From positions 115,841 to 179,840 of IMG/VR virus record IMGVR_UViG_3300041809_000571: a stretch of DNA of 64,000 nucleotides; one strand, 5' to 3'. The translations under genes and the position numbers were made by a program. Below, piece by piece: positions 1 through 64,000 of this stretch. The DNA is from a virus. The notes below the pieces were generated by a model that ran no database searches, had not been told where the DNA came from, and worked only from the letters and a program-made list of their open reading frames with translations. How positions within the stretch are numbered: position 1 is the first letter of the stretch; each line of letters starts with the position of its first letter.

Positions 1-160
1 CCAGAGGTCCACCTCTATCATGATTGAAGCCATAATTCCTCCTGTGGTTTGAATTAGAGGATAGGGACCGCATCCTCTGGCGGATTCATTAAAGGGGCTG
101 ATAGTTGTTAATCTGGGTGTAAAAGAAACCGACTTAGGCATCCCTTTATAGGAGAGCAGG

Positions 161-976
161 ATGCCCAACGTAAACATTTTGAATCCGCAGGGTGGATACG
201 CACAGGCTGTAGATGGAATCATCATCACCATGGCGGGTGCTTGGAACCTAACCACCACCTATCCCTTTGGATACGCAGTGACTTACAACTCAGCCACGTG
301 GGTATCTCTCAAGAATAACAACACCAACAATGTCCCCATGATAGGCTCCCCGTGGTGGGGAATCCTCGCCCAAGGTGCCCAAGGTCCGACCGGTCCCACT
401 GGGTATACCGGATACACTGGACCCAGCATAACCGGTCCAACGGGTCCGGGCAATTTTACGGGTTACACCGGATACACCGGGCCTGCGGGTGGAGGCTCCG
501 GGGTTCTCACAGTCGTAGCAGCCCTATTGGCTACTGACATCATCGGCCTGCTCAGCGCCCCCTATACCCTTCTTGATAGTTCTTTAGTCCCTGCCGACAA
601 GTTCGCTCAAGTTATATCTGCTCAATATCTTATACAGAATGGAACTGTTCCCTTCACAATCACCCCAGACACAATCATCTTGATACAAGGGGGGACGACT
701 GCACAACAGTGGATAGTCGAAGATAGTAACGTTGGAACGCCGCTCATGAGCCTACTGACGAACATTCCCAACCCACCTTATTCGGCTTTAGTTCTTGCCA
801 ATGAGACGACCTATGACCATACGACTGGGGCACTTCTTAGCCTCCCTTACTCCAATCTGAGTTCGGGAGCAATTACCATGATTGCTGGTTCTTCGGGTGG
901 GCCTGCGAATATATCGGACGGTAGTGGGACGCTGCGCATCAAGGTCAGTTATCAGTTAGTAGACCTTGCGTTCTAA
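161..976 (+). CDS. Collagen-like repeat protein, probable tail fibre/structural protein
   Basis: Translation has a Gly-X-Y block ([37 protein letters not shown]) of the same [10 protein letters not shown] type as the giant fibre at 22868; the N-terminal region resembles the fibre N-termini. Confidence 0.6.
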   Translation: MPNVNILNPQGGYAQAVDGIIITMAGAWNLTTTYPFGYAVTYNSATWVSLKNNNTNNVPMIGSPWWGILAQGAQGPTGPTGYTGYTGPSITGPTGPGNFTGYTGYTGPAGGGSGVLTVVAALLATDIIGLLSAPYTLLDSSLVPADKFAQVISAQYLIQNGTVPFTITPDTIILIQGGTTAQQWIVEDSNVGTPLMSLLTNIPNPPYSALVLANETTYDHTTGALLSLPYSNLSSGAITMIAGSSGGPANISDGSGTLRIKVSYQLVDLAF

Positions 977-987
977 GCGGAGACGCA

Positions 988-1275
988 TTAAAACTTAACC
1001 GGCCAATCCTGCATAATGGGGGTAGGAAATCTCCAACCGGTTAAGATGGGCTGAGCCTGTTTTTTCATTCCACATCCGCAGTCTTCACATATCGCCGGGC
1101 GCTTGCGGTTGTCCCGGCAGAGCCAAACCCACACACCGTTTTCATACAGCGCTTCATGCTCGCACTGATAGCAACCCCGGCAACGGGAGCACCGATACAC
1201 TTTCCATCCGCATTGCCAGCAGGTTACATCATGTACGGGGCAGTTCTCTCGGGGCATCAGGTCTCCAAAACACAC
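988..1275 (-). CDS. Cys-rich small protein (CxxC-rich), possibly the C-terminal fragment of a frameshifted Cys-rich gene
   Basis: 95-aa ORF with 16 Cys in CxxC/CxC arrays; its 5' end overlaps the upstream ORF in a different frame. Confidence 0.3.
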   Translation of the reverse strand: MCFGDLMPRENCPVHDVTCWQCGWKVYRCSRCRGCYQCEHEALYENGVWVWLCRDNRKRPAICEDCGCGMKKQAQPILTGWRFPTPIMQDWPVKF

Positions 1276-1798
1276 ACAGGTTGTCGGTCATGGGTTGATA
1301 AGACGAGCAGCACTCGGGGCGGTTTTCATAGATGGAACATCGGCCTTCGGGGGTAATCTTGGGGCAGTAGTACCAAAGCTTCACAATTTCTCCCTCTTTG
1401 GAGTGAAATTCTTCTTCTACCCCTCCCACCTTAAAGGGCATCCCGGCAGCGGTCAGCATCGCCTGCCCATCTTCAAACATGGAGTCTTTCCAGAAAGTCT
1501 CGGGGATGACCGGGTCTTTTTCATGGAAAGGCAGGCAAAACCTGCGACAGCAGGCTCCCGGCTCCGGGCAGATGGAGCATAACCAACTACTCTTTTCGAT
1601 TTTTGCGAGCGCTGCGGGCACGCTTGTTCTCCTCCCACAGCAAATTGAAGTACTCCCCGTGTTGGGGAATATGCTCACTCTTCTCCAACCCCAAAGCGTC
1701 CCACATCCGGTCAACGCACAGGCCGCAGATGACCGTGGCGCTCTCGCCAACGAGGAACCCATCCCGCTTGTCCTCTTTCGACTGAACAATCTTGACAT
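1229..1798 (-). CDS. Cys-rich protein; the N-terminal 70 aa are low-complexity, so the real coding part probably begins near 1588
   Basis: Protein-like Cys-rich sequence (CSICPEPGACCRRFC, YYCPKITPEGRC, ECCSSY) starts exactly where ORF 1587..1934 ends, suggesting a frameshift junction. Confidence 0.3.
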   Translation of the reverse strand: MSRLFSRKRTSGMGSSLARAPRSSAACALTGCGTLWGWRRVSIFPNTGSTSICCGRRTSVPAALAKIEKSSWLCSICPEPGACCRRFCLPFHEKDPVIPETFWKDSMFEDGQAMLTAAGMPFKVGGVEEEFHSKEGEIVKLWYYCPKITPEGRCSIYENRPECCSSYQPMTDNLCVFWRPDAPRELPRT

Positions 1799-1934
1799 CG
1801 CCGAAATGGCTGCGGCAATCGAGGGCGGCTCGTATCACGTCAAGCAGTTGACTTCGTGGTGCTGGCTTTTTTACCAGCTTTGGCTTTTTTATCGCTGCTT
1901 TCCTCATGCTCTGCCTCCCGCAATGAAATAGCAT
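1587..1934 (-). CDS. Hypothetical protein, possibly the N-terminal part of a frameshifted Cys-rich gene downstream of the radical SAM gene
   Basis: 115-aa ORF; overlaps the radical SAM 3' end by 95 nt and the next ORF by about 210 nt in another frame. Confidence 0.3.
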   Translation of the reverse strand: MLFHCGRQSMRKAAIKKPKLVKKPAPRSQLLDVIRAALDCRSHFGDVKIVQSKEDKRDGFLVGESATVICGLCVDRMWDALGLEKSEHIPQHGEYFNLLWEENKRARSARKNRKE

Positions 1935-2820
1935 TGGATTTCGCCGTGGAGATGCCTGTCAAGGCGTACTCCCGGCTGGTGGGGTCAAGGTTGTTTTCCT
2001 TGGCATACCCCTCCACTATGAAATACTCCTTGGAGAAGGTACCGTCCGTAAAATAGTTGAAGCTGTTGGCGTTGGTCTGGACCGTCCGCCAGATGAGCAC
2101 GGGCATCCCGTGTATCCGGTAAGCCGGGGCGTTCTCGTATTGACCGCAGATTTCATACTTACTTGCCAAACCGGCCACAACCTCCTCGAAGATGAGGGCA
2201 TCCTCTTCAAGCTCTTTCCACCGGTTCTCTGTGCAGATTTTGCGAAGCTGGATGTATCCAAGCTTAGGTTGCCCCGCCGCCCACTTGATGATGTCCTCAA
2301 TCTCGTGACGGTTGTAGCGGCCCACCACGATGGCGACCCGGATGCGGGGACACTCGGTCGCCGCCAGAATCTTCTCCCAGTCCAGCAGAGCGGTCATCCC
2401 CATGATTTTCTGATTGGTTGCCCGGTCAAGACTGTGGATGCTGTAGCTGACGCTGTCACAGGCATTAACCGTTTCCAGCTTGTCCAGAGCGAGGATACCA
2501 TTGGTCCTGATGCCTACCCGGCGCACCCATGGCTGGCGGCTAAGGAAAGGAATGAGCTTGTCCACGTGCTTATACGCCAGAGCGTCGGTGGTTTGCCCCG
2601 TGATGTAGATGCGGTCTATCCCGGCATGTTCCGCCTCGGCGAGAGCATGGGGAAAGGTCTTCCAGTTCTCGAAGGGGACGTTGAGTTGGTTATTGTGGAA
2701 GTATTCCTTAGCAAGGTCTCGCCCGAGGCAGAAGTAGCAATCAGCATTACAGGCCCCGAGGAGATTGATGTTCAGGAACGTGGGTTTGCTTCGTTGGCGG
2801 TTCTTGTATCGTAGGTCCAT
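1840..2820 (-). CDS. Radical SAM enzyme of unknown specificity
   Basis: CxxxCxxC cluster near the N-terminus (GACNADCYFC); a glycine-rich motif (IYITGQTTD) where GGEP would sit; size 326 aa; the GTATTATTC-N3-ATG motif lies immediately upstream on the minus strand. Confidence 0.75.
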   Translation of the reverse strand: MDLRYKNRQRSKPTFLNINLLGACNADCYFCLGRDLAKEYFHNNQLNVPFENWKTFPHALAEAEHAGIDRIYITGQTTDALAYKHVDKLIPFLSRQPWVRRVGIRTNGILALDKLETVNACDSVSYSIHSLDRATNQKIMGMTALLDWEKILAATECPRIRVAIVVGRYNRHEIEDIIKWAAGQPKLGYIQLRKICTENRWKELEEDALIFEEVVAGLASKYEICGQYENAPAYRIHGMPVLIWRTVQTNANSFNYFTDGTFSKEYFIVEGYAKENNLDPTSREYALTGISTAKSNAISLREAEHEESSDKKAKAGKKASTTKSTA

Positions 2821-2835
2821 GCAGAATAATACACA
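2821..2835 (-). promoter_or_regulatory. GTGTATTATTC-N3-ATG element upstream of the radical SAM gene
   Basis: Reverse complement of 2821-2835 reads TGTGTATTATTCTGC followed by ATG. Confidence 0.4.
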
Positions 2836-2849
2836 AAAATTGGAAAAAT

Positions 2850-2865
2850 CCCAGTATTATTCTTT
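2850..2865 (+). promoter_or_regulatory. CCCAGTATTATTC-N3-ATG element (late-promoter-like -10 / leaderless start signal)
   Basis: One of 4-5 copies at fixed 3-nt spacing from an ATG, with no SD. Confidence 0.45.
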
Positions 2866-3279
2866 ATGAAACTTACTCCCGTGATGGTTCACCGGTCGGA
2901 CTTCGACACCGACCAGATTATCCACGCCCGGTGGGACCGGCTATTTGAGTTCGAGTCATTGACATGGGATGCTGAATTCCTCGCCATGGGTTACCACCAC
3001 CCTCATGCACCCGGAGAAATGCCGGGGTTCGATGGTAACGTTGTTCTGGGACTTAGCACCATTTTCACCGATATTCCCAAGAAATTCCCCATCAAAGACC
3101 TTCTCACCTTTCTACAAGGACGAGCGCAGTCCTGCTGCATGGAAGAAGTGGAGCAACGCCTCACCCTGATGGCAAGACGCTGTTCCCAACTTGACTGTGC
3201 GGGGGATAGCCCAAATCCCACGGACGAAGAGAAGAGAGTGGCGGAATTAGCCGCTAAAAGGGTTGGATTTTACACATGA
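2866..3279 (+). CDS. Hypothetical protein
   Basis: 137-aa ORF directly preceded by the motif CCCAGTATTATTC plus 3 nt. Confidence 0.55.
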   Translation: MKLTPVMVHRSDFDTDQIIHARWDRLFEFESLTWDAEFLAMGYHHPHAPGEMPGFDGNVVLGLSTIFTDIPKKFPIKDLLTFLQGRAQSCCMEEVEQRLTLMARRCSQLDCAGDSPNPTDEEKRVAELAAKRVGFYT

Positions 3280-3509
3280 GAATGAGCAAAGCTGACAAGA
3301 AAGAACAAGCCGACCAGAAGAAGGTGTGGAAAGTCTACCCACAGGCTACCTATTGGGGAGTGGACGACAAGAAGAACTTCGGCCCCCTCGCTGCCTGCGA
3401 GGTATACCAGTCGGACGCCTTCGATGCCCCGGTAATCGGGGAAGGTAACACTTCCGGGGAAGCGTGGGCGGATGCCGTCAAGCGGCTTCCTAAAAAGGCA
3501 AAAAAGTGA
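3276..3509 (+). CDS. Hypothetical small Lys-rich protein
   Basis: 77-aa ORF; ATGA overlap with the upstream gene. Confidence 0.5.
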   Translation: MRMSKADKKEQADQKKVWKVYPQATYWGVDDKKNFGPLAACEVYQSDAFDAPVIGEGNTSGEAWADAVKRLPKKAKK

Positions 3510-3751
3510 AGTGGCTTTGTTGGTTATGGGACCTACGTGGGAAGATTACGGTGTAGCCTTCTTTGTTCGTTGCAAGTGGTGCGGCAAGAAGGTGTGTTCC
3601 CGCTAGACACGAAAGCCGGGCATCTCAGCCCGGCCCCCGTGTAGATATGGACCACCCCCTTTTAGGTGAGATTCGGCAACTTCAACCTCCCTTCCTCGGG
3701 TTTTCCTCGGGGTATGTCAGGTCTCATGGCGAGTCTCCTTTTTCTCTCGGA

Positions 3752-3774
3752 AGTGGTATTACTATGATTAAGGG
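3752..3774 (+). promoter_or_regulatory. Promoter box GTGGTATTACT followed by AAGGGG
   Basis: Variant motif copy upstream of 3784. Confidence 0.35.
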
Positions 3775-3783
3775 GTGAATAGT

Positions 3784-4086
3784 ATGGGTTTGGTGGAACG
3801 CTTGATATCGCTGACGAAAGCGGATAAGGTCAAGTGGAATGCTCGGTCAGTTCCGGGAGATTTCACTGTCGCCTTCACTTGGGTGGACGGATTTGAAATC
3901 TCCATCACCAACTTTTACAACAAGAGGGACCTCTCCGGGAAAGAAGTGGAACGTACCATGTGTATCACCAGTCCCCTCGGAATCTCAGTGGACATCAACG
4001 CCTGTCTGAAAGACATTCAAGAACTCGTCAGCCTCATCTGTGAAAAAACCATAACTGATTTCATCGGAAAACTGGCTGCTCTATGA
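3784..4086 (+). CDS. Hypothetical protein
   Basis: ORF 3775..4086; start placed at ATG 3784, 9 nt after AAGGGG; preceded by a TGGTATTACT promoter-like box. Confidence 0.5.
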   Translation: MGLVERLISLTKADKVKWNARSVPGDFTVAFTWVDGFEISITNFYNKRDLSGKEVERTMCITSPLGISVDINACLKDIQELVSLICEKTITDFIGKLAAL

Positions 4087-4769
4087 TAGACCACCTAAGT
4101 CTCACCGAAGCTACCGAACGTGCCTGCGGAGAGCCTACCCTGATAGATGCCCTCTCTTGGATTTGTATTTGGGAAACTGAGCGTGTTGTCAAACAGGCAC
4201 TAAAGGGATGCCGCTTAGGAGATGACGGTCAAATCTACGTCAAGCCGGGCATGGCAACACCGAAGGGCGGCGGCTGGGACACTTGTTTTACCATCTGTCT
4301 GGCAGCAGTCATGGAGGAGTGGGACAAGCGTCATCCCAAGAAGCGGTGGGGGCCGAATGCAACACAGGAAACACCAGAGGAGCGGCTTACCCGGCTGGAA
4401 GGCAAGGTACACGAATTGGAGAAGGTCCACCCGGATTTGAACGCTCTGGCGTCCAAGGTGGATAAGAGCAGTGCCGAAATGGGCCGTCTACGGGTCCTCG
4501 TTGGCGAGAAGCTGCCGGGGTTGGAAGACATCAGGGACCAGTGCCGCCACGCACACGCCGTGGGCAAGGAAGAAGTAGCGGGAGTCAGGCGGCTTGCTGA
4601 TGCCTGCGCTACGAGGTTGGAATTAAATCATGTAAGGGACAAGGTAACTTCCGTACTTAAAGAATTGGGATGGACCATCGCATGGGACGAGGATGGACAA
4701 CCAATCTGGAACGGAAGTAGAGAGAGGCATAATGGACCGGTCGATTCAAAAATTATTGGGTATAGCTGA
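4083..4769 (+). CDS. Hypothetical protein with coiled-coil segment
   Basis: 228-aa ORF; ATGA overlap with the upstream gene. Confidence 0.5.
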   Translation: MIDHLSLTEATERACGEPTLIDALSWICIWETERVVKQALKGCRLGDDGQIYVKPGMATPKGGGWDTCFTICLAAVMEEWDKRHPKKRWGPNATQETPEERLTRLEGKVHELEKVHPDLNALASKVDKSSAEMGRLRVLVGEKLPGLEDIRDQCRHAHAVGKEEVAGVRRLADACATRLELNHVRDKVTSVLKELGWTIAWDEDGQPIWNGSRERHNGPVDSKIIGYS

Positions 4770-6246
4770 TGATGCTAAACGCATCTATCGTTTCATCGAA
4801 GGTGATGTGCAGAAGGAAGAGTATCAGTATTGCCAGATGTTGGACCAACTGGTATTCGGCGACAAGGGCTACGTGGATACCCTCGGACAAACGTGGGAGA
4901 TGATTCACGACCCCCGCTTCCAGAAGATTGAAAACCTGTTCCTCACCGAGCGCAAGGCAGTCTTTGGCGGCAACGCCAGCATTGGACGCCAGTACATGAC
5001 AGCGGATGGCATCTTCGTATCCATCACCACAGCGGACTTGGAAGAGTACACGGAAATCCTCGGGGAGGGCCGGTACTTCCACACCATCATTGCCCACCCG
5101 AATGAGACTTGCCCCGTGCGTATCTGGAATTTCCGGCTCTACCCGGATATGATTGCCGCCAACAAGTGGGAAGTCCCCAAGCCCGGACCCGGCTTGAAAT
5201 GCACATGCAGCGGAGAGCAGGAGGGGCTGGTCATCAACGCCGACTCCCAATTGGTAGCATGGGTTAAAAACCCTCGGCAGCTTAAAGATGCCTCTGACGA
5301 TTTCTTGTGGGCGTTCATTAGACGGGAGTGTCCCAACTATTTCTCACAGGGAGGCAGTCCCAATCCATTGGCAAGGCGGTTATTCGACTTGTTCCGGGCA
5401 GACCTCTTGGGGCTTATCGCCGACTACACACCCACGCCATTAGTGGACGCCTTCATCGAACTCGAAACCGGGGACATAACCACCGGGGCTACAGAGGATG
5501 AAAAACCCAAGGTTTTCCTCGAAGCCGACATCTTGGAGAAGGCACTAACTTACCGGGCAACCATGCGAGCCACGGCGGCAAAGATTTTGAAGCAGGTGGG
5601 AATCGTGGCGCAACTGCGGTCACTACCTGACCCCCGGCTCACCGATTTTGAACGGGACCACATGCTCCGCATGGTCTATCAGTCCGACTGGCCTGACGAA
5701 AAGGTTCCCATGGTCATGAATTTGATGACCTACTTAAGCAGTGTGACGAGAAGGCCCTATGAGGACCGGCTAAAGGAACAGCTTGCCCGTGCCTCCGAGG
5801 ATGCGCTCGAAGACTGCCGGGACCTGCAATCCGGCAAGCTCGAACCCATCAACCAAGAAACCGAACCGGCTGTGGAAACTGACCTTGACCCCCACGCCGC
5901 CGTGCTGGAGTCCATCCTCCGCAATCCTCTCAAGGCAGAACTGTTTCTTATTTGGGTGGGAGCGGAAGAGCGGGGAGAGAATGGCAGGACCGAGGAGGAG
6001 AAACTCAACATGCGCCGGTTGAACTCCATCCTCACCCCTATGTTCACGGACCCGGCGTTTGAGTTGGACGAAAATAAGTACTGGGAATACATGGACCAAG
6101 CCAACCGGCTCGGCTACTATGGTAAACCCACTGTGCAGGTTGTCAAGGAGGCGGTCCTCGGCGGCGGCAAACCCGGTGACCCTTGTCTCCTTAAGGAAGT
6201 CTACGAGCAGAAAAAGAAAGATGAACCCACCGAGGAGGCGAAATGA
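4693..6246 (+). CDS. Hypothetical protein (517 aa)
   Basis: Long ORF; the alternative start ATG 4732 has an AGAGAGG RBS; no recognisable catalytic motif. Confidence 0.6.
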   Translation: MDNQSGTEVERGIMDRSIQKLLGIADDAKRIYRFIEGDVQKEEYQYCQMLDQLVFGDKGYVDTLGQTWEMIHDPRFQKIENLFLTERKAVFGGNASIGRQYMTADGIFVSITTADLEEYTEILGEGRYFHTIIAHPNETCPVRIWNFRLYPDMIAANKWEVPKPGPGLKCTCSGEQEGLVINADSQLVAWVKNPRQLKDASDDFLWAFIRRECPNYFSQGGSPNPLARRLFDLFRADLLGLIADYTPTPLVDAFIELETGDITTGATEDEKPKVFLEADILEKALTYRATMRATAAKILKQVGIVAQLRSLPDPRLTDFERDHMLRMVYQSDWPDEKVPMVMNLMTYLSSVTRRPYEDRLKEQLARASEDALEDCRDLQSGKLEPINQETEPAVETDLDPHAAVLESILRNPLKAELFLIWVGAEERGENGRTEEEKLNMRRLNSILTPMFTDPAFELDENKYWEYMDQANRLGYYGKPTVQVVKEAVLGGGKPGDPCLLKEVYEQKKKDEPTEEAK

Positions 6247-6578
6247 GGGAAGTCGGAATACGAGTAGGGGCAATTTGCAGCGGTGATGAAAAGACCAAAA
6301 TCCTGAAATTCTTCGGGTACGGCGTGTACGAGGGAGACTTCATTCCCCCAGCCAATGCCGGGGGTTTTGCTCAAATGTGCCACGAGGCCGAAGTCACCAA
6401 CCCCCGCATCAAGCTGGACAACGGCAACACCGTGTGGGGCGGCGAATGTTGGTGGGGACCGGAAGACCAAATCAAGAAAAGGGTCGATGCCTGCATTGCC
6501 GCTGGCTGGAAAATTGAGGATGTCGGCATTAAGAAGCTACGGACCGCCGAGAAGAAAGCAAAGAAAGCGAGGAAGTAA
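6243..6578 (+). CDS. Hypothetical protein
   Basis: 111-aa ORF; ATGA overlap with the upstream gene. Confidence 0.5.
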   Translation: MREVGIRVGAICSGDEKTKILKFFGYGVYEGDFIPPANAGGFAQMCHEAEVTNPRIKLDNGNTVWGGECWWGPEDQIKKRVDACIAAGWKIEDVGIKKLRTAEKKAKKARK

Positions 6579-6943
6579 TGGCAATCGTTCAGTACGAGCA
6601 TCATGGAGTAAAGGTTTTTGTGGAGGACCGGCTCAAGGGAACGCACCGGGGCAACTGTCTGTGCTTCAAGTGTGCCTCCTTCAAGCCGGGGACACCGGAG
6701 AACTGCCCGTTGGCGCAGGAGCTTTATGAGTACTGTGTCAAACATGGCATGACCACGCCGGTCTATGAATGCCCGGTGTTCGTGGAAATCAAGCTGGAAG
6801 TAAAGAAGGTGGAAAAATTCCCGGATTGTCAGTATTGTCAAATGGGTGCAGAACACACCCACAGCAAGACCACCAAGTCACCAGCGGTTGCAACTCAGCC
6901 GCTCATCAATGTGACGGCCAGCGCTTACAAAGAGCAGAGCTAG
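6578..6943 (+). CDS. Cys-rich hypothetical protein (probable Zn-binding)
   Basis: CLCFKCASF, CPLAQELYEYC, CPVF, CQYCQ motifs. Confidence 0.5.
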   Translation: MAIVQYEHHGVKVFVEDRLKGTHRGNCLCFKCASFKPGTPENCPLAQELYEYCVKHGMTTPVYECPVFVEIKLEVKKVEKFPDCQYCQMGAEHTHSKTTKSPAVATQPLINVTASAYKEQS

Positions 6944-6952
6944 GAGACCACC

Positions 6953-7210
6953 ATGGCAATTGTAGCCGCTCCCGAGGGAGCAGTAGTTCATGACGACGGA
7001 AAGGTATATCGGCGTAAGCCGTGGCGGTCGGGGACGTTTGCCCTGATACTGATTGGCAACATGGTCAACGAGGCAGGGCCGGATGGAAAGCCCACCGGTC
7101 AGAAGAGCTTTGTGTCTTTGGTTCACAAGGAGTCCACCAACCCGTTGAAGGTTTCCCGGAAGACCAAGGTTGCCACGCCGGGTGAGGCCCTTGCCAAGGC
7201 AGTCAAATAA
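6953..7210 (+). CDS. Hypothetical protein
   Basis: 85-aa ORF. Confidence 0.45.
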   Translation: MAIVAAPEGAVVHDDGKVYRRKPWRSGTFALILIGNMVNEAGPDGKPTGQKSFVSLVHKESTNPLKVSRKTKVATPGEALAKAVK

Positions 7211-7442
7211 GCTTGCGGCGAAAGAGCCGACGTACAGGTTGGACGACTAGCCTGAGTGCGGTAATCAGCATCTCCGTGGGAATGCTACGGCCACGAAAAG
7301 TCGTCTAGGTAACGCACCGGAGCCTCCCTGTTGTGGGAGGGGGCGGTGAAGCGGGGAGCAGGAGTGCCGGGTAGTGACCGGAGTAGCGATAACCCTGCTG
7401 CCTGCGGGGGTCTGTGGCTCAACCCCGCCGCATGGAGGAAAT

Positions 7443-7712
7443 ATGCTAACCAAACCAGAATGCCGTGTATTGTCTATGCTGCTGGACATGGCTGCTGATA
7501 AATTCTCCAATCATTGCTGCAATGACCTCCCGGATGAAATCACCGATGCTTTGAGCGACGAGGAGAAACTCACCCTGATAAAGGAGTACGCCGCTTGGAG
7601 CGCCGACCCGGATGAGTTCGATGGTGAACCCACCGCCAAGCGCTTCGACCATCTTGCAGACTGGATTCTCATGCGTTTCTTCTCCGAGAAGTTAAACAAG
7701 ATGGCTCAATAG
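7443..7712 (+). CDS. Hypothetical acidic protein
   Basis: Start moved to ATG 7443, after GGAGG at 7434; the upstream 230 nt are non-coding and structured. Confidence 0.45.
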   Translation: MLTKPECRVLSMLLDMAADKFSNHCCNDLPDEITDALSDEEKLTLIKEYAAWSADPDEFDGEPTAKRFDHLADWILMRFFSEKLNKMAQ

Positions 7713-7715
7713 CTT

Positions 7716-8063
7716 ATGATGCGAGGATATCACACGGTATACAAAGCTTTCCGGGTCAGGAGTGGGAAACTGTGTTTCCTGTTTCGAGGACACAAGGGGA
7801 GCCTTGAGGTTCCCATTGGGGAATGGCTTACCGCAAAGATGCGCCTCGTGCGTGATGGTAAGGGACGGCGCTACCGGGCCGGGTTCCACTTCATGTGGGA
7901 TAAAGAAGCTGTAGCGAAGTTCAACAAACGCACCAAAAACAAATACATCATCCTGAAAGTGGACGTGCGAGAGCGTCTCCGCCCCAAACCCAACAGTCCT
8001 AATGATGTCTGGCTGGCACAGCAAATGCGTGTACTCTTCTGCCACATCATCGGCTGCAAATAG
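7716..8063 (+). CDS. Hypothetical basic protein
   Basis: 115-aa ORF. Confidence 0.45.
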   Translation: MMRGYHTVYKAFRVRSGKLCFLFRGHKGSLEVPIGEWLTAKMRLVRDGKGRRYRAGFHFMWDKEAVAKFNKRTKNKYIILKVDVRERLRPKPNSPNDVWLAQQMRVLFCHIIGCK

Positions 8064-8128
8064 CACTAAAGTAGACTACGACATAGCACCGTCGTACCCC
8101 CCTCAATGGGCAAAAAACCCCAGCAAAC

Positions 8129-8140
8129 TGTGTATTATTA
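8129..8140 (+). promoter_or_regulatory. TGTGTATTATTA -10-like box about 30 nt upstream of the sugar transferase start
   Basis: Same core as the GTATTATT family, but followed by a leader with a GGAGG SD. Confidence 0.35.
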
Positions 8141-8169
8141 CCTATCAGAAAATCTGTACGGGAGGAACA

Positions 8170-8787
8170 ATGAGTGCTTGGAACGAGCGAGTTAAGCGGG
8201 CTTTTGACCTATGCGGCAGTTTGGCCGGTTTGATTATAACCGCTCCAATCCTTGCTGTGGTTGCGGTGCTTATCAAGCTGACCTCACGGGGACCTGTCCT
8301 CTACCGACAGGTGCGAGTGGGAAAGATGGGTCATCTGTTCACCCTCTTCAAATTCAGAACGATGAATACCGACAATAATCCGGCAGTCCACAAGAAATAC
8401 GTTCAGAGCCTTATTTGCGGGAAGGCTCCTGCCGCAGACGGTGTTTATAAGATAGTTAATGACCCCCGCATCACCCGGATAGGGAGTTTCCTGAGAAAGA
8501 CCAGTCTGGACGAGCTTCCCCAACTGTTCAATGTCCTTATGGGGGATATGTCACTCGTAGGCCCCCGGCCCCCGATTCCCTACGAAGTGGAAGTATACCA
8601 GCCGTGGCACCACACCCGGCTGTTTGTCAAACCCGGCATAACCGGTCTGTGGCAGGTGAGTGGGCGGAACCGGACGAGCTTTAGTGAGATGGTGATGCTG
8701 GATATCCACTACACGGCATCCTTCTCAATTTGGAATGACCTTAAGATACTGGTTAAGACCCCGTTAGTCATGGTGACGGGGAGATAA
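8170..8787 (+). CDS. Polyprenyl-phosphate sugar phosphotransferase (bacterial sugar transferase family, PglC/WbaP C-terminal type)
   Basis: Hallmark motif [21 protein letters not shown]; single N-terminal hydrophobic helix ([20 protein letters not shown]); start at ATG 8170 after GGAGG; TGTGTATTATTA box at 8129. Confidence 0.8.
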
Positions 8788-8824
8788 GTTCAGCGGCAGA
8801 ATAGCGAGCCGCTTTGGAGGGAAA

Positions 8825-9418
8825 ATGAAAAACGTGAAGTTGTTGCTTTCCTTGCTGACGATGTTCCTGTTCCTGTGCATTCCCCTGCGAGCGGACACCA
8901 TTGGAACGGTGTACTTCAACGGGGATTATGCGTTCGCCAACAACGGCTATGGGATTCCCCCATACGGTGGAACTCTGGACGGCATTGCGGAAGACTTCTA
9001 CTGTGTGGACTTCGCCCACGACATCAGCGCCGGGGAAAGCTGGAAGGCATACATCGCTCCGGTCAGCGGTACTACCTTGGAAGAGGAGGCTTGGTTGGCA
9101 ACCCAAATGCTAGGGACCACCAGCCAAACTCAGCAAGCAGAGTACCAATGGGCAATCTGGAGCTTATCGGGGGGAACCGACCCTTACGGTCAGTCCAATG
9201 CCAATGCTCTTATCGCCGAGGCTCAGTCCGCTATTAACGGTGGATACACGGGGGCCGGATGGGAAGTCCTCACCCCGGTGAACTGGGGAACCCAACCGGG
9301 ACAGCAATTTGTTGTCCAAACTCCCGAGGGACCTGCTGTTGAGCTTCTTTTATTTGGTCTACTGGGTGTCGGCTGGCTGGTTTGGAAGAAAAAGCTGAAT
9401 ATTCCTGTCCGGTCATAA
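8825..9418 (+). CDS. Secreted protein with PEP-CTERM-like C-terminal sorting signal
   Basis: N-terminal signal peptide (MKNVKLLLSLLTMFLFLCIPLRA); C-terminus TPEGPAVELLLFGLLGVGWLVWKKKLN has a PEP-like motif, then a hydrophobic helix, then a basic cluster. Confidence 0.6.
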   Translation: MKNVKLLLSLLTMFLFLCIPLRADTIGTVYFNGDYAFANNGYGIPPYGGTLDGIAEDFYCVDFAHDISAGESWKAYIAPVSGTTLEEEAWLATQMLGTTSQTQQAEYQWAIWSLSGGTDPYGQSNANALIAEAQSAINGGYTGAGWEVLTPVNWGTQPGQQFVVQTPEGPAVELLLFGLLGVGWLVWKKKLNIPVRS

Positions 9419-9443
9419 TCCGGCCATTAAAAAACGTCGATTT

Positions 9444-9476
9444 CCTCCCATTCCGTGGTATACTGAGAGTGGGAGG
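9444..9476 (+). promoter_or_regulatory. Extended -10 promoter box (GTGGTATACT) embedded in an anti-SD/SD hairpin (CCTCCCA ... TGGGAGG)
   Basis: One of five copies of the TGGTATACT/N7/GGAGG arrangement; inverted repeat flanks the box. Confidence 0.5.
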
Positions 9477-9487
9477 AAACATCGACT

Positions 9488-11998
9488 ATGAAATTCGGAA
9501 CCGTATCAGGCAATACCGAGACCAGCGGTGCTATCGGACAGCAACAGCAGTTTTCCATTCAAAGCTCGGCAATCGCTTTCGAGACACTCTCGTCTCGCTT
9601 GTACTCCGACCCAATCCAAGCGGTTATCCGGGAACTGTCCTGCAACGCCTATGACGCCCATGTGATGACGGGCAAGGCGGATGAGCCGTTCGTTGTGACG
9701 CTGCCGACGAACTTTGACGCTTCCTTCAAGATTCGGGATTTCGGACCGGGCATGTCGAACGACGAAATCCTCAGCCTCTACTGCACCTACTTCTCCAGCA
9801 ACAAAAACTCCCGCAATGACGCCATCGGCGCTTTCGGCTTGGGCAGCAAGTCGCCCTTCGCCTACTTCCTGCGCAACGGCAAGACGGGCGGATTCGCCGT
9901 CATCAGCTACCAGAGCGGTGTGGTTCGCACGTATGCGGCCTTCATTGACAACGGGTTACCCAAGATTGAATTGCAGTCGGAAGCCGAGACTACCGAGCCT
10001 GATGGTCTGGAAGTCATCTTCCCGGTCGAACAGCGGGACGTGTGGGAATTCACCAACAAAGCCAAGCTGGTGTTCGAGTTCTTCACTCCCCTGCCGACCT
10101 GCAACGTGCAATTGAACTGCCAGAAACCGGAATACTCCATTGAAGGAGAGGGGTGGGGACTGCGCAAGAATTCCTCCACCAATCAGGGCAACGGCGTTCG
10201 TGCCATCATGGGCATGGTGCCCTACTCGGTCGGCAACATCGACATCAGCCGTTTGAGCGAGAATCAAAAGAGCATCATTGCGATGCCCTTCGACATCTTC
10301 TTTGCGATTGGCGAAGTCAACCCTGCGGTTAGCCGGGAGACCCTCCAACTCGATACCCCCACGATTACCGCCATCCAAGCGAAGTTGGATGCCATCCACA
10401 CCGAACTGCTTGAAACGGTGAAGAAGAAGGTGGACAAAGCGGCTAATGAGTGGGAAGCCAAGATGGTCATTTTCAACCTGCTCCAGCACCAAGCCATCGG
10501 TCGCATCATCAACGCTGCCGCTCAGAAAGGTGCCTTCGCCGGGACCTATACCAACTTCACCCTGAGTGCTGGCAAAGACATGAAGGTTAACCAGTTAGAC
10601 TACTCCAGCATCCAAGTGACGCATTACGACAGGTCCCACAGCGGGCGTGGTAGGGCCGACCGGGAAACGCTGTTCACCTTGACCCCGGAAGAACTGGACT
10701 CCACCCTCTTGAAAACAAAGGGTGACGCAGCCAAGCGCAGTGCGTATGAGGTCGAAATCGAAGCGAACCCCAATGTGGTTTTCATCTTGGATGACATGAA
10801 ACCCACTCGTGCCAATCGCTACATCAACTACTTCATTAAAAACAAGGCGTATGACAACCCCGAAAAGCGGGACGCCTATCTTATCAGCCCCCGCCCGGAA
10901 GTCGCCGGGAGTGGAAAGGTCGCCTCGGAAGTCGCCGCTCTGCTCGCCGCCCTCGGAAATCCTCCGATGACGCTTGCCAGCAGCTACGAGACGAAGTACA
11001 AAGACAAGATGCCCAAGAAGAACTATGTGAAGAGGGGCAAGGGGTTGCTGGTGTTCGTGGAGCGCTCTTGGTACCGTGGTCGCCATGGTTCTTGGCGGCA
11101 GGCATGGGCGACGGCGGATGAAACCGTCCCCGAGATGCCGGGAACGAAGTACTACGTGGTGTTGGCGAAGGGCAACTCACGGGCAATGACCGCCGTCATC
11201 CCCGGCGTGGACAGCCCGACCGACCTTTACAACCTTATCAACAAGATGCGTGCTGCCAAGGTGTTCGGGTTCGGAGACACCGAAAAGATTTACGGCGTCC
11301 GGGAGAATTCCAAGCTGCTCAAGAACTCCAATTGGGTTCCCCTCCGGTCGGTCATTGACAAGACCATCACCAAGGTCATGAACCCCACCAAGGAACTGGC
11401 AATGAGCCTGCGCTTGAGGCCGTTCAGCAATGATTGGGAGTTCGTAATGAAGCAGGTCGCCAAGACCCTGCCTCTGTCCACTACCAGTGCTTTCCAGAAC
11501 TTCTCGGTCCAGTTGGAAGCCGCTCGCACCGCCTCCAAAGACCGGGACGAAAACCTTGTCTACGTCCTGAACGCTGTCATGTACAAGGTGACTAACGTCA
11601 CTGATTTCAGCGAAATGTGGGAGAAGGTCGAAAAACAGTATCCCCTGTTGTCCCTGATGCGGAAGGATAGCTACAGCGGCAGCAAGGAAGAAGCCGACGC
11701 CTTGATTGTCTACCTGCGGATGATTGACGAAATGATTGAAAAGGCGAACGCTCCGGTCGCTCCCCCGGCCCCGGTCGTGGACAAGTCGGAAGCTTACCGG
11801 CTCCGTAAAGCTCGCAACCCAAAGGCTTACATGGAGCGCAAGCGGCAACAGGCGGCAACCATGACGCAAGTAGCGAACGAGGATGACGCCTTAGTAGCAG
11901 GGGAGTTAACAATCGTTGATGGAACCCTCGTCCCGACCGATGCCGCCTGTGCCTGCGCCGAATTTGAAAAAGAATTGTCGGTTGCAGCGGCGGTGTAA
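9488..11998 (+). CDS. GHKL-family (Hsp90/histidine-kinase-like) ATPase domain protein, rIIA-like
   Basis: N box RELSCNAYDA, G1 box IRDFGPGMS and G2 box GAFGLGSKSPFAY; 836 aa, followed by a 400-aa partner, as in rIIA-rIIB pairs of large phages; TGGTATACT promoter box upstream. Confidence 0.6.
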   Translation: MKFGTVSGNTETSGAIGQQQQFSIQSSAIAFETLSSRLYSDPIQAVIRELSCNAYDAHVMTGKADEPFVVTLPTNFDASFKIRDFGPGMSNDEILSLYCTYFSSNKNSRNDAIGAFGLGSKSPFAYFLRNGKTGGFAVISYQSGVVRTYAAFIDNGLPKIELQSEAETTEPDGLEVIFPVEQRDVWEFTNKAKLVFEFFTPLPTCNVQLNCQKPEYSIEGEGWGLRKNSSTNQGNGVRAIMGMVPYSVGNIDISRLSENQKSIIAMPFDIFFAIGEVNPAVSRETLQLDTPTITAIQAKLDAIHTELLETVKKKVDKAANEWEAKMVIFNLLQHQAIGRIINAAAQKGAFAGTYTNFTLSAGKDMKVNQLDYSSIQVTHYDRSHSGRGRADRETLFTLTPEELDSTLLKTKGDAAKRSAYEVEIEANPNVVFILDDMKPTRANRYINYFIKNKAYDNPEKRDAYLISPRPEVAGSGKVASEVAALLAALGNPPMTLASSYETKYKDKMPKKNYVKRGKGLLVFVERSWYRGRHGSWRQAWATADETVPEMPGTKYYVVLAKGNSRAMTAVIPGVDSPTDLYNLINKMRAAKVFGFGDTEKIYGVRENSKLLKNSNWVPLRSVIDKTITKVMNPTKELAMSLRLRPFSNDWEFVMKQVAKTLPLSTTSAFQNFSVQLEAARTASKDRDENLVYVLNAVMYKVTNVTDFSEMWEKVEKQYPLLSLMRKDSYSGSKEEADALIVYLRMIDEMIEKANAPVAPPAPVVDKSEAYRLRKARNPKAYMERKRQQAATMTQVANEDDALVAGELTIVDGTLVPTDAACACAEFEKELSVAAAV

Positions 11999-12014
11999 GA
12001 ATTTTCCGAAATTT

Positions 12015-12047
12015 TCTCTCAATTCGAGGTATACTATAAGTGAGGAG
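12015..12047 (+). promoter_or_regulatory. Promoter box GAGGTATACT followed by GAGGAG
   Basis: Motif copy upstream of the rIIB-like gene. Confidence 0.4.
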
Positions 12048-12057
12048 ACACAACCTT

Positions 12058-13272
12058 ATGGCAAAAGCTACACCCATTCCGTATCAGTTGCAGGACAATT
12101 ATGTGAGCGTTCTCGTCAACGGACGCCCCTTTCAACTCTTGGCATCCCATCCCACCTTCCGCAAGATGGTCAACGCCCTCAAGATGAAGCGGTGGGCGAA
12201 GGTGCCTGACCTTGTTAATTTGGCGCAGTCCATTTCCAACCGGTCGCACGGCAACGTGGAAGTGAAGAACGGGGAAGTGTACTACAAGGGTTCCCCGGTC
12301 CACTCTTCCCTGACCGCTCTCATGCTCCGCCTGATTGAGGCCGAGCAGCCGATCAACCACATGTTGAAGTTCAGGGACCACCTGTTCTCCAACCCCCGCC
12401 CGGAGGCAGTGGAGGGTCTGTACGAATTCCTGACCCTCTACCAAATGCCGGTGACGGACGACGGCTGTTTCGTCGCCTACAAGCGGGTGGACCACAACTA
12501 CAAGGACATCCACACTCACACCGTGGACAACCATGTGGGCGCTTGCCCGGTCATACGTCGTCGGGACGTGGACAAGGACCGCAGCAACCCTTGCTCCCGT
12601 GGATTCCATTTCTGCTCTCGTGCGTACCTGTCCGGCTTCCCCGGCGAACACCTGATGGCTATCAAGGTCAACCCTGCCGACGTGGATGAAATTCCCGAGG
12701 TCCAGTGCGGCAAGGGTCGGACGTGGCGGTATGAAGTCATCGCCGAAATTCCGAACGGCGACTACTCCGACAAGGACGCCGCCTACTTCCAGAACCCGCT
12801 GATTTCCATCGGTCGTGACCGCAAGCTGTTGCTCGGCAAGTTGCTCGCCCTGCCGCTCGTAAAGCGGTTGGTCGGTCGGACCGAGCGCCAGTTGGCGGAA
12901 TACAAGAAGGCCCGGCGCAAGCTCGGTGACATCCACCCCAAGGTGGAACACGCTGGCTTGACCACCAACGCCCTCAAGAAGGCGTCGTTCGGTCGGCTCC
13001 AACAGTGGTATGAGCGGTTCACCGCCATTGCCCCCGAACTGCCCGGCGTTTCGGCAGTGTTTGTCAACCCCACCTACCCGGCTCGTGTCGCCGCCAAGTT
13101 GACGGTCACACAGGTCGCCAAGCAGATGGGCATGAAAGCATCCTTGGTCTACAAGCTGGAACGGGCGGAAACCCCGAGCCAGCGGTTCATTGATGACTAC
13201 ATTGGGGCTGTCATGGCTCTCAAAGACCAGCCCAATGGCGTTTCCTTCGCCGCCGCTACCGTAGCGGCATAG
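12058..13272 (+). CDS. Hypothetical protein, possibly rIIB-like (by synteny only)
   Basis: ORF 12040..13272 with start at ATG 12058, 10 nt after GAGGAG; GAGGTATACT box upstream; GC-rich hairpin downstream. Confidence 0.5.
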   Translation: MAKATPIPYQLQDNYVSVLVNGRPFQLLASHPTFRKMVNALKMKRWAKVPDLVNLAQSISNRSHGNVEVKNGEVYYKGSPVHSSLTALMLRLIEAEQPINHMLKFRDHLFSNPRPEAVEGLYEFLTLYQMPVTDDGCFVAYKRVDHNYKDIHTHTVDNHVGACPVIRRRDVDKDRSNPCSRGFHFCSRAYLSGFPGEHLMAIKVNPADVDEIPEVQCGKGRTWRYEVIAEIPNGDYSDKDAAYFQNPLISIGRDRKLLLGKLLALPLVKRLVGRTERQLAEYKKARRKLGDIHPKVEHAGLTTNALKKASFGRLQQWYERFTAIAPELPGVSAVFVNPTYPARVAAKLTVTQVAKQMGMKASLVYKLERAETPSQRFIDDYIGAVMALKDQPNGVSFAAATVAA

Positions 13273-13279
13273 TCGAAGC

Positions 13280-13305
13280 GGGAGCGGGTCGCCATGCCCG
13301 CTCCC
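13280..13305 (+). terminator. GC-rich hairpin (GGGAGCGGG tcgccatg CCCGCTCCC), possible terminator
   Basis: 9-bp perfect stem directly after the rIIB-like stop; no clear U-tract. Confidence 0.3.
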
Positions 13306-13332
13306 CTCCTCCTTCTGAGGGATGGGAGAGGT

Positions 13333-13455
13333 ATGTTCAAACGACTTTTCACTGGCGTCAAGACGTTAAACGCCCTCGTGACCGATAAGTGGAATGTATT
13401 CGGGGAACAGGACCGGCACGGCATCAGAATTACCCTACAGTGGAGGAAGGGATGA
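13333..13455 (+). CDS. Hypothetical micro-protein (40 aa)
   Basis: GGGAGAGG then ATG 13333; stop overlaps the next ATG as ATGA; not in the ORF track because under 60 aa. Confidence 0.25.
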   Translation: MFKRLFTGVKTLNALVTDKWNVFGEQDRHGIRITLQWRKG

Positions 13456-13592
13456 CTCGGCGAGATAAATTCTTCTCCCGATTGGAGTTCGGCTTTGTCC
13501 TACCCTTGCTCACTCTCAAATCGGTAGGCATCCTGATAAGACATGGTTCGCAGGCATTCAAGTACTACTGGCGAGAGGTTTGGGAGCAATGA
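13452..13592 (+). CDS. Hypothetical small hydrophobic protein
   Basis: GGAGG RBS; internal start of ORF 13389..13592. Confidence 0.25.
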   Translation: MTRRDKFFSRLEFGFVLPLLTLKSVGILIRHGSQAFKYYWREVWEQ

Positions 13593-13786
13593 CGAAACTG
13601 GACAAGCAGGAGTTATGGGTCGTCCTCGGGATGCTGAGCATTCTGCTCACCATTTCCTTGGGCATAACGATTTGGGCGGTGGTATCCCACATCATCCCTC
13701 GGCAAGCGTTCATCGCCAATGGAATGGGGTGGGCAATGGTCGCCCTGTGTGCGTGGAGAATCGGAAAGCTGACCGGGAGAGCGTAG
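13580..13786 (+). CDS. Small membrane protein (2 TM), holin-like size
   Basis: Two hydrophobic helices (WVVLGMLSILLTISLGITIWAVV, GMGWAMVALCAWRIG). Confidence 0.4.
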   Translation: MGAMTKLDKQELWVVLGMLSILLTISLGITIWAVVSHIIPRQAFIANGMGWAMVALCAWRIGKLTGRA

Positions 13787-13792
13787 GGAAAC

Positions 13793-13999
13793 ATGGCTGT
13801 TTCTGAAAAAGACGAGAAGAGTGCCATCCGGGAAGTCACCGAGGTTTTCACCGAAGCGAACCGGGAACTCCGGGGTGTGGCGAGTGAGGTAAAGGGAGTC
13901 GGTCAGGACTTAAAGCGGTCCATGCAGGAGCTTTGTGACGATTTTAACCGTTGCACCGGGACACCACAAATTCGCCGCAAGAGGGGATGGTTATGGTAA
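13793..13999 (+). CDS. Hypothetical small protein
   Basis: 68-aa ORF. Confidence 0.35.
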   Translation: MAVSEKDEKSAIREVTEVFTEANRELRGVASEVKGVGQDLKRSMQELCDDFNRCTGTPQIRRKRGWLW

Positions 14000-14460
14000 T
14001 TACGGTCTTAGCGTATCGCCCGAGCGGGGCAAACTACTGCCGGGGATGTGAGATGGAGCGGTGGGGGTCGGACTTCGAGTTTCATGTGTTTTCCGACGAC
14101 GGGGTCCAAAGTCCCATAGCGGATGCCGTTCCCGTTATCACCAAGTACCTGAGATATGGGGACCAAGACGATGAGTACGGGAGCTACGCTATCACCCTTC
14201 TCTTGGACGGGCAGGAGTACTACTGCTATTCTGGCGATAACGAGCAGGATAAGAACCACGTCATCACCAAGAAGCTTCTGGATGATGCCAAGGCACTAGC
14301 GGAGAGTCAGCGAGCCGCCGAGAAGGCGGCTAAGCTCGCCGCCAAGGTCGCCAAGGAAGCTGCCGAAGAGAAACGCCGGACGAACCAAAAGGAAACCTCC
14401 GACCGGCAAGAATACCTTCGGCTCAAAGCCAAATATGAGGGGAAGGGCAACTCTAAATGA
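13987..14460 (+). CDS. Hypothetical protein with Lys/Ala/Glu-rich C-terminus
   Basis: ORF 13951..14460; start at ATG 13987/13993 after GAGGGG. Confidence 0.45.
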   Translation: MVMVITVLAYRPSGANYCRGCEMERWGSDFEFHVFSDDGVQSPIADAVPVITKYLRYGDQDDEYGSYAITLLLDGQEYYCYSGDNEQDKNHVITKKLLDDAKALAESQRAAEKAAKLAAKVAKEAAEEKRRTNQKETSDRQEYLRLKAKYEGKGNSK

Positions 14461-15032
14461 TTCATCTCTACAACCACACTCCACACCCGAGTGGTCCCAT
14501 GAAGGACGCTCTGACCTTTGCCGCCCAAGCGATAGGGGTAAGGGGTGACGTAGTGGTGAAGGTGACCAGTTGCCGCCATGGGAAGGGAAGCGCAACCGCA
14601 TACCGTTCCTTTCCCTATTTGGGATTCCTCCGGGGCGTGAAGCGGCGGGAGGGCATGGACGGCAAACTTATCGGAGAGAAGCCGGGATTTGTAGTCATGT
14701 CCCTGCCGGACCGGATGCGTGGAGGGGAAACCTACGGCAGAAAGCATAGCTGGACATACGATAAATTGGATTGGTTGGATGCCTGCTGGTGGTTTGTCCG
14801 GGTCGCCCTGCATGAAATGGCTCATGTCCTCCAGTATCGGGAAAACCGGTACGCCGCTCTACGGAGCGGGGAGAAAACTCAAGCTGGTCGCCGGATGGCA
14901 CATGACCGGCGTCCCTGTGAGCTTGATGCCGACAACCGCAGGAATGACGTGGTAGATGACCGGCGTAAGGGAGCGAGGGCACAGGAGTTTGCTATCAATC
15001 TTGCCATTGCCATAGAGGAGAACCTGAGATGA
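14457..15032 (+). CDS. Putative Zn-metallopeptidase (SprT-like HExxH)
   Basis: LHEMAHVL motif preceded by a hydrophobic helix; ATGA overlap. Confidence 0.45.
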   Translation: MIHLYNHTPHPSGPMKDALTFAAQAIGVRGDVVVKVTSCRHGKGSATAYRSFPYLGFLRGVKRREGMDGKLIGEKPGFVVMSLPDRMRGGETYGRKHSWTYDKLDWLDACWWFVRVALHEMAHVLQYRENRYAALRSGEKTQAGRRMAHDRRPCELDADNRRNDVVDDRRKGARAQEFAINLAIAIEENLR

Positions 15033-15382
15033 AACCCAAAGTTAAGAAGGGGAAAGTAACGGAAATCCCGAGCAAACGCCTCAAAAAGGTGTTTGAGGCT
15101 AAAAACGTAGAGCGTTTGTTCGGACTCCTCAAGGGTTGGTCTCTGGCGGAGCTACAAGCCCTCCAGAGCGACGTTGGGCTGTTTCATGAGGCAACCGTGC
15201 GGCAAATCGACGCCGTGGCTAAAAGCGCCTCCAAGGAGCTTTTTAAGGGCAAGAACACCAAGCTCATCCGGGCCTCCATCGTGGAAGCCAAGAAACAGGT
15301 AAACTTCAAGTTGATGACAATTTGCGCCGAAATTCTCTCCGTAACGTTGTATTTCATAAGAGAGAGGGAGGAAGGCCGGTGA
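15029..15382 (+). CDS. Hypothetical protein
   Basis: 117-aa ORF; ATGA overlap. Confidence 0.5.
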   Translation: MKPKVKKGKVTEIPSKRLKKVFEAKNVERLFGLLKGWSLAELQALQSDVGLFHEATVRQIDAVAKSASKELFKGKNTKLIRASIVEAKKQVNFKLMTICAEILSVTLYFIREREEGR

Positions 15383-15531
15383 GTGAGCTTTTACCCATTG
15401 TGGGCATCGGCTGTGGTGTGGGTCTGGTCTTCGTCGGCTGGATAATCACCACCTGCACCAAAAAGTTTTTCACCTTGGGAATACCCCTCGGTATCTCAGG
15501 GTTGGTGGTTTTGACAGCAATATTCAAATAG
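15379..15531 (+). CDS. Small membrane protein (2 TM)
   Basis: GTG start after GGGAGGAAGG; hydrophobic helices IVGIGCGVGLVFVGWIITT and LGIPLGISGLVVLTAIF. Confidence 0.4.
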   Translation: MSELLPIVGIGCGVGLVFVGWIITTCTKKFFTLGIPLGISGLVVLTAIFK

Positions 15532-15539
15532 GGGGAAGC

Positions 15540-16169
15540 ATGGCACAAGTGGGCAGCGCAGAATACAAAGCACGTAAACTTCGCCAGCAACAGGAATACC
15601 TCGAACGGCTCAAGGCAAAGAAGGTCAGCCTGTTGGAGCGTGCCGAGGCAATCACGGATACCTCCAAAGACCAGCGCATCTATGTCGTGGTCGCTGACAC
15701 CGTGCAGAACTCCATCGGGCTGGACTTGGCGGATGGGCATGAAATCCTGTTCCGGGACCGTGACGCCAAAACCATCACTCAGGCCCCCGGTCGGCTCATG
15801 GCGCAGGTCGGTCATGTGACCAGCTACACCCGGCTGATGATGGCGAAAAGGTGTTTCATGGAGACTATCAGTGGTCCCTATGACCGGGATTATCTTGAGA
15901 AGGTTTGGGCAACCCTCGCCAAACCCATCACCACCATTGTGCTTGGGGCGAAAGACAGCTTCGAGCTTCACCATGTTTACCGGCTCTTGGAGAAAAAGCT
16001 GAACGGGCGGGCATATGCCTTCTACGACGACAACCCCCCGGTGTACGGCAATGAGCGGAAAATCATGACCGCTATCGCCACGGAGCCGATTCCCTTTACC
16101 ACCACAGAGGGGGTGCTGGATTACCTACCACTGTGGGCGGTAACTGAGAGCCGTATGAACAGGGGGTGA
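15540..16169 (+). CDS. Hypothetical protein, possible PTH2-like peptidyl-tRNA hydrolase fold
   Basis: Weak match to PTH2 signature (IYVVVADTV ... GRLMAQVGHV versus VVVRTDL ... GKIAAQCSHA); tentative. Confidence 0.4.
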   Translation: MAQVGSAEYKARKLRQQQEYLERLKAKKVSLLERAEAITDTSKDQRIYVVVADTVQNSIGLDLADGHEILFRDRDAKTITQAPGRLMAQVGHVTSYTRLMMAKRCFMETISGPYDRDYLEKVWATLAKPITTIVLGAKDSFELHHVYRLLEKKLNGRAYAFYDDNPPVYGNERKIMTAIATEPIPFTTTEGVLDYLPLWAVTESRMNRG

Positions 16170-16375
16170 GTACAGCAATGCCCAATCTACGCATCGTTCT
16201 GGATGAATGGGATATCCAACAGCTTCTCGCAGGCAAGCCGGTCAGCTTGTCTGGAGAAGCCCGACCGAACGATATATATCTTGACGTGGACCACATTCAC
16301 TTGGAGAGGGTGAAGTCCACGATTGAAGCTCTCATCAAAAAGCAAAAGGAGCAGGAGCAAGCAGAGGGAGGCTGA
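16166..16375 (+). CDS. Hypothetical small protein
   Basis: 69-aa ORF; ATGA overlap. Confidence 0.4.
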   Translation: MSTAMPNLRIVLDEWDIQQLLAGKPVSLSGEARPNDIYLDVDHIHLERVKSTIEALIKKQKEQEQAEGG

Positions 16376-16376
16376 T

Positions 16377-16646
16377 ATGGCAACCACAAGACAAGTGCTG
16401 GCCTACATCAAACAGAGCGACAAGGACGCCAAAGACGGCGGTCGGAGACGCTTAACCGCCCCCAAGGGCAAATTCCGGGTCATCGGCGTGGACACCTTCG
16501 AGGGTCCCCGTGCGGACTACCTCATTGACGACTTTAAGAGTCTCCATGCCGCTATTGCGTCCGCCCGGAGCCACGCCGGGAACATGAACCCCTGCTACGT
16601 CTACGACGACGAAGGGAGTAGCATGTGGAGCGGGGGAAGCGTATGA
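16377..16646 (+). CDS. Hypothetical protein
   Basis: Start at ATG 16377 after GAGGGAGG. Confidence 0.45.
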   Translation: MATTRQVLAYIKQSDKDAKDGGRRRLTAPKGKFRVIGVDTFEGPRADYLIDDFKSLHAAIASARSHAGNMNPCYVYDDEGSSMWSGGSV

Positions 16647-16864
16647 GCAAGCTCAAGGAAGCTCGCCAGAAAGCCTTCGAGAAATGGATGGACATCCTGT
16701 ATAAGGAATACGGGGTGGACATGGTGACGGAGAAAGGCCCCGAGTTTTACGAGGGGATTTTCAATGCCGGATGGCGGGCTGGTCGGCGTTACAAGAAGCA
16801 CAAGAGGCGTCTCCCATGGGGAGGCTACAAATATAGTGGAGACAGTAAAGGAAACTGCATATGA
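16643..16864 (+). CDS. Hypothetical basic protein
   Basis: ATGA-coupled start at 16643. Confidence 0.45.
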   Translation: MSKLKEARQKAFEKWMDILYKEYGVDMVTEKGPEFYEGIFNAGWRAGRRYKKHKRRLPWGGYKYSGDSKGNCI

Positions 16865-17094
16865 AACTACCATGGAAATGCCCGGCCTGCGGAACGGTTC
16901 ACGTGCATCCCACTGATGGGTGCCGACACTGCAACCGTCCGACTGAGGAACCCGACCCGATTTTCAGTCTCGGCCCCCCAACCGGTGAGCACAAACTTAC
17001 AATGCGGGTAGCAAAATGTCGAACCCCACAGGAGGGATGTGATGTTCTTTTTTTCACGCATAGCCGGGGCTTTCAAACGGTGGAAGAGAAATAA
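16861..17094 (+). CDS. Zn-ribbon protein
   Basis: CPACG ... CRHCN. Confidence 0.45.
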   Translation: MKLPWKCPACGTVHVHPTDGCRHCNRPTEEPDPIFSLGPPTGEHKLTMRVAKCRTPQEGCDVLFFTHSRGFQTVEEK

Positions 17095-17374
17095 GTCCTT
17101 CATGGAAGGCGGCACGCTGTTCATGGGGACGCCGGGCGGGGAGATGGTCAACATGGGAACCATCACCGACTTTAAGATGACTATGAAAGAACCGAGTGAT
17201 GAACAGCGGGTTCGTGAGAGCCTTGCAGAAGGCAAATGCCCCGACTGCGGCAGCATGAAATTCCTCCCCGGTCCCTGCGGCGGGGGAAGTCAGAATTATA
17301 TGTGCGCTGAATGTGGGCACCGTTTCAACATCGCCGCTATGGGCGACACTTTGATTCTCGCTGAACGCATCTAG
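17039..17374 (+). CDS. Zn-ribbon protein
   Basis: CPDCG ... CAECGH. Confidence 0.45.
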   Translation: MMFFFSRIAGAFKRWKRNKSFMEGGTLFMGTPGGEMVNMGTITDFKMTMKEPSDEQRVRESLAEGKCPDCGSMKFLPGPCGGGSQNYMCAECGHRFNIAAMGDTLILAERI

Positions 17375-17382
17375 GAGACGCT

Positions 17383-17832
17383 ATGCAAGATGCTGCCATC
17401 CCTATGAGTGGGAGAATATGGTCTACCCGTGGTGGTAAAGGCCACTACATTGAACTTGAAGGCCGGGACCCACAGGTTATAATAGCGGAGGAAAACAAAA
17501 TGCGGGATGCCGAACTAGCCCAAACCGTTTACGACTTGTTACAGCCGTGGGAAAAAGCGGTCCATGCCGAAAGCCTCAAGGCAAAGGCTAACCTTGAAGG
17601 GGAGATTGCCGCCCACGCCTCATGGGAACGAGATAACGAACGAGATGGTGACCCGTTCAGCCGTAACCCCTATGATGATGAAGACCGGCTGAGAAAGATT
17701 GCCGAGGAAAAGGCAGCGGCGGCAGAGAGAGCCAAGGACACCTTACAGTTTGTGGTGGAGACTTTTCTATCCAAGATTCCAGACCGAAAAGAGGCAACCC
17801 ATGTTGAAGACGCTAATTTACGGAAACCGTAA
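17383..17832 (+). CDS. Hypothetical acidic protein
   Basis: 149-aa ORF. Confidence 0.5.
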   Translation: MQDAAIPMSGRIWSTRGGKGHYIELEGRDPQVIIAEENKMRDAELAQTVYDLLQPWEKAVHAESLKAKANLEGEIAAHASWERDNERDGDPFSRNPYDDEDRLRKIAEEKAAAAERAKDTLQFVVETFLSKIPDRKEATHVEDANLRKP

Positions 17833-18694
17833 ACAGCCTGACATGAAGTGGGACATCAGCACCCCCGAACTGCGGGCGGAGGCGTTCCTCGAACTCTTCA
17901 AATACCTCAAGACCCAATGGAAGGTCTACCAGTGCGATTACTGGGGAAAGACCGGGGCCGAAAAAACCAAGCAGCACAAGCTGTACGGCTTGGCAAACGC
18001 CGGGGACGGTAAAGCCGCCGAAAAGCTGCTCAAGATGCGCATCGACTACGAGTATGAGAACTGGCACATAGTGAGCGTCCCAAATAATGGCGGAGAGCCT
18101 AAGCTCGTTCTGTCACGGCGGAGGAAATCTCCCTACGTTAAGGACATCTACGGGATGAGCGAAGGACGCACCCAAGTGACGCTGGACACGGGTGAGAAGA
18201 TTGAATTTGCCTACGTTCCCATCAACACCACCAGCGCCAACTGGGAGAACGGGTTTGCAGCGGCGAACTTCGTTCGTGATTCCCTCTACGAAAAATGCCA
18301 CAAGGATAACCAGTTGGAAAAGACGTTGGACGAAGTCTTGTCGCACATGAACTACATGCGGCTGGCCCTCCACTATACCCTCCACCCGGAGGCGCTCCGC
18401 TTGGGCGCAAGCTTGCCATCAATGCAACGGCGGGCACTGGAGACGGCGGCAACCTTGATTGAACAGCACGGGGACAGCGTGGCGGAGGAACTTAAGACCA
18501 CCCCCGTCCGGCCCACTGATATCCAGAATGCACAGAACGCCATCAGCAGCTTGACCCTCTTGCTGGAAAGTAGCCAGCGGCTTATGGGGGACCTGATTAA
18601 GGGGAAGTACCACCCCGTTGACGTGCAGCACGACCACACCCGCATCGGGAAGGATTTGGAAGCCATTAAGGAGAGCATGAAGTCTAACGCATGA
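17801..18694 (+). CDS. Hypothetical protein
   Basis: Start at ATG 17801 inside ORF 17699..18694. Confidence 0.5.
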   Translation: MLKTLIYGNRKQPDMKWDISTPELRAEAFLELFKYLKTQWKVYQCDYWGKTGAEKTKQHKLYGLANAGDGKAAEKLLKMRIDYEYENWHIVSVPNNGGEPKLVLSRRRKSPYVKDIYGMSEGRTQVTLDTGEKIEFAYVPINTTSANWENGFAAANFVRDSLYEKCHKDNQLEKTLDEVLSHMNYMRLALHYTLHPEALRLGASLPSMQRRALETAATLIEQHGDSVAEELKTTPVRPTDIQNAQNAISSLTLLLESSQRLMGDLIKGKYHPVDVQHDHTRIGKDLEAIKESMKSNA

Positions 18695-18700
18695 GGAACT

Positions 18701-19684
18701 ATGTGCTTTGATGAGCCGCTCCTAACTCGTGATGAGTTCCGGGAATCAGTGTTTGCCCGTGATGGGTACAAGTGTGTCGTGTGCGGGTCAAGGGAGAATG
18801 GCCTTGACGCCCACCATATCATCGACCGCAAACTCTTCTACAATGGAGGCTACTACCTCAGCAACGGTGTATCCCTGTGCTCTGATTGTCACATCAAAGC
18901 GGAAGACCCCAATGCCATCCGAGAATTCCTACCCTTCGCTCTCCGGGAGCGGGCGGGCATCAAGGAAATCATCCTACCAGACAAGCTGGACGCCAAGTGC
19001 GGAAACAACTACGACAAGTGGGGCAACTACATTTCCACCCTCATGGTGAAGTATCCCCACACGCCCCACGTGCTATGGTCGCCGGGGTACGACGCACAGG
19101 AAGATATGGTGCTGACCACCACTGACCACTGGGCGGGCAAGGAGGTAGTCATCACCGAAAAGATGGACGGTGAGGGCACCACCATGTATCAGGACAACTA
19201 CCATGCCCGGTCCTGCACGTATAAGCCGCATGTCAGCCGCAGCCGGGCGAGAGCAATATGGGGCCGCATCCGGTATGATATCCCCTTCGGCTGGCGCATT
19301 TGCGGGGAGAACGTCGCCGCCGAGCACAGCATCTCCTATGACAACCTGCCGGGGTACTTCATGGTATTCTCCATCTGGCAGGAGTTTGACGTGTGCCTTT
19401 CTTGGGACCAGACAGAAATTTGGTGCGGTCTTTTAGAGTTGCCCACCGTTCCAGTATTATGGAGAGGGACGTGGGACGAAGCCAAGTGCCGGGACATCAT
19501 CGACCACCTTGACTTGAAAAAGCAGGAAGGCATCGTCATCCGCCCGGCAGATGAATTCCGGCTGGACCAGATAGCCGACCCGGTCAACGGAGTCATGGGA
19601 AAGTGGGTCCGCAGGGGCCACGTTACCACCGACGAGCACTGGATGGATAAGCCAGTAGTTTGGAACAAACTAAAGGGGGAATAA
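18701..19684 (+). CDS. HNH nuclease fused to ATP-dependent RNA/DNA-ligase-like nucleotidyltransferase domain
   Basis: N-terminal HNH (CVVCGS ... DAHHIIDR ... NGVSLCSDCH); C-terminal ligase motifs I (EKMDGEG), IV (EGIVIRP) and V (GKWVRRGH). Confidence 0.6.
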   Translation: MCFDEPLLTRDEFRESVFARDGYKCVVCGSRENGLDAHHIIDRKLFYNGGYYLSNGVSLCSDCHIKAEDPNAIREFLPFALRERAGIKEIILPDKLDAKCGNNYDKWGNYISTLMVKYPHTPHVLWSPGYDAQEDMVLTTTDHWAGKEVVITEKMDGEGTTMYQDNYHARSCTYKPHVSRSRARAIWGRIRYDIPFGWRICGENVAAEHSISYDNLPGYFMVFSIWQEFDVCLSWDQTEIWCGLLELPTVPVLWRGTWDEAKCRDIIDHLDLKKQEGIVIRPADEFRLDQIADPVNGVMGKWVRRGHVTTDEHWMDKPVVWNKLKGE

Positions 19685-19995
19685 TGGAAGATTGGGAGAT
19701 TGAGATAGAGCTTCAAGAAAAGTTTTATGAGCGATGGGAGAAAATCGAGGAGGAAGACCTCAAGGGCAAGCCGGAAAGTCCGGTCACCAAGCGGGATGAC
19801 ATCACCGCTTTTCTTCTTTTGGATAAGCTCCAACCCGGCACGGATGATATGGTCTGCTGCGCCGAGCACGACCAAATTTGGCTGAGCATTGACACGGCGG
19901 AGTTGGCGAAAGTCATCACCGATGATGAAATTCGCACCCTCGTGCTGTGCGGTGTTCACATGGAAAATGGTGAAAGCCTTTACATGTTTCGATAA
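19684..19995 (+). CDS. Hypothetical acidic protein
   Basis: TAATG overlap; RBS AAGGGGG. Confidence 0.5.
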   Translation: MEDWEIEIELQEKFYERWEKIEEEDLKGKPESPVTKRDDITAFLLLDKLQPGTDDMVCCAEHDQIWLSIDTAELAKVITDDEIRTLVLCGVHMENGESLYMFR

Positions 19996-20003
19996 GGGGG
20001 CAT

Positions 20004-20300
20004 ATGACCCAAAAATGTACACAAACTTCGGACAGGCACTCATTCCCCATGGGAAAGGCGTACCCGGAAGCTCTCAATCCCGTGGCGGAGTTTGACATCG
20101 GGGGCCGCATGTTAAGCCTCTACACGGTCAAGGGCTACATGCCGTCCGAGAATTACACCCTGTACTGGAATGACGAGACCAATCCCGTCCAGCATAACAT
20201 GACCGCTTACGAGGTATTCAAGGCGTTGGAGAGCCTCCTCGAAACGGAAGCAGAGGAGCGCCGGGACAAGGAACTTGATTGGCAGGTGGAACACTCATGA
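20004..20300 (+). CDS. Hypothetical protein
   Basis: 98-aa ORF. Confidence 0.5.
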   Translation: MTQKCTQTSDRHSFPMGKAYPEALNPVAEFDIGGRMLSLYTVKGYMPSENYTLYWNDETNPVQHNMTAYEVFKALESLLETEAEERRDKELDWQVEHS

Positions 20301-20488
20301 GCGAATCTCCGTGCAGGATGACAATCGGTAAAGCAGAGTTGGTAATCAACCAAGAGGAATTCCAAACTATCTGGTCTTCCGTCCAGAAACGGATGCAAGA
20401 CCTTTTGATGTGGAGATACGAGGATATATCTCGCATCACGGTGGAAGAGACTTTGTATTTCCTTGGACACCGAAATGAGGGCACATGA
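20297..20488 (+). CDS. Hypothetical small protein
   Basis: ATGA-coupled. Confidence 0.4.
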   Translation: MSESPCRMTIGKAELVINQEEFQTIWSSVQKRMQDLLMWRYEDISRITVEETLYFLGHRNEGT

Positions 20489-20817
20489 GTGACCTGATTA
20501 TTACCACCGGCTGGTACTGGGTAGTGTTCAAAATCAGCCAACGGTTAGAGATACTGCGTTACACCGCCTTCTTGGAAGAAAAGGGGGTGTGGGAGGCTTT
20601 CGGCGACGATATGGAATACGACGCCGAGGACTTTGTGGTGTGGGGACCGGTAGCTACCCCGCAATATCTCGGCTGTGGTTGGTGCAACGCCACGGGATTC
20701 AAACCCAACCAAACCAAGATGGAGCACTGCCCCGGCTGCGATGGCACCGGACTGTACTCTGTGTTGGAGAAGCTACACGGAGAAAAAGCTCAGGAGGAAA
20801 ACCATGTACGACCGTGA
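20485..20817 (+). CDS. Protein with DnaJ-type CxxCxGxG zinc-finger pair
   Basis: CGWCNATG and CPGCDGTG at the C-terminus. Confidence 0.5.
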   Translation: MSDLIITTGWYWVVFKISQRLEILRYTAFLEEKGVWEAFGDDMEYDAEDFVVWGPVATPQYLGCGWCNATGFKPNQTKMEHCPGCDGTGLYSVLEKLHGEKAQEENHVRP

Positions 20818-21265
20818 AAGGTTTGAGAGGGAGTGGAAGAAGTATGAGAAAGACAACAAGATAGCCGGTATCCCCGTGGGGGCGAAGATGGCAGCGGAAG
20901 CCCTGTGGGACGCCGCTCATAAACCCTTCCCCGAGGAATCCAAGCCCGACCGGGATGATTTCCTCCAGAAGGGGTGGTACTGGATTCGGTGGGTCACGGA
21001 ATTGGGCGGGATGAAAATCGGTGGGGCAATGCAGATAGCCGAGTGGAGCGACATCAGCAAACAGTGGCTCGTCTGCGGCGGCACGGAGCCGCTAAACCCC
21101 AAGGGCTTCATCGTAATCAAACGCATCCCCAACCCCTGTAACTACTGCTCCGGGGAAGGCTACGCCGTGAACTACTTGGAGAAACCGGGCGGTAGAATCA
21201 AACTCATCAATCACAACTTCCCCTGTAACCGTTGCAAGGGCACGGGCGAGGACCCGGAACAATAA
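20804..21265 (+). CDS. Paralogous protein with DnaJ-type CxxCxGxG zinc-finger pair
   Basis: CNYCSGEG and CNRCKGTG at the C-terminus; start at ATG 20804 after AGGAGG. Confidence 0.55.
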   Translation: MYDRERFEREWKKYEKDNKIAGIPVGAKMAAEALWDAAHKPFPEESKPDRDDFLQKGWYWIRWVTELGGMKIGGAMQIAEWSDISKQWLVCGGTEPLNPKGFIVIKRIPNPCNYCSGEGYAVNYLEKPGGRIKLINHNFPCNRCKGTGEDPEQ

Positions 21266-21266
21266 C

Positions 21267-21803
21267 ATGAAAAAGTTTGGCAGACTCTACATTGACATTG
21301 ATGATACCATATTCGGCAAATATCGCCGGGACAGTTTCCTCGAATTGCGCCCCGGCATCATCGGTCAATTGCGGGTCCTCGCCAAGCTATTCGATTGTTA
21401 CTGGCTCACCTGCTGGCCTTGGGATAACCCACCACATCACATGGACGTACAAACTCTCCTCCAAGTGCTTTATGCCCATGACCTCGTAAAAGACATCAAC
21501 TACATGCGCTGGAAGCTCGCTGACCCGGACGGAAAAGCTGGGGCAGTGTTGGACCCCACTCAGCCGCAGGACTTTTGGTGGTTGGAAGACAAGCTCGATA
21601 GAGAGGAATTGGCCGCTTTGGAACGGGCGGGTAAGCTTGACCGTTACATTGAAGTCGATTCTGTTGGTCCGTGGAAGTTTGCCGATGCCTGCTTGGAGCT
21701 TTTCAAGCGCACCGAAATCAACCACGAAAACCTCATGAAAGCTGGAGGAAGTTTCAAGGTATTCCGCAAAGAAGACTTCCTCACCCCGGTCATAGTCACA
21801 TGA
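21267..21803 (+). CDS. HAD-superfamily hydrolase/phosphatase-like protein
   Basis: Motif I LYIDIDDTIF (hhhDxDxT) at the N-terminus. Confidence 0.5.
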   Translation: MKKFGRLYIDIDDTIFGKYRRDSFLELRPGIIGQLRVLAKLFDCYWLTCWPWDNPPHHMDVQTLLQVLYAHDLVKDINYMRWKLADPDGKAGAVLDPTQPQDFWWLEDKLDREELAALERAGKLDRYIEVDSVGPWKFADACLELFKRTEINHENLMKAGGSFKVFRKEDFLTPVIVT

Positions 21804-22021
21804 TACCACTAGGCACTTTAGTTGAAGTTGAGGAGACAGGCGTCCGGCTATTCGTTGTGTACCATACGAAAGATTGTGACCGGATAACTGACCTCTACTG
21901 GCTGTCCCCCGACAGGGAGGATACACAGCAGTCAGACCCACGGTTTGCCAATCCCCACTGGACAGGTGGGTACCCCGAATGGGGTTTGAAAAAAGTACGC
22001 CGACGACCAACCACGCCATAG
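21800..22021 (+). CDS. Hypothetical small protein
   Basis: ATGA-coupled start at 21800. Confidence 0.45.
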   Translation: MIPLGTLVEVEETGVRLFVVYHTKDCDRITDLYWLSPDREDTQQSDPRFANPHWTGGYPEWGLKKVRRRPTTP

Positions 22022-22062
22022 TCACCCCCTAAATCCCCACCATCCGCCTATCGCTTTCATAA

Positions 22063-22866
22063 GTGATGGGCAACTCGAACTTCATCCCGATTTGGACCGT
22101 ACTTGCTGATTACCCCAACGGCCCCTACCAGAAGACCCTCGCCCCCGCTATCACCAAATCCTTGGGACCGGCGAGCGCCGGGTCGATTCCCGTCCTTGGA
22201 GCCAATGGACAACTTGACCCCTCCTTTGGAGGCGGCGGCTCCTACATCTATCCCACGGTCAGCCTATCGGTCACTCCCAGTCAGGTGGAAGTCGCCACGA
22301 CAATGCGGAATTGTACCCTGAACTGGACGGTCAACAAGACCATGACTTTTCAGACCTTGACCGGAGACCCCAGCCTCATCCCCAGCGGGTCCGTGGATAT
22401 CACCCCCGGCACGACCTTCTTTGTCAGCAACGGACCCATCACGCCGGGCGCTCCACAGGTTTTCACCTTCAACATTCTGGTGGGAGATGGCCTCCACACC
22501 GCCACGTCAAGCTGCACTTTGACTTTCAATCCCGCCCGATACTGGGGAGTGAACGTAAACGCCCTCCTCACCAACGACCAAGTTCTGGGCCTTCCCATTA
22601 CACCCTCTGGGGGTAAGGACTTGGAAGGAAACTACAACCTCACCATCGCCTACAACTGCTCAACGGGCGGCGGCGATTACCCCTATTTCTGCTTCCCATT
22701 TGCTTATGGGACGCCCTCTAACGTAACCGTGGGAGGATTGGCGTTCTCTGCCTTCACTGTGACGCAGCAAACGGTCACTAATTTGGGAGGATACTCTGCC
22801 AACTACAACATCATTAGATTCAACTTTATACAGACAGGAGCCAACATAAGAACGGTCTGGGCTTAA
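22063..22866 (+). CDS. Tail-fibre-associated structural protein (hypothetical)
   Basis: 267-aa Gly/Thr/Asn-rich beta-type sequence immediately upstream of the giant fibre gene. Confidence 0.55.
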
Positions 22867-22867
22867 T

Positions 22868-25800
22868 ATGCCAACTCCCCTAACAGGAACGAACGTTGCA
22901 GCGCCGATAGTCCCCTTCACGGACGGAGACATTTTTCCGACCCATGAGGCGTTGTACGGTTTGGGCGGTTGGCGGGAAGTGGCTGACTACACCACCCGAG
23001 ATGCTATTCCTGTTGCCCGGCAAGAAGTCGGTATGGTGGTCTACGTTCTCTCTGACCAAACCTACTGGCAATTGCAGGTAGTTGGCAGCCCACCCACCTA
23101 TAGCCAACTTATCATGGGAAGCGCCGGGGCGACCGGCCCGACCGGATACACAGGTTACACGGGACCCGGAAATTTTACAGGCTATACCGGATACAGTGGT
23201 TCACCGGGTCTGACTTACGCCTTAACTCCCCCCACGATTGTTCAGACAGCTACTACCAGTGTTGACGGTGTGGGAGGATACACCTGCACCCTCGCTGCCA
23301 GCCCGACCGCAGGAAACGTCCTCCTCATCATGCTATTGGGTCGCTACTATCCTCTCGGCAGCACTGAGACGCTTCCTCCGGGATTCTCCACGGCTTATGC
23401 CCCTACACCGCTTAATGGTGGAGGATACAGTGCCATAGGTATGGTTGGATACCACCCGGTATCGCCGGGAGACGGCAAAGTGTGGACCGGAACGTGGACA
23501 GGCTCTTACGCCCAAATGGCGGTGATGTTCGAGCTTTCCAACGCTGGGCTTTTCGAGTGTCAGTTTGGCATTGCTACGGCAGCGGGAGTTATTGACAACA
23601 CCATCCTCACCATGGGAACCGTGAACATTCCCTTTGGAGCGGCGGTGTTCGCCCAAAGCCTTGTTGCCAAAAGTGGTGACGCTGATTACTATGTCGGCTC
23701 TTCCCCTAGCTTCTACAATCAAGGAGCAGGTAACCCACCCCTGACGTTCGGCCCCGGTGGGTTCATGAACCTCTCCGATATGGGCGGATGCTTGTACGGC
23801 GTGGGAAGCATTGTTCCTAACGCCGCCATAACCCAGACCATCAATCAGGCGTACACCAACAATGAGTACCTCATCGTCGTGGTGCCTGCGGTCATTGGTG
23901 GAGTGGGTGCAACCGGGTACACAGGCCCCGGCAACTTCACAGGATATACAGGACCGAGCGGTTACACGGGGCCAACCGGTTATCCCGGCTCGGCAATGAG
24001 TACCGGAGCAACTGGATATTCGGGGTACACTGGTTACACTGGTCCGGGAATAACTGGCTACACCGGCCCCGGAAATTTCACAGGATTTACGGGCTACACG
24101 GGATTCACGGGATACACGGGTCTCCCCGGCTCCGCCACGAATACCGGTGCGACTGGGTACACGGGTTACACTGGTCCCAATATAACCGGTTACACCGGCC
24201 CGACCGGGCCGGGTAATTTCACGGGATACACGGGCTACACGGGACCTAACATAACCGGCTACACAGGTCCAACCGGTTACACCGGGCCGGGAAATTTCAC
24301 AGGTTATACTGGACGAACTGGTTATACCGGGTACACCGGAATCCCCGGCTCTGCAACAGCTACGGGAGCCACTGGACCCATTGGTCCCACGGGTTATACG
24401 GGTTATGTCGGTTACACCGGACCCACCGGGCCGGGTAATTTCACAGGATATACGGGATACACGGGACAAGGAATGACCGGTGCGACCGGATATACCGGAC
24501 CGGGTAATTTCACAGGTTATACAGGACCGGGGAACTTCACTGGCTCAACCGGCTACACTGGACCCAGCATAACTGGTTACACAGGTTATACAGGCCCCGG
24601 AAATTTCACGGGTTATACGGGGTACACGGGATACACAGGACCTAATATCACGGGATATACCGGCCCAACCGGGCCGGGTAATTTCACCGGTTACTCTGGG
24701 TACACCGGTTACACTGGACCTAATAGCACAGGTTGGACAGGCTACACTGGACCCGGTAATTTCACTGGGTTTACTGGTTATACAGGTTACACCGGTCCAC
24801 ATATCACGGGATACACCGGCCCGACCGGGCCGGGTAATTTCACGGGCTTCACCGGATACACAGGACCACAAATAACCGGACCCACAGGACCCGGAAACTT
24901 TACGGGATATACCGGATACACGGGAGACACGGGTTGGACTGGTTATGTCGGCTACAGCGGACCCACTGGTTACACCGGGCCGGGGAACTTCACTGGCTTT
25001 ACGGGCTACACAGGTCCTAGTTACTCCGGGTGGACTGGTTACACAGGATATACCGGTCCGGGTAATTTCACAGGATTCACCGGTTACACGGGTTATACAG
25101 GGCCTAACATCACAGGCTACACGGGACCAACCGGACCCGGTAATTTCACAGGTTATACCGGTCCGACAGGTCACACGGGTTACTCTGGTTACACCGGCCC
25201 TACCGGTCCGGGTAATTTCACAGGATTCACCGGATATTCTGGATATACAGGATTTAGCGGTTACACTGGACCCACGGGACCGGGGAACTTCACTGGCTTT
25301 ACGGGCTACACCGGTTACACTGGTCCACAGGTTACCGGCTACACGGGACCGACCGGACCCGGAAATTTCACAGGTTATACCGGCTATACTGGCTACGGAA
25401 GCACCGGTTACACCGGATACACAGGTCGAACTGGCTACACAGGTCCTACTGGTTTTACCGGCTACACAGGAAATGCTCCTGCCTTAGCCTTCGGTGAGTT
25501 GACCTTCGACAACAACAGCACTCCCACTACGATGACCTTGCAGAGCACGTGGTACCAAATCACGGGAATGCTGCTGGGGAACTACAACGGTGGAGTGACG
25601 CCGGTCGGAGGAGCTACCTCCAACTTCACCATGAATACGGGTGGAGAATATCAGACTGCCATGAGCATGTCCCTATTCCCCTCCGCCACAGGGCATACCT
25701 TTCTGTTTGGTGTCTTTCACAACGGCGTTCTTATCACTGACCACACGGCGGAAATACAACTAGCCGACACCGATACGGTCGTTATTGGTATCACGGGTAT

Positions 25801-27466
25801 TGAAAACTTTACGGCGGGAGACACGGCTGACCTTCGGGTACAGTGTCTTGATGCAGCAGGACAGAGCATCACTCCCGTCTACATGAACTTCAACGTGTAC
25901 GCCGTGGGAGGAGTGGGACCAAGCGGATATACAGGTTACACTGGATATAGCGGATTTACGGGACCGACTGGTCCCGGCAACTTTACAGGTTACACAGGTT
26001 ATACGGGAGCGACGGGTTTCACTGGGCCTACAGGACCCGGAAACTTCACTGGGTTTACAGGCTACACGGGGTTCTCAGGTTACACGGGAAACACTGGTCC
26101 TACCGGCCCCGGAAATTTCACAGGCTTCACGGGTTATTCGGGTTACAGCGGTCCAACCGGATATACTGGTCCAACCGGGCCGGGGAATTTCACTGGTTAC
26201 ACGGGGTACACAGGTTACTCTGGTTATACCGGTAACACTGGATATACCGGACCCGGTAATTTCACAGGTTACACAGGTTACTCAGGATACACGGGTCCCA
26301 CGGGATTTACGGGTTTCACGGGTCCCGGCAATTTTACCGGCTACACCGGTTACACCGGTTACATAGGAACTACTGGTTACACCGGATATACCGGCCCCGG
26401 AAACTTTACGGGTTACACAGGTTATACCGGATATACAGGAACTACTGGCTATACGGGCTACACTGGACCCGGAGCGTTCACCGGCTACACTGGATATACA
26501 GGCTATACCGGATATACGGGGTATGGCAGTACGGGGATGACCGGCTACACCGGATACACCGGATATACTGGAACTGGAGGAACCGGCTACACCGGTTACA
26601 CGGGACCAAGCGGTGGCCCTATCGGCCCCACGGGATACACGGGGCCAATGGGCGGAGACCAAGTCGATGTCAATGGCAGCCAAGTCATCACCGCCGCAGC
26701 ATTCACCGGCTACAGCGGTCCAACTGGGTACACGGGGTATGGTGCCACAGGTTATACGGGGCCGGGAAATTTCACGGGGTATACGGGTTACACAGGACTA
26801 GCTGGGGTGGGGTCGTTCACCCTCACCGAGAATGGGGTCACGGTCAGCACCTCCGCCGCCAATTTCAGCAACACCACCCCTGCCGCACCGGCAGGTGGGA
26901 CCAATGTCAAGTGGCAGAACGATAGCTCCACCCCGCCTAATGTGTCTGCCTATATGCCTAGTAGCCTTTACCTGCTTGAGCAGCATACTGCCTCAAGCTC
27001 AGCCTCCTTAGCATTCACGAACTGGTATTCCTCTTCCTTTGATGAGTATGTTGTTGAGTTTAAAGAGTTTATACCATCTACTGGGAGCCCTTATCTTGTC
27101 ATCCAACTTGGTGGAGATTCAACATCTGGTCATTATTTCTGGAGTTGGGTTTATAACGGTACTTCTGGGGCTGGTGCTCCCGGCACGCAGGACCAGACAG
27201 CCTTAAGCTATAGCTCAGGGATTGTCATCAACAACAACGGTAGCACTACACTACCGATAAGCGGCACGCTAAAGCTTTTCAATCCAGCCGGTACAACATA
27301 CCCTAAAGTAGTAATGCTGACCTCAGCATCTTTAGTCAGCAGACTAGTAACAAACAGTGGGGGAGGGTACTGGAACTCCACATCCGCCTACACTGCATTC
27401 TCTATATTGTTCTCCAGTGGCAATATCGCTACGGGAACGGCCCGTTGCTATGGAGTAGGACACTAA
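22868..27466 (+). CDS. Giant collagen-like tail fibre protein (1532 aa)
   Basis: Two long Gly-X-Y blocks dominated by GYT/GPT triplets and the recurring GPGNFTG unit, separated by a globular beta-domain; the C-terminal domain begins with the [10 protein letters not shown] module. Confidence 0.85.
23903..25478 (+). repeat. Tandem nucleotide repeats encoding collagen-like block 1 ([24 protein letters not shown] units of about 26 aa / 78 nt)
   Basis: Repeated ggttacaccggcccgaccgggccgggtaatttcac(a/g)gg(a/t)tacacggg units visible in the sequence. Confidence 0.8.
25919..26800 (+). repeat. Tandem nucleotide repeats encoding collagen-like block 2
   Basis: Same unit family as block 1. Confidence 0.8.
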
Positions 27467-28209
27467 TGGCAAACGCAATCAATCTAAACAACACCACCCC
27501 TGCGGCACCAGCCGGAGGCAAAAACGTCATCTGGCAGAACGACGGGTTGACTCCGCCCAATGTATCGGCATATGTACCCGGCATGATATTCAACGTGGAT
27601 ACTCCACCCGCCAGTCCCAGTGCTTACGACGACGAGTTCAACTCCACGACCTTGAATGCCAAGTGGACGCAGACGACCAGCGCCCTCTCCTCATACAGTA
27701 TCGGCACACAGGTTCCCGGCTGTATCTACTGCAACATGACGGTGCCCGGTTACTACAATATCAGCCAGCCGTTTCCCGTGTCCTCCGGTGTAGCCACGGA
27801 TGTCACGGTGAAGTGCTACATTCGGCCTTATGCAAACTATCAGTTCATCTACCTGAAGCTGACCGACAACCTAACACCCTCAAACGGTATCGGGACCGCC
27901 ATCTCTTATGTGAATGCCGTGGTTTGGGACTGGAGTTGGTGGTCGGGCGGGAGCAACAACCAGAACTTCCCGGCAGTGCCGTACTCAGGCGGGACATGGT
28001 ACCTGCACCTGCAAAAGACCGCAGCCAATGTATGGTCAGCCTATGGTAGTGATGACGGGATAAGCTGGATTGTGTTGAGCAGCAACATCAACTCTGGTTA
28101 CAACCCAACTATCAATTATCTAACCCTGACAATGGAGCAGGACTCAACTTCCAGTCGCATACAGATGGCGGTTGACTGGGTGCGCTGCAACTGGCTGGTG
28201 ATACCGTAG
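27466..28209 (+). CDS. Tail fibre tip/alternative receptor-binding protein
   Basis: N-terminal [33 protein letters not shown] module shared with the fibre C-terminal domain and with the next gene; TAATG overlap. Confidence 0.65.
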   Translation: MANAINLNNTTPAAPAGGKNVIWQNDGLTPPNVSAYVPGMIFNVDTPPASPSAYDDEFNSTTLNAKWTQTTSALSSYSIGTQVPGCIYCNMTVPGYYNISQPFPVSSGVATDVTVKCYIRPYANYQFIYLKLTDNLTPSNGIGTAISYVNAVVWDWSWWSGGSNNQNFPAVPYSGGTWYLHLQKTAANVWSAYGSDDGISWIVLSSNINSGYNPTINYLTLTMEQDSTSSRIQMAVDWVRCNWLVIP

Positions 28210-28219
28210 GAGAATATCT

Positions 28220-29017
28220 ATGCCGATGAATCTCAACAACACGACTCCCGTCGCTCCCGCTGGCAACACTAACGTCTCGTGGCAGAAAGACGGCAGCGGA
28301 AATGTATCTGCCTATGTCTCTGCCTCTGGTAGTGCGTCTTCCGGGTTACGTTCGGCGCTTCCCGGTTCACCCACAACGGGACAAGTCTACTACTGCACTG
28401 ATGCCCCGTGGGTCTATGAATATAATGGGTCGAAATGGGTAGCCTACTGGAGGGGGGCTCCCGCCGACGACCCGTCGCTGCTGACTGCGACTCCCGTGCA
28501 GTATTATCCGAATACCTCTGCTCACTCTGCCACTACCTCCTTGGGAGGGGTTAGCCTCAATGGAACCTCCACGGGTCCCGACACTTGCTACTATTACTGC
28601 TGGCCGGTAACAGCGTCCACAACCCTGAAAGTCAGCTTGGGGCTGACAGGGGGCGGCGGATGCGCCGTCATCAACACCAATACCAATGCCGGGATGCTGT
28701 TCAGGTTTACGGACTACCATACCATGTACTACACACAGTACAACCTAACCACCAGTTATGTCGCTAACCAATCAAACTTTACCACGGGTGGTGCATGGCC
28801 CGAAGGCTACTGGGGGCTGACGTTCGGCTCGAACTCGTGGGCGCTGAACTGTTTTGTAGACCCCAACATGACTACTAATGCGTGGGGCGGAGCGTTTGCC
28901 TTATCGGGAACTTTAGCCTATGTGGGGACAAACTTCACCCATATAGGGTTTGGGGCAAGTTCCACTGGGGCTATAGGTCCCTCTTGGCTCTGGCATTGGA
29001 GGCAGGTGAGTGCATAG
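28220..29017 (+). CDS. Tail fibre tip/alternative receptor-binding protein
   Basis: N-terminal NLNNTTPVAPAGNTNVSWQKDGSGNVSAYVS module; RBS GGAG. Confidence 0.65.
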   Translation: MPMNLNNTTPVAPAGNTNVSWQKDGSGNVSAYVSASGSASSGLRSALPGSPTTGQVYYCTDAPWVYEYNGSKWVAYWRGAPADDPSLLTATPVQYYPNTSAHSATTSLGGVSLNGTSTGPDTCYYYCWPVTASTTLKVSLGLTGGGGCAVINTNTNAGMLFRFTDYHTMYYTQYNLTTSYVANQSNFTTGGAWPEGYWGLTFGSNSWALNCFVDPNMTTNAWGGAFALSGTLAYVGTNFTHIGFGASSTGAIGPSWLWHWRQVSA

Positions 29018-29043
29018 GGACTTTTTGGGCAATCCCCAGATAA

Positions 29044-29059
29044 CCCAGTATTATTCCAT
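29044..29059 (+). promoter_or_regulatory. CCCAGTATTATTC-N3-ATG element
   Basis: Identical 13-mer to the 2850 copy. Confidence 0.45.
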
Positions 29060-29824
29060 ATGAGACCACAGCTTTCAGAAATCCTCATCAAGGTACTGAA
29101 TCCCCAAGGCACCTCCGAGGCCGGACAAATCATCCACCTTGCCCTCCTTCGTTATTGTGACTCCAAACGCAAGTGGCAAAACACTGAATACCTATGGCTG
29201 GGGATACAGGAGCACAAACGTCTGACCGGGATATACCCCGTCCGTGATGCCATGGCGGCATGGCTCTATCATGCCGCTGAAACCAACGATGAGGAGATGG
29301 GAGCAGTGGCCTTCCTCCGGGACAGCCAAAGACTGGGCTTTACTTTCGATGAGGCTGAGAATTACGTCATTCCCCTCATCATGCAATCCCGCCCCTCTCG
29401 AACAAGCGCTTCGGTGGTAGGGGATATGCGCATCGCCATATTGGGACAGAACCGGGTGAAGTACCTTGCTTACTCTCGAAAACTCCAGCAATCATGGAAA
29501 TTTCTCGGTCCCCACCAATGGGAACAGGGGAGAATAGCCGCCCTCAAAGAGTTGCTATCCCGGCCCCGGCTATATTTCCGGGAAGAGTTCGAGTCCAAAA
29601 TGGCCGGAATCGCCAAGGAGAACATGCAAGCGGAGCTTTCATTACTCGGCTACATTCCTCCTCCTGCTAAAGAACCGGAACCGGTGGAAGTACCCGCTCC
29701 CCTCGTAGTGCCCATAAGAATAATGAGCATGGAGGAGATAGTTAAAAAGCAAGAGGAAGCTAAGGCGGCTATGGGTATGACCGGTCCTACCGGTCCAGCC
29801 GGGCCTCCTCCAGCGGCGGAATAA
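29060..29824 (+). CDS. Hypothetical protein (possible fibre assembly/accessory protein)
   Basis: Preceded by CCCAGTATTATTC plus 3 nt; C-terminus has a short GMTGPTGPAGPP collagen-like bit. Confidence 0.55.
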   Translation: MRPQLSEILIKVLNPQGTSEAGQIIHLALLRYCDSKRKWQNTEYLWLGIQEHKRLTGIYPVRDAMAAWLYHAAETNDEEMGAVAFLRDSQRLGFTFDEAENYVIPLIMQSRPSRTSASVVGDMRIAILGQNRVKYLAYSRKLQQSWKFLGPHQWEQGRIAALKELLSRPRLYFREEFESKMAGIAKENMQAELSLLGYIPPPAKEPEPVEVPAPLVVPIRIMSMEEIVKKQEEAKAAMGMTGPTGPAGPPPAAE

Positions 29825-29896
29825 TTTCCATGAAACTCAGTATCTATACTTGTCGGGATAGGACGAAAGCACCCGGCATCTCTGCCGCAAGTCAAA

Positions 29897-29940
29897 CGGG
29901 GTGCGTTTCAGTACGGACGCACCCCGTGCGCATTTTGCGC
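29897..29940 (+). terminator. Probable intrinsic terminator after the fibre module
   Basis: 10-bp GC-rich stem CGGGGTGCGT / ACGCACCCCG with 10-nt loop, followed by GCGCATTTTGCGC. Confidence 0.5.
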
Positions 29941-30019
29941 ATCAAATAGGAAACGAGCTACGGAACTCATCATGTAATGAGGAACCGGAAATTACCCTGA
30001 TGCTTAGACGAGAGAAGCA

Positions 30020-31039
30020 GTGCCAAGAATGCCTAAAAAGCAGTGCAAACGGCTTGACCCTAACATCAAGAGCGAGGCTGAGGAAGAACTTGCCAGCAGC
30101 CTAAAGCATCTTATCGTCGGACAGACACGGGCAATTGAGGTACTCGTAGACGCATACGAAACCTTCCGTGCTGGTTTAGCCCCGCCTGACCATCCTGTCG
30201 GAAATCTAATATTCCTCGGTCCCACCGGTTGCGGGAAGACCTACGTCATTGAAGTAATGGCGGAGCTTCTCTTCGGTACAAAAAAAGCCCTCAAAAAGGT
30301 GGACTGCGCCGAGTTCCAACATTCTCACGACATTGCCAAACTGGTGGGTTCCCCACCCGGATACTTGGGACATCGGGATACACCAGCCTACTTACGTCAG
30401 GAAAGTCTGGATGCCCACCATACCAAGGAATTGGCATTGACACTTTTACTCTTTGATGAGTTTGAGAAGTCTAACGATGCCCTGTGGAACTTGTTACTTG
30501 GAATACTTGACAAAGGTACACTTACCTTGGGTGACAACAAGCAAAGCACCTTCGATAAATGCCTCATCATCATGACGGGAAATCTCGGTTCCCGAGAAAT
30601 GCAATATCTCGCCCGAGGTGGACTGGGATTCGCCGGGTCTTCCACAAAGAGCAGTGAGGCATTCAACAAAGAGGTGGAAACGGCAGGACTAGAAGCCGCC
30701 AAAAAACGCTTCACCCCGGAGTTCCTCAACCGCATAGATGAGATAGTGGTGTTTCACTCCTTGGATGAGAAGCAACTCAAACAGGTGGTGGAATTGGAAA
30801 TCGAACAGGTGCAGAGCCGGGTGTTAAAGATGCGAGACCCCCGGCAGTTCGTCTTGGAATTCACCCCCGCCGCCAAAGACTTGCTGATAGCCCAAGGAAC
30901 GGACTTAAAGAACGGGGCACGTCCTCTCAAACGGATAATGGAGAAGCTGGTAGTAAAGCGGCTTTCCCGTTTTCTTAACACCAAACAAGTCAACATGGGG
31001 GGACCTCATCGTAGTGGACAAAGACAACGAAGACCTTAG
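30020..31039 (+). CDS. ClpA/ClpB D2-type AAA+ ATPase (stand-alone)
   Basis: LIVGQTRAIEVLVDAYETFRAGLAPPDHPVGNLIFLGPTGCGKTYV matches the ClpB D2 sensor and Walker A region; Walker B LLLFDEFEKS; C-terminal VVFHSLDEKQLKQVVELEI; GTG 30020 or ATG 30029 start. Confidence 0.7.
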   Translation: MPRMPKKQCKRLDPNIKSEAEEELASSLKHLIVGQTRAIEVLVDAYETFRAGLAPPDHPVGNLIFLGPTGCGKTYVIEVMAELLFGTKKALKKVDCAEFQHSHDIAKLVGSPPGYLGHRDTPAYLRQESLDAHHTKELALTLLLFDEFEKSNDALWNLLLGILDKGTLTLGDNKQSTFDKCLIIMTGNLGSREMQYLARGGLGFAGSSTKSSEAFNKEVETAGLEAAKKRFTPEFLNRIDEIVVFHSLDEKQLKQVVELEIEQVQSRVLKMRDPRQFVLEFTPAAKDLLIAQGTDLKNGARPLKRIMEKLVVKRLSRFLNTKQVNMGGPHRSGQRQRRP

Positions 31040-31119
31040 TTTCACCCGTGTTGCCGAGGGCGTACTGGTCGCCGAAGCCCCTGCCAGCTAAATATTCACC
31101 CCCTTTATAGAGGTGTGCT

Positions 31120-31494
31120 ATGTTTGGATGGGCAAAAAAGCTAGGGGCTTATGGAAAGAACCTCTTTGAGCGCTGTCTCAAAGAGCCTGATGTCAACAGC
31201 CGGGTGGTGTTCCTTGGGACCTTCATCATCACCTCGGCGTTGATGGTTGGGCATTTCGTCGTCTACGCTGTGGGATTCCTGCACGGCAAACCCATCGACC
31301 CCGCTTATCCTACCGTCCTCGGTGTCCTCGGAGCCGGGCATGGTGTCAACGGTCTCGCCCGCTTCTTCACCAAGAAGAACGGTGGAGACGGTAATGGGAA
31401 TGGTGACAACGGGAACGGAAATCCGCCTGCACCAGACCCTCCTGCACCGCCTGCACCGGGCCTACCGCAGCCGGGCGCACCTGTGGCTAATTAA
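31120..31494 (+). CDS. Membrane protein with Gly/Asn/Pro-rich C-terminal tail
   Basis: Two hydrophobic helices followed by GDGNGNGDNGNGNPPAPDPPAPPAPG. Confidence 0.5.
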   Translation: MFGWAKKLGAYGKNLFERCLKEPDVNSRVVFLGTFIITSALMVGHFVVYAVGFLHGKPIDPAYPTVLGVLGAGHGVNGLARFFTKKNGGDGNGNGDNGNGNPPAPDPPAPPAPGLPQPGAPVAN

Positions 31495-32131
31495 CCACAT
31501 ATGATGATTGTTTCTTCTGCGTGGCGTGAGCTTCCGGCGATGGACCACTTTGAGTGACTCCATTGGAAGCCACGGCGGTCACATAGTAGTAATAGGTAAC
31601 CCCGCCCACAAGCTGTTTGATATCCACATAAAACAAGGCATTGACCGGAGTAGAGTTGAGCGGGGTAGCGCTCTCTTTTCCTGCTGCCGTTCCCCTGTAC
31701 ACGTAATACCCAACCACCCCCGGAGTCGGAGAAGCGGGCCAGACAAGGACAATATCATGGATACCCGTGCCACTCACCGGCACCCGCAGAGGACTATTGG
31801 GAGCAGTGCTGGTGACCACCAGCGAGGCGGTTCTCACCCCGGCATCTGACGGCGCTATCTCCACGTTTACGGTGCATTGGGCACCCGGACCCAGCCCCGT
31901 ACCACAAGTGTTGGATTGGTAGAAATTTGGGGCATAGGGGCCGGTGAAAGTTACGCTGGATATGGTGATAGAGGACGTGGAGGTGTTGGTCAGTGTAACG
32001 GTCAGCGGGTTGCTGGCTACTGCGTCCGGCTGATTCCCGAAGGAGAGCGAGGTGGGGGAAGCGGTCATCTGTGCCCACCCACTCAAGGATAGAGCGAAAA
32101 ACAAAACCGCCAACATCAACAGACGTTTCAT
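31487..32131 (-). CDS. Secreted Ig-like/fibronectin-III-like protein
   Basis: Signal peptide MKRLLMLAVLFFALSLSGWAQ; beta-sandwich-type sequence with an FN3-like VVGYYVYRG ... YYYYVTAV segment. Confidence 0.6.
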   Translation of the reverse strand: MKRLLMLAVLFFALSLSGWAQMTASPTSLSFGNQPDAVASNPLTVTLTNTSTSSITISSVTFTGPYAPNFYQSNTCGTGLGPGAQCTVNVEIAPSDAGVRTASLVVTSTAPNSPLRVPVSGTGIHDIVLVWPASPTPGVVGYYVYRGTAAGKESATPLNSTPVNALFYVDIKQLVGGVTYYYYVTAVASNGVTQSGPSPEAHATQKKQSSYVVN

Positions 32132-33670
32132 TTACACCCCCACCAGAGTCAGCATGAGATTAGCCAGCGTGGCATCCGCCGTTGCCGGGCCGAGAACCAT
32201 AAGCACATCGTTGGGATTGAAGTTCACAGCAGAGGAGGAGAATGTCCCTACCGTGCCGCCAGCCGGGAAAGTGCAGGTGCCGAACTGATTGCCATTCTGG
32301 TAGAAGGTCAGTACCGCACTTGCCGTTGCTGCCGCCTGCGCCAGAGCCACGGAGCCAACCATGTTGGCAGGCATGGAGAACGTATTGGCAAAGGCGTACA
32401 GTAGGAGAGTCTGCAACCCCGCCAGCACGCCCAGAGCGAAGACAGCAAGGGGCGGCTTAGCTCCCAATCCGGGTGCTCCAGTGTACCCGGTATAGCCGGT
32501 CATCCCCGGACCCGTGGGGCCGACAGGGCCGCTCGGGCCGGTATAACCCTGACCAGAGGGTCCGGTGGGTCCACTCGGTCCTCCGGGGCCTGTGTACCCT
32601 GTGAAGGAAAGCCCGGCCTGTCCTCCCGGCCCGGTGTACCCAGTGAAGCCTTGCGGCCCTGTGTATCCGGTAAAGGCGGGACCAGTCGGACCCGTTGGAC
32701 CGGTATCACCTGTTCCCGTATACCCCGTGTCACCCGTGTACCCTGAGTAAGAAGGACCGGTGGGACCTTGGGGGCCAGTTGGGCCGGTAAAGGTGGAACC
32801 AGTCGGACCAGTGTACCCTGTATCACCCGTGTAACTACTCGGACCAGTGTACCCAAGACCAGTCGGACCGGTTGGACCAGTCGGGCCTGTGTACCCCGTG
32901 AAAGCAAAGCCGGTGTAGCCGGTGTACCCGGTGTTAGCCGGTCCGGTTGGGCCGGTTGCACCGACGCCGGGCAAGGGTCCCCATGGAGACAGGTAACCAT
33001 AGACATTGCTGATATCCGCCGCCGACAAGGCGTAGGAATAGACCCGCACATCATCCATCAACCCGGAGAAGGGAAAGGCAGGGGCGTTGTTGCTCCGGGA
33101 GCCGAGTGCTTTCTGCATTCCACTTGGAACGAAAGTGAAGGACTTACTGAAAGCGTTACTGACCGGCTGACCGTTCACATAGAAAGTGTGTGAGCCGCCG
33201 TTGTTTACATAGGCTACGTGAGTCCATTTGCCAGCGGGGATGACGCCGCCGACTGACCACGCTGCAAACACACCGGGGTAGTAGACCTCCAGTCCACCGC
33301 CGCCCGGAACTTGGGTGGAGATTCCTAGAACCACGGAGTTGATGCCACTGACATAATTGGTGCCAAACAATGTTTGCCGGACGCCGGGCGTCGGCGTTTG
33401 AATCCACATGGCGATGGTGAAGTTTGCGGTGAGAGCCGAATTGAGACTTCCCGCCGCCGAACCGGAAAGAGGCAGGAAGGTGGTCTTACCGTCAAAACAC
33501 CCCGCCCATGGTCCAACCTTCCCCCCGGAGTAGTAGCCGCTGATGCCCGCCGCTGCGCCCGTCCAGTTGCTCATCTGACCGCTGGAAGAGTCATAAGCAG
33601 CCGGACCAGTCCCCTCATCAAAAGCCCACCACCCAACAAGATTGTTGGTCATATTGATATCGTTTGGCAT
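32132..33670 (-). CDS. LamG/concanavalin-like lectin domain fused to a collagen-like region (fibre/adhesin)
   Basis: N-terminal [12 protein letters not shown] ... [17 protein letters not shown] (LamG-type); central Gly-X-Y run ([30 protein letters not shown] ...); hydrophobic C-terminal domain. Confidence 0.7.
32455..32965 (-). repeat. Collagen-like Gly-X-Y repeat-encoding region
   Basis: Repetitive ggtcc/ggacc-rich triplet periodicity. Confidence 0.7.
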
Positions 33671-33850
33671 GTCATCCCCCTACTTAGAAACGTAAAAGCG
33701 GCCAAATGAGACTGCTGCGGAAAGTCTCTTCCACCCTCGAAATCACCGAGAAATTTTCCTATTAAAATCAATGGTTTGAAAATTTATTCACGAAAGTCGC
33801 AATATTTTGGGTATTTGTGGATACATGGGCTACAGCCCATTGGAGGCAAT

Positions 33851-34216
33851 ATGAGCGGAGAATTGATTGAGGACGGAGTCCCCGTCCCTCAGAAGGAATC
33901 GAAGTACGCTGTGTTGGGAAAGCTGAGAGTCGGGCAGAGCGCCGTCATCGCCGTACCCCGGTCTTCCAGTCTGAGCAAGACCATTGCCGTTCTGCAAACG
34001 AAAACAGGGAAGCGTTTCAAGCGTCTCAAGGTGGAGGGCGGCGTCCGGGTGTGGCGCATCGACCCCGAGGAAGCGAAGCCGAGGAAAGGCAAGAAGTCAG
34101 CCACTCCTATTCCGGTTGCGCCCCCGTCCATCGACCCGGTAGCATCAACCCCAATGCCAGCGCCTCCCACCGAGGATGGCGAGGCATCCCTGCACGCCGT
34201 GGATGCTGAGGCATAA
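33851..34216 (+). CDS. Hypothetical basic protein
   Basis: Start at ATG 33851 after GGAGG. Confidence 0.45.
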   Translation: MSGELIEDGVPVPQKESKYAVLGKLRVGQSAVIAVPRSSSLSKTIAVLQTKTGKRFKRLKVEGGVRVWRIDPEEAKPRKGKKSATPIPVAPPSIDPVASTPMPAPPTEDGEASLHAVDAEA

Positions 34217-34230
34217 AATAACCCATATTT

Positions 34231-34263
34231 CCCTCCACTTTGTGGTATACTGAGAGTGGAGGG
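34231..34263 (+). promoter_or_regulatory. Extended -10 promoter box (GTGGTATACT) in an anti-SD/SD hairpin (CCCTCCA ... TGGAGGG)
   Basis: Same architecture as 9444-9476, with compensatory base changes in the stem. Confidence 0.5.
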
Positions 34264-34266
34264 AAC

Positions 34267-34731
34267 ATGGCAAAGAGCGATTTCGTCACTCGCAAGACCA
34301 TCTGTCCCAACGAGCATTGCGGTAACACCAGATACGAGCGGACTTACGCTCGCAACGATAGTGGCACATTAGTGCCGGTGTGGAAGTGTATCAACTGCTT
34401 ACGGGAATACCCTCGAACGGGGCGCAACCGGCGCACCAACCATATGCGAGCAGTGGACATGTGGCGGAAGCTTCGTGACGAATGGAAGCCGGTAGACGAG
34501 AAGCTCATGGCTCTGGCGGAAGCCAAGGTCATCAAGAACGGAGCGATTCTGGTTTACGGCTCCGCCTACAACTACCACATGGACCGGTTGCTCATGGAAG
34601 AGCGCATGTCGAACTTCAACGTCCGCTACTGCGGTGAGCAGGCTCGCCGCCAACTGGCGGAAGCGGTGAAGTTCATCGCTGAGGAGGAATCCAAGTGTCA
34701 ATCACCCATGTCGTTATCACCAACGCCGTAG
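34267..34731 (+). CDS. Zn-finger protein
   Basis: CPNEHCG ... CINC; TGGTATACT box plus GGAGGG upstream. Confidence 0.5.
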   Translation: MAKSDFVTRKTICPNEHCGNTRYERTYARNDSGTLVPVWKCINCLREYPRTGRNRRTNHMRAVDMWRKLRDEWKPVDEKLMALAEAKVIKNGAILVYGSAYNYHMDRLLMEERMSNFNVRYCGEQARRQLAEAVKFIAEEESKCQSPMSLSPTP

Positions 34732-34867
34732 TCTTTCTGCTCTTGGGAGTCTGGTGGAGCAAACAGGGTTGGTTTAACCTGTTGCTCAAGCTCAGCTTCT
34801 TTGGGCTGTGGGTTGCCAACGGGCTGGTTGCTTTGAACCTGCTCGGATACATCGTGAAGAGGTAAAC

Positions 34868-35383
34868 ATGGAAAGCGTAATGACTGTCGTTAAGGCTCAC
34901 CGCCTCGCCAAAGAATGGCATGGCGAGCAAATGTATGGGGACAAACCCTATATCCACCACTGTGAGATGGTGGTCCGGGTCCTCGAAATGTTTGAATGGG
35001 GGGACGACATGGAGTTGCTCTCCGCCGCCCTCCTGCATGATACCATGGAGGATGCCCGCATCACTCACGCCAAACTGATGGACGAATTCTCCGAATCCAT
35101 CGCCGACCTCGTACAACTCGTCACCGACAAACAGGGACGTAATCGCCGGGAGCGCCACGAGCGCACCTACCCCCTTATCCGAGGCAACAAGAGGGCGACC
35201 GCCCTCAAGCTCGCCGACCGGATTGCCAACGTCATCCAGTGCCGTCTGTACAGCAACGAGGGGTTGCTGGCGATGTACCAAAAAGAGCACAATGACTTCA
35301 AGGCGATGCTTATCGACCCGGCAATTAGTTGTGCCAAGCTCGATATGATGTGGAATTACCTCAACAACTTGCTGGCGGAATAA
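34868..35383 (+). CDS. HD-domain phosphohydrolase with SpoT/Mesh1-type (p)ppGpp hydrolase signature
   Basis: AHRLAKEWHGEQMYGDKPYIHHCEMV ... LSAALLHDTMEDA resembles the RelA/SpoT HD signature AHxGQxRxxGxPYIxH ... AALLHDxxED. Confidence 0.6.
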   Translation: MESVMTVVKAHRLAKEWHGEQMYGDKPYIHHCEMVVRVLEMFEWGDDMELLSAALLHDTMEDARITHAKLMDEFSESIADLVQLVTDKQGRNRRERHERTYPLIRGNKRATALKLADRIANVIQCRLYSNEGLLAMYQKEHNDFKAMLIDPAISCAKLDMMWNYLNNLLAE

Positions 35384-35398
35384 TCCTGCTGATTTTGT

Positions 35399-35427
35399 CC
35401 TCGGCGTGGTATACTGTAATTGAGGGG
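35399..35427 (+). promoter_or_regulatory. Extended -10 promoter box (GTGGTATACT) followed by GAGGGG; CCTC upstream
   Basis: Motif copy upstream of the CCA-adding enzyme gene. Confidence 0.45.
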
Positions 35428-35432
35428 GATAC

Positions 35433-36797
35433 ATGACTCCGAAGGAAGCGGCTGTCGAAGTTCTCAAGACCCTGTACAAGAATAATTACCGCTCTTACCT
35501 CGTGGGTGGATGCGTGCGAGACCTTATCCTTGGGCGTGAGCCAAAGGATTATGACATCACCACCGAGGCCCTCCCCGAGCAGGTAGAAGCCGTTTTCCCC
35601 AAGACTGTTGCCGTGGGCAAGTCCTTTGGTGTCATCACCGTGGTTATGGGTGACGTGAACATCGAAGTGGCAACCTTCCGTTCAGATGGCGCTTACAGCG
35701 ACAACCGCCGACCTGACTCCGTGACCTTCACTCCTTCCGCTGCCGACGACGTAAAGCGCCGGGACTTCACCATGAACGGCTTGCTCTGCGTGGGTGAAGC
35801 CGACACTTCCAGCGTAGCCAACTACGAGACTTCGCTTGCCGGGTCGAATGTCCATTACACCGTGCAGGAAGGCGAGTCCCCGGACGGCGAATCTCACACC
35901 TATGGAATAATGGATTTCGTCGGCGGCATGGACGATATCAAGGAGCGGAAGATTCGTTGTATCGGCGACCCCAACGAACGCTTCAAGGAAGATGCCCTGC
36001 GGATGCTGCGGGCCTGCCGGTTCGCCGCTCAGTTACGATTTCACATTGATGATGACACCCTCTTGGCTATTCAGGAGAATGCCGCTCTTATCACCAAGGT
36101 TTCGGTGGAGCGTATCGCCGTGGAACTCGTCAAGATTCTGACCAGTCCCCACCCGGTCAACGGGTTGGTGCCCTTGGTCACCACCGGTCTTATGGAGCAC
36201 CTGCCTTTTAGTGAGGCAATCAAGAAGGGTCTTGCTTACATCCTGCGCCGGTTTGGTAAGTTCCAGACTAAGGATGCTAATTTGGCACTGGCAATGTTCT
36301 TCGCCCACACTGACCCTACCATGGTTCGGGTGGATTACCTATTGAAGAAGGTTCTCAAGCTGTCCAATGACCACGTTAACGCCGCAGCCGGGGCGCTGGA
36401 CACCCTTTACGACATGCTCTTCGCCGGTCTTTTCAATCTCAAGCACGCTCAGCACCGGCTCAAGAAGATGATGCGGAATCCGGGTGCTATGCTCGGCGTT
36501 GAACTGTTGGAGCAGAACCTTGCGTTGAACTTTCCACCCTTCCCTGATGGAGACGTGAAGGATTTCCACAGTCTCATCGAATACCTGCGGGCATTGACCC
36601 CGGAAGAAATCAACCCTCCCAAGTTTGTGACTGGCGAGGATTTGATGGCGATGGGAATGGAGCCTTGCCGGGAAATGGGCAATATCCTTGACGATGTTGA
36701 GGATATGCAGCTTAATGGGGAACTGCGGGACCGGACTCATGCCCTCCTCGTGGCGGAGCGTTATGTCTCCGACTTCAAGAACGGAGTCCTGCGATGA
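35433..36797 (+). CDS. tRNA nucleotidyltransferase (CCA-adding enzyme / polyA polymerase head-domain family)
   Basis: LVGGCVRDLILGREPKDYDITT ... GKSFGVITVV ... EVATFRSD is the class II head-domain signature; TGGTATACT box upstream. Confidence 0.8.
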   Translation: MTPKEAAVEVLKTLYKNNYRSYLVGGCVRDLILGREPKDYDITTEALPEQVEAVFPKTVAVGKSFGVITVVMGDVNIEVATFRSDGAYSDNRRPDSVTFTPSAADDVKRRDFTMNGLLCVGEADTSSVANYETSLAGSNVHYTVQEGESPDGESHTYGIMDFVGGMDDIKERKIRCIGDPNERFKEDALRMLRACRFAAQLRFHIDDDTLLAIQENAALITKVSVERIAVELVKILTSPHPVNGLVPLVTTGLMEHLPFSEAIKKGLAYILRRFGKFQTKDANLALAMFFAHTDPTMVRVDYLLKKVLKLSNDHVNAAAGALDTLYDMLFAGLFNLKHAQHRLKKMMRNPGAMLGVELLEQNLALNFPPFPDGDVKDFHSLIEYLRALTPEEINPPKFVTGEDLMAMGMEPCREMGNILDDVEDMQLNGELRDRTHALLVAERYVSDFKNGVLR

Positions 36798-37345
36798 CCA
36801 AGTACGCCAAGGTCGGAGAGAAGGTCATCGTCAAAGAGTTCATCACCTTTGAGAGGGTGGGCTACCCGCTCACCCTCGATATCGTCCGGCAGAAGTTCAG
36901 CGGGGAAGTGGAGACCGCACTTCGCAAGATGGAGTTCATCCTGACTACCCCACGGGGACCAATCACTGAGGTATTTCATGAGCCTCCCAAGGTGGATAGT
37001 TTCGTGGAACGGCAACTGGTCCGGGCGATATGCGGATACATCATGCGCCGGGAGAACTTCGGCGGCAGGGAACGAAAAATCTTCGAGGGTCCGCCTCCCC
37101 CGTCCACCTGCGAGGACCAGACTGGCAAGCTGCTTCCCGTGTTGGCAAGGCGTATGGTAACGACCGGGACTTACTACCCGGCCTATGGCGGCGGGTGGGG
37201 TTACTCGGACTATGAGGATTACGAGCCTGCGGAGCTTTGCGACACCAAACAGCACTGTGTCTACACCTTGGAGGGAGTAAGCCACTTGGGATTCCCCTTC
37301 AACTTCAACATTCTGGCGTCCCACTGCGAGAGGGAGGCACAATGA
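36794..37345 (+). CDS. Hypothetical protein
   Basis: 183-aa ORF; ATGA overlap. Confidence 0.5.
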   Translation: MTKYAKVGEKVIVKEFITFERVGYPLTLDIVRQKFSGEVETALRKMEFILTTPRGPITEVFHEPPKVDSFVERQLVRAICGYIMRRENFGGRERKIFEGPPPPSTCEDQTGKLLPVLARRMVTTGTYYPAYGGGWGYSDYEDYEPAELCDTKQHCVYTLEGVSHLGFPFNFNILASHCEREAQ

Positions 37346-37602
37346 AAAAGTGCCGCTATCACGTTGACCACAAACCTTGGGTTATCTGGAGTGCCTGTGG
37401 CATCGGGATGCCATGGTTCAAATACATCATCACCTACGGGCAGTATCCCCACAAGGGTTGGGGAGCCAGAAAAGCCGCCAAGCGGATAATTGAGATGGAA
37501 TCCCAAAGGAACATGCGACCGGAGTTCTTCATCGCTCTACCCGAGGGGAAAATACCTCGCTGCCCGGCACCGAGGAGAATCCGACACCGGGGGCGAGCAT
37601 GA
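37342..37602 (+). CDS. Hypothetical basic protein
   Basis: Start at ATG 37342 after GGGAGG. Confidence 0.45.
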   Translation: MKKCRYHVDHKPWVIWSACGIGMPWFKYIITYGQYPHKGWGARKAAKRIIEMESQRNMRPEFFIALPEGKIPRCPAPRRIRHRGRA

Positions 37603-38153
37603 ACGGGGCGGAACTGACGATGATGATTATCCACTACCCGGACATCGAAATCCGGGCGTGGGACCCGGTCACTGGCGACTATCAAACGGTGTCTGCTATC
37701 GAGTTTAATGCCGCTGCCGAAGCGGTAGAGTTACACACATTCAAAACCATCAAACTAAAGGAGAAAACCATGGTATTCGTATTCGGTTCCAACGAAAAGG
37801 GCATTCACGGCGGCGGAGCGGCGAAATTCGCTGTCTTGAAACATGGAGCTATCTACGGTCAGGGCGTGGGACGGCAAGGCAACAGCTACGCCGTTCCCAC
37901 CTGCTGCCGTCCGGTTCATACGGGAGCGGACTGCCTCTCCTATGATGAAATCCAGAAATACGTGGACCAGTTCATCCAGTACGCCAAGGACAATCCGACC
38001 GAGGAATTCCAAGTCACACAGGTCGGTTGTGGCCTCGCCGGGCTTAACCCCGCCGACATCGCCCCCATGTTCGCCGCCGCCCCGGATAACTGTCTTTTTG
38101 ACAGCGCATGGGAACAGTGGCTCCCCGGCAAGAGGTTTTGGGGAACTTTCTAG
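37599..38153 (+). CDS. Hypothetical Rossmann-like protein with Gly-rich motif FGSNEKGIHGGGAA
   Basis: Conserved-looking glycine loop; family not assigned. Confidence 0.5.
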   Translation: MNGAELTMMIIHYPDIEIRAWDPVTGDYQTVSAIEFNAAAEAVELHTFKTIKLKEKTMVFVFGSNEKGIHGGGAAKFAVLKHGAIYGQGVGRQGNSYAVPTCCRPVHTGADCLSYDEIQKYVDQFIQYAKDNPTEEFQVTQVGCGLAGLNPADIAPMFAAAPDNCLFDSAWEQWLPGKRFWGTF

Positions 38154-38158
38154 GTTTT

Positions 38159-38171
38159 CAGTATTATAGGT
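38159..38171 (+). promoter_or_regulatory. CAGTATTATA-N3-ATG element
   Basis: Variant copy preceding the unannotated micro-ORF 38172. Confidence 0.4.
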
Positions 38172-38345
38172 ATGGGGGTAAAGTCGATGCTATCCCGTAT
38201 CCTGTTTGGAATGTTATGGTTAGTCAAAGTGGCCCTGTTGGGTTTGGGACTTATAGTCCTCGCATCGGTATGCTTTGGCTATTACTGCGGCATTAAAGCC
38301 GCTGCCGTCGAACGCCGCTATGCGGAAGAGGATGACTCATGTTGA
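38172..38345 (+). CDS. Small membrane protein (57 aa, 1 TM)
   Basis: Not in the ORF track (under 60 aa); translation MGVKSMLSRILFGMLWLVKVALLGLGLIVLASVCFGYYCG ...; preceded by CAGTATTATA plus 3 nt; ATGTTGA overlap with the next gene. Confidence 0.4.
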   Translation: MGVKSMLSRILFGMLWLVKVALLGLGLIVLASVCFGYYCGIKAAAVERRYAEEDDSC

Positions 38346-38776
38346 ACCGAATGACAGACCGGAACGGCTCTTTCCGAAAGCTCCTCGGAGCGGTCGGGGG
38401 AGCACTCTTGTTTGCCGATGGGACTTACGTGACGATGATTGGCGCTCTCCTCATCTTGTGGGCATTTTTTGAGGATTTCGGAAATCTCACACTGTGGGTC
38501 TTTGACGACCGTTGCACCAACAAGGCATACGATGCCCTCAAGAAAGACCCGCACGCCTCTGTAAACGCCTTCCACGCTCACCAAGTGGCATTGCGGCAGT
38601 ATGCTGAGCGGCAACACCGCACTTTTCGGCAGCGTATCGCCTTCGCTTGGCGGCGGCTCATAGCGAAGGCCAACCGGCTGGCGGACCAACTGGACCTTTG
38701 GGAGAGCAAGCTTACAATTCTGAACTTCTACGACAAGCTGTCCCGGCTGTACCGGGGCAGATGGGAGGAAGTGTGA
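38339..38776 (+). CDS. Membrane-associated hypothetical protein
   Basis: N-terminal hydrophobic segments; 145 aa. Confidence 0.5.
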   Translation: MLNRMTDRNGSFRKLLGAVGGALLFADGTYVTMIGALLILWAFFEDFGNLTLWVFDDRCTNKAYDALKKDPHASVNAFHAHQVALRQYAERQHRTFRQRIAFAWRRLIAKANRLADQLDLWESKLTILNFYDKLSRLYRGRWEEV

Positions 38777-38964
38777 AAATCGTTCTGGAAATGAACCACG
38801 ACGAAGCCCTATGCCTGCTGGAGAAACTCAGTGAGGCCGTTGTTACTGATGACACTCCCGAGCAGATTCCCACGACGCTCTTCAAGCGTCTCCGGGAAGC
38901 TATCAAACACCCGCAACCGGACAAAGAACCGGACATCGAAGCACCGGGAAGATTGGGGGATTGA
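38773..38964 (+). CDS. Hypothetical small acidic protein
   Basis: GTG start after GGGAGG; GTGTGA overlap. Confidence 0.35.
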   Translation: MKIVLEMNHDEALCLLEKLSEAVVTDDTPEQIPTTLFKRLREAIKHPQPDKEPDIEAPGRLGD

Positions 38965-39195
38965 ATGCTAAAGCCCTGTCAGCGCTGCAAAAGCCAGCGT
39001 ATGCTATTAGTTAACGGCAAGTGTTCCGACCTTTGCCAGCTTATCTATCAGGACAAAGAAGCGGACGGATACGTGCCCTACAACCTGAATGTTGGTGGGG
39101 GCGACTACATTGAATTCACCGTCTGCTTGGAATGCGGGCAGGTACAGGGAACATTCCCCGTGCCCGAGGAAACCGTGGCAGAGGTATTTCCATGA
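38965..39195 (+). CDS. Zn-ribbon protein
   Basis: CQRC ... C ... CLECG. Confidence 0.4.
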   Translation: MLKPCQRCKSQRMLLVNGKCSDLCQLIYQDKEADGYVPYNLNVGGGDYIEFTVCLECGQVQGTFPVPEETVAEVFP

Positions 39196-39389
39196 GCATG
39201 ATTGGTGACATCGCCACGGAGGCGACCGTCGAAGAGTTTGTGAAGGAAATTGACCGGCTCATCATCAAGCACCGGGATAGCCCGGAGGCGATGAAAGCCC
39301 TCAAGGAAGCCGGGCGGTTCGCCCTCACGCAATTTGATTACACCACCCCGGCGTGGGCACATACGTTCGCCGCCAAGTTCCGGGAGTAA
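39192..39389 (+). CDS. Hypothetical small protein
   Basis: ATGA-coupled start at 39192. Confidence 0.4.
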   Translation: MSMIGDIATEATVEEFVKEIDRLIIKHRDSPEAMKALKEAGRFALTQFDYTTPAWAHTFAAKFRE

Positions 39390-39413
39390 GAAAAACTACC
39401 CACTTTTTCTTAC
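39386..39413. terminator. Bidirectional hairpin between convergent genes
   Basis: GTAAGAAAAA ctacccac TTTTTCTTAC perfect 10-bp inverted repeat spanning both stop codons. Confidence 0.45.
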
Positions 39414-42400
39414 TCTTCTCGGGGCGGACCCGAGAACATCTCATCTTCAAACCACTCAATATGCGGCAGTTCCCGTGCGGAGGCTTTCTTGACTTCCGGC
39501 AGGGGTTCGACCTTGAGCACGAAGCCTGTCTCCGTCCCCTTGCCTCGGCCCTTACCTTTTGCTCTCAACCCCACGACAAACGGCGGCTCCCCTTCCAGCT
39601 TGTCAAGGAACCGCAGGTCATGCAGGTCCCCATCAATGACCGGGCGACCGTAGTACTGCGCCGGGAGCGGCTGCTTGGGCTTAAGGTCGAAGACCACGGC
39701 GACGGATACCCCGTGCTTTAATGCTTCCTGTACTTCCTTCTCATTTGTCTCCGACCGGCTGAACACAATGTCGTAGTTCTCCCGGATTTTCTCCCATGGC
39801 TTCGGGACCTTGGTGTAGTCGTAGAACTGCACCATGGGGTATTCCTTCGCCATCATGACCCCGAGGTTCGGCAAGTCGGAAGTACCGTTTATACGGATGG
39901 CGGGAAGGAGGTCCATCTTCTTCGCCTTACGGACAATTTTCTCAATGCTCTTGCGAAGCTCCTTGAGGAATGTTGGCCGGTCAGTGAAGTAGAGCTTGGT
40001 CTTGTAGATGCGTGAACCCTGAATCTTGGGAGAGTTCACCCACTCGCCTGCGGTGTTGAGGCAGTGGTGACGGCATTCCGGCGTGCTGAATGGACAGACG
40101 TTCCCATACCCGGATTTGTCGGCGGGCATCAGGTGCATGACCCCGGTCAGATATCCCTTGGGGATACCCTTCATCATCTTGCGGTTCTCCGTGTTCACAA
40201 GGGCGGGCTGGTAGGGCTTCTGCGTCTTGAGGTTCTTGGTAGTGACAAACTCCTTGGGCATGGGCCGGTCATCGGCGGCGGTCAGTCGCTTCTTAAGGGG
40301 GAACCACTGGTCCTTGGCCCCGGACCACTTGTCCTTAATAGTATAGCCCTCCAACATCACGGGAGCGCCCTCAATCAGCCGGACTTCATCCTCGCCGCCG
40401 TAGAGGTTCAACTCCATGGTCATATCCCAGTCAATGGAGCTTGCCGGAACCTTCGCTCTCAGGATAAACTCCTCACCGCCCATACCGGCATAAGGTACCG
40501 CCATGTTCTCCCGGAAGGTCCACGCCACACCCAACTTCGTGGTATCGAGGTCTTCAATGCTCCCCAGCTTGACGGCCCGCCAGATAGTAATCGGGAACCT
40601 CCAAGAACTGAACGTCTGCACAAAGCCGTCATAGATGTCCCGGAGTTCCTCTGACTCTGCAAGATTCTCCTCACCTTGTTCCGCTGCCTCATTTTCCAAA
40701 TAGGGGTGGAAACCATCAATCCATTCCTCATAGGGAGGCCACACGAACTTGCCCGCCGTCTTGGAAGCTCCCCGGTAATAGGGTGCTTCCTCAGTATTCT
40801 CCAGTCCCTTGAGGTAACCATGCTGAGACTCGTTGAAGTTGATGATGCGGACCTTGTCCCAGTCGATAAGCTGATTGAGCTTGTGCGCCCCGCCCGCTCC
40901 CAACACCGGTTGATTGAATAGCAGCACTTGGTGGGGGACCTGTGTGGTGCCGTGCTTGTCGTAGATACCGTCATACCCGGCGTCAATGAGTTCTCTCTGC
41001 GTCGGTGCCTTGCTGATAAACCGATGGCTCTCTCCTCCCATGGAGGACACCCACTCGCCTTGCGGGTTTTTCACTGCCAACTTTAGAGGACGGGTGAAGT
41101 GAAGCTCCATGAAAGCTCCCTGCGCCCGGCCTGCCGCCCACGGGCTGGTGCGGTTCATAGACGGGTGGGTATAGACTCCCACTCCCATCTCATTGTAGCC
41201 CTCGGTCTCACCATAGAAGCTCTTCTGAGTCTTTATCTTCTTCGCCCGGTAAGCTGAGGTACCGTGATAGAGCGGACGGCTCCAAGTTGCCTCTTCAACC
41301 TCAACCGGCTCCTTGGCTGACCGCTTCTGCAACCGCTGCTCACGCTCTGCTATCTCCTCGGGCGTCATATGGTAAATGGTGGTGGTGCCCTCACGAGTCC
41401 AGTAGCCGGGAAGGTCTGCTTCTCTCCAAGCGCCGGGGGGAAGACCCTCTTGAGATACCACCTCTTCCTCTTCCGGCTCGTTGATGGGAGTGATGCTATA
41501 GTCATCAGCGAGAAGGATGTCGTCACCATCCGGGTAATTGTGAGGGATAATCCAACCGGGTAATCCCGACTCCGGGAGGCTGTCCAATATCTCCTCAGTG
41601 CCATACTGTGACCGCAGCCCGAACATATCTTCCAATCTCTCCAAGTCATCCCCGCCGTCTATTCGAGGTAGACGAATGGGCTTGGTGACTTGGTACTCCA
41701 AGATGCGGAAATTCCCCTCTTCTCCCCCATGCCAGCCTTGGAAGTTTTCCGCCACGGAACGGGAGGTGCTAAACCATGCCGGGGTTTGGATGTCCATTGC
41801 TGGAAAATCCTCCGCCGTGCCGTGATAGAGGATAGTGCCCTTGGGGATGAGGTAAGTCTTGCGCCAGCGCCTCCACCATTCACCGGAACTCCACTTGTGG
41901 ACGGAGCCGGGCGGCATCCAGTCAACCACCTCATAGGTTTCGGAATGGGGATACTTTCGCTTGATAGCCTCTATCACCTCGGGAGGAGTAAACTTAAGGT
42001 CAAATCTCCTTCCTCCCCACGGACCGAAAACCACCGTGTCGTCTAGGCTCTCTTCGGGATTCTTGGAGTAATCGTAATCTTCGGCGTCCGTCCAGACGTA
42101 GATTTGTTCCTTGTCGTTGTCGATATAAAAATTTCCCCTCGGGATGCGGTCGAACTCCGGTCCCCGGTCAGGGATTCCCATGCGAGCAAACCAATCGGTA
42201 TGCGCCATTCCTCTTGGGCTAAGGAGAGCTTTGCCTTCCCATATCGCCCACGGGTATCCTACCAATCCGGCTATCTTCATAGCTGCCCGTAGACTGGGGT
42301 GCATATCCCGCTCAATGTCAGTGCTGCCTTTGCAGTCCAAGCAGAAATAAGTGTCGGTGGTCGGTGAATGCATCGCCCATGCTGTCTGGTCCGAACCGCA

Positions 42401-44110
42401 ACGAGGACAGAAGCCGCCCCACTCCGAGGCGGTCTTAGCAGTCTTAGCGGTCATCAAGGGTTGGATTACATCCTTACCCCAGTACCGATAATCAGCATCC
42501 ACAGTGGGAGACACAAGGGCAAAATAGGTCACCGCTCCTTGGTCCACGACGTAGGGGATGTATCCACTGGCGGCTGCTCCTAACCGTGCCATGCGTGCAT
42601 ACAGGGCGGCTCTCCCAGCGCCCTCCGCCGAAAAGTACATCGCCGGGGGGCGGAGATTGCGCAGGGCACTCATGACCAGACCGCCTACCTTGGTGAACAC
42701 CTCGGCGACGTGTCCGGTATTGGTAGTCCCGTAGGCACCCAGCAGGTTGGCATCGGCATTCAGGAAGAGGAAACTGACCGCCCGGTTACCAAAGGTAGGA
42801 AGCCCCGGCTCGGCATCCGTCCAACTCTGCATGACAGCGGTGTAGGGGATGTATCCCTTCTGTGTCTCGGGGGCCTTGATGTAAAATTGGGAAATCCAGC
42901 GGTCCCCGCTGGCATACCGCCAGTCTTCCCAATCGGCTGGCTCCGGGGCCTTGCGGTCAGCGGTCTTCTGGAAAAGCCCGGCGTTCTGGTCGATGAACTG
43001 CACGGCAAGAGCCGTATCATTTAGGTCTTGCGTGCTCATCGCTTGCAGTTGTTCGGGAGTAACCTCGTACACCGAGATTTTGGTTTCGGGTTTGCCGGGA
43101 TACTGCCGTCGTGCCGTTTCTGCTTTAACAAGAGCGTTGAAATCGTGAGGTCCCTTGGAGTCAATGGCAAGCTCTCCCTTGCGACAGAAAGCATGAACCA
43201 CTGTCTTCTGTTCCCCGGATTCCTCCACGATTGCCCATATCGGCCAGCCAAACTTCTGATGCAAGGCATTGGCAAAGACAGTACAGTAGCCTCCTTGCCA
43301 GCGTTCGCCCGCTGCCGTCTTAGGTTGAGCGAAAGTTACGTCACTGTCATAGACACTATAGTCCATGCCGCTCCTGCTCCACTTCACCGTCAGGAACCGT
43401 TCATTGCCGCCGTGATATTTCTGACGAACATCCTCGCCCGCATCATTAGTCTCCATGATTTCCCGGACGCCCAAGAGAGTACCCTTCTCTCCTGTGGACT
43501 TACGGATGACCGTGCAACCGATTTCACCCGGCTTGGCAAGAGCGTTATCTACCCGGTAAATATGAGAGGGGTCAAAGACTACTATCTGCGGTCCTATATC
43601 TAAAGTTTTCCATCCCCCTCCCTTATGATAGACGGCGTCGAACTTAGACTTAAGAGTCTCAGTCATCTGCTGAGTGGCTTTTACTCTACTCCATGTGGAG
43701 GTATCGGGGTCATAACCATTTTTTAACCACCACTTCATCATTGTATGAGGGGTATTGAAATTTATAGATTCAAGCCGTGGGACATCTAAGTAATAGACCT
43801 TAAGCCCTTTCAGGCTATTACCATTAAACTTTTTTCCAACTGACTGGGAAGGCGTCATATATACACCAAAACCTAAAAAGTGAATTGGTGGAGGAAGTCC
43901 CATAGCATATTCCCGATTTTCCTCAAACCCATGAGAAACCGGACCCTGACCAGCCTCGCCCTCGAATACCTTAAACCCCTCTTGGTCAATTAACTCTCGT
44001 GCTTCCGATGTAGTTCCATGGTATACTGGACCAAACAAATGCCGGTCTAACGCCTCTTGGAGAGAGATTGTCTGTGCTTTCGGAAATGCAGTTTTAGATA
44101 CATTCGTCAT
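39410..44110 (-). CDS. Giant polyvalent protein (1566 aa) with three H-Y-E type ADP-ribosyltransferase-like modules and a Cys-cluster C-terminal domain
   Basis: ART signatures VYHGTTS, ILYHGTAEDF ... AWFSTS ... FRILEYQV (PARP/diphtheria-toxin-like His, Tyr/Ser and Glu positions) and PLYHGTSAY; C-terminal CPFSTPECRHHC cluster; recurrent PDRGPEFDRIPRG module. Confidence 0.8.
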   Translation of the reverse strand: MTNVSKTAFPKAQTISLQEALDRHLFGPVYHGTTSEARELIDQEGFKVFEGEAGQGPVSHGFEENREYAMGLPPPIHFLGFGVYMTPSQSVGKKFNGNSLKGLKVYYLDVPRLESINFNTPHTMMKWWLKNGYDPDTSTWSRVKATQQMTETLKSKFDAVYHKGGGWKTLDIGPQIVVFDPSHIYRVDNALAKPGEIGCTVIRKSTGEKGTLLGVREIMETNDAGEDVRQKYHGGNERFLTVKWSRSGMDYSVYDSDVTFAQPKTAAGERWQGGYCTVFANALHQKFGWPIWAIVEESGEQKTVVHAFCRKGELAIDSKGPHDFNALVKAETARRQYPGKPETKISVYEVTPEQLQAMSTQDLNDTALAVQFIDQNAGLFQKTADRKAPEPADWEDWRYASGDRWISQFYIKAPETQKGYIPYTAVMQSWTDAEPGLPTFGNRAVSFLFLNADANLLGAYGTTNTGHVAEVFTKVGGLVMSALRNLRPPAMYFSAEGAGRAALYARMARLGAAASGYIPYVVDQGAVTYFALVSPTVDADYRYWGKDVIQPLMTAKTAKTASEWGGFCPRCGSDQTAWAMHSPTTDTYFCLDCKGSTDIERDMHPSLRAAMKIAGLVGYPWAIWEGKALLSPRGMAHTDWFARMGIPDRGPEFDRIPRGNFYIDNDKEQIYVWTDAEDYDYSKNPEESLDDTVVFGPWGGRRFDLKFTPPEVIEAIKRKYPHSETYEVVDWMPPGSVHKWSSGEWWRRWRKTYLIPKGTILYHGTAEDFPAMDIQTPAWFSTSRSVAENFQGWHGGEEGNFRILEYQVTKPIRLPRIDGGDDLERLEDMFGLRSQYGTEEILDSLPESGLPGWIIPHNYPDGDDILLADDYSITPINEPEEEEVVSQEGLPPGAWREADLPGYWTREGTTTIYHMTPEEIAEREQRLQKRSAKEPVEVEEATWSRPLYHGTSAYRAKKIKTQKSFYGETEGYNEMGVGVYTHPSMNRTSPWAAGRAQGAFMELHFTRPLKLAVKNPQGEWVSSMGGESHRFISKAPTQRELIDAGYDGIYDKHGTTQVPHQVLLFNQPVLGAGGAHKLNQLIDWDKVRIINFNESQHGYLKGLENTEEAPYYRGASKTAGKFVWPPYEEWIDGFHPYLENEAAEQGEENLAESEELRDIYDGFVQTFSSWRFPITIWRAVKLGSIEDLDTTKLGVAWTFRENMAVPYAGMGGEEFILRAKVPASSIDWDMTMELNLYGGEDEVRLIEGAPVMLEGYTIKDKWSGAKDQWFPLKKRLTAADDRPMPKEFVTTKNLKTQKPYQPALVNTENRKMMKGIPKGYLTGVMHLMPADKSGYGNVCPFSTPECRHHCLNTAGEWVNSPKIQGSRIYKTKLYFTDRPTFLKELRKSIEKIVRKAKKMDLLPAIRINGTSDLPNLGVMMAKEYPMVQFYDYTKVPKPWEKIRENYDIVFSRSETNEKEVQEALKHGVSVAVVFDLKPKQPLPAQYYGRPVIDGDLHDLRFLDKLEGEPPFVVGLRAKGKGRGKGTETGFVLKVEPLPEVKKASARELPHIEWFEDEMFSGPPREE

Positions 44111-44973
44111 ACCGTTTCCTTAATAGCACAACGATACCCACTCCAATCGTTATACCGCCCATGAGCTACATACAAAAGCATATGATAGTTAACCCCGGAG
44201 TTCCTACACCACGCCTTAAGATTTCTTATCTCAAGGGTTTCTCCTGCGGGAGTGGAAACAGCATATACCCGTTTGGTTGGGTGACCATACCTCCTGAAGT
44301 TTTCTAGCCTCTTTTGATTAGCTATCCTAATGCTTTCGGGACTTAATTGTTTTGGCTTACCCATCAATGCGCTAGAGATTAAATTTCTATGATTCTCTGA
44401 AAAAACACCCCGCTTTCTTCCCGCATTCTTTTTGGAAATCAAAGCCTTTGTCTCTTTAGAGTGTTGTTTTCCGTAAAAGGAGTTGTTAACCCCGGTGGTA
44501 TCTCTATGGATTTCATGCATAAGTTTTTTGGTTTCCTCGGAGTGGTTTTTACCGAAAAACGGATTGTTCTTTCCACTGCGAGCTTCCCCCGTTATCTTGC
44601 TCCGTTGCTCTGTATCCCATACATACCCAGAAATACCCTCTCCCCCTTCGGTAACATTTGTCAGAGGCCCCTCTCCAAGATTAAAACGCCCAATTAGACA
44701 AATGATTTTCTTCTCAAGAGTAAATGCTCTTTCCTCAGACAAAGTATCCTTTATTATGACTACGGTTGGAGATTTTCCGATGTCTAATAACTTTTGTATT
44801 ATCCTATCTTTATGCGGATTGTGGTGCTTTCCTATGTAACAGGAATGACGCCACGCCCGCCTCCCTTTTCCCTTTCCCACGTAAAATGGCTGATAAGAAA
44901 GTAGTATTTCCCCATACACATACTTTCCCGGCTTCCTTGGGTCGCACAATATGTAAACATAAAATCCACTCAT
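44107..44973 (-). CDS. GIY-YIG homing endonuclease with NUMOD3 repeats
   Basis: GFYVYIL ... FYVGKGKG ... R ... H ... E ... N GIY-YIG core; three NUMOD3-like repeats (GKNNPFFGKNHSEETKK, GVNNSFYGKQHSKETK, GVFSENHRNLIS). Confidence 0.8.
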   Translation of the reverse strand: MSGFYVYILCDPRKPGKYVYGEILLSYQPFYVGKGKGRRAWRHSCYIGKHHNPHKDRIIQKLLDIGKSPTVVIIKDTLSEERAFTLEKKIICLIGRFNLGEGPLTNVTEGGEGISGYVWDTEQRSKITGEARSGKNNPFFGKNHSEETKKLMHEIHRDTTGVNNSFYGKQHSKETKALISKKNAGRKRGVFSENHRNLISSALMGKPKQLSPESIRIANQKRLENFRRYGHPTKRVYAVSTPAGETLEIRNLKAWCRNSGVNYHMLLYVAHGRYNDWSGYRCAIKETV

Positions 44974-45001
44974 ACTTATGAACCCAATAGTCGGTATATA
45001 C

Positions 45002-46651
45002 TTAACTACCAGAATTTACAAGCAGCCACTCCGCTAACTCAGGGGGAATCTTATGATTTGTTATTGAAGCTGTTTTCTGGCTGGCGGTTACTCCCGTATC
45101 TCCCTTGGCAACCTTGATGTATTTCGGAGGGACAGCGCCGTACAGGATGACAGTGTTGGGGGACATCCCCTGTTCATAGTCGTAATGGTAGTCGTCATCT
45201 CCCAGAGCGTGGGCGAGATACTCCCGTGCCTCTCCCTCGGCGATGTCGGATTCCCTTCCAGCAAAAGGTAAGCTGCTGGGAGGAAGCTCCCGTTTCATAG
45301 CCTCAGTGTCGATTTCCAACACAGTGTCGTAATAGTAGCTGGACTCATCCCAATCGGTGCTGGTGAAGACCGCCGCTCCCGTGCTTCGGTTGCTCAATCC
45401 CCGAGTCTCGTTCATGGAGAGCAACCCCTGTTGCAGGATGGTCTCCACCTTGTTCTCATCCGTCCCATGATACAAGGTGGAAGGGTAGGCCCAAAATTCC
45501 TTGTTAAATTTTTCTTCCGAATCAGGCAGGAACTTCTCGGCATTGTAATCGAAGAGGAGGTCTCGAACGTCAGACCACATGGTGAAGGTTCCGTCATCAT
45601 CCACGGCGACCACCGCACCGCCCACCTCATAAAGCCTGCCACCATTGTAGGCGAGCGCCATCTCCGCTCCATGCTGAGCGAGGATGGCTTCCACTTTTGG
45701 CAAGTCACCCTCCACCTCATAGAGGGCGTTTTCCAAAGTGTTGTATCCTGCGTATCCCCGCTTGCTGACAAAGAATGCTTTCTTGAGGGCGGCGGTGAAC
45801 TCTGCCTTCTGTGGGTCGTATTGTTGTGCAAATGCTGACTTAATTTGGTTAGGCTCGAAGGCTATCCAAGCGACTCCACCTTCCACCAGATTCTTGTAAC
45901 GGATACCGTCGTGCCCTGCGGCTTGCAGCTTTGTTCTTGCTTGCATGGCGAGGTCATAGGCGGCATCTTTGAGCATCTCCTCTTCCCCCTCTTCGGGGTG
46001 CATACGCTCGAACAGCCACTCATTCTGTCCCTGCCGGAAAGTTGTATCAGTATCGTACTCTTGATACCACTCATCGGCTTTTTGTGTGGAACTTTCCTCA
46101 TCCTCGGGGCTTATGCCATCGGCTATCATGGCGGACTGCAAAAGCTCCTCTTCATACCCACCTATCTTCCCCTGATAGATGAACTGGAGCATGTTCTTTT
46201 CGCTGCCAAAGTCCTTGGGGTTGATTATGCGGAGATACACGGGAATGACACGGGGTTTTTCTTCGTCGCCCTCATACCGGGTCTGGGTCCACCCCTTGCC
46301 CATAGCGAACATATCAGCGACCTTGGGGTCTACAGCGAAGTGCGCTCCCATGAAAGCGCCGGGGTCCCAGCCGCTACCGGAGGACAGCGGCTCGCCCGTC
46401 TCCGTGGTCACAACACCGTCTGTGCTGAACTCCTCGAAGTCCACCGATGACCGGGTGCCGTGGTAGACTCGGAGCGGTCGGCCCTGCTGGTCCACCACCT
46501 TGGACCCGGCAAACCAACGCCGGAAATTAGGAGACTCCACACCGGCTCCCCTTTTAGGTGAGGCAGTTTTTCTGGGCCGAGTAATCTGGTGCGCTACCCG
46601 AGCCAACTCCTCATCCGTTACGGAGTTAGTGTCCTTTTCGAGTAAGTCCAT
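45002..46651 (-). CDS. Polyvalent-family protein (549 aa) with two ART-like modules
   Basis: RVYHGTRSS and TLYHGTDENK ... AAVFTSTDW signatures. Confidence 0.7.
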   Translation of the reverse strand: MDLLEKDTNSVTDEELARVAHQITRPRKTASPKRGAGVESPNFRRWFAGSKVVDQQGRPLRVYHGTRSSVDFEEFSTDGVVTTETGEPLSSGSGWDPGAFMGAHFAVDPKVADMFAMGKGWTQTRYEGDEEKPRVIPVYLRIINPKDFGSEKNMLQFIYQGKIGGYEEELLQSAMIADGISPEDEESSTQKADEWYQEYDTDTTFRQGQNEWLFERMHPEEGEEEMLKDAAYDLAMQARTKLQAAGHDGIRYKNLVEGGVAWIAFEPNQIKSAFAQQYDPQKAEFTAALKKAFFVSKRGYAGYNTLENALYEVEGDLPKVEAILAQHGAEMALAYNGGRLYEVGGAVVAVDDDGTFTMWSDVRDLLFDYNAEKFLPDSEEKFNKEFWAYPSTLYHGTDENKVETILQQGLLSMNETRGLSNRSTGAAVFTSTDWDESSYYYDTVLEIDTEAMKRELPPSSLPFAGRESDIAEGEAREYLAHALGDDDYHYDYEQGMSPNTVILYGAVPPKYIKVAKGDTGVTASQKTASITNHKIPPELAEWLLVNSGS

Positions 46652-49600
46652 ATTTCCTCGGGTTTTTCAAGATGTACTGTGTCACTTCTGCCACGTCTTT
46701 CTCGTTACCATACAGGGGACGCTCCCCCCCGCCGGATTCGGGCATCTCCCCCATAAACTGGTTCATGAAGTCGTCGGGTTGATAAGGACCTCCATCCAAG
46801 CTCACCTCGGGGTTCGCCGGGTCCATGTCAAAATCCTTCGCCATGACCGCTGGTGACCGCTGACCCTTGATGTCATAGGTCTTTCCGTCCAGTGCCATGC
46901 AGTAAACATGGGTCATGTTCCAGTCCACCAAATTGCCGCTATCTTCAAGCTCTGCAATCTGTTCTGGACTCATCTCCCCGATATCGTGCCACGGGTCTCC
47001 CTCGGGGTCAGACATAAAGTACACAACACCTTGATTCAATCGAGCCAAGGCCACAGCAAATATGCCACACCCCTCAGTCATGTAATAGCCGGGGTCAAAC
47101 ACACTGGAATCATCGCCGTGTCCGGGCTGGAGGAGTCCAAGACCGGGCAAAGAGGCGGTGACGGGCAGTTGCAGGGCGTGCCATTGGTCTTTCATATCCC
47201 GCCACTTATCCAGCGTCAGTTGTACTCCATCCTTGAGCCGGATTTCCTCTTCATCATTGAAACTTCCGCTCATCGACAGCGCCAAGGTAGCAAACCAATC
47301 CACATCCTCGATTCTCACCTTGGCGTGGAAGACTCGATAGTTTCTGCTGGGGCTGCCATAAGGATAGGCTCCTACGTCATGTCCCGGTGTACCGGAGGAC
47401 ATCGACCAGTAGACCCCAAAGTCCTCTTGCTTTATGCCCGACCATGGCTTATCAGCAGGAAGAGAGACGGCCCGGTATACATCCAGAGGCCACTTCTGGG
47501 AAAGGAAAAACTTGTGAGAGGCGGCGAAGCGCTTCTGGGCCTCTTCTGGGGAAATTGTTAAGTCTTCTTCCTCATTGGTATCATCCACCCCGAACTCTAT
47601 CTTCAAACGGTTGGTAAAAGTGTCAGGTCCACCAAGCTCCTCAACGAACTGCCGGAAGGTGGGGATGCCTGTAGATGCAGCGGTCTTACCCCCCATCTCG
47701 GGGGGCAATGGCTTCCCCATTCTTCTAGCTATTTCAATAACCCTGTTTACCAGATTGACACATCTCGGACTTTCAATATACCACTTGGCCCCACCCTCGA
47801 ACAAGGCGGCATAGGTGTCAGCGATGACCTCTTCGGGGCGATGCTGTCCACCAAAAAAGTTGTCGAACGTAGTACGGGCATCCATCGGTGCATTGGGGGG
47901 TTTACCATCTTCCCTGAACGGGGCGAGAACATCCCTGAAATCACGGTTGAAATTCACCATTAAATCATGTCCTATTTCATGGTTGACCACCATCCTGCGG
48001 GAGTCCTCGTTACCCTCAAAGAAGGTATCACTGACACGGGTCAGACCCGGTCCCTGCCTACGGGCATCAAACGGCCTGCCGGGGACATACTCAAAGCCTG
48101 CTGGCGGATTGGCAATGAATTCCTCCTTGGTAAGCTGCCATGGTTCCTTGATTGGCTTATCCTCCGAGTCGGAAACCTTGTAAACATCTGCTGTTTTACT
48201 AACACTTTCCGCAGGCTTGACAACGTAGTTCTCCCCATATCTTGTGTTGAACTGGGCGAGGAAATCCGGGGGAATCTCCCCATAATGAACAATCAACTCC
48301 GTGGGAAGCCGCTTGCCCTCTACTTTCTCCAAGTGATACTTCTCTCTGACTTCAATCACAGCTAAGATACGATTGGACCCCCCGTAGCCTATAGGCATCT
48401 CAATGCGGGCATTATTGAAGTTGTAAACCGCATTAGGCTCCTTGGGGTTGGCATATCGCTTGAGGGCAATAGTGACCTTGGCGACGGCATCCCGGAACAT
48501 CCGTTCTCCCTCCTCGGGGGAGGGGAATAGTTTCCTGATTTCTTCCGCAGGGGGAATACTGGACTTCCCTGATTCCTCAGCGAAAGCCCTTTGGTAAGTT
48601 CTGGAAAGCTCCCAGTCCTGTTCCTTCTTAGCATGGTGAGCGGCGGAGCGAGCAAGGGCGGCGAAGAAACACTCGGGAAGAATTTCCAACAGTCGCTTTT
48701 GAACCTCGGGGTGAAAATCCCCGTTGAATTCATCGTTGTTGGTGCCGTAATACTTGAACCGTAGTCCCCGCAGGGCCTTGTAAATATACTTCTTTCTTTC
48801 ATCATCCACGTATTCTCCCCAACCCTTCGCCCTTTCAGGATAGGTGACAGCGAGGTAAGCGGGAAGAATATAGTAGGAGTTACCCATGTCGGAGATGCTG
48901 GGAAGAGCCTGTTGTAGATAGCCCGTGACACTATCCTCATCAAGATACATGGTGTTGGGCTGCAAATCCATACAGACAACGATGACTCCGTGCTCATTCC
49001 CTCGCTGCCGGGGAGAACTCATGGCGGTGGTGAGATTTTGAGTGACGTATACGCCGCCGTAGGATTCCCGGCTAGGGGAGTAGGCACCGGCATTGGGGTC
49101 ATCTCCCCAGTTGCGCTTCTTGGGGCGGGGATTAAGTCCCTCGGTCAAAATACTGCGGAGGTTACTGGGGCTGGACCCATGGTACCAGATGGACCGCTGG
49201 GCCGCAGCCTTGCCATAGCCGTAAGGCTTGACATTCCCCAGCCACTTATCAAACTCCTCAATGTCTGAGAAGGTTAGAAGGTCGTGGTCATCATCCTCAA
49301 TTTCATATACCGGGTAAGGCTTAGTCAAGGAGGCTAAAGCGGAACGAATGAGGGTGTAAGTCCGGGGAGTTGTGTGCCGACTCTGGAAAGTCACCCCGTT
49401 ATCAGTTATGATAACCCGGATGTTCCCTCGGTGCATTGCCTGCATACATGCCCGGATAGCTTCTTGCATATTCTGAGGCTCTTCCTTGTCGCAAAGTCCA
49501 TATGCCACAGCGTTCCGAGCATGGGTACTGCCTGCATTAGGGATAACCTTTCCCTTGGAGGTTATCCAAGAGCTTTCGGTGATGGGCGGCATTGCCTTGG

Positions 49601-52600
49601 AGGCTTCCTTTTCCAAAGAAGCATTTACGTTAGGACTGACCGGGTCGCAGATGGTGTTATCTGCCGCTTTGATTTGGTTGGGACTAAACACGGCGTAGGT
49701 GTCAGTCTTGCGTCCTTTCGCTTGATACGTGTCCACGGTGTTGTGAATGATGATACCATCATGCCCACCCGCCTTAGCCTCGGCTACTGTGGTATCCGTC
49801 CCGTGCCAGCTTGCTCCTCCTTTGTCCACCACGTAGGGATTCTTTATGGAGAGGTAAAACCCCTTGGTCCCCGGTTCGCATCCCTGATAGTCCCACGCCC
49901 GGTGGGGGTCGGCGTAGCTGGAAGCGGTGCTGTAGTCGGCAGCAAACCAGAAGGCCCGCTCCGGGTCTTCCTTGTGAAGGAACCGTTCAGTGGGTGTTTG
50001 AAATACCCCTTCTTCCTTGAGCCAGCGGGTGTCGGGGGAGCCATGATATACCAGCAGGGGCTTACCGTAGGGGTTCACTACCCTAGAGCCGTCGAACCAT
50101 TTCATGAATGCTTCACTGAACGTCCGGGTATCGGGCACATAGGTTCGATACTTGGGACGCCGGGCGGCGGTGATATGCTCATACTTGGGCTTTAACCAAC
50201 GTGAAGACCCACGGCGCTTCCAACCCGTGACATGCACCGGAGCATCGTGGTGGAGGGTAATCTCCTTCTCTTCCGGCTGGCCCCTAAGCGCCCACACGGT
50301 TTGTCCCCAATCCACGGCATCGAAAGTGACTTCTCCCCGGAAGATGTAGGTCTTGCGCCCCTTGTTGTATTCCTTGTACTCCTCCGCCTCGTCCGGGTCC
50401 CACACGCCAGCCCCGGCTGCTGTCTCATAGTCGGCGTTGTAGGGAACGGCAGCCGTCTCATCGTAAGTCCAGTAGATGCCAAAGCCCCGAGTATACGGAT
50501 AGCGGTTGTGCATTTTGACTGCCCGGTAAATGACCAGCGGCTCGGTCAGTGTATTGAGAAATGCCCGGATTTCCGCATACCGGACGGACTTGCTGGGGTA
50601 GACCCTGTGAAACTCCTCCACGGTGGGAAGCTGCGAAGGGTGACGCACGTGGTCAAAGATGGTCAAGGGTGCGGCGGTCTTGGTTGTAGCCTCCCACAGG
50701 GCCTTCATAGGATTGGGGAGACCCAACTCTTCCCGGTAATCATATTGACCAACGTGCGGTCCTCCCTCCACGTGAATGATGAAGTCCACCATCCGGCCTT
50801 CCACCTGCTGATATTTGTCCCAGAGTGGCTGGTCTCTCTCCACCATATCCCATGCAGGTGTGCCCTTGGGGAAGTCAATGACCACATCAATGTCAGACTT
50901 GGGCTTGAGTTCGTCACGGGCAGCGGAGCCAGCCAAGGAGATGCGTTGGCATTCGGGGTATATCTTGCGTATATCCGCTACCATCTCAGCGATAGTGGAT
51001 TGAGTCTCAGGTTTAAGCGGCTCGCCGCCCGGCTCCGTGCTCCACGCTTCCTTGGGAATAAGCAGGGCGTTCCTGCCCTTGTTGAACTCCTTGTTTAACT
51101 CCTTTGCCTCCTCCACACCGCCGTATTGCTCCCACCGCTCATACTCATTCATGCCCGTGAAGAGCCGATTCAAGGTGGTCCTTCCGCCCTGCACCAGCCA
51201 GCTTGACAAGTCGCTGCGGGGGTGAGAAAACTGCAAGACCTTATCGAGCGCCTGTAACTTGTCTTCATCACTCTTGGCAAGATACACCCCTTGCACAAGA
51301 TTCATCAGACGCCCCTCGGCTTGGTCGCTTATCCGCCAGCCGCCTTCCGGGGTATCAAAGTAGTCTGGTGCCCGTTCAAAATAATCCTCCGGGAATTTCT
51401 TGGATATGCCCTCTCTCTCCAGCATCTCCGAGGCATACTCCTCCGGTCCCATCGCACTGTGACCACAGAGGATGGAGTTGACGTAAATCTTTAGGCAGTT
51501 GTCAATGACGGTTTCCGCTATCTGATTGAGGCCCGCCGAGTCCCGGACAAACCCGGTCTTCATGTAGTCTTCCCAAATCTTGATGAGCCGGGCGGCAGGC
51601 ACGACATTCCACTGTTGACGATACCTCTTCTGGCGGACGTGTTGCATGTATTCGGTGATTACTTCTACGGCTACCACACTCTCCCGGTCGAAGAAAGCCT
51701 CTGCCGCATCATAGTAAGCATCATCACTGGCAGTTTTTTGAGAGGCATTCATGTTGCTATCGAAACTCTCAGTGTCAATGAACGAGAATTCTCCCAGACC
51801 GTAGCGATTCTTGATGTGTTCAACCACGTCATTGGGTGTATATCCCCCGGCATTCTTGACAAGGTGAACGAGCCTGTGGGTTCGGTCTACAATCGCCACT
51901 CCCCGCTCTATCCGGTCATAAGAAGGACCGGCAAACGGCAGGCTGAGTTCCTCTAACCACTGGGCATGACTCTTGTTCCCAATCTGTACGGTGGATTGAA
52001 TCTTTCCCTCATAACGAATCCACATGATGACCGTCTTCGGAACAGCGGCATCCTTAAACCCAAACCCGTCATCTTCATCATAAACTTCGGGAAGGTCCTC
52101 CTCCGTCAACTCCTTCACGTACCGGAAATCTTTTCCTTCAACTAACTGAGTGCGGGGGGTGATGAGGATAGCGCTGTAAGCCTTGTCGCCGCCGCTGGGG
52201 TCCATGGTGTACTGCACGTCATCACACAGATAGTCATCCTCGGTGGGGTATATCTCCACTACCCACGCCGTGGAGTTACGGCTGTAATCCTCGGTCAGCC
52301 GACTGAACCAGTAATCAGGGTCGCCCACGTGGACCGCCCGTAGATGCGGGTAGTCATTTGCGGAGCCTGCCAAGCCCACGGTGTCCAAGGTGTGTGTCTT
52401 AAGGACCGGCTGGCGTTCCCACACCACCCGCTCGAAGTTCCCCATCTCCTCCGCCAAGGAGACAAGCTCATGCTCGTATTCCAGCTTCTTCACTTCCTCA
52501 GTGTAGACCGGAGACAAGGCAGCGGTCAGAGGACGTTCACTGTGGGGATTCTGGACTTGGTCGTCCTCATAAAAGTCGTTGTGCCGGTCCGGGAATGGTT

Positions 52601-55600
52601 CATCATATGACCACCCCTGCTGACCGGAGATGCCAAGGTCATCTATCGCCTTGCCGGTAGGGACCGCCGCTTGCTTGGGAAGCGCTATGGTCTTGATGAG
52701 TTTAAGATTCTGCGGGGGGATATCCCAGAGATATTTCCATGCCGTAGGGTATTCGTGTCTAACCTCGAAGTCAGGCCAGAATGTTCCCTCTCCCTGCGGA
52801 ACCTTCACCTCCCAAATGTCACAAGCCTGTCCCGTGTAGGATTGCTGCTCACCTACCCAGTTCTCGGCATCAGAAAGACTACCAAATAGATATACCGCTG
52901 GCTCATGCTCCACATCCTCATATTGCTGCTTGTGGTACATCTGCAATCCATTCTTTAGAATGGAATTCCGGCTACGGCGGCGGCTGACATGGTAGGCAAT
53001 CTGAGGATACTCAAACTCATCGGCTGCCCACTTGCCCCGCAAGCGGGGAGCAACCTCATCTACAAACTCAAAGTCCCGGAGCGAGGGGTATTTCTGCTTT
53101 ATTTTAGCTACCACTTCTTCGGGAGTAAAGTCAAAGTCAGCCTCTCCTGTAATAGATTCACCCGCCCTTGAACCCTTGGGAGCGGCGTCAGTGTATAGAC
53201 GGACTCGCTTCTTTTTCTTGTTGACTTCCGCCCTTCCCCGAGGGACTTTATCAAACTCTGGCCCCCATGAAGGAATGGGGTCATGCCGCTGAGAGTGTTG
53301 ATTGAGTTCTTGAAACCATTTAACATGCCAGAGGCCCATGTCGTCGGTTAACAACACCTTGTTGTGCCATGTCGCCCACAGTAGCTCAAAATCATAAGGC
53401 TCGTAAGAGGCTACCTGTTTTATGGGAAGCGGGTAACGTTGTCGGAACTCTTCCACCCATCGGGTTACCCTCGGCCTGCATGATTCCATAGATTCTTGGT
53501 GCTCTGGGTTACCAAAGAACCCAGCATCATGCAGAGTATTCCCCCTACCGGTCAGGTCAAGAGATGTATCGTCTGGCAGGACAACAAACTGGTGCTCCCA
53601 ATTACCCCGAAGCTTTCCCCCAAATAAAGCTTGGGTAAAGAGAGAAGAGAATTTGCACGCCCCTTCAAGGTCATTAGGCTCGGAACGACCATACTCTTTG
53701 GCACGTTCCTTCCACTTTTCAATGAGAAAAGATTTAGCCTTATCCACCCATTCTGGCGTAGGGGGATATAGAGATTGAATATTCATGATAGAGGCTACGG
53801 CAATGCCCTTGCCTCGGAAGGGAAGCTTACCTTGCTCCTTGGGTGGTTTCCATTCAGGTTCTACCGGAGCATGGAACTGGTTATAGAACTCCAACAGGTC
53901 TTCATCAGCGTGAAGGTCCAGAACGTTCTGATACGTGCGGTCCAGCTTGATAGCCTCTTTAACCGGCATGACCGCAGACACCTTAGCCGCCTGCGGGTTC
54001 TCCACCCAGAACTCATTGCCGAACCCCCGGCTTACTTGATGGTAAGACTCCCTTGGTACCTCCGACATATCAATGACAGCGACATAGGCCCGGTCATTCT
54101 CGTAGTAGTCTGTCCAATTCTCTAAGTGGGAGGTGACCATCAACTTGCCCGGTACGGGTGTGCCGCCTCCCATGCTGGACATATCCCGAGGACCCTTTGC
54201 CGGGTCGATAGTGAAGTTGGGGTTATCGGTGACATGGAAGTACAATCCATGTTTGATGTCTATGGAGAAATCATGCTTGAAGTCCTCAAAAGTGGGAGCC
54301 TTGCGTGCTTCCGCTTTGAGACCGTTCAACAAAGGATGTGACCAGCGCTTGGGGGCTGTACCCTTTTTGGGGTCAATCGTACCCTTTTTGTGTACAGAAG
54401 AAGTTACCACAAGGTCGGAAGGGATGTTGTCAACGATGTTGAAATCTCGAAGCTGGGGGAAAGTCTGCAATACAGCTTCTACGAGGTATTCCGGGGCAAA
54501 GGTAAAATCGGCCCGACCTGTGATACCACCCCGCCCAGCCTCAGTAAAAAGTATGACCTCATCATCTTGCGGTTGAACCCAAACCCTTCCTCGGGGGATA
54601 CGGTCAAATTCCTTGCCAGAATCGGGAAGCCCAACCCGCTCAAACCACCTGACGTGAGGTTCAATCTCCAAAGAAAAAATTACCCGGTCATTCACAATAG
54701 CCCACAAAAAGCTCCGGGTACCATCCATGATGTCGGGGGCAAGACGTAGCTTTTTGGCAGCGGCCTTGTAAAGCTGCATCGGGCCTATGGCTCCCTTTAC
54801 CCGTGCCCCGTGTCCAATTGCCAAGCTCTCGGCAAGGCTGTCTCCTACTTCCTTACCCACTGACCGCTGATTGGCAAGCTGGTCAGTATCCGGCAGCAAG
54901 CGCCGGGCGGTGACATTGACAGCGTAAACGGTGATATCCTCTCCGGGGTAAGCCAACTCCCCAAAGTTCTTGGCGTTCCCCGGATACACAGACAAATACA
55001 CGTAACCGGGGCTGGTTTGATATGACTTGGCCCTGCCGGGACTGGTCGGGAGCAACCCCTCCTCCATCACGGGCAAGGAGGAGGCGGTACCGTGGTAAAG
55101 GGTGATGAAGCGGTTGGGGTCGGAGCGAAGGAAGCTGGCAAGGGCCTTTATGCGCTCTGGCGAGGGGTTCTGGTAGAACACGTCATGCCACTGGGGGTCG
55201 GAGGAGAAATCAGTTGCCTCTGCCCATGCAGCGGTCTTTATCTTTCCCGTAGCTATAGCGAAAGCCCGTTCCGCCATACGCTTGGCAAAAATCTCCTCGG
55301 GGTCAGAGAGATATTCCTCCTCGGTGGGAGGATGAGCGGGGTCGAACGGTTTAGATGGTCGGCCCTCTGCTGCCCAGATAGCGTGAGCGCCTTCCTCAAA
55401 CAAAGTTCTGACGATATCGGTAACGCTGATGGCGGGGTTGATGAATATCATCGAACCACCGTGGGAAAGCCCGTATCCTCCCTGCCACTTTAGGGGAGAA
55501 CCGCCCTCTAATTCCACCTCTTCCGGTTTATTGAAGGTCTTGATGGGGGTTTCAAGTACTTTCTCGTATATTTCCCTAAGTCGTTGATTCTTAAGTAAAG

Positions 55601-55709
55601 TACTGAGGTGACCTACAACCACTCCGGGAGCGTGGTTGTGTATCTTCTCAAGGAATCCCCGGTCAAGGTTATCCCAAACTCCCGCCGTCTTGTAGATAAG
55701 CTCTTCCAT
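46626..55709 (-). CDS. Giant polyvalent protein (3027 aa): 3 ART-like modules, minimal nucleotidyltransferase, HExxH metallopeptidase-like motif, and 3 copies of a novel repeat module
   Basis: TLYHGTASSLPVMEEGLLP, LVYHGSPDTRW, IWYHGSSPSNLRSILTEGLNP (PARP-like HGS ... ILxEGL); NTase motif LAGSAARDELKPKSDIDVVIDF; NHEIGHDL; repeats around GLPDSGKEFDRIPRG, PSWGPEFDKVPRG and AGPSYDRIERG. Confidence 0.85.
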   Translation of the reverse strand: MEELIYKTAGVWDNLDRGFLEKIHNHAPGVVVGHLSTLLKNQRLREIYEKVLETPIKTFNKPEEVELEGGSPLKWQGGYGLSHGGSMIFINPAISVTDIVRTLFEEGAHAIWAAEGRPSKPFDPAHPPTEEEYLSDPEEIFAKRMAERAFAIATGKIKTAAWAEATDFSSDPQWHDVFYQNPSPERIKALASFLRSDPNRFITLYHGTASSLPVMEEGLLPTSPGRAKSYQTSPGYVYLSVYPGNAKNFGELAYPGEDITVYAVNVTARRLLPDTDQLANQRSVGKEVGDSLAESLAIGHGARVKGAIGPMQLYKAAAKKLRLAPDIMDGTRSFLWAIVNDRVIFSLEIEPHVRWFERVGLPDSGKEFDRIPRGRVWVQPQDDEVILFTEAGRGGITGRADFTFAPEYLVEAVLQTFPQLRDFNIVDNIPSDLVVTSSVHKKGTIDPKKGTAPKRWSHPLLNGLKAEARKAPTFEDFKHDFSIDIKHGLYFHVTDNPNFTIDPAKGPRDMSSMGGGTPVPGKLMVTSHLENWTDYYENDRAYVAVIDMSEVPRESYHQVSRGFGNEFWVENPQAAKVSAVMPVKEAIKLDRTYQNVLDLHADEDLLEFYNQFHAPVEPEWKPPKEQGKLPFRGKGIAVASIMNIQSLYPPTPEWVDKAKSFLIEKWKERAKEYGRSEPNDLEGACKFSSLFTQALFGGKLRGNWEHQFVVLPDDTSLDLTGRGNTLHDAGFFGNPEHQESMESCRPRVTRWVEEFRQRYPLPIKQVASYEPYDFELLWATWHNKVLLTDDMGLWHVKWFQELNQHSQRHDPIPSWGPEFDKVPRGRAEVNKKKKRVRLYTDAAPKGSRAGESITGEADFDFTPEEVVAKIKQKYPSLRDFEFVDEVAPRLRGKWAADEFEYPQIAYHVSRRRSRNSILKNGLQMYHKQQYEDVEHEPAVYLFGSLSDAENWVGEQQSYTGQACDIWEVKVPQGEGTFWPDFEVRHEYPTAWKYLWDIPPQNLKLIKTIALPKQAAVPTGKAIDDLGISGQQGWSYDEPFPDRHNDFYEDDQVQNPHSERPLTAALSPVYTEEVKKLEYEHELVSLAEEMGNFERVVWERQPVLKTHTLDTVGLAGSANDYPHLRAVHVGDPDYWFSRLTEDYSRNSTAWVVEIYPTEDDYLCDDVQYTMDPSGGDKAYSAILITPRTQLVEGKDFRYVKELTEEDLPEVYDEDDGFGFKDAAVPKTVIMWIRYEGKIQSTVQIGNKSHAQWLEELSLPFAGPSYDRIERGVAIVDRTHRLVHLVKNAGGYTPNDVVEHIKNRYGLGEFSFIDTESFDSNMNASQKTASDDAYYDAAEAFFDRESVVAVEVITEYMQHVRQKRYRQQWNVVPAARLIKIWEDYMKTGFVRDSAGLNQIAETVIDNCLKIYVNSILCGHSAMGPEEYASEMLEREGISKKFPEDYFERAPDYFDTPEGGWRISDQAEGRLMNLVQGVYLAKSDEDKLQALDKVLQFSHPRSDLSSWLVQGGRTTLNRLFTGMNEYERWEQYGGVEEAKELNKEFNKGRNALLIPKEAWSTEPGGEPLKPETQSTIAEMVADIRKIYPECQRISLAGSAARDELKPKSDIDVVIDFPKGTPAWDMVERDQPLWDKYQQVEGRMVDFIIHVEGGPHVGQYDYREELGLPNPMKALWEATTKTAAPLTIFDHVRHPSQLPTVEEFHRVYPSKSVRYAEIRAFLNTLTEPLVIYRAVKMHNRYPYTRGFGIYWTYDETAAVPYNADYETAAGAGVWDPDEAEEYKEYNKGRKTYIFRGEVTFDAVDWGQTVWALRGQPEEKEITLHHDAPVHVTGWKRRGSSRWLKPKYEHITAARRPKYRTYVPDTRTFSEAFMKWFDGSRVVNPYGKPLLVYHGSPDTRWLKEEGVFQTPTERFLHKEDPERAFWFAADYSTASSYADPHRAWDYQGCEPGTKGFYLSIKNPYVVDKGGASWHGTDTTVAEAKAGGHDGIIIHNTVDTYQAKGRKTDTYAVFSPNQIKAADNTICDPVSPNVNASLEKEASKAMPPITESSWITSKGKVIPNAGSTHARNAVAYGLCDKEEPQNMQEAIRACMQAMHRGNIRVIITDNGVTFQSRHTTPRTYTLIRSALASLTKPYPVYEIEDDDHDLLTFSDIEEFDKWLGNVKPYGYGKAAAQRSIWYHGSSPSNLRSILTEGLNPRPKKRNWGDDPNAGAYSPSRESYGGVYVTQNLTTAMSSPRQRGNEHGVIVVCMDLQPNTMYLDEDSVTGYLQQALPSISDMGNSYYILPAYLAVTYPERAKGWGEYVDDERKKYIYKALRGLRFKYYGTNNDEFNGDFHPEVQKRLLEILPECFFAALARSAAHHAKKEQDWELSRTYQRAFAEESGKSSIPPAEEIRKLFPSPEEGERMFRDAVAKVTIALKRYANPKEPNAVYNFNNARIEMPIGYGGSNRILAVIEVREKYHLEKVEGKRLPTELIVHYGEIPPDFLAQFNTRYGENYVVKPAESVSKTADVYKVSDSEDKPIKEPWQLTKEEFIANPPAGFEYVPGRPFDARRQGPGLTRVSDTFFEGNEDSRRMVVNHEIGHDLMVNFNRDFRDVLAPFREDGKPPNAPMDARTTFDNFFGGQHRPEEVIADTYAALFEGGAKWYIESPRCVNLVNRVIEIARRMGKPLPPEMGGKTAASTGIPTFRQFVEELGGPDTFTNRLKIEFGVDDTNEEEDLTISPEEAQKRFAASHKFFLSQKWPLDVYRAVSLPADKPWSGIKQEDFGVYWSMSSGTPGHDVGAYPYGSPSRNYRVFHAKVRIEDVDWFATLALSMSGSFNDEEEIRLKDGVQLTLDKWRDMKDQWHALQLPVTASLPGLGLLQPGHGDDSSVFDPGYYMTEGCGIFAVALARLNQGVVYFMSDPEGDPWHDIGEMSPEQIAELEDSGNLVDWNMTHVYCMALDGKTYDIKGQRSPAVMAKDFDMDPANPEVSLDGGPYQPDDFMNQFMGEMPESGGGERPLYGNEKDVAEVTQYILKNPRKYGLTRKGH

Positions 55710-55724
55710 CTATAGAAGAATCAG

Positions 55725-58700
55725 TTAGAGGGTTTCTAGCCAATCTGCGGCATCCTGCGTGGAAGTGAAGCTTTTAGACCAGTTTGGATGGTCATGCGGA
55801 CCCATCTCCAAGGTCACTTCTCCCTGAAATGGCATCATCAGAAGAGCCTCGGTGATGAGTCGGCGGCTCTTGGTGACATTTCGTGCCTGAATGGAAAACT
55901 GACCGGCATCCCGGTCAACCCGGAGGTGCCCGTTCTCCATGGCAAGGTTCTCGGCATACCCGAGGTAATCCTCCCCTCCCTGCTCCTCTACCTCCCAATC
56001 ATCCATACCGCAAAGGTTCTCCGCCATCGCCCACTCCCCGTGAAGTTCGTAAGGGTGAGTCATGGGAAGGGGTCGCCCGTCCCGAGATATCCAGCCGCCG
56101 TTTTGAGAGAGCTTGGACCAATCGCCGGAACGTTCAGGCCACGGGCCGGATGGTTGCAGAAGAGGGTTTACCCTGCGCCGGGCAGCTTTCACCCGGAAGC
56201 CCCCCTTTATCTTGCCGCCGTAAACCTGCTCTTCTTCATTGACGTGAGGGGTCTTGTACAAGGACGAGTCGTAACCTCTCGGATTCATCTCCAAGAGCAT
56301 GTTTTCCATAATCCCGGCACCCTCATCATTCGCCGAATGCACAAACCACCGCTGGGGAATGAGGTTGTTAGCCTTGAGCCACTTGATACAATCCACCCCG
56401 GTCTTCTCCTGATATCGTTCGTAAGGTGGTGTACCTGACTTGTACCGTTCTTCCTCCTCGGCGTAAGTGGGGTAATGCTCCAGAGCCAAATCGTGGTCAA
56501 AGGAGATGGCCTCGGGCATGGGATGCGTTGTCATGTACTGGACAAACTCCTCATAGTTCCTGACCCAATCGACATCGGAAGCAGTGGGTCGGCGCATGTC
56601 GTCAACATAAAGGAGCCTAGCGGGTTGCTCCTCCGCCTTCTTCCTCACTTTCTTAGTTGGGTTGACATAGATTTTTAGCAGATTGGGGAAGGTATAGGGG
56701 GCCATGCACTGCCACGCTTCCTCGGGGGTAAGAGGGTAGACTTCCATGAAATCCAGACCCATCTGGAGGCGTTTCTTTGCCCGGTGATTACCGTCAATGA
56801 GGATGTAGTGCTTCTGTGGCTCGGGATGATTTTTATCTGGCTTATAAACGAGTGGAGCCACGATACCGGGCTTCTCGATATCAACCTCGTTCATGTGTTC
56901 CTTGTTCAGGCCCACGTTCATGAGGTTGATTCTGCCCTCTTCCTCCGCTTTGTCATCCTCCACCGTGCCGACAAAAGCCTCAAGGAATGCCTTGGGGGCC
57001 TTCTGTGCGGGCCGGGGATTGGCGGCGATAAACTCTTCTGCTTTGTCAACAGCAAACTGCAATCCCCAGTAGGAGAAGCGCTCATCCTGCCAAGCCTTCT
57101 TAACAGTGGGCTGTGGACCCGTCAGCGGCTTGTACATGATGTACTCGCTGTCTACATAAGGCTCGAACCCTAACTTACCATAGAAGTCATAGAGGGTTTC
57201 TATCTCTGTTACTTCATCTAAGGGAGAGGCGTGCAGGTAGCTGTCTTGTGCTCCTGCCCGGCGTGCCGCCTGTAAAACCGTATCCACGAGAGCGGTGCCC
57301 AGTCCTGTGCGCCGGGCGGCAGGGTTGACTTCCACAGCGAGTAGGAGGAAGGTACGGTAGTTCTCGTTGCCTTCGACCTTATCCGATTCGTCGTAGTCGG
57401 TAGAGAATCCATTTTCATCCAACCAATCTTCCAGTCCCTCAAGGTTGGTGATTTCCCCACGGGCATAGCCAAGGCGGTGTTTGGCTTCAAGCTGGGTTCC
57501 CCTCTTGATAACCCGGATACCACTTCCCGCCGATACCTTCTCTATGGGGGCTTCGGTAACGGACGCCTCACGGGAGATGAATGCAACCTTATCCCGGTCG
57601 GCAACCATCCAGTCCTCTTCTCCGGGAAGCTTGTAGCCTTGCAGTCTACGCCAGATGTTGGGAACCCGCTTCTTGTTGTACCTATCCGGGAGATAGCTCT
57701 TGATTCCTTTCCACCTCGGACTCATGAATTGCATCAAGGCGAAGTACATCGCCTTGCCCAGTCCGTATCCCCGGTGCCGTGGTTTCACTTCCACCAGACC
57801 TATTCCGAGGTAATCGTTCAGGGGTCCACTGTCGCTCTGCCGTTTGGTAGATAGTTTGCCAACACATTTGTTGTCCTCCGTCCATGCCGTGATGTATTCG
57901 GCGTCTTCGGGGTCATCCACGACGATGCGATAGCTTCCTACGTGGGCTACTACGTTCTTGTCTTCCCACTGTTCTACGGAGGCAATCTTCCTTGGCTCCG
58001 GTAGCACTGTGATATTTTTAGGAGGAACAAAGCGAGTTGAATAGGAAGGAACGCCGGTTTCCCCTACCCCCAAGGGGTCCTTCGCCAAGCGTAATCCCTC
58101 AGTCTTAATGCGGAGGGTAACTAGCTCGTCATCCTTACCCCGGATGAACTCAGCGAGGAGATTTTTCCAGTAATCCACCCCCTCAATCGCCGTCAAGAAT
58201 ACCAACCCACGACTCTCCTCGAAGGGGAAGTTTGGCTCCTTTTGCGGAACCAACCCCTCTTGAAGTATCTTGGGGACCCGGCTCTTAAAAGTCACATGAT
58301 AGAGAATCTCGGGAATCTCAGCAGCGGTCTTGGGAACAACCGCCGAGCCGGTACCTTTCCGTTGATACTCCGGGTCGTTCAGGTTGGTGATTACCACTCG
58401 CCAGTCATCCTCTTCTCCGGGGTGGAATTGGTCGCAGGTGATGTCAATAATCTTATCCTGCGTCTCTACCCACCAGTGTAGTCCATGCCTGCCCACCTGC
58501 AAGTGCTCACCCTTTTCCGGCCCCTCTCCATAATACCCACCCGCCCGGTGAGCGTCGGGGAATCCGTGCTCTCGCAGGAACTTCGCCAACAGGTCCGCCA
58601 GACAGAGGCACTGCTCACGGAAACAGGACTTGTCCTCTAACCACTCATACCAATCCTCTTGCTCCTCCCGGAATTGCCACACGAGTTTGGCGAGCGTATC

Positions 58701-60035
58701 CTCCTCGGCGGCTCTCCTTCGCCGGATAACCTTAATCTGCTTATTGATGGCCGCTTTGATATTTTCCGGGAGAGGATAGTTGCAGCCAATTGACCCATCA
58801 TCCTCCACCCAGAAGATGGCGATATCTCCGCTCGTCTTTCCATGGGAATCTCCCCATGGGGTGTCGCCCCAACCAATGGCGGGTCCACCGCCCTGCGGAC
58901 CTTCGGGGGCACGGGGGTCGGTTTTGGTCCAATCGTATTCACTCTGCTCCCTCTCCAGAATCGGCTGGCTGAATATGTGGCTGTGGTGCCATCCACCCGC
59001 CTTACACTCCTGATAGTTGTGGGCTTCTTCAATGTGCCCATCCAGCAAAGACACCGCTCCCAAGGAGAACGGCTTGCCATTCCAACGAGCGTTGTCTCTT
59101 GTGAGAGCGGCGGTCTTGGGTCTTGGGATAAGCTCAATGTGCTTTACCCCGTTCTCCTCCACCACCCGGTAATCCTTAGCCAGCCGTGCCCACACATTCT
59201 TGGCATCCCGAGACTGAGTGAAACCTTCCCTGAATATTTTGTAGCCTTTCTTTCTTGCCTCTTCAATAGCCATGCGGTAGAGAGTCAAGCCGATGCCGTG
59301 GTATTTAAGGTCGGTGCTGACCCATACGTTCATCACCCGAACGGTTCCCTTCTCCTGTGTATACTCGTAGTGCTCCTCGTTGTTCTTCGTGTACGAGTTT
59401 ATGGCGGCGACGGTGATACCCCCGACTTGGTATCCGTCTAGGTAGGCGTTGACCGCAAAGGTGGGATAGGGTCCCGGTTCCTTGGTTATCTTATAAGTTA
59501 CACCTTCGGGGGTGGGGAACTTAGAGGCAAGCTTCCCCTGTTTTGGGGGGTCGGGACGGCAGAATCCCTTTTGGCTAGTCAATAACTCGTCCTCCATGGC
59601 GGTATACTCAAACCCGTCGCTGAACTTAATCTTATAGGCTCTTGGTGACCCTTCTTCAAGACGTTGGACGGGGGTCATACCACTTAACTCCTTCAGCCAT
59701 CCATCTGCCTCTGCCTTTCCTAGCACCGTGACCTTCTGATGTGAGTGATACCACAGCTTGGCATCGGCGGACTCGGGACTCTCCCAACACATATACTCGA
59801 ACCACGCCTGCTCACCGGGCTTCCATTCATTCTTCCAGTAAAGGCGGCTAGTAGCAGGGGACTTGGAGGCGAACTTCCCCTCGTCCTTATCGTCTTGACC
59901 GTTTCCAGTAGTCAGGACCAGACAACATGCACCTTTTTCATCCCTTACAATGCGACATTTGTCGTCTGAGTAAAGGATGGTTTCGTCTTCATCCTTGCTG
60001 TTGACGGGAACTTTGTTCACTGTGTTTTCAGGCAT
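55725..60035 (-). CDS. Giant polyvalent protein (1436 aa): 3 GNAT acetyltransferase modules, a degenerate ART-like module, and a ParB-like nuclease domain
   Basis: GNAT motif A (YHGIGLTLYRMAIEEARKKG, HRGYGLGKAMYFAL, RRTGLGTALVDTVLQAARRAG); ILYHVTFKSRVPKILQEGLVP; ParB-type YILIDGNHRAKKRL near the N-terminus. Confidence 0.8.
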   Translation of the reverse strand: MPENTVNKVPVNSKDEDETILYSDDKCRIVRDEKGACCLVLTTGNGQDDKDEGKFASKSPATSRLYWKNEWKPGEQAWFEYMCWESPESADAKLWYHSHQKVTVLGKAEADGWLKELSGMTPVQRLEEGSPRAYKIKFSDGFEYTAMEDELLTSQKGFCRPDPPKQGKLASKFPTPEGVTYKITKEPGPYPTFAVNAYLDGYQVGGITVAAINSYTKNNEEHYEYTQEKGTVRVMNVWVSTDLKYHGIGLTLYRMAIEEARKKGYKIFREGFTQSRDAKNVWARLAKDYRVVEENGVKHIELIPRPKTAALTRDNARWNGKPFSLGAVSLLDGHIEEAHNYQECKAGGWHHSHIFSQPILEREQSEYDWTKTDPRAPEGPQGGGPAIGWGDTPWGDSHGKTSGDIAIFWVEDDGSIGCNYPLPENIKAAINKQIKVIRRRRAAEEDTLAKLVWQFREEQEDWYEWLEDKSCFREQCLCLADLLAKFLREHGFPDAHRAGGYYGEGPEKGEHLQVGRHGLHWWVETQDKIIDITCDQFHPGEEDDWRVVITNLNDPEYQRKGTGSAVVPKTAAEIPEILYHVTFKSRVPKILQEGLVPQKEPNFPFEESRGLVFLTAIEGVDYWKNLLAEFIRGKDDELVTLRIKTEGLRLAKDPLGVGETGVPSYSTRFVPPKNITVLPEPRKIASVEQWEDKNVVAHVGSYRIVVDDPEDAEYITAWTEDNKCVGKLSTKRQSDSGPLNDYLGIGLVEVKPRHRGYGLGKAMYFALMQFMSPRWKGIKSYLPDRYNKKRVPNIWRRLQGYKLPGEEDWMVADRDKVAFISREASVTEAPIEKVSAGSGIRVIKRGTQLEAKHRLGYARGEITNLEGLEDWLDENGFSTDYDESDKVEGNENYRTFLLLAVEVNPAARRTGLGTALVDTVLQAARRAGAQDSYLHASPLDEVTEIETLYDFYGKLGFEPYVDSEYIMYKPLTGPQPTVKKAWQDERFSYWGLQFAVDKAEEFIAANPRPAQKAPKAFLEAFVGTVEDDKAEEEGRINLMNVGLNKEHMNEVDIEKPGIVAPLVYKPDKNHPEPQKHYILIDGNHRAKKRLQMGLDFMEVYPLTPEEAWQCMAPYTFPNLLKIYVNPTKKVRKKAEEQPARLLYVDDMRRPTASDVDWVRNYEEFVQYMTTHPMPEAISFDHDLALEHYPTYAEEEERYKSGTPPYERYQEKTGVDCIKWLKANNLIPQRWFVHSANDEGAGIMENMLLEMNPRGYDSSLYKTPHVNEEEQVYGGKIKGGFRVKAARRRVNPLLQPSGPWPERSGDWSKLSQNGGWISRDGRPLPMTHPYELHGEWAMAENLCGMDDWEVEEQGGEDYLGYAENLAMENGHLRVDRDAGQFSIQARNVTKSRRLITEALLMMPFQGEVTLEMGPHDHPNWSKSFTSTQDAADWLETL

Positions 60036-60699
60036 AAGCCTTGGTTTCCTTCTCCCACATTTTCAGATATTCAACCGCCCTTTGCACAATGCCGATATCA
60101 TCCTTTAGCAAGCCTATTCCACGATTGCAGCCTCCGCAGAGCATCCCACGAGGAGAATCCGTTATGTGGTTGTGGTCAAGGTCCGTTGCCGGTGCCTGTC
60201 GGCATATGGCACAAAGCCCTGCTTGGACAGTAAGCCGTTCTTGGATGTAGGACTCGTCAACACCGTATATATAGCGGCGATGTGCCGCTTGGACCTTTCT
60301 TGGGTTGTTTTTTCTCCATTCGGCATGCTGCTTTCGCCTCTTTTCCAGACTACGATGCTCTAGCTGCTGGCTGTAGCAAGCCTTACATAACCCAAATGCT
60401 TCATGGGGACGGTCTGGGTGGCACCCCGCCTTTCTCCCCTTGAAGTTCCCCTTGTGCATAGAATCAACGATAAACTGCTTGTTTTTCTTTCGGCACTCCT
60501 CCTTGAAACAGGTCGTAAGGTCCTTTGCATAGTATCTGGGAACCTTGAATTCCTCATTGCAAAACCGACAAATCCTCCTTATCGAATGCTTCTCTCTTGT
60601 TGCCTCGCCATAGCATTTCCGGCTACAAAAATTTTTCTCTTTGATGCTCGCAGGGCACCTGTCAAACTCTTTTTTGCACCATCCACATTCCACCAACAT
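60028..60699 (-). CDS. HNH homing endonuclease (endonuclease VII-type HNH) with N-terminal Cys-rich zinc-finger repeats
   Basis: GLCAICRQAPATDLDHNHITDSPRGMLCGGCNRGIG. Confidence 0.75.
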   Translation of the reverse strand: MLVECGWCKKEFDRCPASIKEKNFCSRKCYGEATREKHSIRRICRFCNEEFKVPRYYAKDLTTCFKEECRKKNKQFIVDSMHKGNFKGRKAGCHPDRPHEAFGLCKACYSQQLEHRSLEKRRKQHAEWRKNNPRKVQAAHRRYIYGVDESYIQERLTVQAGLCAICRQAPATDLDHNHITDSPRGMLCGGCNRGIGLLKDDIGIVQRAVEYLKMWEKETKAYA

Positions 60700-60729
60700 A
60701 AAGCACCTCCTATATGAAGGAGGTAAAAG

Positions 60730-63700
60730 TTAAGGTTTCAAGGGGTTATGCCCCATGTCAGAATTGGAGTCCCATATTTCAACCGTACCGGGGTCTTTCT
60801 CGTTTGTTGCTTCTAACGGAACCCCGATGTGCTCCAATGTCCAGACCCGGACTAGCAACTTAATCTTGTCTTTTAGCTTCTCATCCGCCAGCCGGGCGGT
60901 GAAGATTTTCACCTCCACACCATCCTCGATTGCCGCCTTGATTTTCTCCACCATCGCCGGTACCGGCTCGCCAATCTTGAGCGGGTCGAACTCCTCCGTC
61001 TCCTTGGCGAGAGTGCCATCAAGGTCCACGCCAATCCACTCCCCCCACTCCTTGGCGGCAGTGATATCTGTCTTCCGAGGGTTAAATTCTCCCGTATTGC
61101 TGAGAGCCGATTTAATTTGGTTGGCATTGAACACCCCGAAGTTTAGGGCGTTAAGCTCCACCAAAGCGACTCCATCATACCCCGCCTTCTTAATGAAAAA
61201 GAGGAAACTGGGAAGCTCCAAGGCTACCCATGAGCCTTTGGCAACCTGACTGACAAAAGCATCGGCATCATATTTGACTTTCTGCCGGTCGGTAAGCTCC
61301 TCCTCCATGACTCCGTAGTAATCGGCACATGCTCGGCTCTCATCAAACTGGTCCATCTCCCCGGAGTTGAAGTATTCCTCGGCAAGATACTGGGCATCGT
61401 TCTGACGGTAGTCAAACAGTTTCTTTATCTTAAGATAACAGGGCATGATGTTTGCCCCAATGGTCGCCTGTCCCCCATCCATGACAGGGGTGCCTTTCTC
61501 TTCTTCCCACTTCATAACCCCGGAATACATGGAAGCGAAGTCCGGGTTGGTGGTAAAGAATATCAAGCCGCCTCGGAATCCTTTGTCCTGTCGGAACCGC
61601 TGGAAGTTTGACGAAGTGCCGTGGTAAACCTTGAGGGGCTTACCGTCCTTGCCTACAATCTCAGAGCCATCAAACCACCGCCTGAATCCCGGCTCCTGCG
61701 TGATGTCAAAGGGTCGCCGGGGCGGGAGGTCTAGCTTAAGCTGTTCTGCCGCCGTCATCCTCGGCGACCTTGGGTTGAAGGTCCCCACATTCTTAATGGC
61801 GGATTTTGCTTGCCGGGGATTCCAGATGATGTAGTGGTGGGTCCCCGGATAAATTCCCATGTTGGGGAACTGCTTATCCGGCTCCATCTGGATGATACCG
61901 TCGAATCCCATTGTGCGGTAGACTTGGGAGATGAAATCCCCGGCGTTGATGTAAACATCTTCGGGAAGATTATCAGAGTTACGGAAAGCTTGCTCAAACT
62001 CATAGGCGGTGAAATCACTGTAGAGTTCACCGTTCGCCGTCACTTTACTCCAAACATCCTGTCCATCCACACCCTGTTTTTCAGCGACTTTCAAGACGGC
62101 ATTGTAAAGCCGCATCCCCGAGCCGGATTCCCGGCCTGTCGCCTCATTGTAGTTTATGTAAAACTCAGTCCCACCTTTTCGGGTGACGACGACCGGTCTC
62201 TCGATACGCAGGTAAGTGGCGTAGACTATCCCCTCTTCATCGGGACCCACAATTTCCTTTATGGCACGTTCGTTGGCGTCGGCTCGCAGGTCTTGATACT
62301 CAGTGGTATTATACCCCGGAAAATCCTCCCCCATCTCGCTGTAAAGGTCGTTGATGAGTTCATCCGTCCGGCGCTCAATACGATTGGTGATGTCGGGTCC
62401 GGTCGGTGTGGCGTAGTTCCTTGTTACATCGCCTTCACTGTCAGTGAAATATATTCCCTGCCCATAATAATTCTCAACATCAGAACGGGAGGGATTGAAC
62501 ACCTCAAACTGATGGGTGCTGCCGTGGTAGACAGGTTTGGGACTACCATCCGGTTCCTTCACCACAGAGTTGCGGAACCACGCCTTAAACGCCGGGGTAT
62601 TCGTCATCTCCTGCTTGGGGTGGAGATAAGTTAGGTCATTAACGGAGACTCCCGCCGTTACAGACTTCTGCACCGCAACCTGACCCACAAGCTGGACGGC
62701 TCTGCCGGTGTAGGTTCGCCACTCGCCCAATGCGCTCTCCTGCGTCCCCATGGCTCCGGGAATGGGCTTGAACTCCAGCACCGCTACTTGCTCCTCATCT
62801 GTTTGTGCCAAGGCGGCGGTATCGGACATGAAGAACAGAGGGTCCATCCTGCCGCCTGCCTGCTCCCGGAAGAAAGCCCATGTTTTGAAAAGCTGGAAAG
62901 CGTCCTCTCGCTTTTCCTCGGGAGTGGCCGGTCTCTCAAAGTATGAATAGTATTGAGCGTCCCGGCCTTGCCAACCGTGCGCTCCCTTGGCGGGAACATA
63001 TCCAAGGGTCTTAGCTTCCTCCGCTGTCATCCCCATGGCACTGCTGCGCTCGGGGATATCCATGGAGTGCTTGGTAGTTACCCCCCGAACAACGGCAGAA
63101 AGAACAGAGGGAAGACCGTCCTCATCCACCACCATGTTGGACTGGGTGCCGTAATAGCGCTTGATGTCGCTTAGCCACTCCCGTTGTGCCCCCTCACCCT
63201 TACGAGCGGTTTCCAGCATCTCCTGCGGAGTGAACCTGCCGCTGGCTACACGGATAGCGATAAGGATGGCATGATAGATATCCTCGGCAATCCGCAAATC
63301 GGTGGTGAAACTAATGGATTTCTCTGTACCCCCACCTAGCCCATGACCATAACCCTGATTAAGCTCCTCTCGGGTCTTTATGCCCCCATAAAAAACCGCA
63401 TCCGCCGCTGTAGTTACGTGGTAGAGCCGGGCGGGAAGGGGCTTGAATGCCTTGCTACAACTGCCGCCGATACAGCCCGGTGAAAGGTCCCTCTGGTCAG
63501 CCTCCTCGGGAGAGATTTTACCGAGGGAAAGGGCGGTAAGCAAGGAGGTCTGCCATTCCTTCCTACGCTGCCAACGCTTATGACCCTCCTCCTGTGTCTC
63601 TTGCTCGTTCCACACCCCGGAGTAATCACGCTCATTTTGCAGATAAGCGTCATCGGCGGCGGCTGTAACTGAGAGAGATTCTCTCTGTGGTAGTGGAACT

Positions 63701-64000
63701 TCTTCCATGGATTCCTTAACCTTGCCTGTTTCGATAGCCTTGCGCTTGTCCAACCGCCATGCTCTGGTGGGCCAGACTACTCCCTGATGAGCAGCGTGCG
63801 CCCCGTGTTCAAGGAGCCACTGAGTAAGCCTTGGAGTAACATACTTCTGGAGTTTCTTGCCTATGACGGTAAGTTCCCCGAAGTCGTTATAGTAATCCAG
63901 TTTCTTCCGCTGTGTGGGAGTAAGTTGGTGAATAAGGCCCCATACATCGTGAATTATCTCCTCGGGTACTCCCGGCTGATTGATGGGTTGGTCGTCAAAC
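60730..64000 (-). CDS. Polyvalent protein with 3 ART-like modules and a C-terminal HAD-like domain; N-terminus lies beyond the window end
   Basis: RLYHVTTAAD, PVYHGSTHQFEVFNP and KVYHGTSSNFQRF; C-terminal IGVDLDGTLA HAD motif I; the reading frame continues without a stop from the TTG at 63753 up to position 64000. Confidence 0.75.
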   Translation of the reverse strand, partial: FDDQPINQPGVPEEIIHDVWGLIHQLTPTQRKKLDYYNDFGELTVIGKKLQKYVTPRLTQWLLEHGAHAAHQGVVWPTRAWRLDKRKAIETGKVKESMEEVPLPQRESLSVTAAADDAYLQNERDYSGVWNEQETQEEGHKRWQRRKEWQTSLLTALSLGKISPEEADQRDLSPGCIGGSCSKAFKPLPARLYHVTTAADAVFYGGIKTREELNQGYGHGLGGGTEKSISFTTDLRIAEDIYHAILIAIRVASGRFTPQEMLETARKGEGAQREWLSDIKRYYGTQSNMVVDEDGLPSVLSAVVRGVTTKHSMDIPERSSAMGMTAEEAKTLGYVPAKGAHGWQGRDAQYYSYFERPATPEEKREDAFQLFKTWAFFREQAGGRMDPLFFMSDTAALAQTDEEQVAVLEFKPIPGAMGTQESALGEWRTYTGRAVQLVGQVAVQKSVTAGVSVNDLTYLHPKQEMTNTPAFKAWFRNSVVKEPDGSPKPVYHGSTHQFEVFNPSRSDVENYYGQGIYFTDSEGDVTRNYATPTGPDITNRIERRTDELINDLYSEMGEDFPGYNTTEYQDLRADANERAIKEIVGPDEEGIVYATYLRIERPVVVTRKGGTEFYINYNEATGRESGSGMRLYNAVLKVAEKQGVDGQDVWSKVTANGELYSDFTAYEFEQAFRNSDNLPEDVYINAGDFISQVYRTMGFDGIIQMEPDKQFPNMGIYPGTHHYIIWNPRQAKSAIKNVGTFNPRSPRMTAAEQLKLDLPPRRPFDITQEPGFRRWFDGSEIVGKDGKPLKVYHGTSSNFQRFRQDKGFRGGLIFFTTNPDFASMYSGVMKWEEEKGTPVMDGGQATIGANIMPCYLKIKKLFDYRQNDAQYLAEEYFNSGEMDQFDESRACADYYGVMEEELTDRQKVKYDADAFVSQVAKGSWVALELPSFLFFIKKAGYDGVALVELNALNFGVFNANQIKSALSNTGEFNPRKTDITAAKEWGEWIGVDLDGTLAKETEEFDPLKIGEPVPAMVEKIKAAIEDGVEVKIFTARLADEKLKDKIKLLVRVWTLEHIGVPLEATNEKDPGTVEIWDSNSDMGHNPLKP

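Follow-up and report, generated by a model that had tools for sequence, protein, structure and literature searches.

Two giant proteins encoded in the viral DNA analyzed here, a 64-kb window (64,000 nucleotides) of an IMG/VR virus record, share a repeated segment, and the question that this locus raises is what this segment is and what it might do. The initial annotation had described a module with three copies in a 3027-aa protein (g3027) and one in a 1566-aa protein (g1566), and this count held: the pattern [FY]D[RK][IV][PE]RG matched at exactly four sites (Table 1), and an HMM of these four copies recovered all of them from the six-frame translation of the full window, with domain E values of 1e-44 to 3e-31 and no fifth copy at E < 1. 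The similarity extends well beyond the EFDRIPRG peptide, as had been proposed. Pairwise BLASTP of the excised copies aligned 102 to 151 residues at 24 to 37% identity (E values of 1e-6 to 2e-21), the three pairings in a comparison of the whole g1566 and g3027 proteins had E values of 8e-17, 3e-13, and 4e-4, and a MAFFT alignment of the four copies has 11 invariant columns distributed across the entire module (W7, H24, W27, P42, G45, D49, R53, G54, A71, P92, and D113). The copies are 93 to 120 aa long, a range that is due to the variable loop joining strand 4 to helix 2. A conserved C-terminal segment, DF.F.PE.VV...K..YP.LRDF.FVD, had been reported after each copy; copies 1, 2, and 4 contain it, while copy 3, the shortest and most divergent, which lacks the long strand 4-helix 2 loop, carries it in a shortened form, GYTPNDVVEHIKNRYGLGEFSFID. 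Copy 4 has the longest loop insert among the four; a CxxC...CxxC zinc ribbon (weak Zn-ribbon matches) lies before it and an ART-like 'ILYHGT' domain after it.

Table 1. Genes and module copies in the window
Feature	Residues	Position in window	Strand	Basis and landmarks
g3027 gene, 3027-aa polyvalent protein, copies 1-3		46626..55709	-	ORF list and translation
Copy 1	g3027 aa 331-431	54417..54719	-	HMM domain E 1e-44; His352 codon 54654-54656; FDRIPRG aa 368-374
Copy 2	g3027 aa 772-888	53046..53396	-	HMM E 6e-44; His795 codon 53325-53327; FDKVPRG aa 819-825
Copy 3	g3027 aa 1224-1316	51762..52040	-	HMM E 3e-31; His1248 codon 51966-51968; YDRIERG aa 1264-1270
g1566 gene, 1566-aa polyvalent protein, copy 4		39410..44110	-	ORF list and translation
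Copy 4	g1566 aa 615-734	41909..42268	-	HMM E 4e-42; His637 codon 42200-42202; FDRIPRG aa 653-659

The module constitutes a very rare family of viruses and some bacteria that had not been annotated before. It has no sequence match in Pfam, NCBIfam, PHROG, or PDB sequences, in line with the initial view of a discrete novel unit, and neither 50,697 GenBank phages nor 72,556 plasmids contained a homologue that tblastn could detect. When 1.84 billion cluster representatives were searched exhaustively with an HMM, only 82 relatives emerged at E ≤ 1e-3, 18 of them at E ≤ 1e-10. Most of these lie inside giant phage polyvalent proteins, with one to four copies per protein, next to ART-PolyVal, ADPrib_exo_Tox, GNAT, SET, SprT-like, ParB_N, InPase, and Acb1/2H phosphoesterase domains, an ATP-dependent DNA ligase and, twice, a PI3/PI4-kinase-like domain; these partners are counter-defence or modifying enzymes. 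Some relatives are stand-alone genes of ~100 to 130 aa, found in a phage-like contig and in bacterial chromosomal contexts, and these show that the module works as an autonomous unit. The idea of a domain of polyvalent proteins thus survives as a description of where the module mainly occurs, but not as a claim of specificity. The reported proximity to ART modules has support across the family: of 63 module copies, 14 have an ART-like motif no more than 90 aa downstream, compared to 9% of background windows (2.4-fold).

Across 89 aligned domains, the family signature reads lWA…H..WF..GLP..G..FD+I.RG…P.eVV…KYP…(Y/F).V.D. One His and one Gly are invariant (89/89 each), and an Arg (86/89), an Asp (85/89), a Pro (85/89), and a Trp (80/89) are nearly so, at a mean column identity of 21%. 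No Cys, Ser, or Thr is conserved in these 89 domains as a potential nucleophile. A CE-clan (Ulp1/adenain-like) cysteine protease was considered separately and rejected, as the catalytic His-Asp-Cys triad is absent.

Structure prediction, which had been proposed as a check, returned a compact domain of five strands and two helices. AlphaFold2 models of copy 2 were computed from 4 sequences (pLDDT of 81.2) and from 63 sequences (pLDDT of 85.3 and pTM of 0.79) and have identical β-β-α-β-β-α-β topology; as modeled, the module is an independently folding α/β domain, and helix 1 begins with the invariant His in either model. In a Foldseek search of the PDB, ranks 1 to 5 were all human PHPT1 (2hw4, 2nmm, and 2ai6; best E value of 0.011), with probabilities of 0.82 to 0.99 and TM scores of 0.43 to 0.54, whereas the next match had a probability of 0.30. 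The predicted topology, a mixed β-sheet with two flanking helices, is that of the PHPT1 fold, and two independent structure-comparison methods applied to the two models placed PHPT1 first or joint first, with ~12 to 14% identity in the structural alignments.

Profile comparison pointed to the same family. Aligned by hhalign to a 226-sequence reference of vertebrate PHPT1 and arthropod Janus-A, the module family scored a probability of 89.7% (P = 1.9e-6) over 66 to 89 columns, and the four window copies alone gave 87% (P = 3.8e-6). The reversed-profile control fell to 0.2%, and 200 block-shuffles had a mean score of 14.5 (SD of 3.8; maximum of 32.7), compared to 38.4 for the real alignment; against a vertebrate-only PHPT1 profile, the probability was 52 to 61%. 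In this alignment, His53 of PHPT1 sits opposite the module's invariant His, and G77, from the GGGR loop, opposite its invariant Gly; 'DKKIHVYGYS' matches 'KKKRVRLYTDA', and 'KIKAKYPDYEVT' matches 'KIKQKYP..DFEFV'. The relationship is distant. The PF05005 (Ocnus/Janus) HMM matched neither the 63 isolated family domains (E ≤ 1) nor the giant proteins (E ≤ 0.01), and a module profile search of PDB sequences did not retrieve PHPT1; the true PHPT1/Janus proteins that were retrieved all carry PF05005. These analyses directly support the repeat and its family, the fold, the homology by profile, and the alignment of the His. The module is very probably a distant homologue, at the level of fold, of the eukaryotic Janus/PHPT1 family, and our best reading places it in a new branch of the PHPT1/Janus fold, one of viruses and bacteria.

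If so, what of the PHPT1 active site has been retained? In PHPT1, His53 is the general base, the phosphate is held by the backbone NH groups of His53, Ala54, and Ala96 together with Ser94, and the pocket lies between the α1-β4 and β5-α2 loops (PMC4817053, PMC11277029). The module shares the His, aligned with His53 at the N terminus of helix 1, the conserved Gly that opens the next strand, and a helix-strand ending of the form '...K+KYP-(x)-Y/F-E-V...'. At the position aligned with the Ser94-Ala96 loop, a small residue is common (Ser in 18, Ala in 14, Thr in 13, and Gly in 7 of 78), and the equivalent loop is hypervariable, with 0 to ~35 extra residues, and is modeled with low confidence. The position of Arg78 is occupied by Arg in only 21 of 89 sequences, while an Arg two residues upstream is kept in 86 of 89; across the 89 sequences, no basic residue on strand 1 is conserved as an equivalent of Lys21, and no His is conserved where helix 2 begins as an equivalent of His102. 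The module instead has its own motif, lWA / H..WF..GLP..G..FD+I.RG, and its own conserved residues, namely two Trp, a Phe, an Asp, and the Arg upstream of Arg78, so its chemistry or ligand may differ from that of PHPT1.

The explanation that we consider best as a whole, and favor slightly, is that the module is a PHPT1-like effector domain that may hydrolyze P-N bonds. In virion-associated polyvalent proteins, it would be one among many effector domains, which include ARTs, GNATs, a nucleotidyltransferase, and GP88. Under the most likely mechanism, each copy would cleave a phosphoramidate-type (P-N) bond in a bound phosphorylated ligand, with the module His activating water and the phosphate held in place by the conserved Arg and by an Arg/Lys three positions before it. 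The most conserved segment, GLP..G..FD+I.RG, is predicted to form the loop from helix 1 to the following strand, which in PHPT1 makes up one wall of the substrate pocket. Possible substrates are phosphohistidine on a host protein (for example, NDK, a PTS protein, or a two-component kinase) and related adducts of the phosphoryl or nucleotidyl type, and the three to four diverged copies may have diversified in specificity through the variable strand 4-helix 2 loop. Catalysis, substrate, and delivery into the host are steps that we infer. That the module has phosphohistidine-type (P-N) phosphatase activity is a tentative proposal. Rather doubtful is the further idea that active phosphohistidine phosphatases of the PHPT1 type are packaged by phages, several diversified copies to a virion protein, and injected to erase host His~P-dependent signaling or defence at the onset of infection; the candidate targets would then be two-component kinases, PTS proteins, NDK, and ligase or nucleotidyl-enzyme adducts. 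In vitro, PHPT1 itself removes phosphate from CheA~P, a bacterial kinase (PMC11277029).

It is conceivable that the module has kept the PHPT1-like scaffold as a noncatalytic adaptor, targeting, or ligand-binding domain, which docks neighboring ART or other effectors on a host protein or holds a ligand, phosphorylated or a nucleotide, without turning it over; a binding surface would then be formed by the conserved His, Arg, Asp, and Trp. The loss of most PHPT1 phosphate-binding residues (Lys21, Arg78, and His102) fits this alternative, as does the enrichment of ART-like motifs downstream. So does the organization of the giant proteins, in which the duplicated unit runs from the module into the N terminus of the following ART (a 190-aa alignment of g1566 621-792 with g3027 778-953), and the phosphatase activity and role of the Drosophila Janus proteins are still unclear (PMC4817053). 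We nevertheless regard it as unlikely. An invariant His at the N terminus of a helix, an invariant Gly, and near-invariant Arg and Asp in a family of such low mean identity resemble an active site more than a docking surface; the His aligns with the PHPT1 general base, and a module that occurs alone and beside many different partners has no fixed partner to dock. Nor is the module a linker, a role considered in the initial annotation: its predicted fold is compact, and 89 sequences share the invariant His and Gly and the near-invariant Arg. Quite improbable, in our estimation, is that the resemblance to PHPT1 is convergent and that the module is an unrelated new enzyme family acting on, for example, ADP-ribose, nucleotide, or cyclic-phosphate substrates beside ART, 2H, and cREC domains. 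Its distinct set of conserved residues and its co-occurrence with NAD/ADP-ribose and cyclic-nucleotide enzymes would suit such a family, but four separate motifs and the catalytic His are co-linear in an hhalign match (90%; P = 2e-6) that exceeds all 200 shuffles, and the structural rankings concur.

Self-processing, in which the module would be a protease that cuts the giant polyprotein into effector units, was the other role initially suggested, and it is the least credible, with a very low probability. The view that polyvalent proteins are cut into units (PMC5512222) and the conserved His and Asp of the module speak for it, but a conserved Cys, Ser, or Thr nucleophile is absent from the 89 sequences. 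Protease matches in Foldseek had probabilities of at most 0.3, the closest relative by both structure and profile is PHPT1, and stand-alone versions of 100 aa have nothing to process. If the giant proteins are processed, a short linker motif, [S/Q]-K-T-A-[A/G/S], which is 9- to 12-fold overrepresented in g3027 and g1566, is a better candidate than the module; together with zincin-like motifs such as HEIGH in g3027, it is compatible with processing in trans by a dedicated protease. The Pfam matches are ART-PolyVal (aa 1882-2019), NTP_transf_2 (aa 1581-1623), and a subthreshold PARP-like match (aa 2165-2246) in g3027, and GP88 (aa 1306-1527; E = 4.5e-35) and a subthreshold ART-PolyVal match (aa 760-813) in g1566.

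Histidine phosphorylation is a core currency of bacterial two-component and PTS signaling. A PHPT1-like branch in phage effector polyproteins, in up to four copies, would provide a first function-level hypothesis for viral dark matter that databases leave unannotated, and a testable idea, namely, that histidine phosphorylation in the host comes under phage attack as the DNA enters. The 89 domains with one invariant His offer natural diversity for probing the mechanism and evolutionary origin of PHPT1. To our knowledge, the PHPT1/Janus family is treated as eukaryotic; were the injection reading true, this "eukaryote-only" family would have an unrecognized older viral and bacterial branch, which may point to its evolutionary origin. 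Even if the module is no phosphatase, it is a cleanly delimited new domain family that helps to annotate giant phage proteins.

Polyvalent proteins are believed to accompany the DNA into the host. The proteins described here resemble those for which the concept was introduced: they are giant multidomain phage proteins with ART-PolyVal, GNAT, InPase, ParB, zincin/SprT, and 2H domains, and the module, like several LPDs, is both duplicated within a protein and found solo (PMC5512222). They differ in that no Pfam LPD model, nor any other Pfam model, matches the module, a comparison that covers the LPDs represented in Pfam. Iyer et al. 2017 make no mention of a phosphohistidine-phosphatase or Janus-like domain (PMC5512222), and since GenBank phages and plasmids yielded no homologue by tblastn, the module probably lay outside that survey.

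SixA, a bacterial phosphohistidine phosphatase of the histidine-phosphatase/PGM superfamily, resembles the module in its role, which for the module is proposed to be removal of phosphate from His~P proteins. Its fold and its RHG motif are unrelated to the module, and it works via a phospho-enzyme intermediate; no His_Phos Pfam match was found in the giant proteins or in the 63 family domains. SixA-type genes have been listed among viral auxiliary genes (PMC12713726). The closer counterparts are PHPT1, Janus-A, Janus-B, and Ocnus (PF05005; 2HW4, 2NMM, and 2AI6), with which the module shares a length of ~100 to 125 aa and the order of secondary structure elements. PHPT1 is described as having six strands and two helices and, among mammalian phosphohistidine phosphatases, as the sole one known with its fold (PMC4817053); the module lacks its extra N-terminal strand. 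All named PF05005 matches retrieved are eukaryotic, whereas the module occurs in phages and a few bacterial contigs, and where PHPT1 is a solo 14-kDa enzyme, the module is built into giant proteins as repeated domains.

The initial annotation described a novel module repeated three times in g3027 (a 3027-aa protein) and once in g1566 (1566 aa). The repeat was confirmed. The peptide [FY]D[RK][IV][PE]RG occurs four times (aa 368, 819, and 1264 of g3027 and aa 653 of g1566), and the similarity is not confined to EFDRIPRG: in pairwise comparison, excised module segments aligned over 102 to 151 residues with 24 to 37% identity (E values of 1e-6 to 2e-21), and 11 columns are invariant in an alignment of the four copies (A1), the first being W7 and the last D113. 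Comparison of whole g1566 with g3027 gave E values of 8e-17, 3e-13, and 4e-4 at the module sites. When an HMM built from the four copies was searched against the six-frame translation of the 64 kb, only these copies were found.

Coordinates of the module copies and of associated features (window positions unless a protein or contig is named)
Feature	Position	Strand	Details
g3027, 3027 aa	46626-55709	-	module copies 1-3
g1566, 1566 aa	39410-44110	-	module copy 4
Module copy 1	54417-54719	-	module limits
Module copy 2	53046-53396	-	module limits
Module copy 3	51762-52040	-	module limits
Module copy 4	41909-42268	-	module limits
Giant-gene block	39410-63753	-	products of 1566, 549, 3027, 1436, and 1007 aa
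g1436, 1436 aa	55725-60035	-	three GNAT acetyltransferase stretches and cREC_REC
Homing endonucleases	44107-44973, 60028-60699	-	two genes, two types: GIY-YIG + NUMOD3 or endonuclease VII/HNH-type (Pfam)
Zinc ribbon	~42329-42412 (g1566 aa ~567-594)	-	CPRC…CLDC
Second repeat, ~135 aa	~40274-40672 (g1566 aa 1147-1279); g3027 aa 1716-1858, 2714-2853	-	
rIIA/rIIB	9488-13272		
KTA in g3027	aa 7, 158, 1325, 1677, 2505, 2675	-	
KTA in g1566	aa 6, 264, 382, 556, 559, 1117	-	
P0080	L002 8001-8333; also L003, L004		stand-alone module gene
P0077	L001 695-1030		stand-alone module gene near tryptophan halogenase

The module family is rare and unannotated. No family was assigned when whole proteins, isolated modules, and 63 members of the family were scanned against Pfam, PHROGs, and NCBIfam; PDB sequences searched with profiles from A1 and from the 63-sequence family alignment (A2) yielded chance matches only (E values of at least 0.2); and the 9-kb gene had no megablast match among GenBank phages. 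Nothing real was found by tblastn among 50,697 phages with copy 2, copy 4, a divergent member, the family consensus, or human PHPT1 (a 14-kDa phosphohistidine phosphatase of the Janus family; query sequence identical to 2AI6), or among 72,556 plasmids with the family consensus. Among 5.8 billion proteins, a word-indexed search picked up just two relatives, both fragments, so an exhaustive HMM search was needed; over 1.84 billion representatives, it detected 82 proteins with E values of ≤1e-3, 18 of them at ≤1e-10. These relatives carry one to four module copies each; 9 of the 82 exceed 1,500 aa, and 24 are no longer than 200 aa. Mean column identity in A2 is just 21%, with a signature whose first half reads lWA-x(12-20)-H-x2-W-F-x3-G-L-P-x2-G-x2-[FY]-D-[RK]-I-x-R-G and whose second half comprises two strands, a variable loop, f-x-P-x-e-V-V, K-[YF]-P, and [YF]-x-[VF]-x-D. 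The His and the Gly of the RG pair are present in all 89 aligned domains, followed by Arg (86/89), Asp and Pro (85/89 each), a second Gly (83/86), and Trp residues in strand 1 (77/83) and helix 1 (80/89).

Structure prediction for copy 2 with AlphaFold2 gave a pLDDT of 81.2 and a pTM of 0.76 from four sequences and 85.3 and 0.79 from 63 sequences, and both models have the element order E-E-H-(short H)-E-E-[low-confidence loop]-H-E. The top five Foldseek matches of the 63-sequence model were all PHPT1 (best E value of 0.011, probabilities of 0.82 to 0.99, TM scores of 0.43 to 0.54), and the first match other than PHPT1 had a probability of 0.30; among BFVD viral structures, the best match (E value of 0.11) was unconvincing. 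Profile-profile comparison by hhalign of the family with PHPT1 alone gave a probability of 43%, and with vertebrate PHPT1s 52 to 61% over the C-terminal half only. The N-terminal half was misaligned in these earlier runs, which was resolved by adding arthropod Janus sequences: against a profile of PHPT1 plus arthropod Janus-A (226 sequences), the probability rose to 89.7% (P value of 1.9e-6), with an alignment from helix 1 to the final strand. The module His pairs with His53, the module Gly with G77 of GGGR, and the KYP…YEV ending with KYPDYEVT; in the global version, strands 1 and 2 correspond to FKYVLIRV and KEIVRGY. The four window copies alone gave 87% and a reversed profile 0.2%, and 200 five-column block shuffles had a mean of 14.5 (standard deviation of 3.8) and a maximum of 32.7, versus 38.4 observed. 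Support for the proposed PHPT1 link comes from structural scores that are borderline and from a single good profile-profile score. Because the fold search (two methods, two models), the independent profile-profile score, and the collinear order of four motifs, the catalytic His among them, agree, we consider it likely that the module is homologous to the Janus/PHPT1 fold. Convergence on a PHPT1-like fold with different chemistry is an unlikely alternative.

PHPT1 uses His53 as the general base for activating water, and the phosphate is held in a pocket between the alpha1-beta4 and beta5-alpha2 loops by the backbone NH groups of His53 and Ala54 (at the N terminus of helix 1), by Ser94 and Ala96, and by Lys21 and Arg78 (PMC4817053, PMC11277029). 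The module His is the first residue of helix 1, and the loop from this helix to the following strand is the most conserved segment of the module; the loop preceding helix 2 is hypervariable. Unlike PHPT1, the module lacks conserved equivalents of Arg78, Lys21, and His102; it has instead a conserved Arg of its own, two positions upstream of where Arg78 would fall, an Arg/Lys that is frequent three positions before that Arg, an Asp, and two Trp residues. Since the His is kept whereas these three residues are replaced by other conserved ones, the alignment indicates that the core base is retained and the phosphate and substrate cradle rebuilt.

We tentatively suggest that the module may hydrolyze, or tightly bind, a phosphorylated ligand; a P-N (phosphohistidine-type) phosphatase would be the simplest case. 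A solely structural or targeting function is less likely and fits poorly with the invariant polar residues and with the occurrence of the module as solo genes. The annotation was correct in calling the module novel and associated with polyvalent proteins, but neither a linker nor a cleavage function held up. No conserved nucleophile exists among the 89 aligned domains, which makes a self-processing protease very unlikely, and we reject that reading. A SixA-type phosphatase, which belongs to a fold superfamily other than PHPT1's, was also ruled out, as neither the giant proteins nor the family members match Pfam His_Phos. For the phosphatase reading, bacterial His~P proteins would be plausible substrates, because PHPT1 acts on bacterial CheA~P in vitro, removing its phosphate (PMC11277029).

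Partner domains in the relatives include ART-PolyVal, ADP-ribosyl exotoxin, GNAT, SET, SprT-like zincin, ParB_N, TPR, InPase, Acb1/2H phosphoesterase, PI3/PI4-kinase-like, and ATP-dependent DNA ligase domains. Two proteins, P0040 (594 aa) and P0060 (685 aa), fuse the module to the kinase-like domain, and P0050 (573 aa) fuses it to DNA ligase, an enzyme that passes through a Lys-AMP phosphoramidate intermediate; these fusions are suggestive, if anecdotal, hints at module chemistry. An ART-like hH[GVA][TSG] motif lies within 90 aa downstream of 14 of 63 module copies, versus 9% of background windows; the association of module and ART is real but loose. P0007 (3263 aa, on a 168-kb phage-like contig) has four copies, and P0003 (3912 aa) has two and adjoins another ART/GNAT protein of ~3900 aa. 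Stand-alone module genes occur on a phage-like contig (P0039) and, as a subfamily of ~110 aa with the motif DHVTWF..LGLP.(F/Y)G..(F/Y)D..LRGR, in bacterial chromosomal neighborhoods (P0080 and P0077). On three independent contigs, P0080 comes immediately after the gene of a rhomboid protease, with ThrRS and flagellar genes nearby. When representative genomes of GTDB were scanned with a pattern for this bacterial subfamily, the only match was a false positive within an acyl-CoA synthetase.

The window derives from the genome of a large, novel tailed phage. Besides rIIA/rIIB, it codes for an HNH-RNA ligase, a tRNA nucleotidyltransferase, and tail fibers of a collagen-like type; its rIIA is only ~32% identical to that of the nearest isolate phages. 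Scanning IMG/VR with A1 recovered, besides two distant contigs, the phage lineage of the window itself (99% identity); copy 2 is found at 99% identity on UViG_3300018019_000005 (140 kb) and UViG_3300037843_000261 (99 kb), so the window belongs to, or closely matches, an uncultivated phage genome of at least ~140 kb. Two homing-endonuclease genes break up the giant-gene block, which may be a single ancestral super-gene cut up by mobile endonucleases. Pfam detects ART-PolyVal repeatedly in the block, along with GNAT, Pol-beta-type nucleotidyltransferase, GP88, and cREC_REC (a cyclic-phosphate-processing receiver; g1436 aa 1141 to 1247, E value of 3e-18), and the giant proteins qualify as polyvalent proteins as defined by Iyer et al. 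2017 (PMC5512222). A zinc ribbon directly upstream of module copy 4 weakly matches Zn_ribbon_PaaD and the Lar restriction-alleviation protein (E values of 0.02 to 0.05). A second repeat common to g1566 and g3027 (BLASTP E values of 3e-10 and 8e-6), with the motifs hYRAV, G.YWT, and EEEh.L, is covered by no Pfam model in the giant-protein scan and looks like an R-S-E-type ADP-ribosyltransferase.

The tripeptide KTA, usually as [S/Q/G]-K-T-A-[A/G/S/D], is strongly overrepresented in the giant proteins, with six occurrences each in g3027 (0.7 expected) and g1566 (0.5 expected), and is also present in g1436 and g549. In each of g3027 and g1566 it lies within residues 6 to 9, and it also occurs in apparent interdomain linkers. 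The module-bearing relatives contain 48 versus 12.4 expected, 10 of them in P0003 (0.9 expected). KTA is a candidate maturation-protease cleavage site or domain-boundary marker.

Searching the literature on PHPT1/Janus or phosphohistidine phosphatases in phages yielded only SixA-type auxiliary genes. Iyer et al. 2017 cataloged 131 domains, 40 of them polyvalent-protein domains (LPDs), and name neither a phosphohistidine-phosphatase nor a Janus domain (PMC5512222); a survey of NAD/ADPr in viruses likewise names neither. The module is probably a new branch of the PHPT1/Janus fold, undetectable by sequence, in a new biological setting. The finding of a PHPT1-like module in polyvalent proteins is surprising for both the phage-effector and the phosphohistidine-signaling fields and is directly testable.
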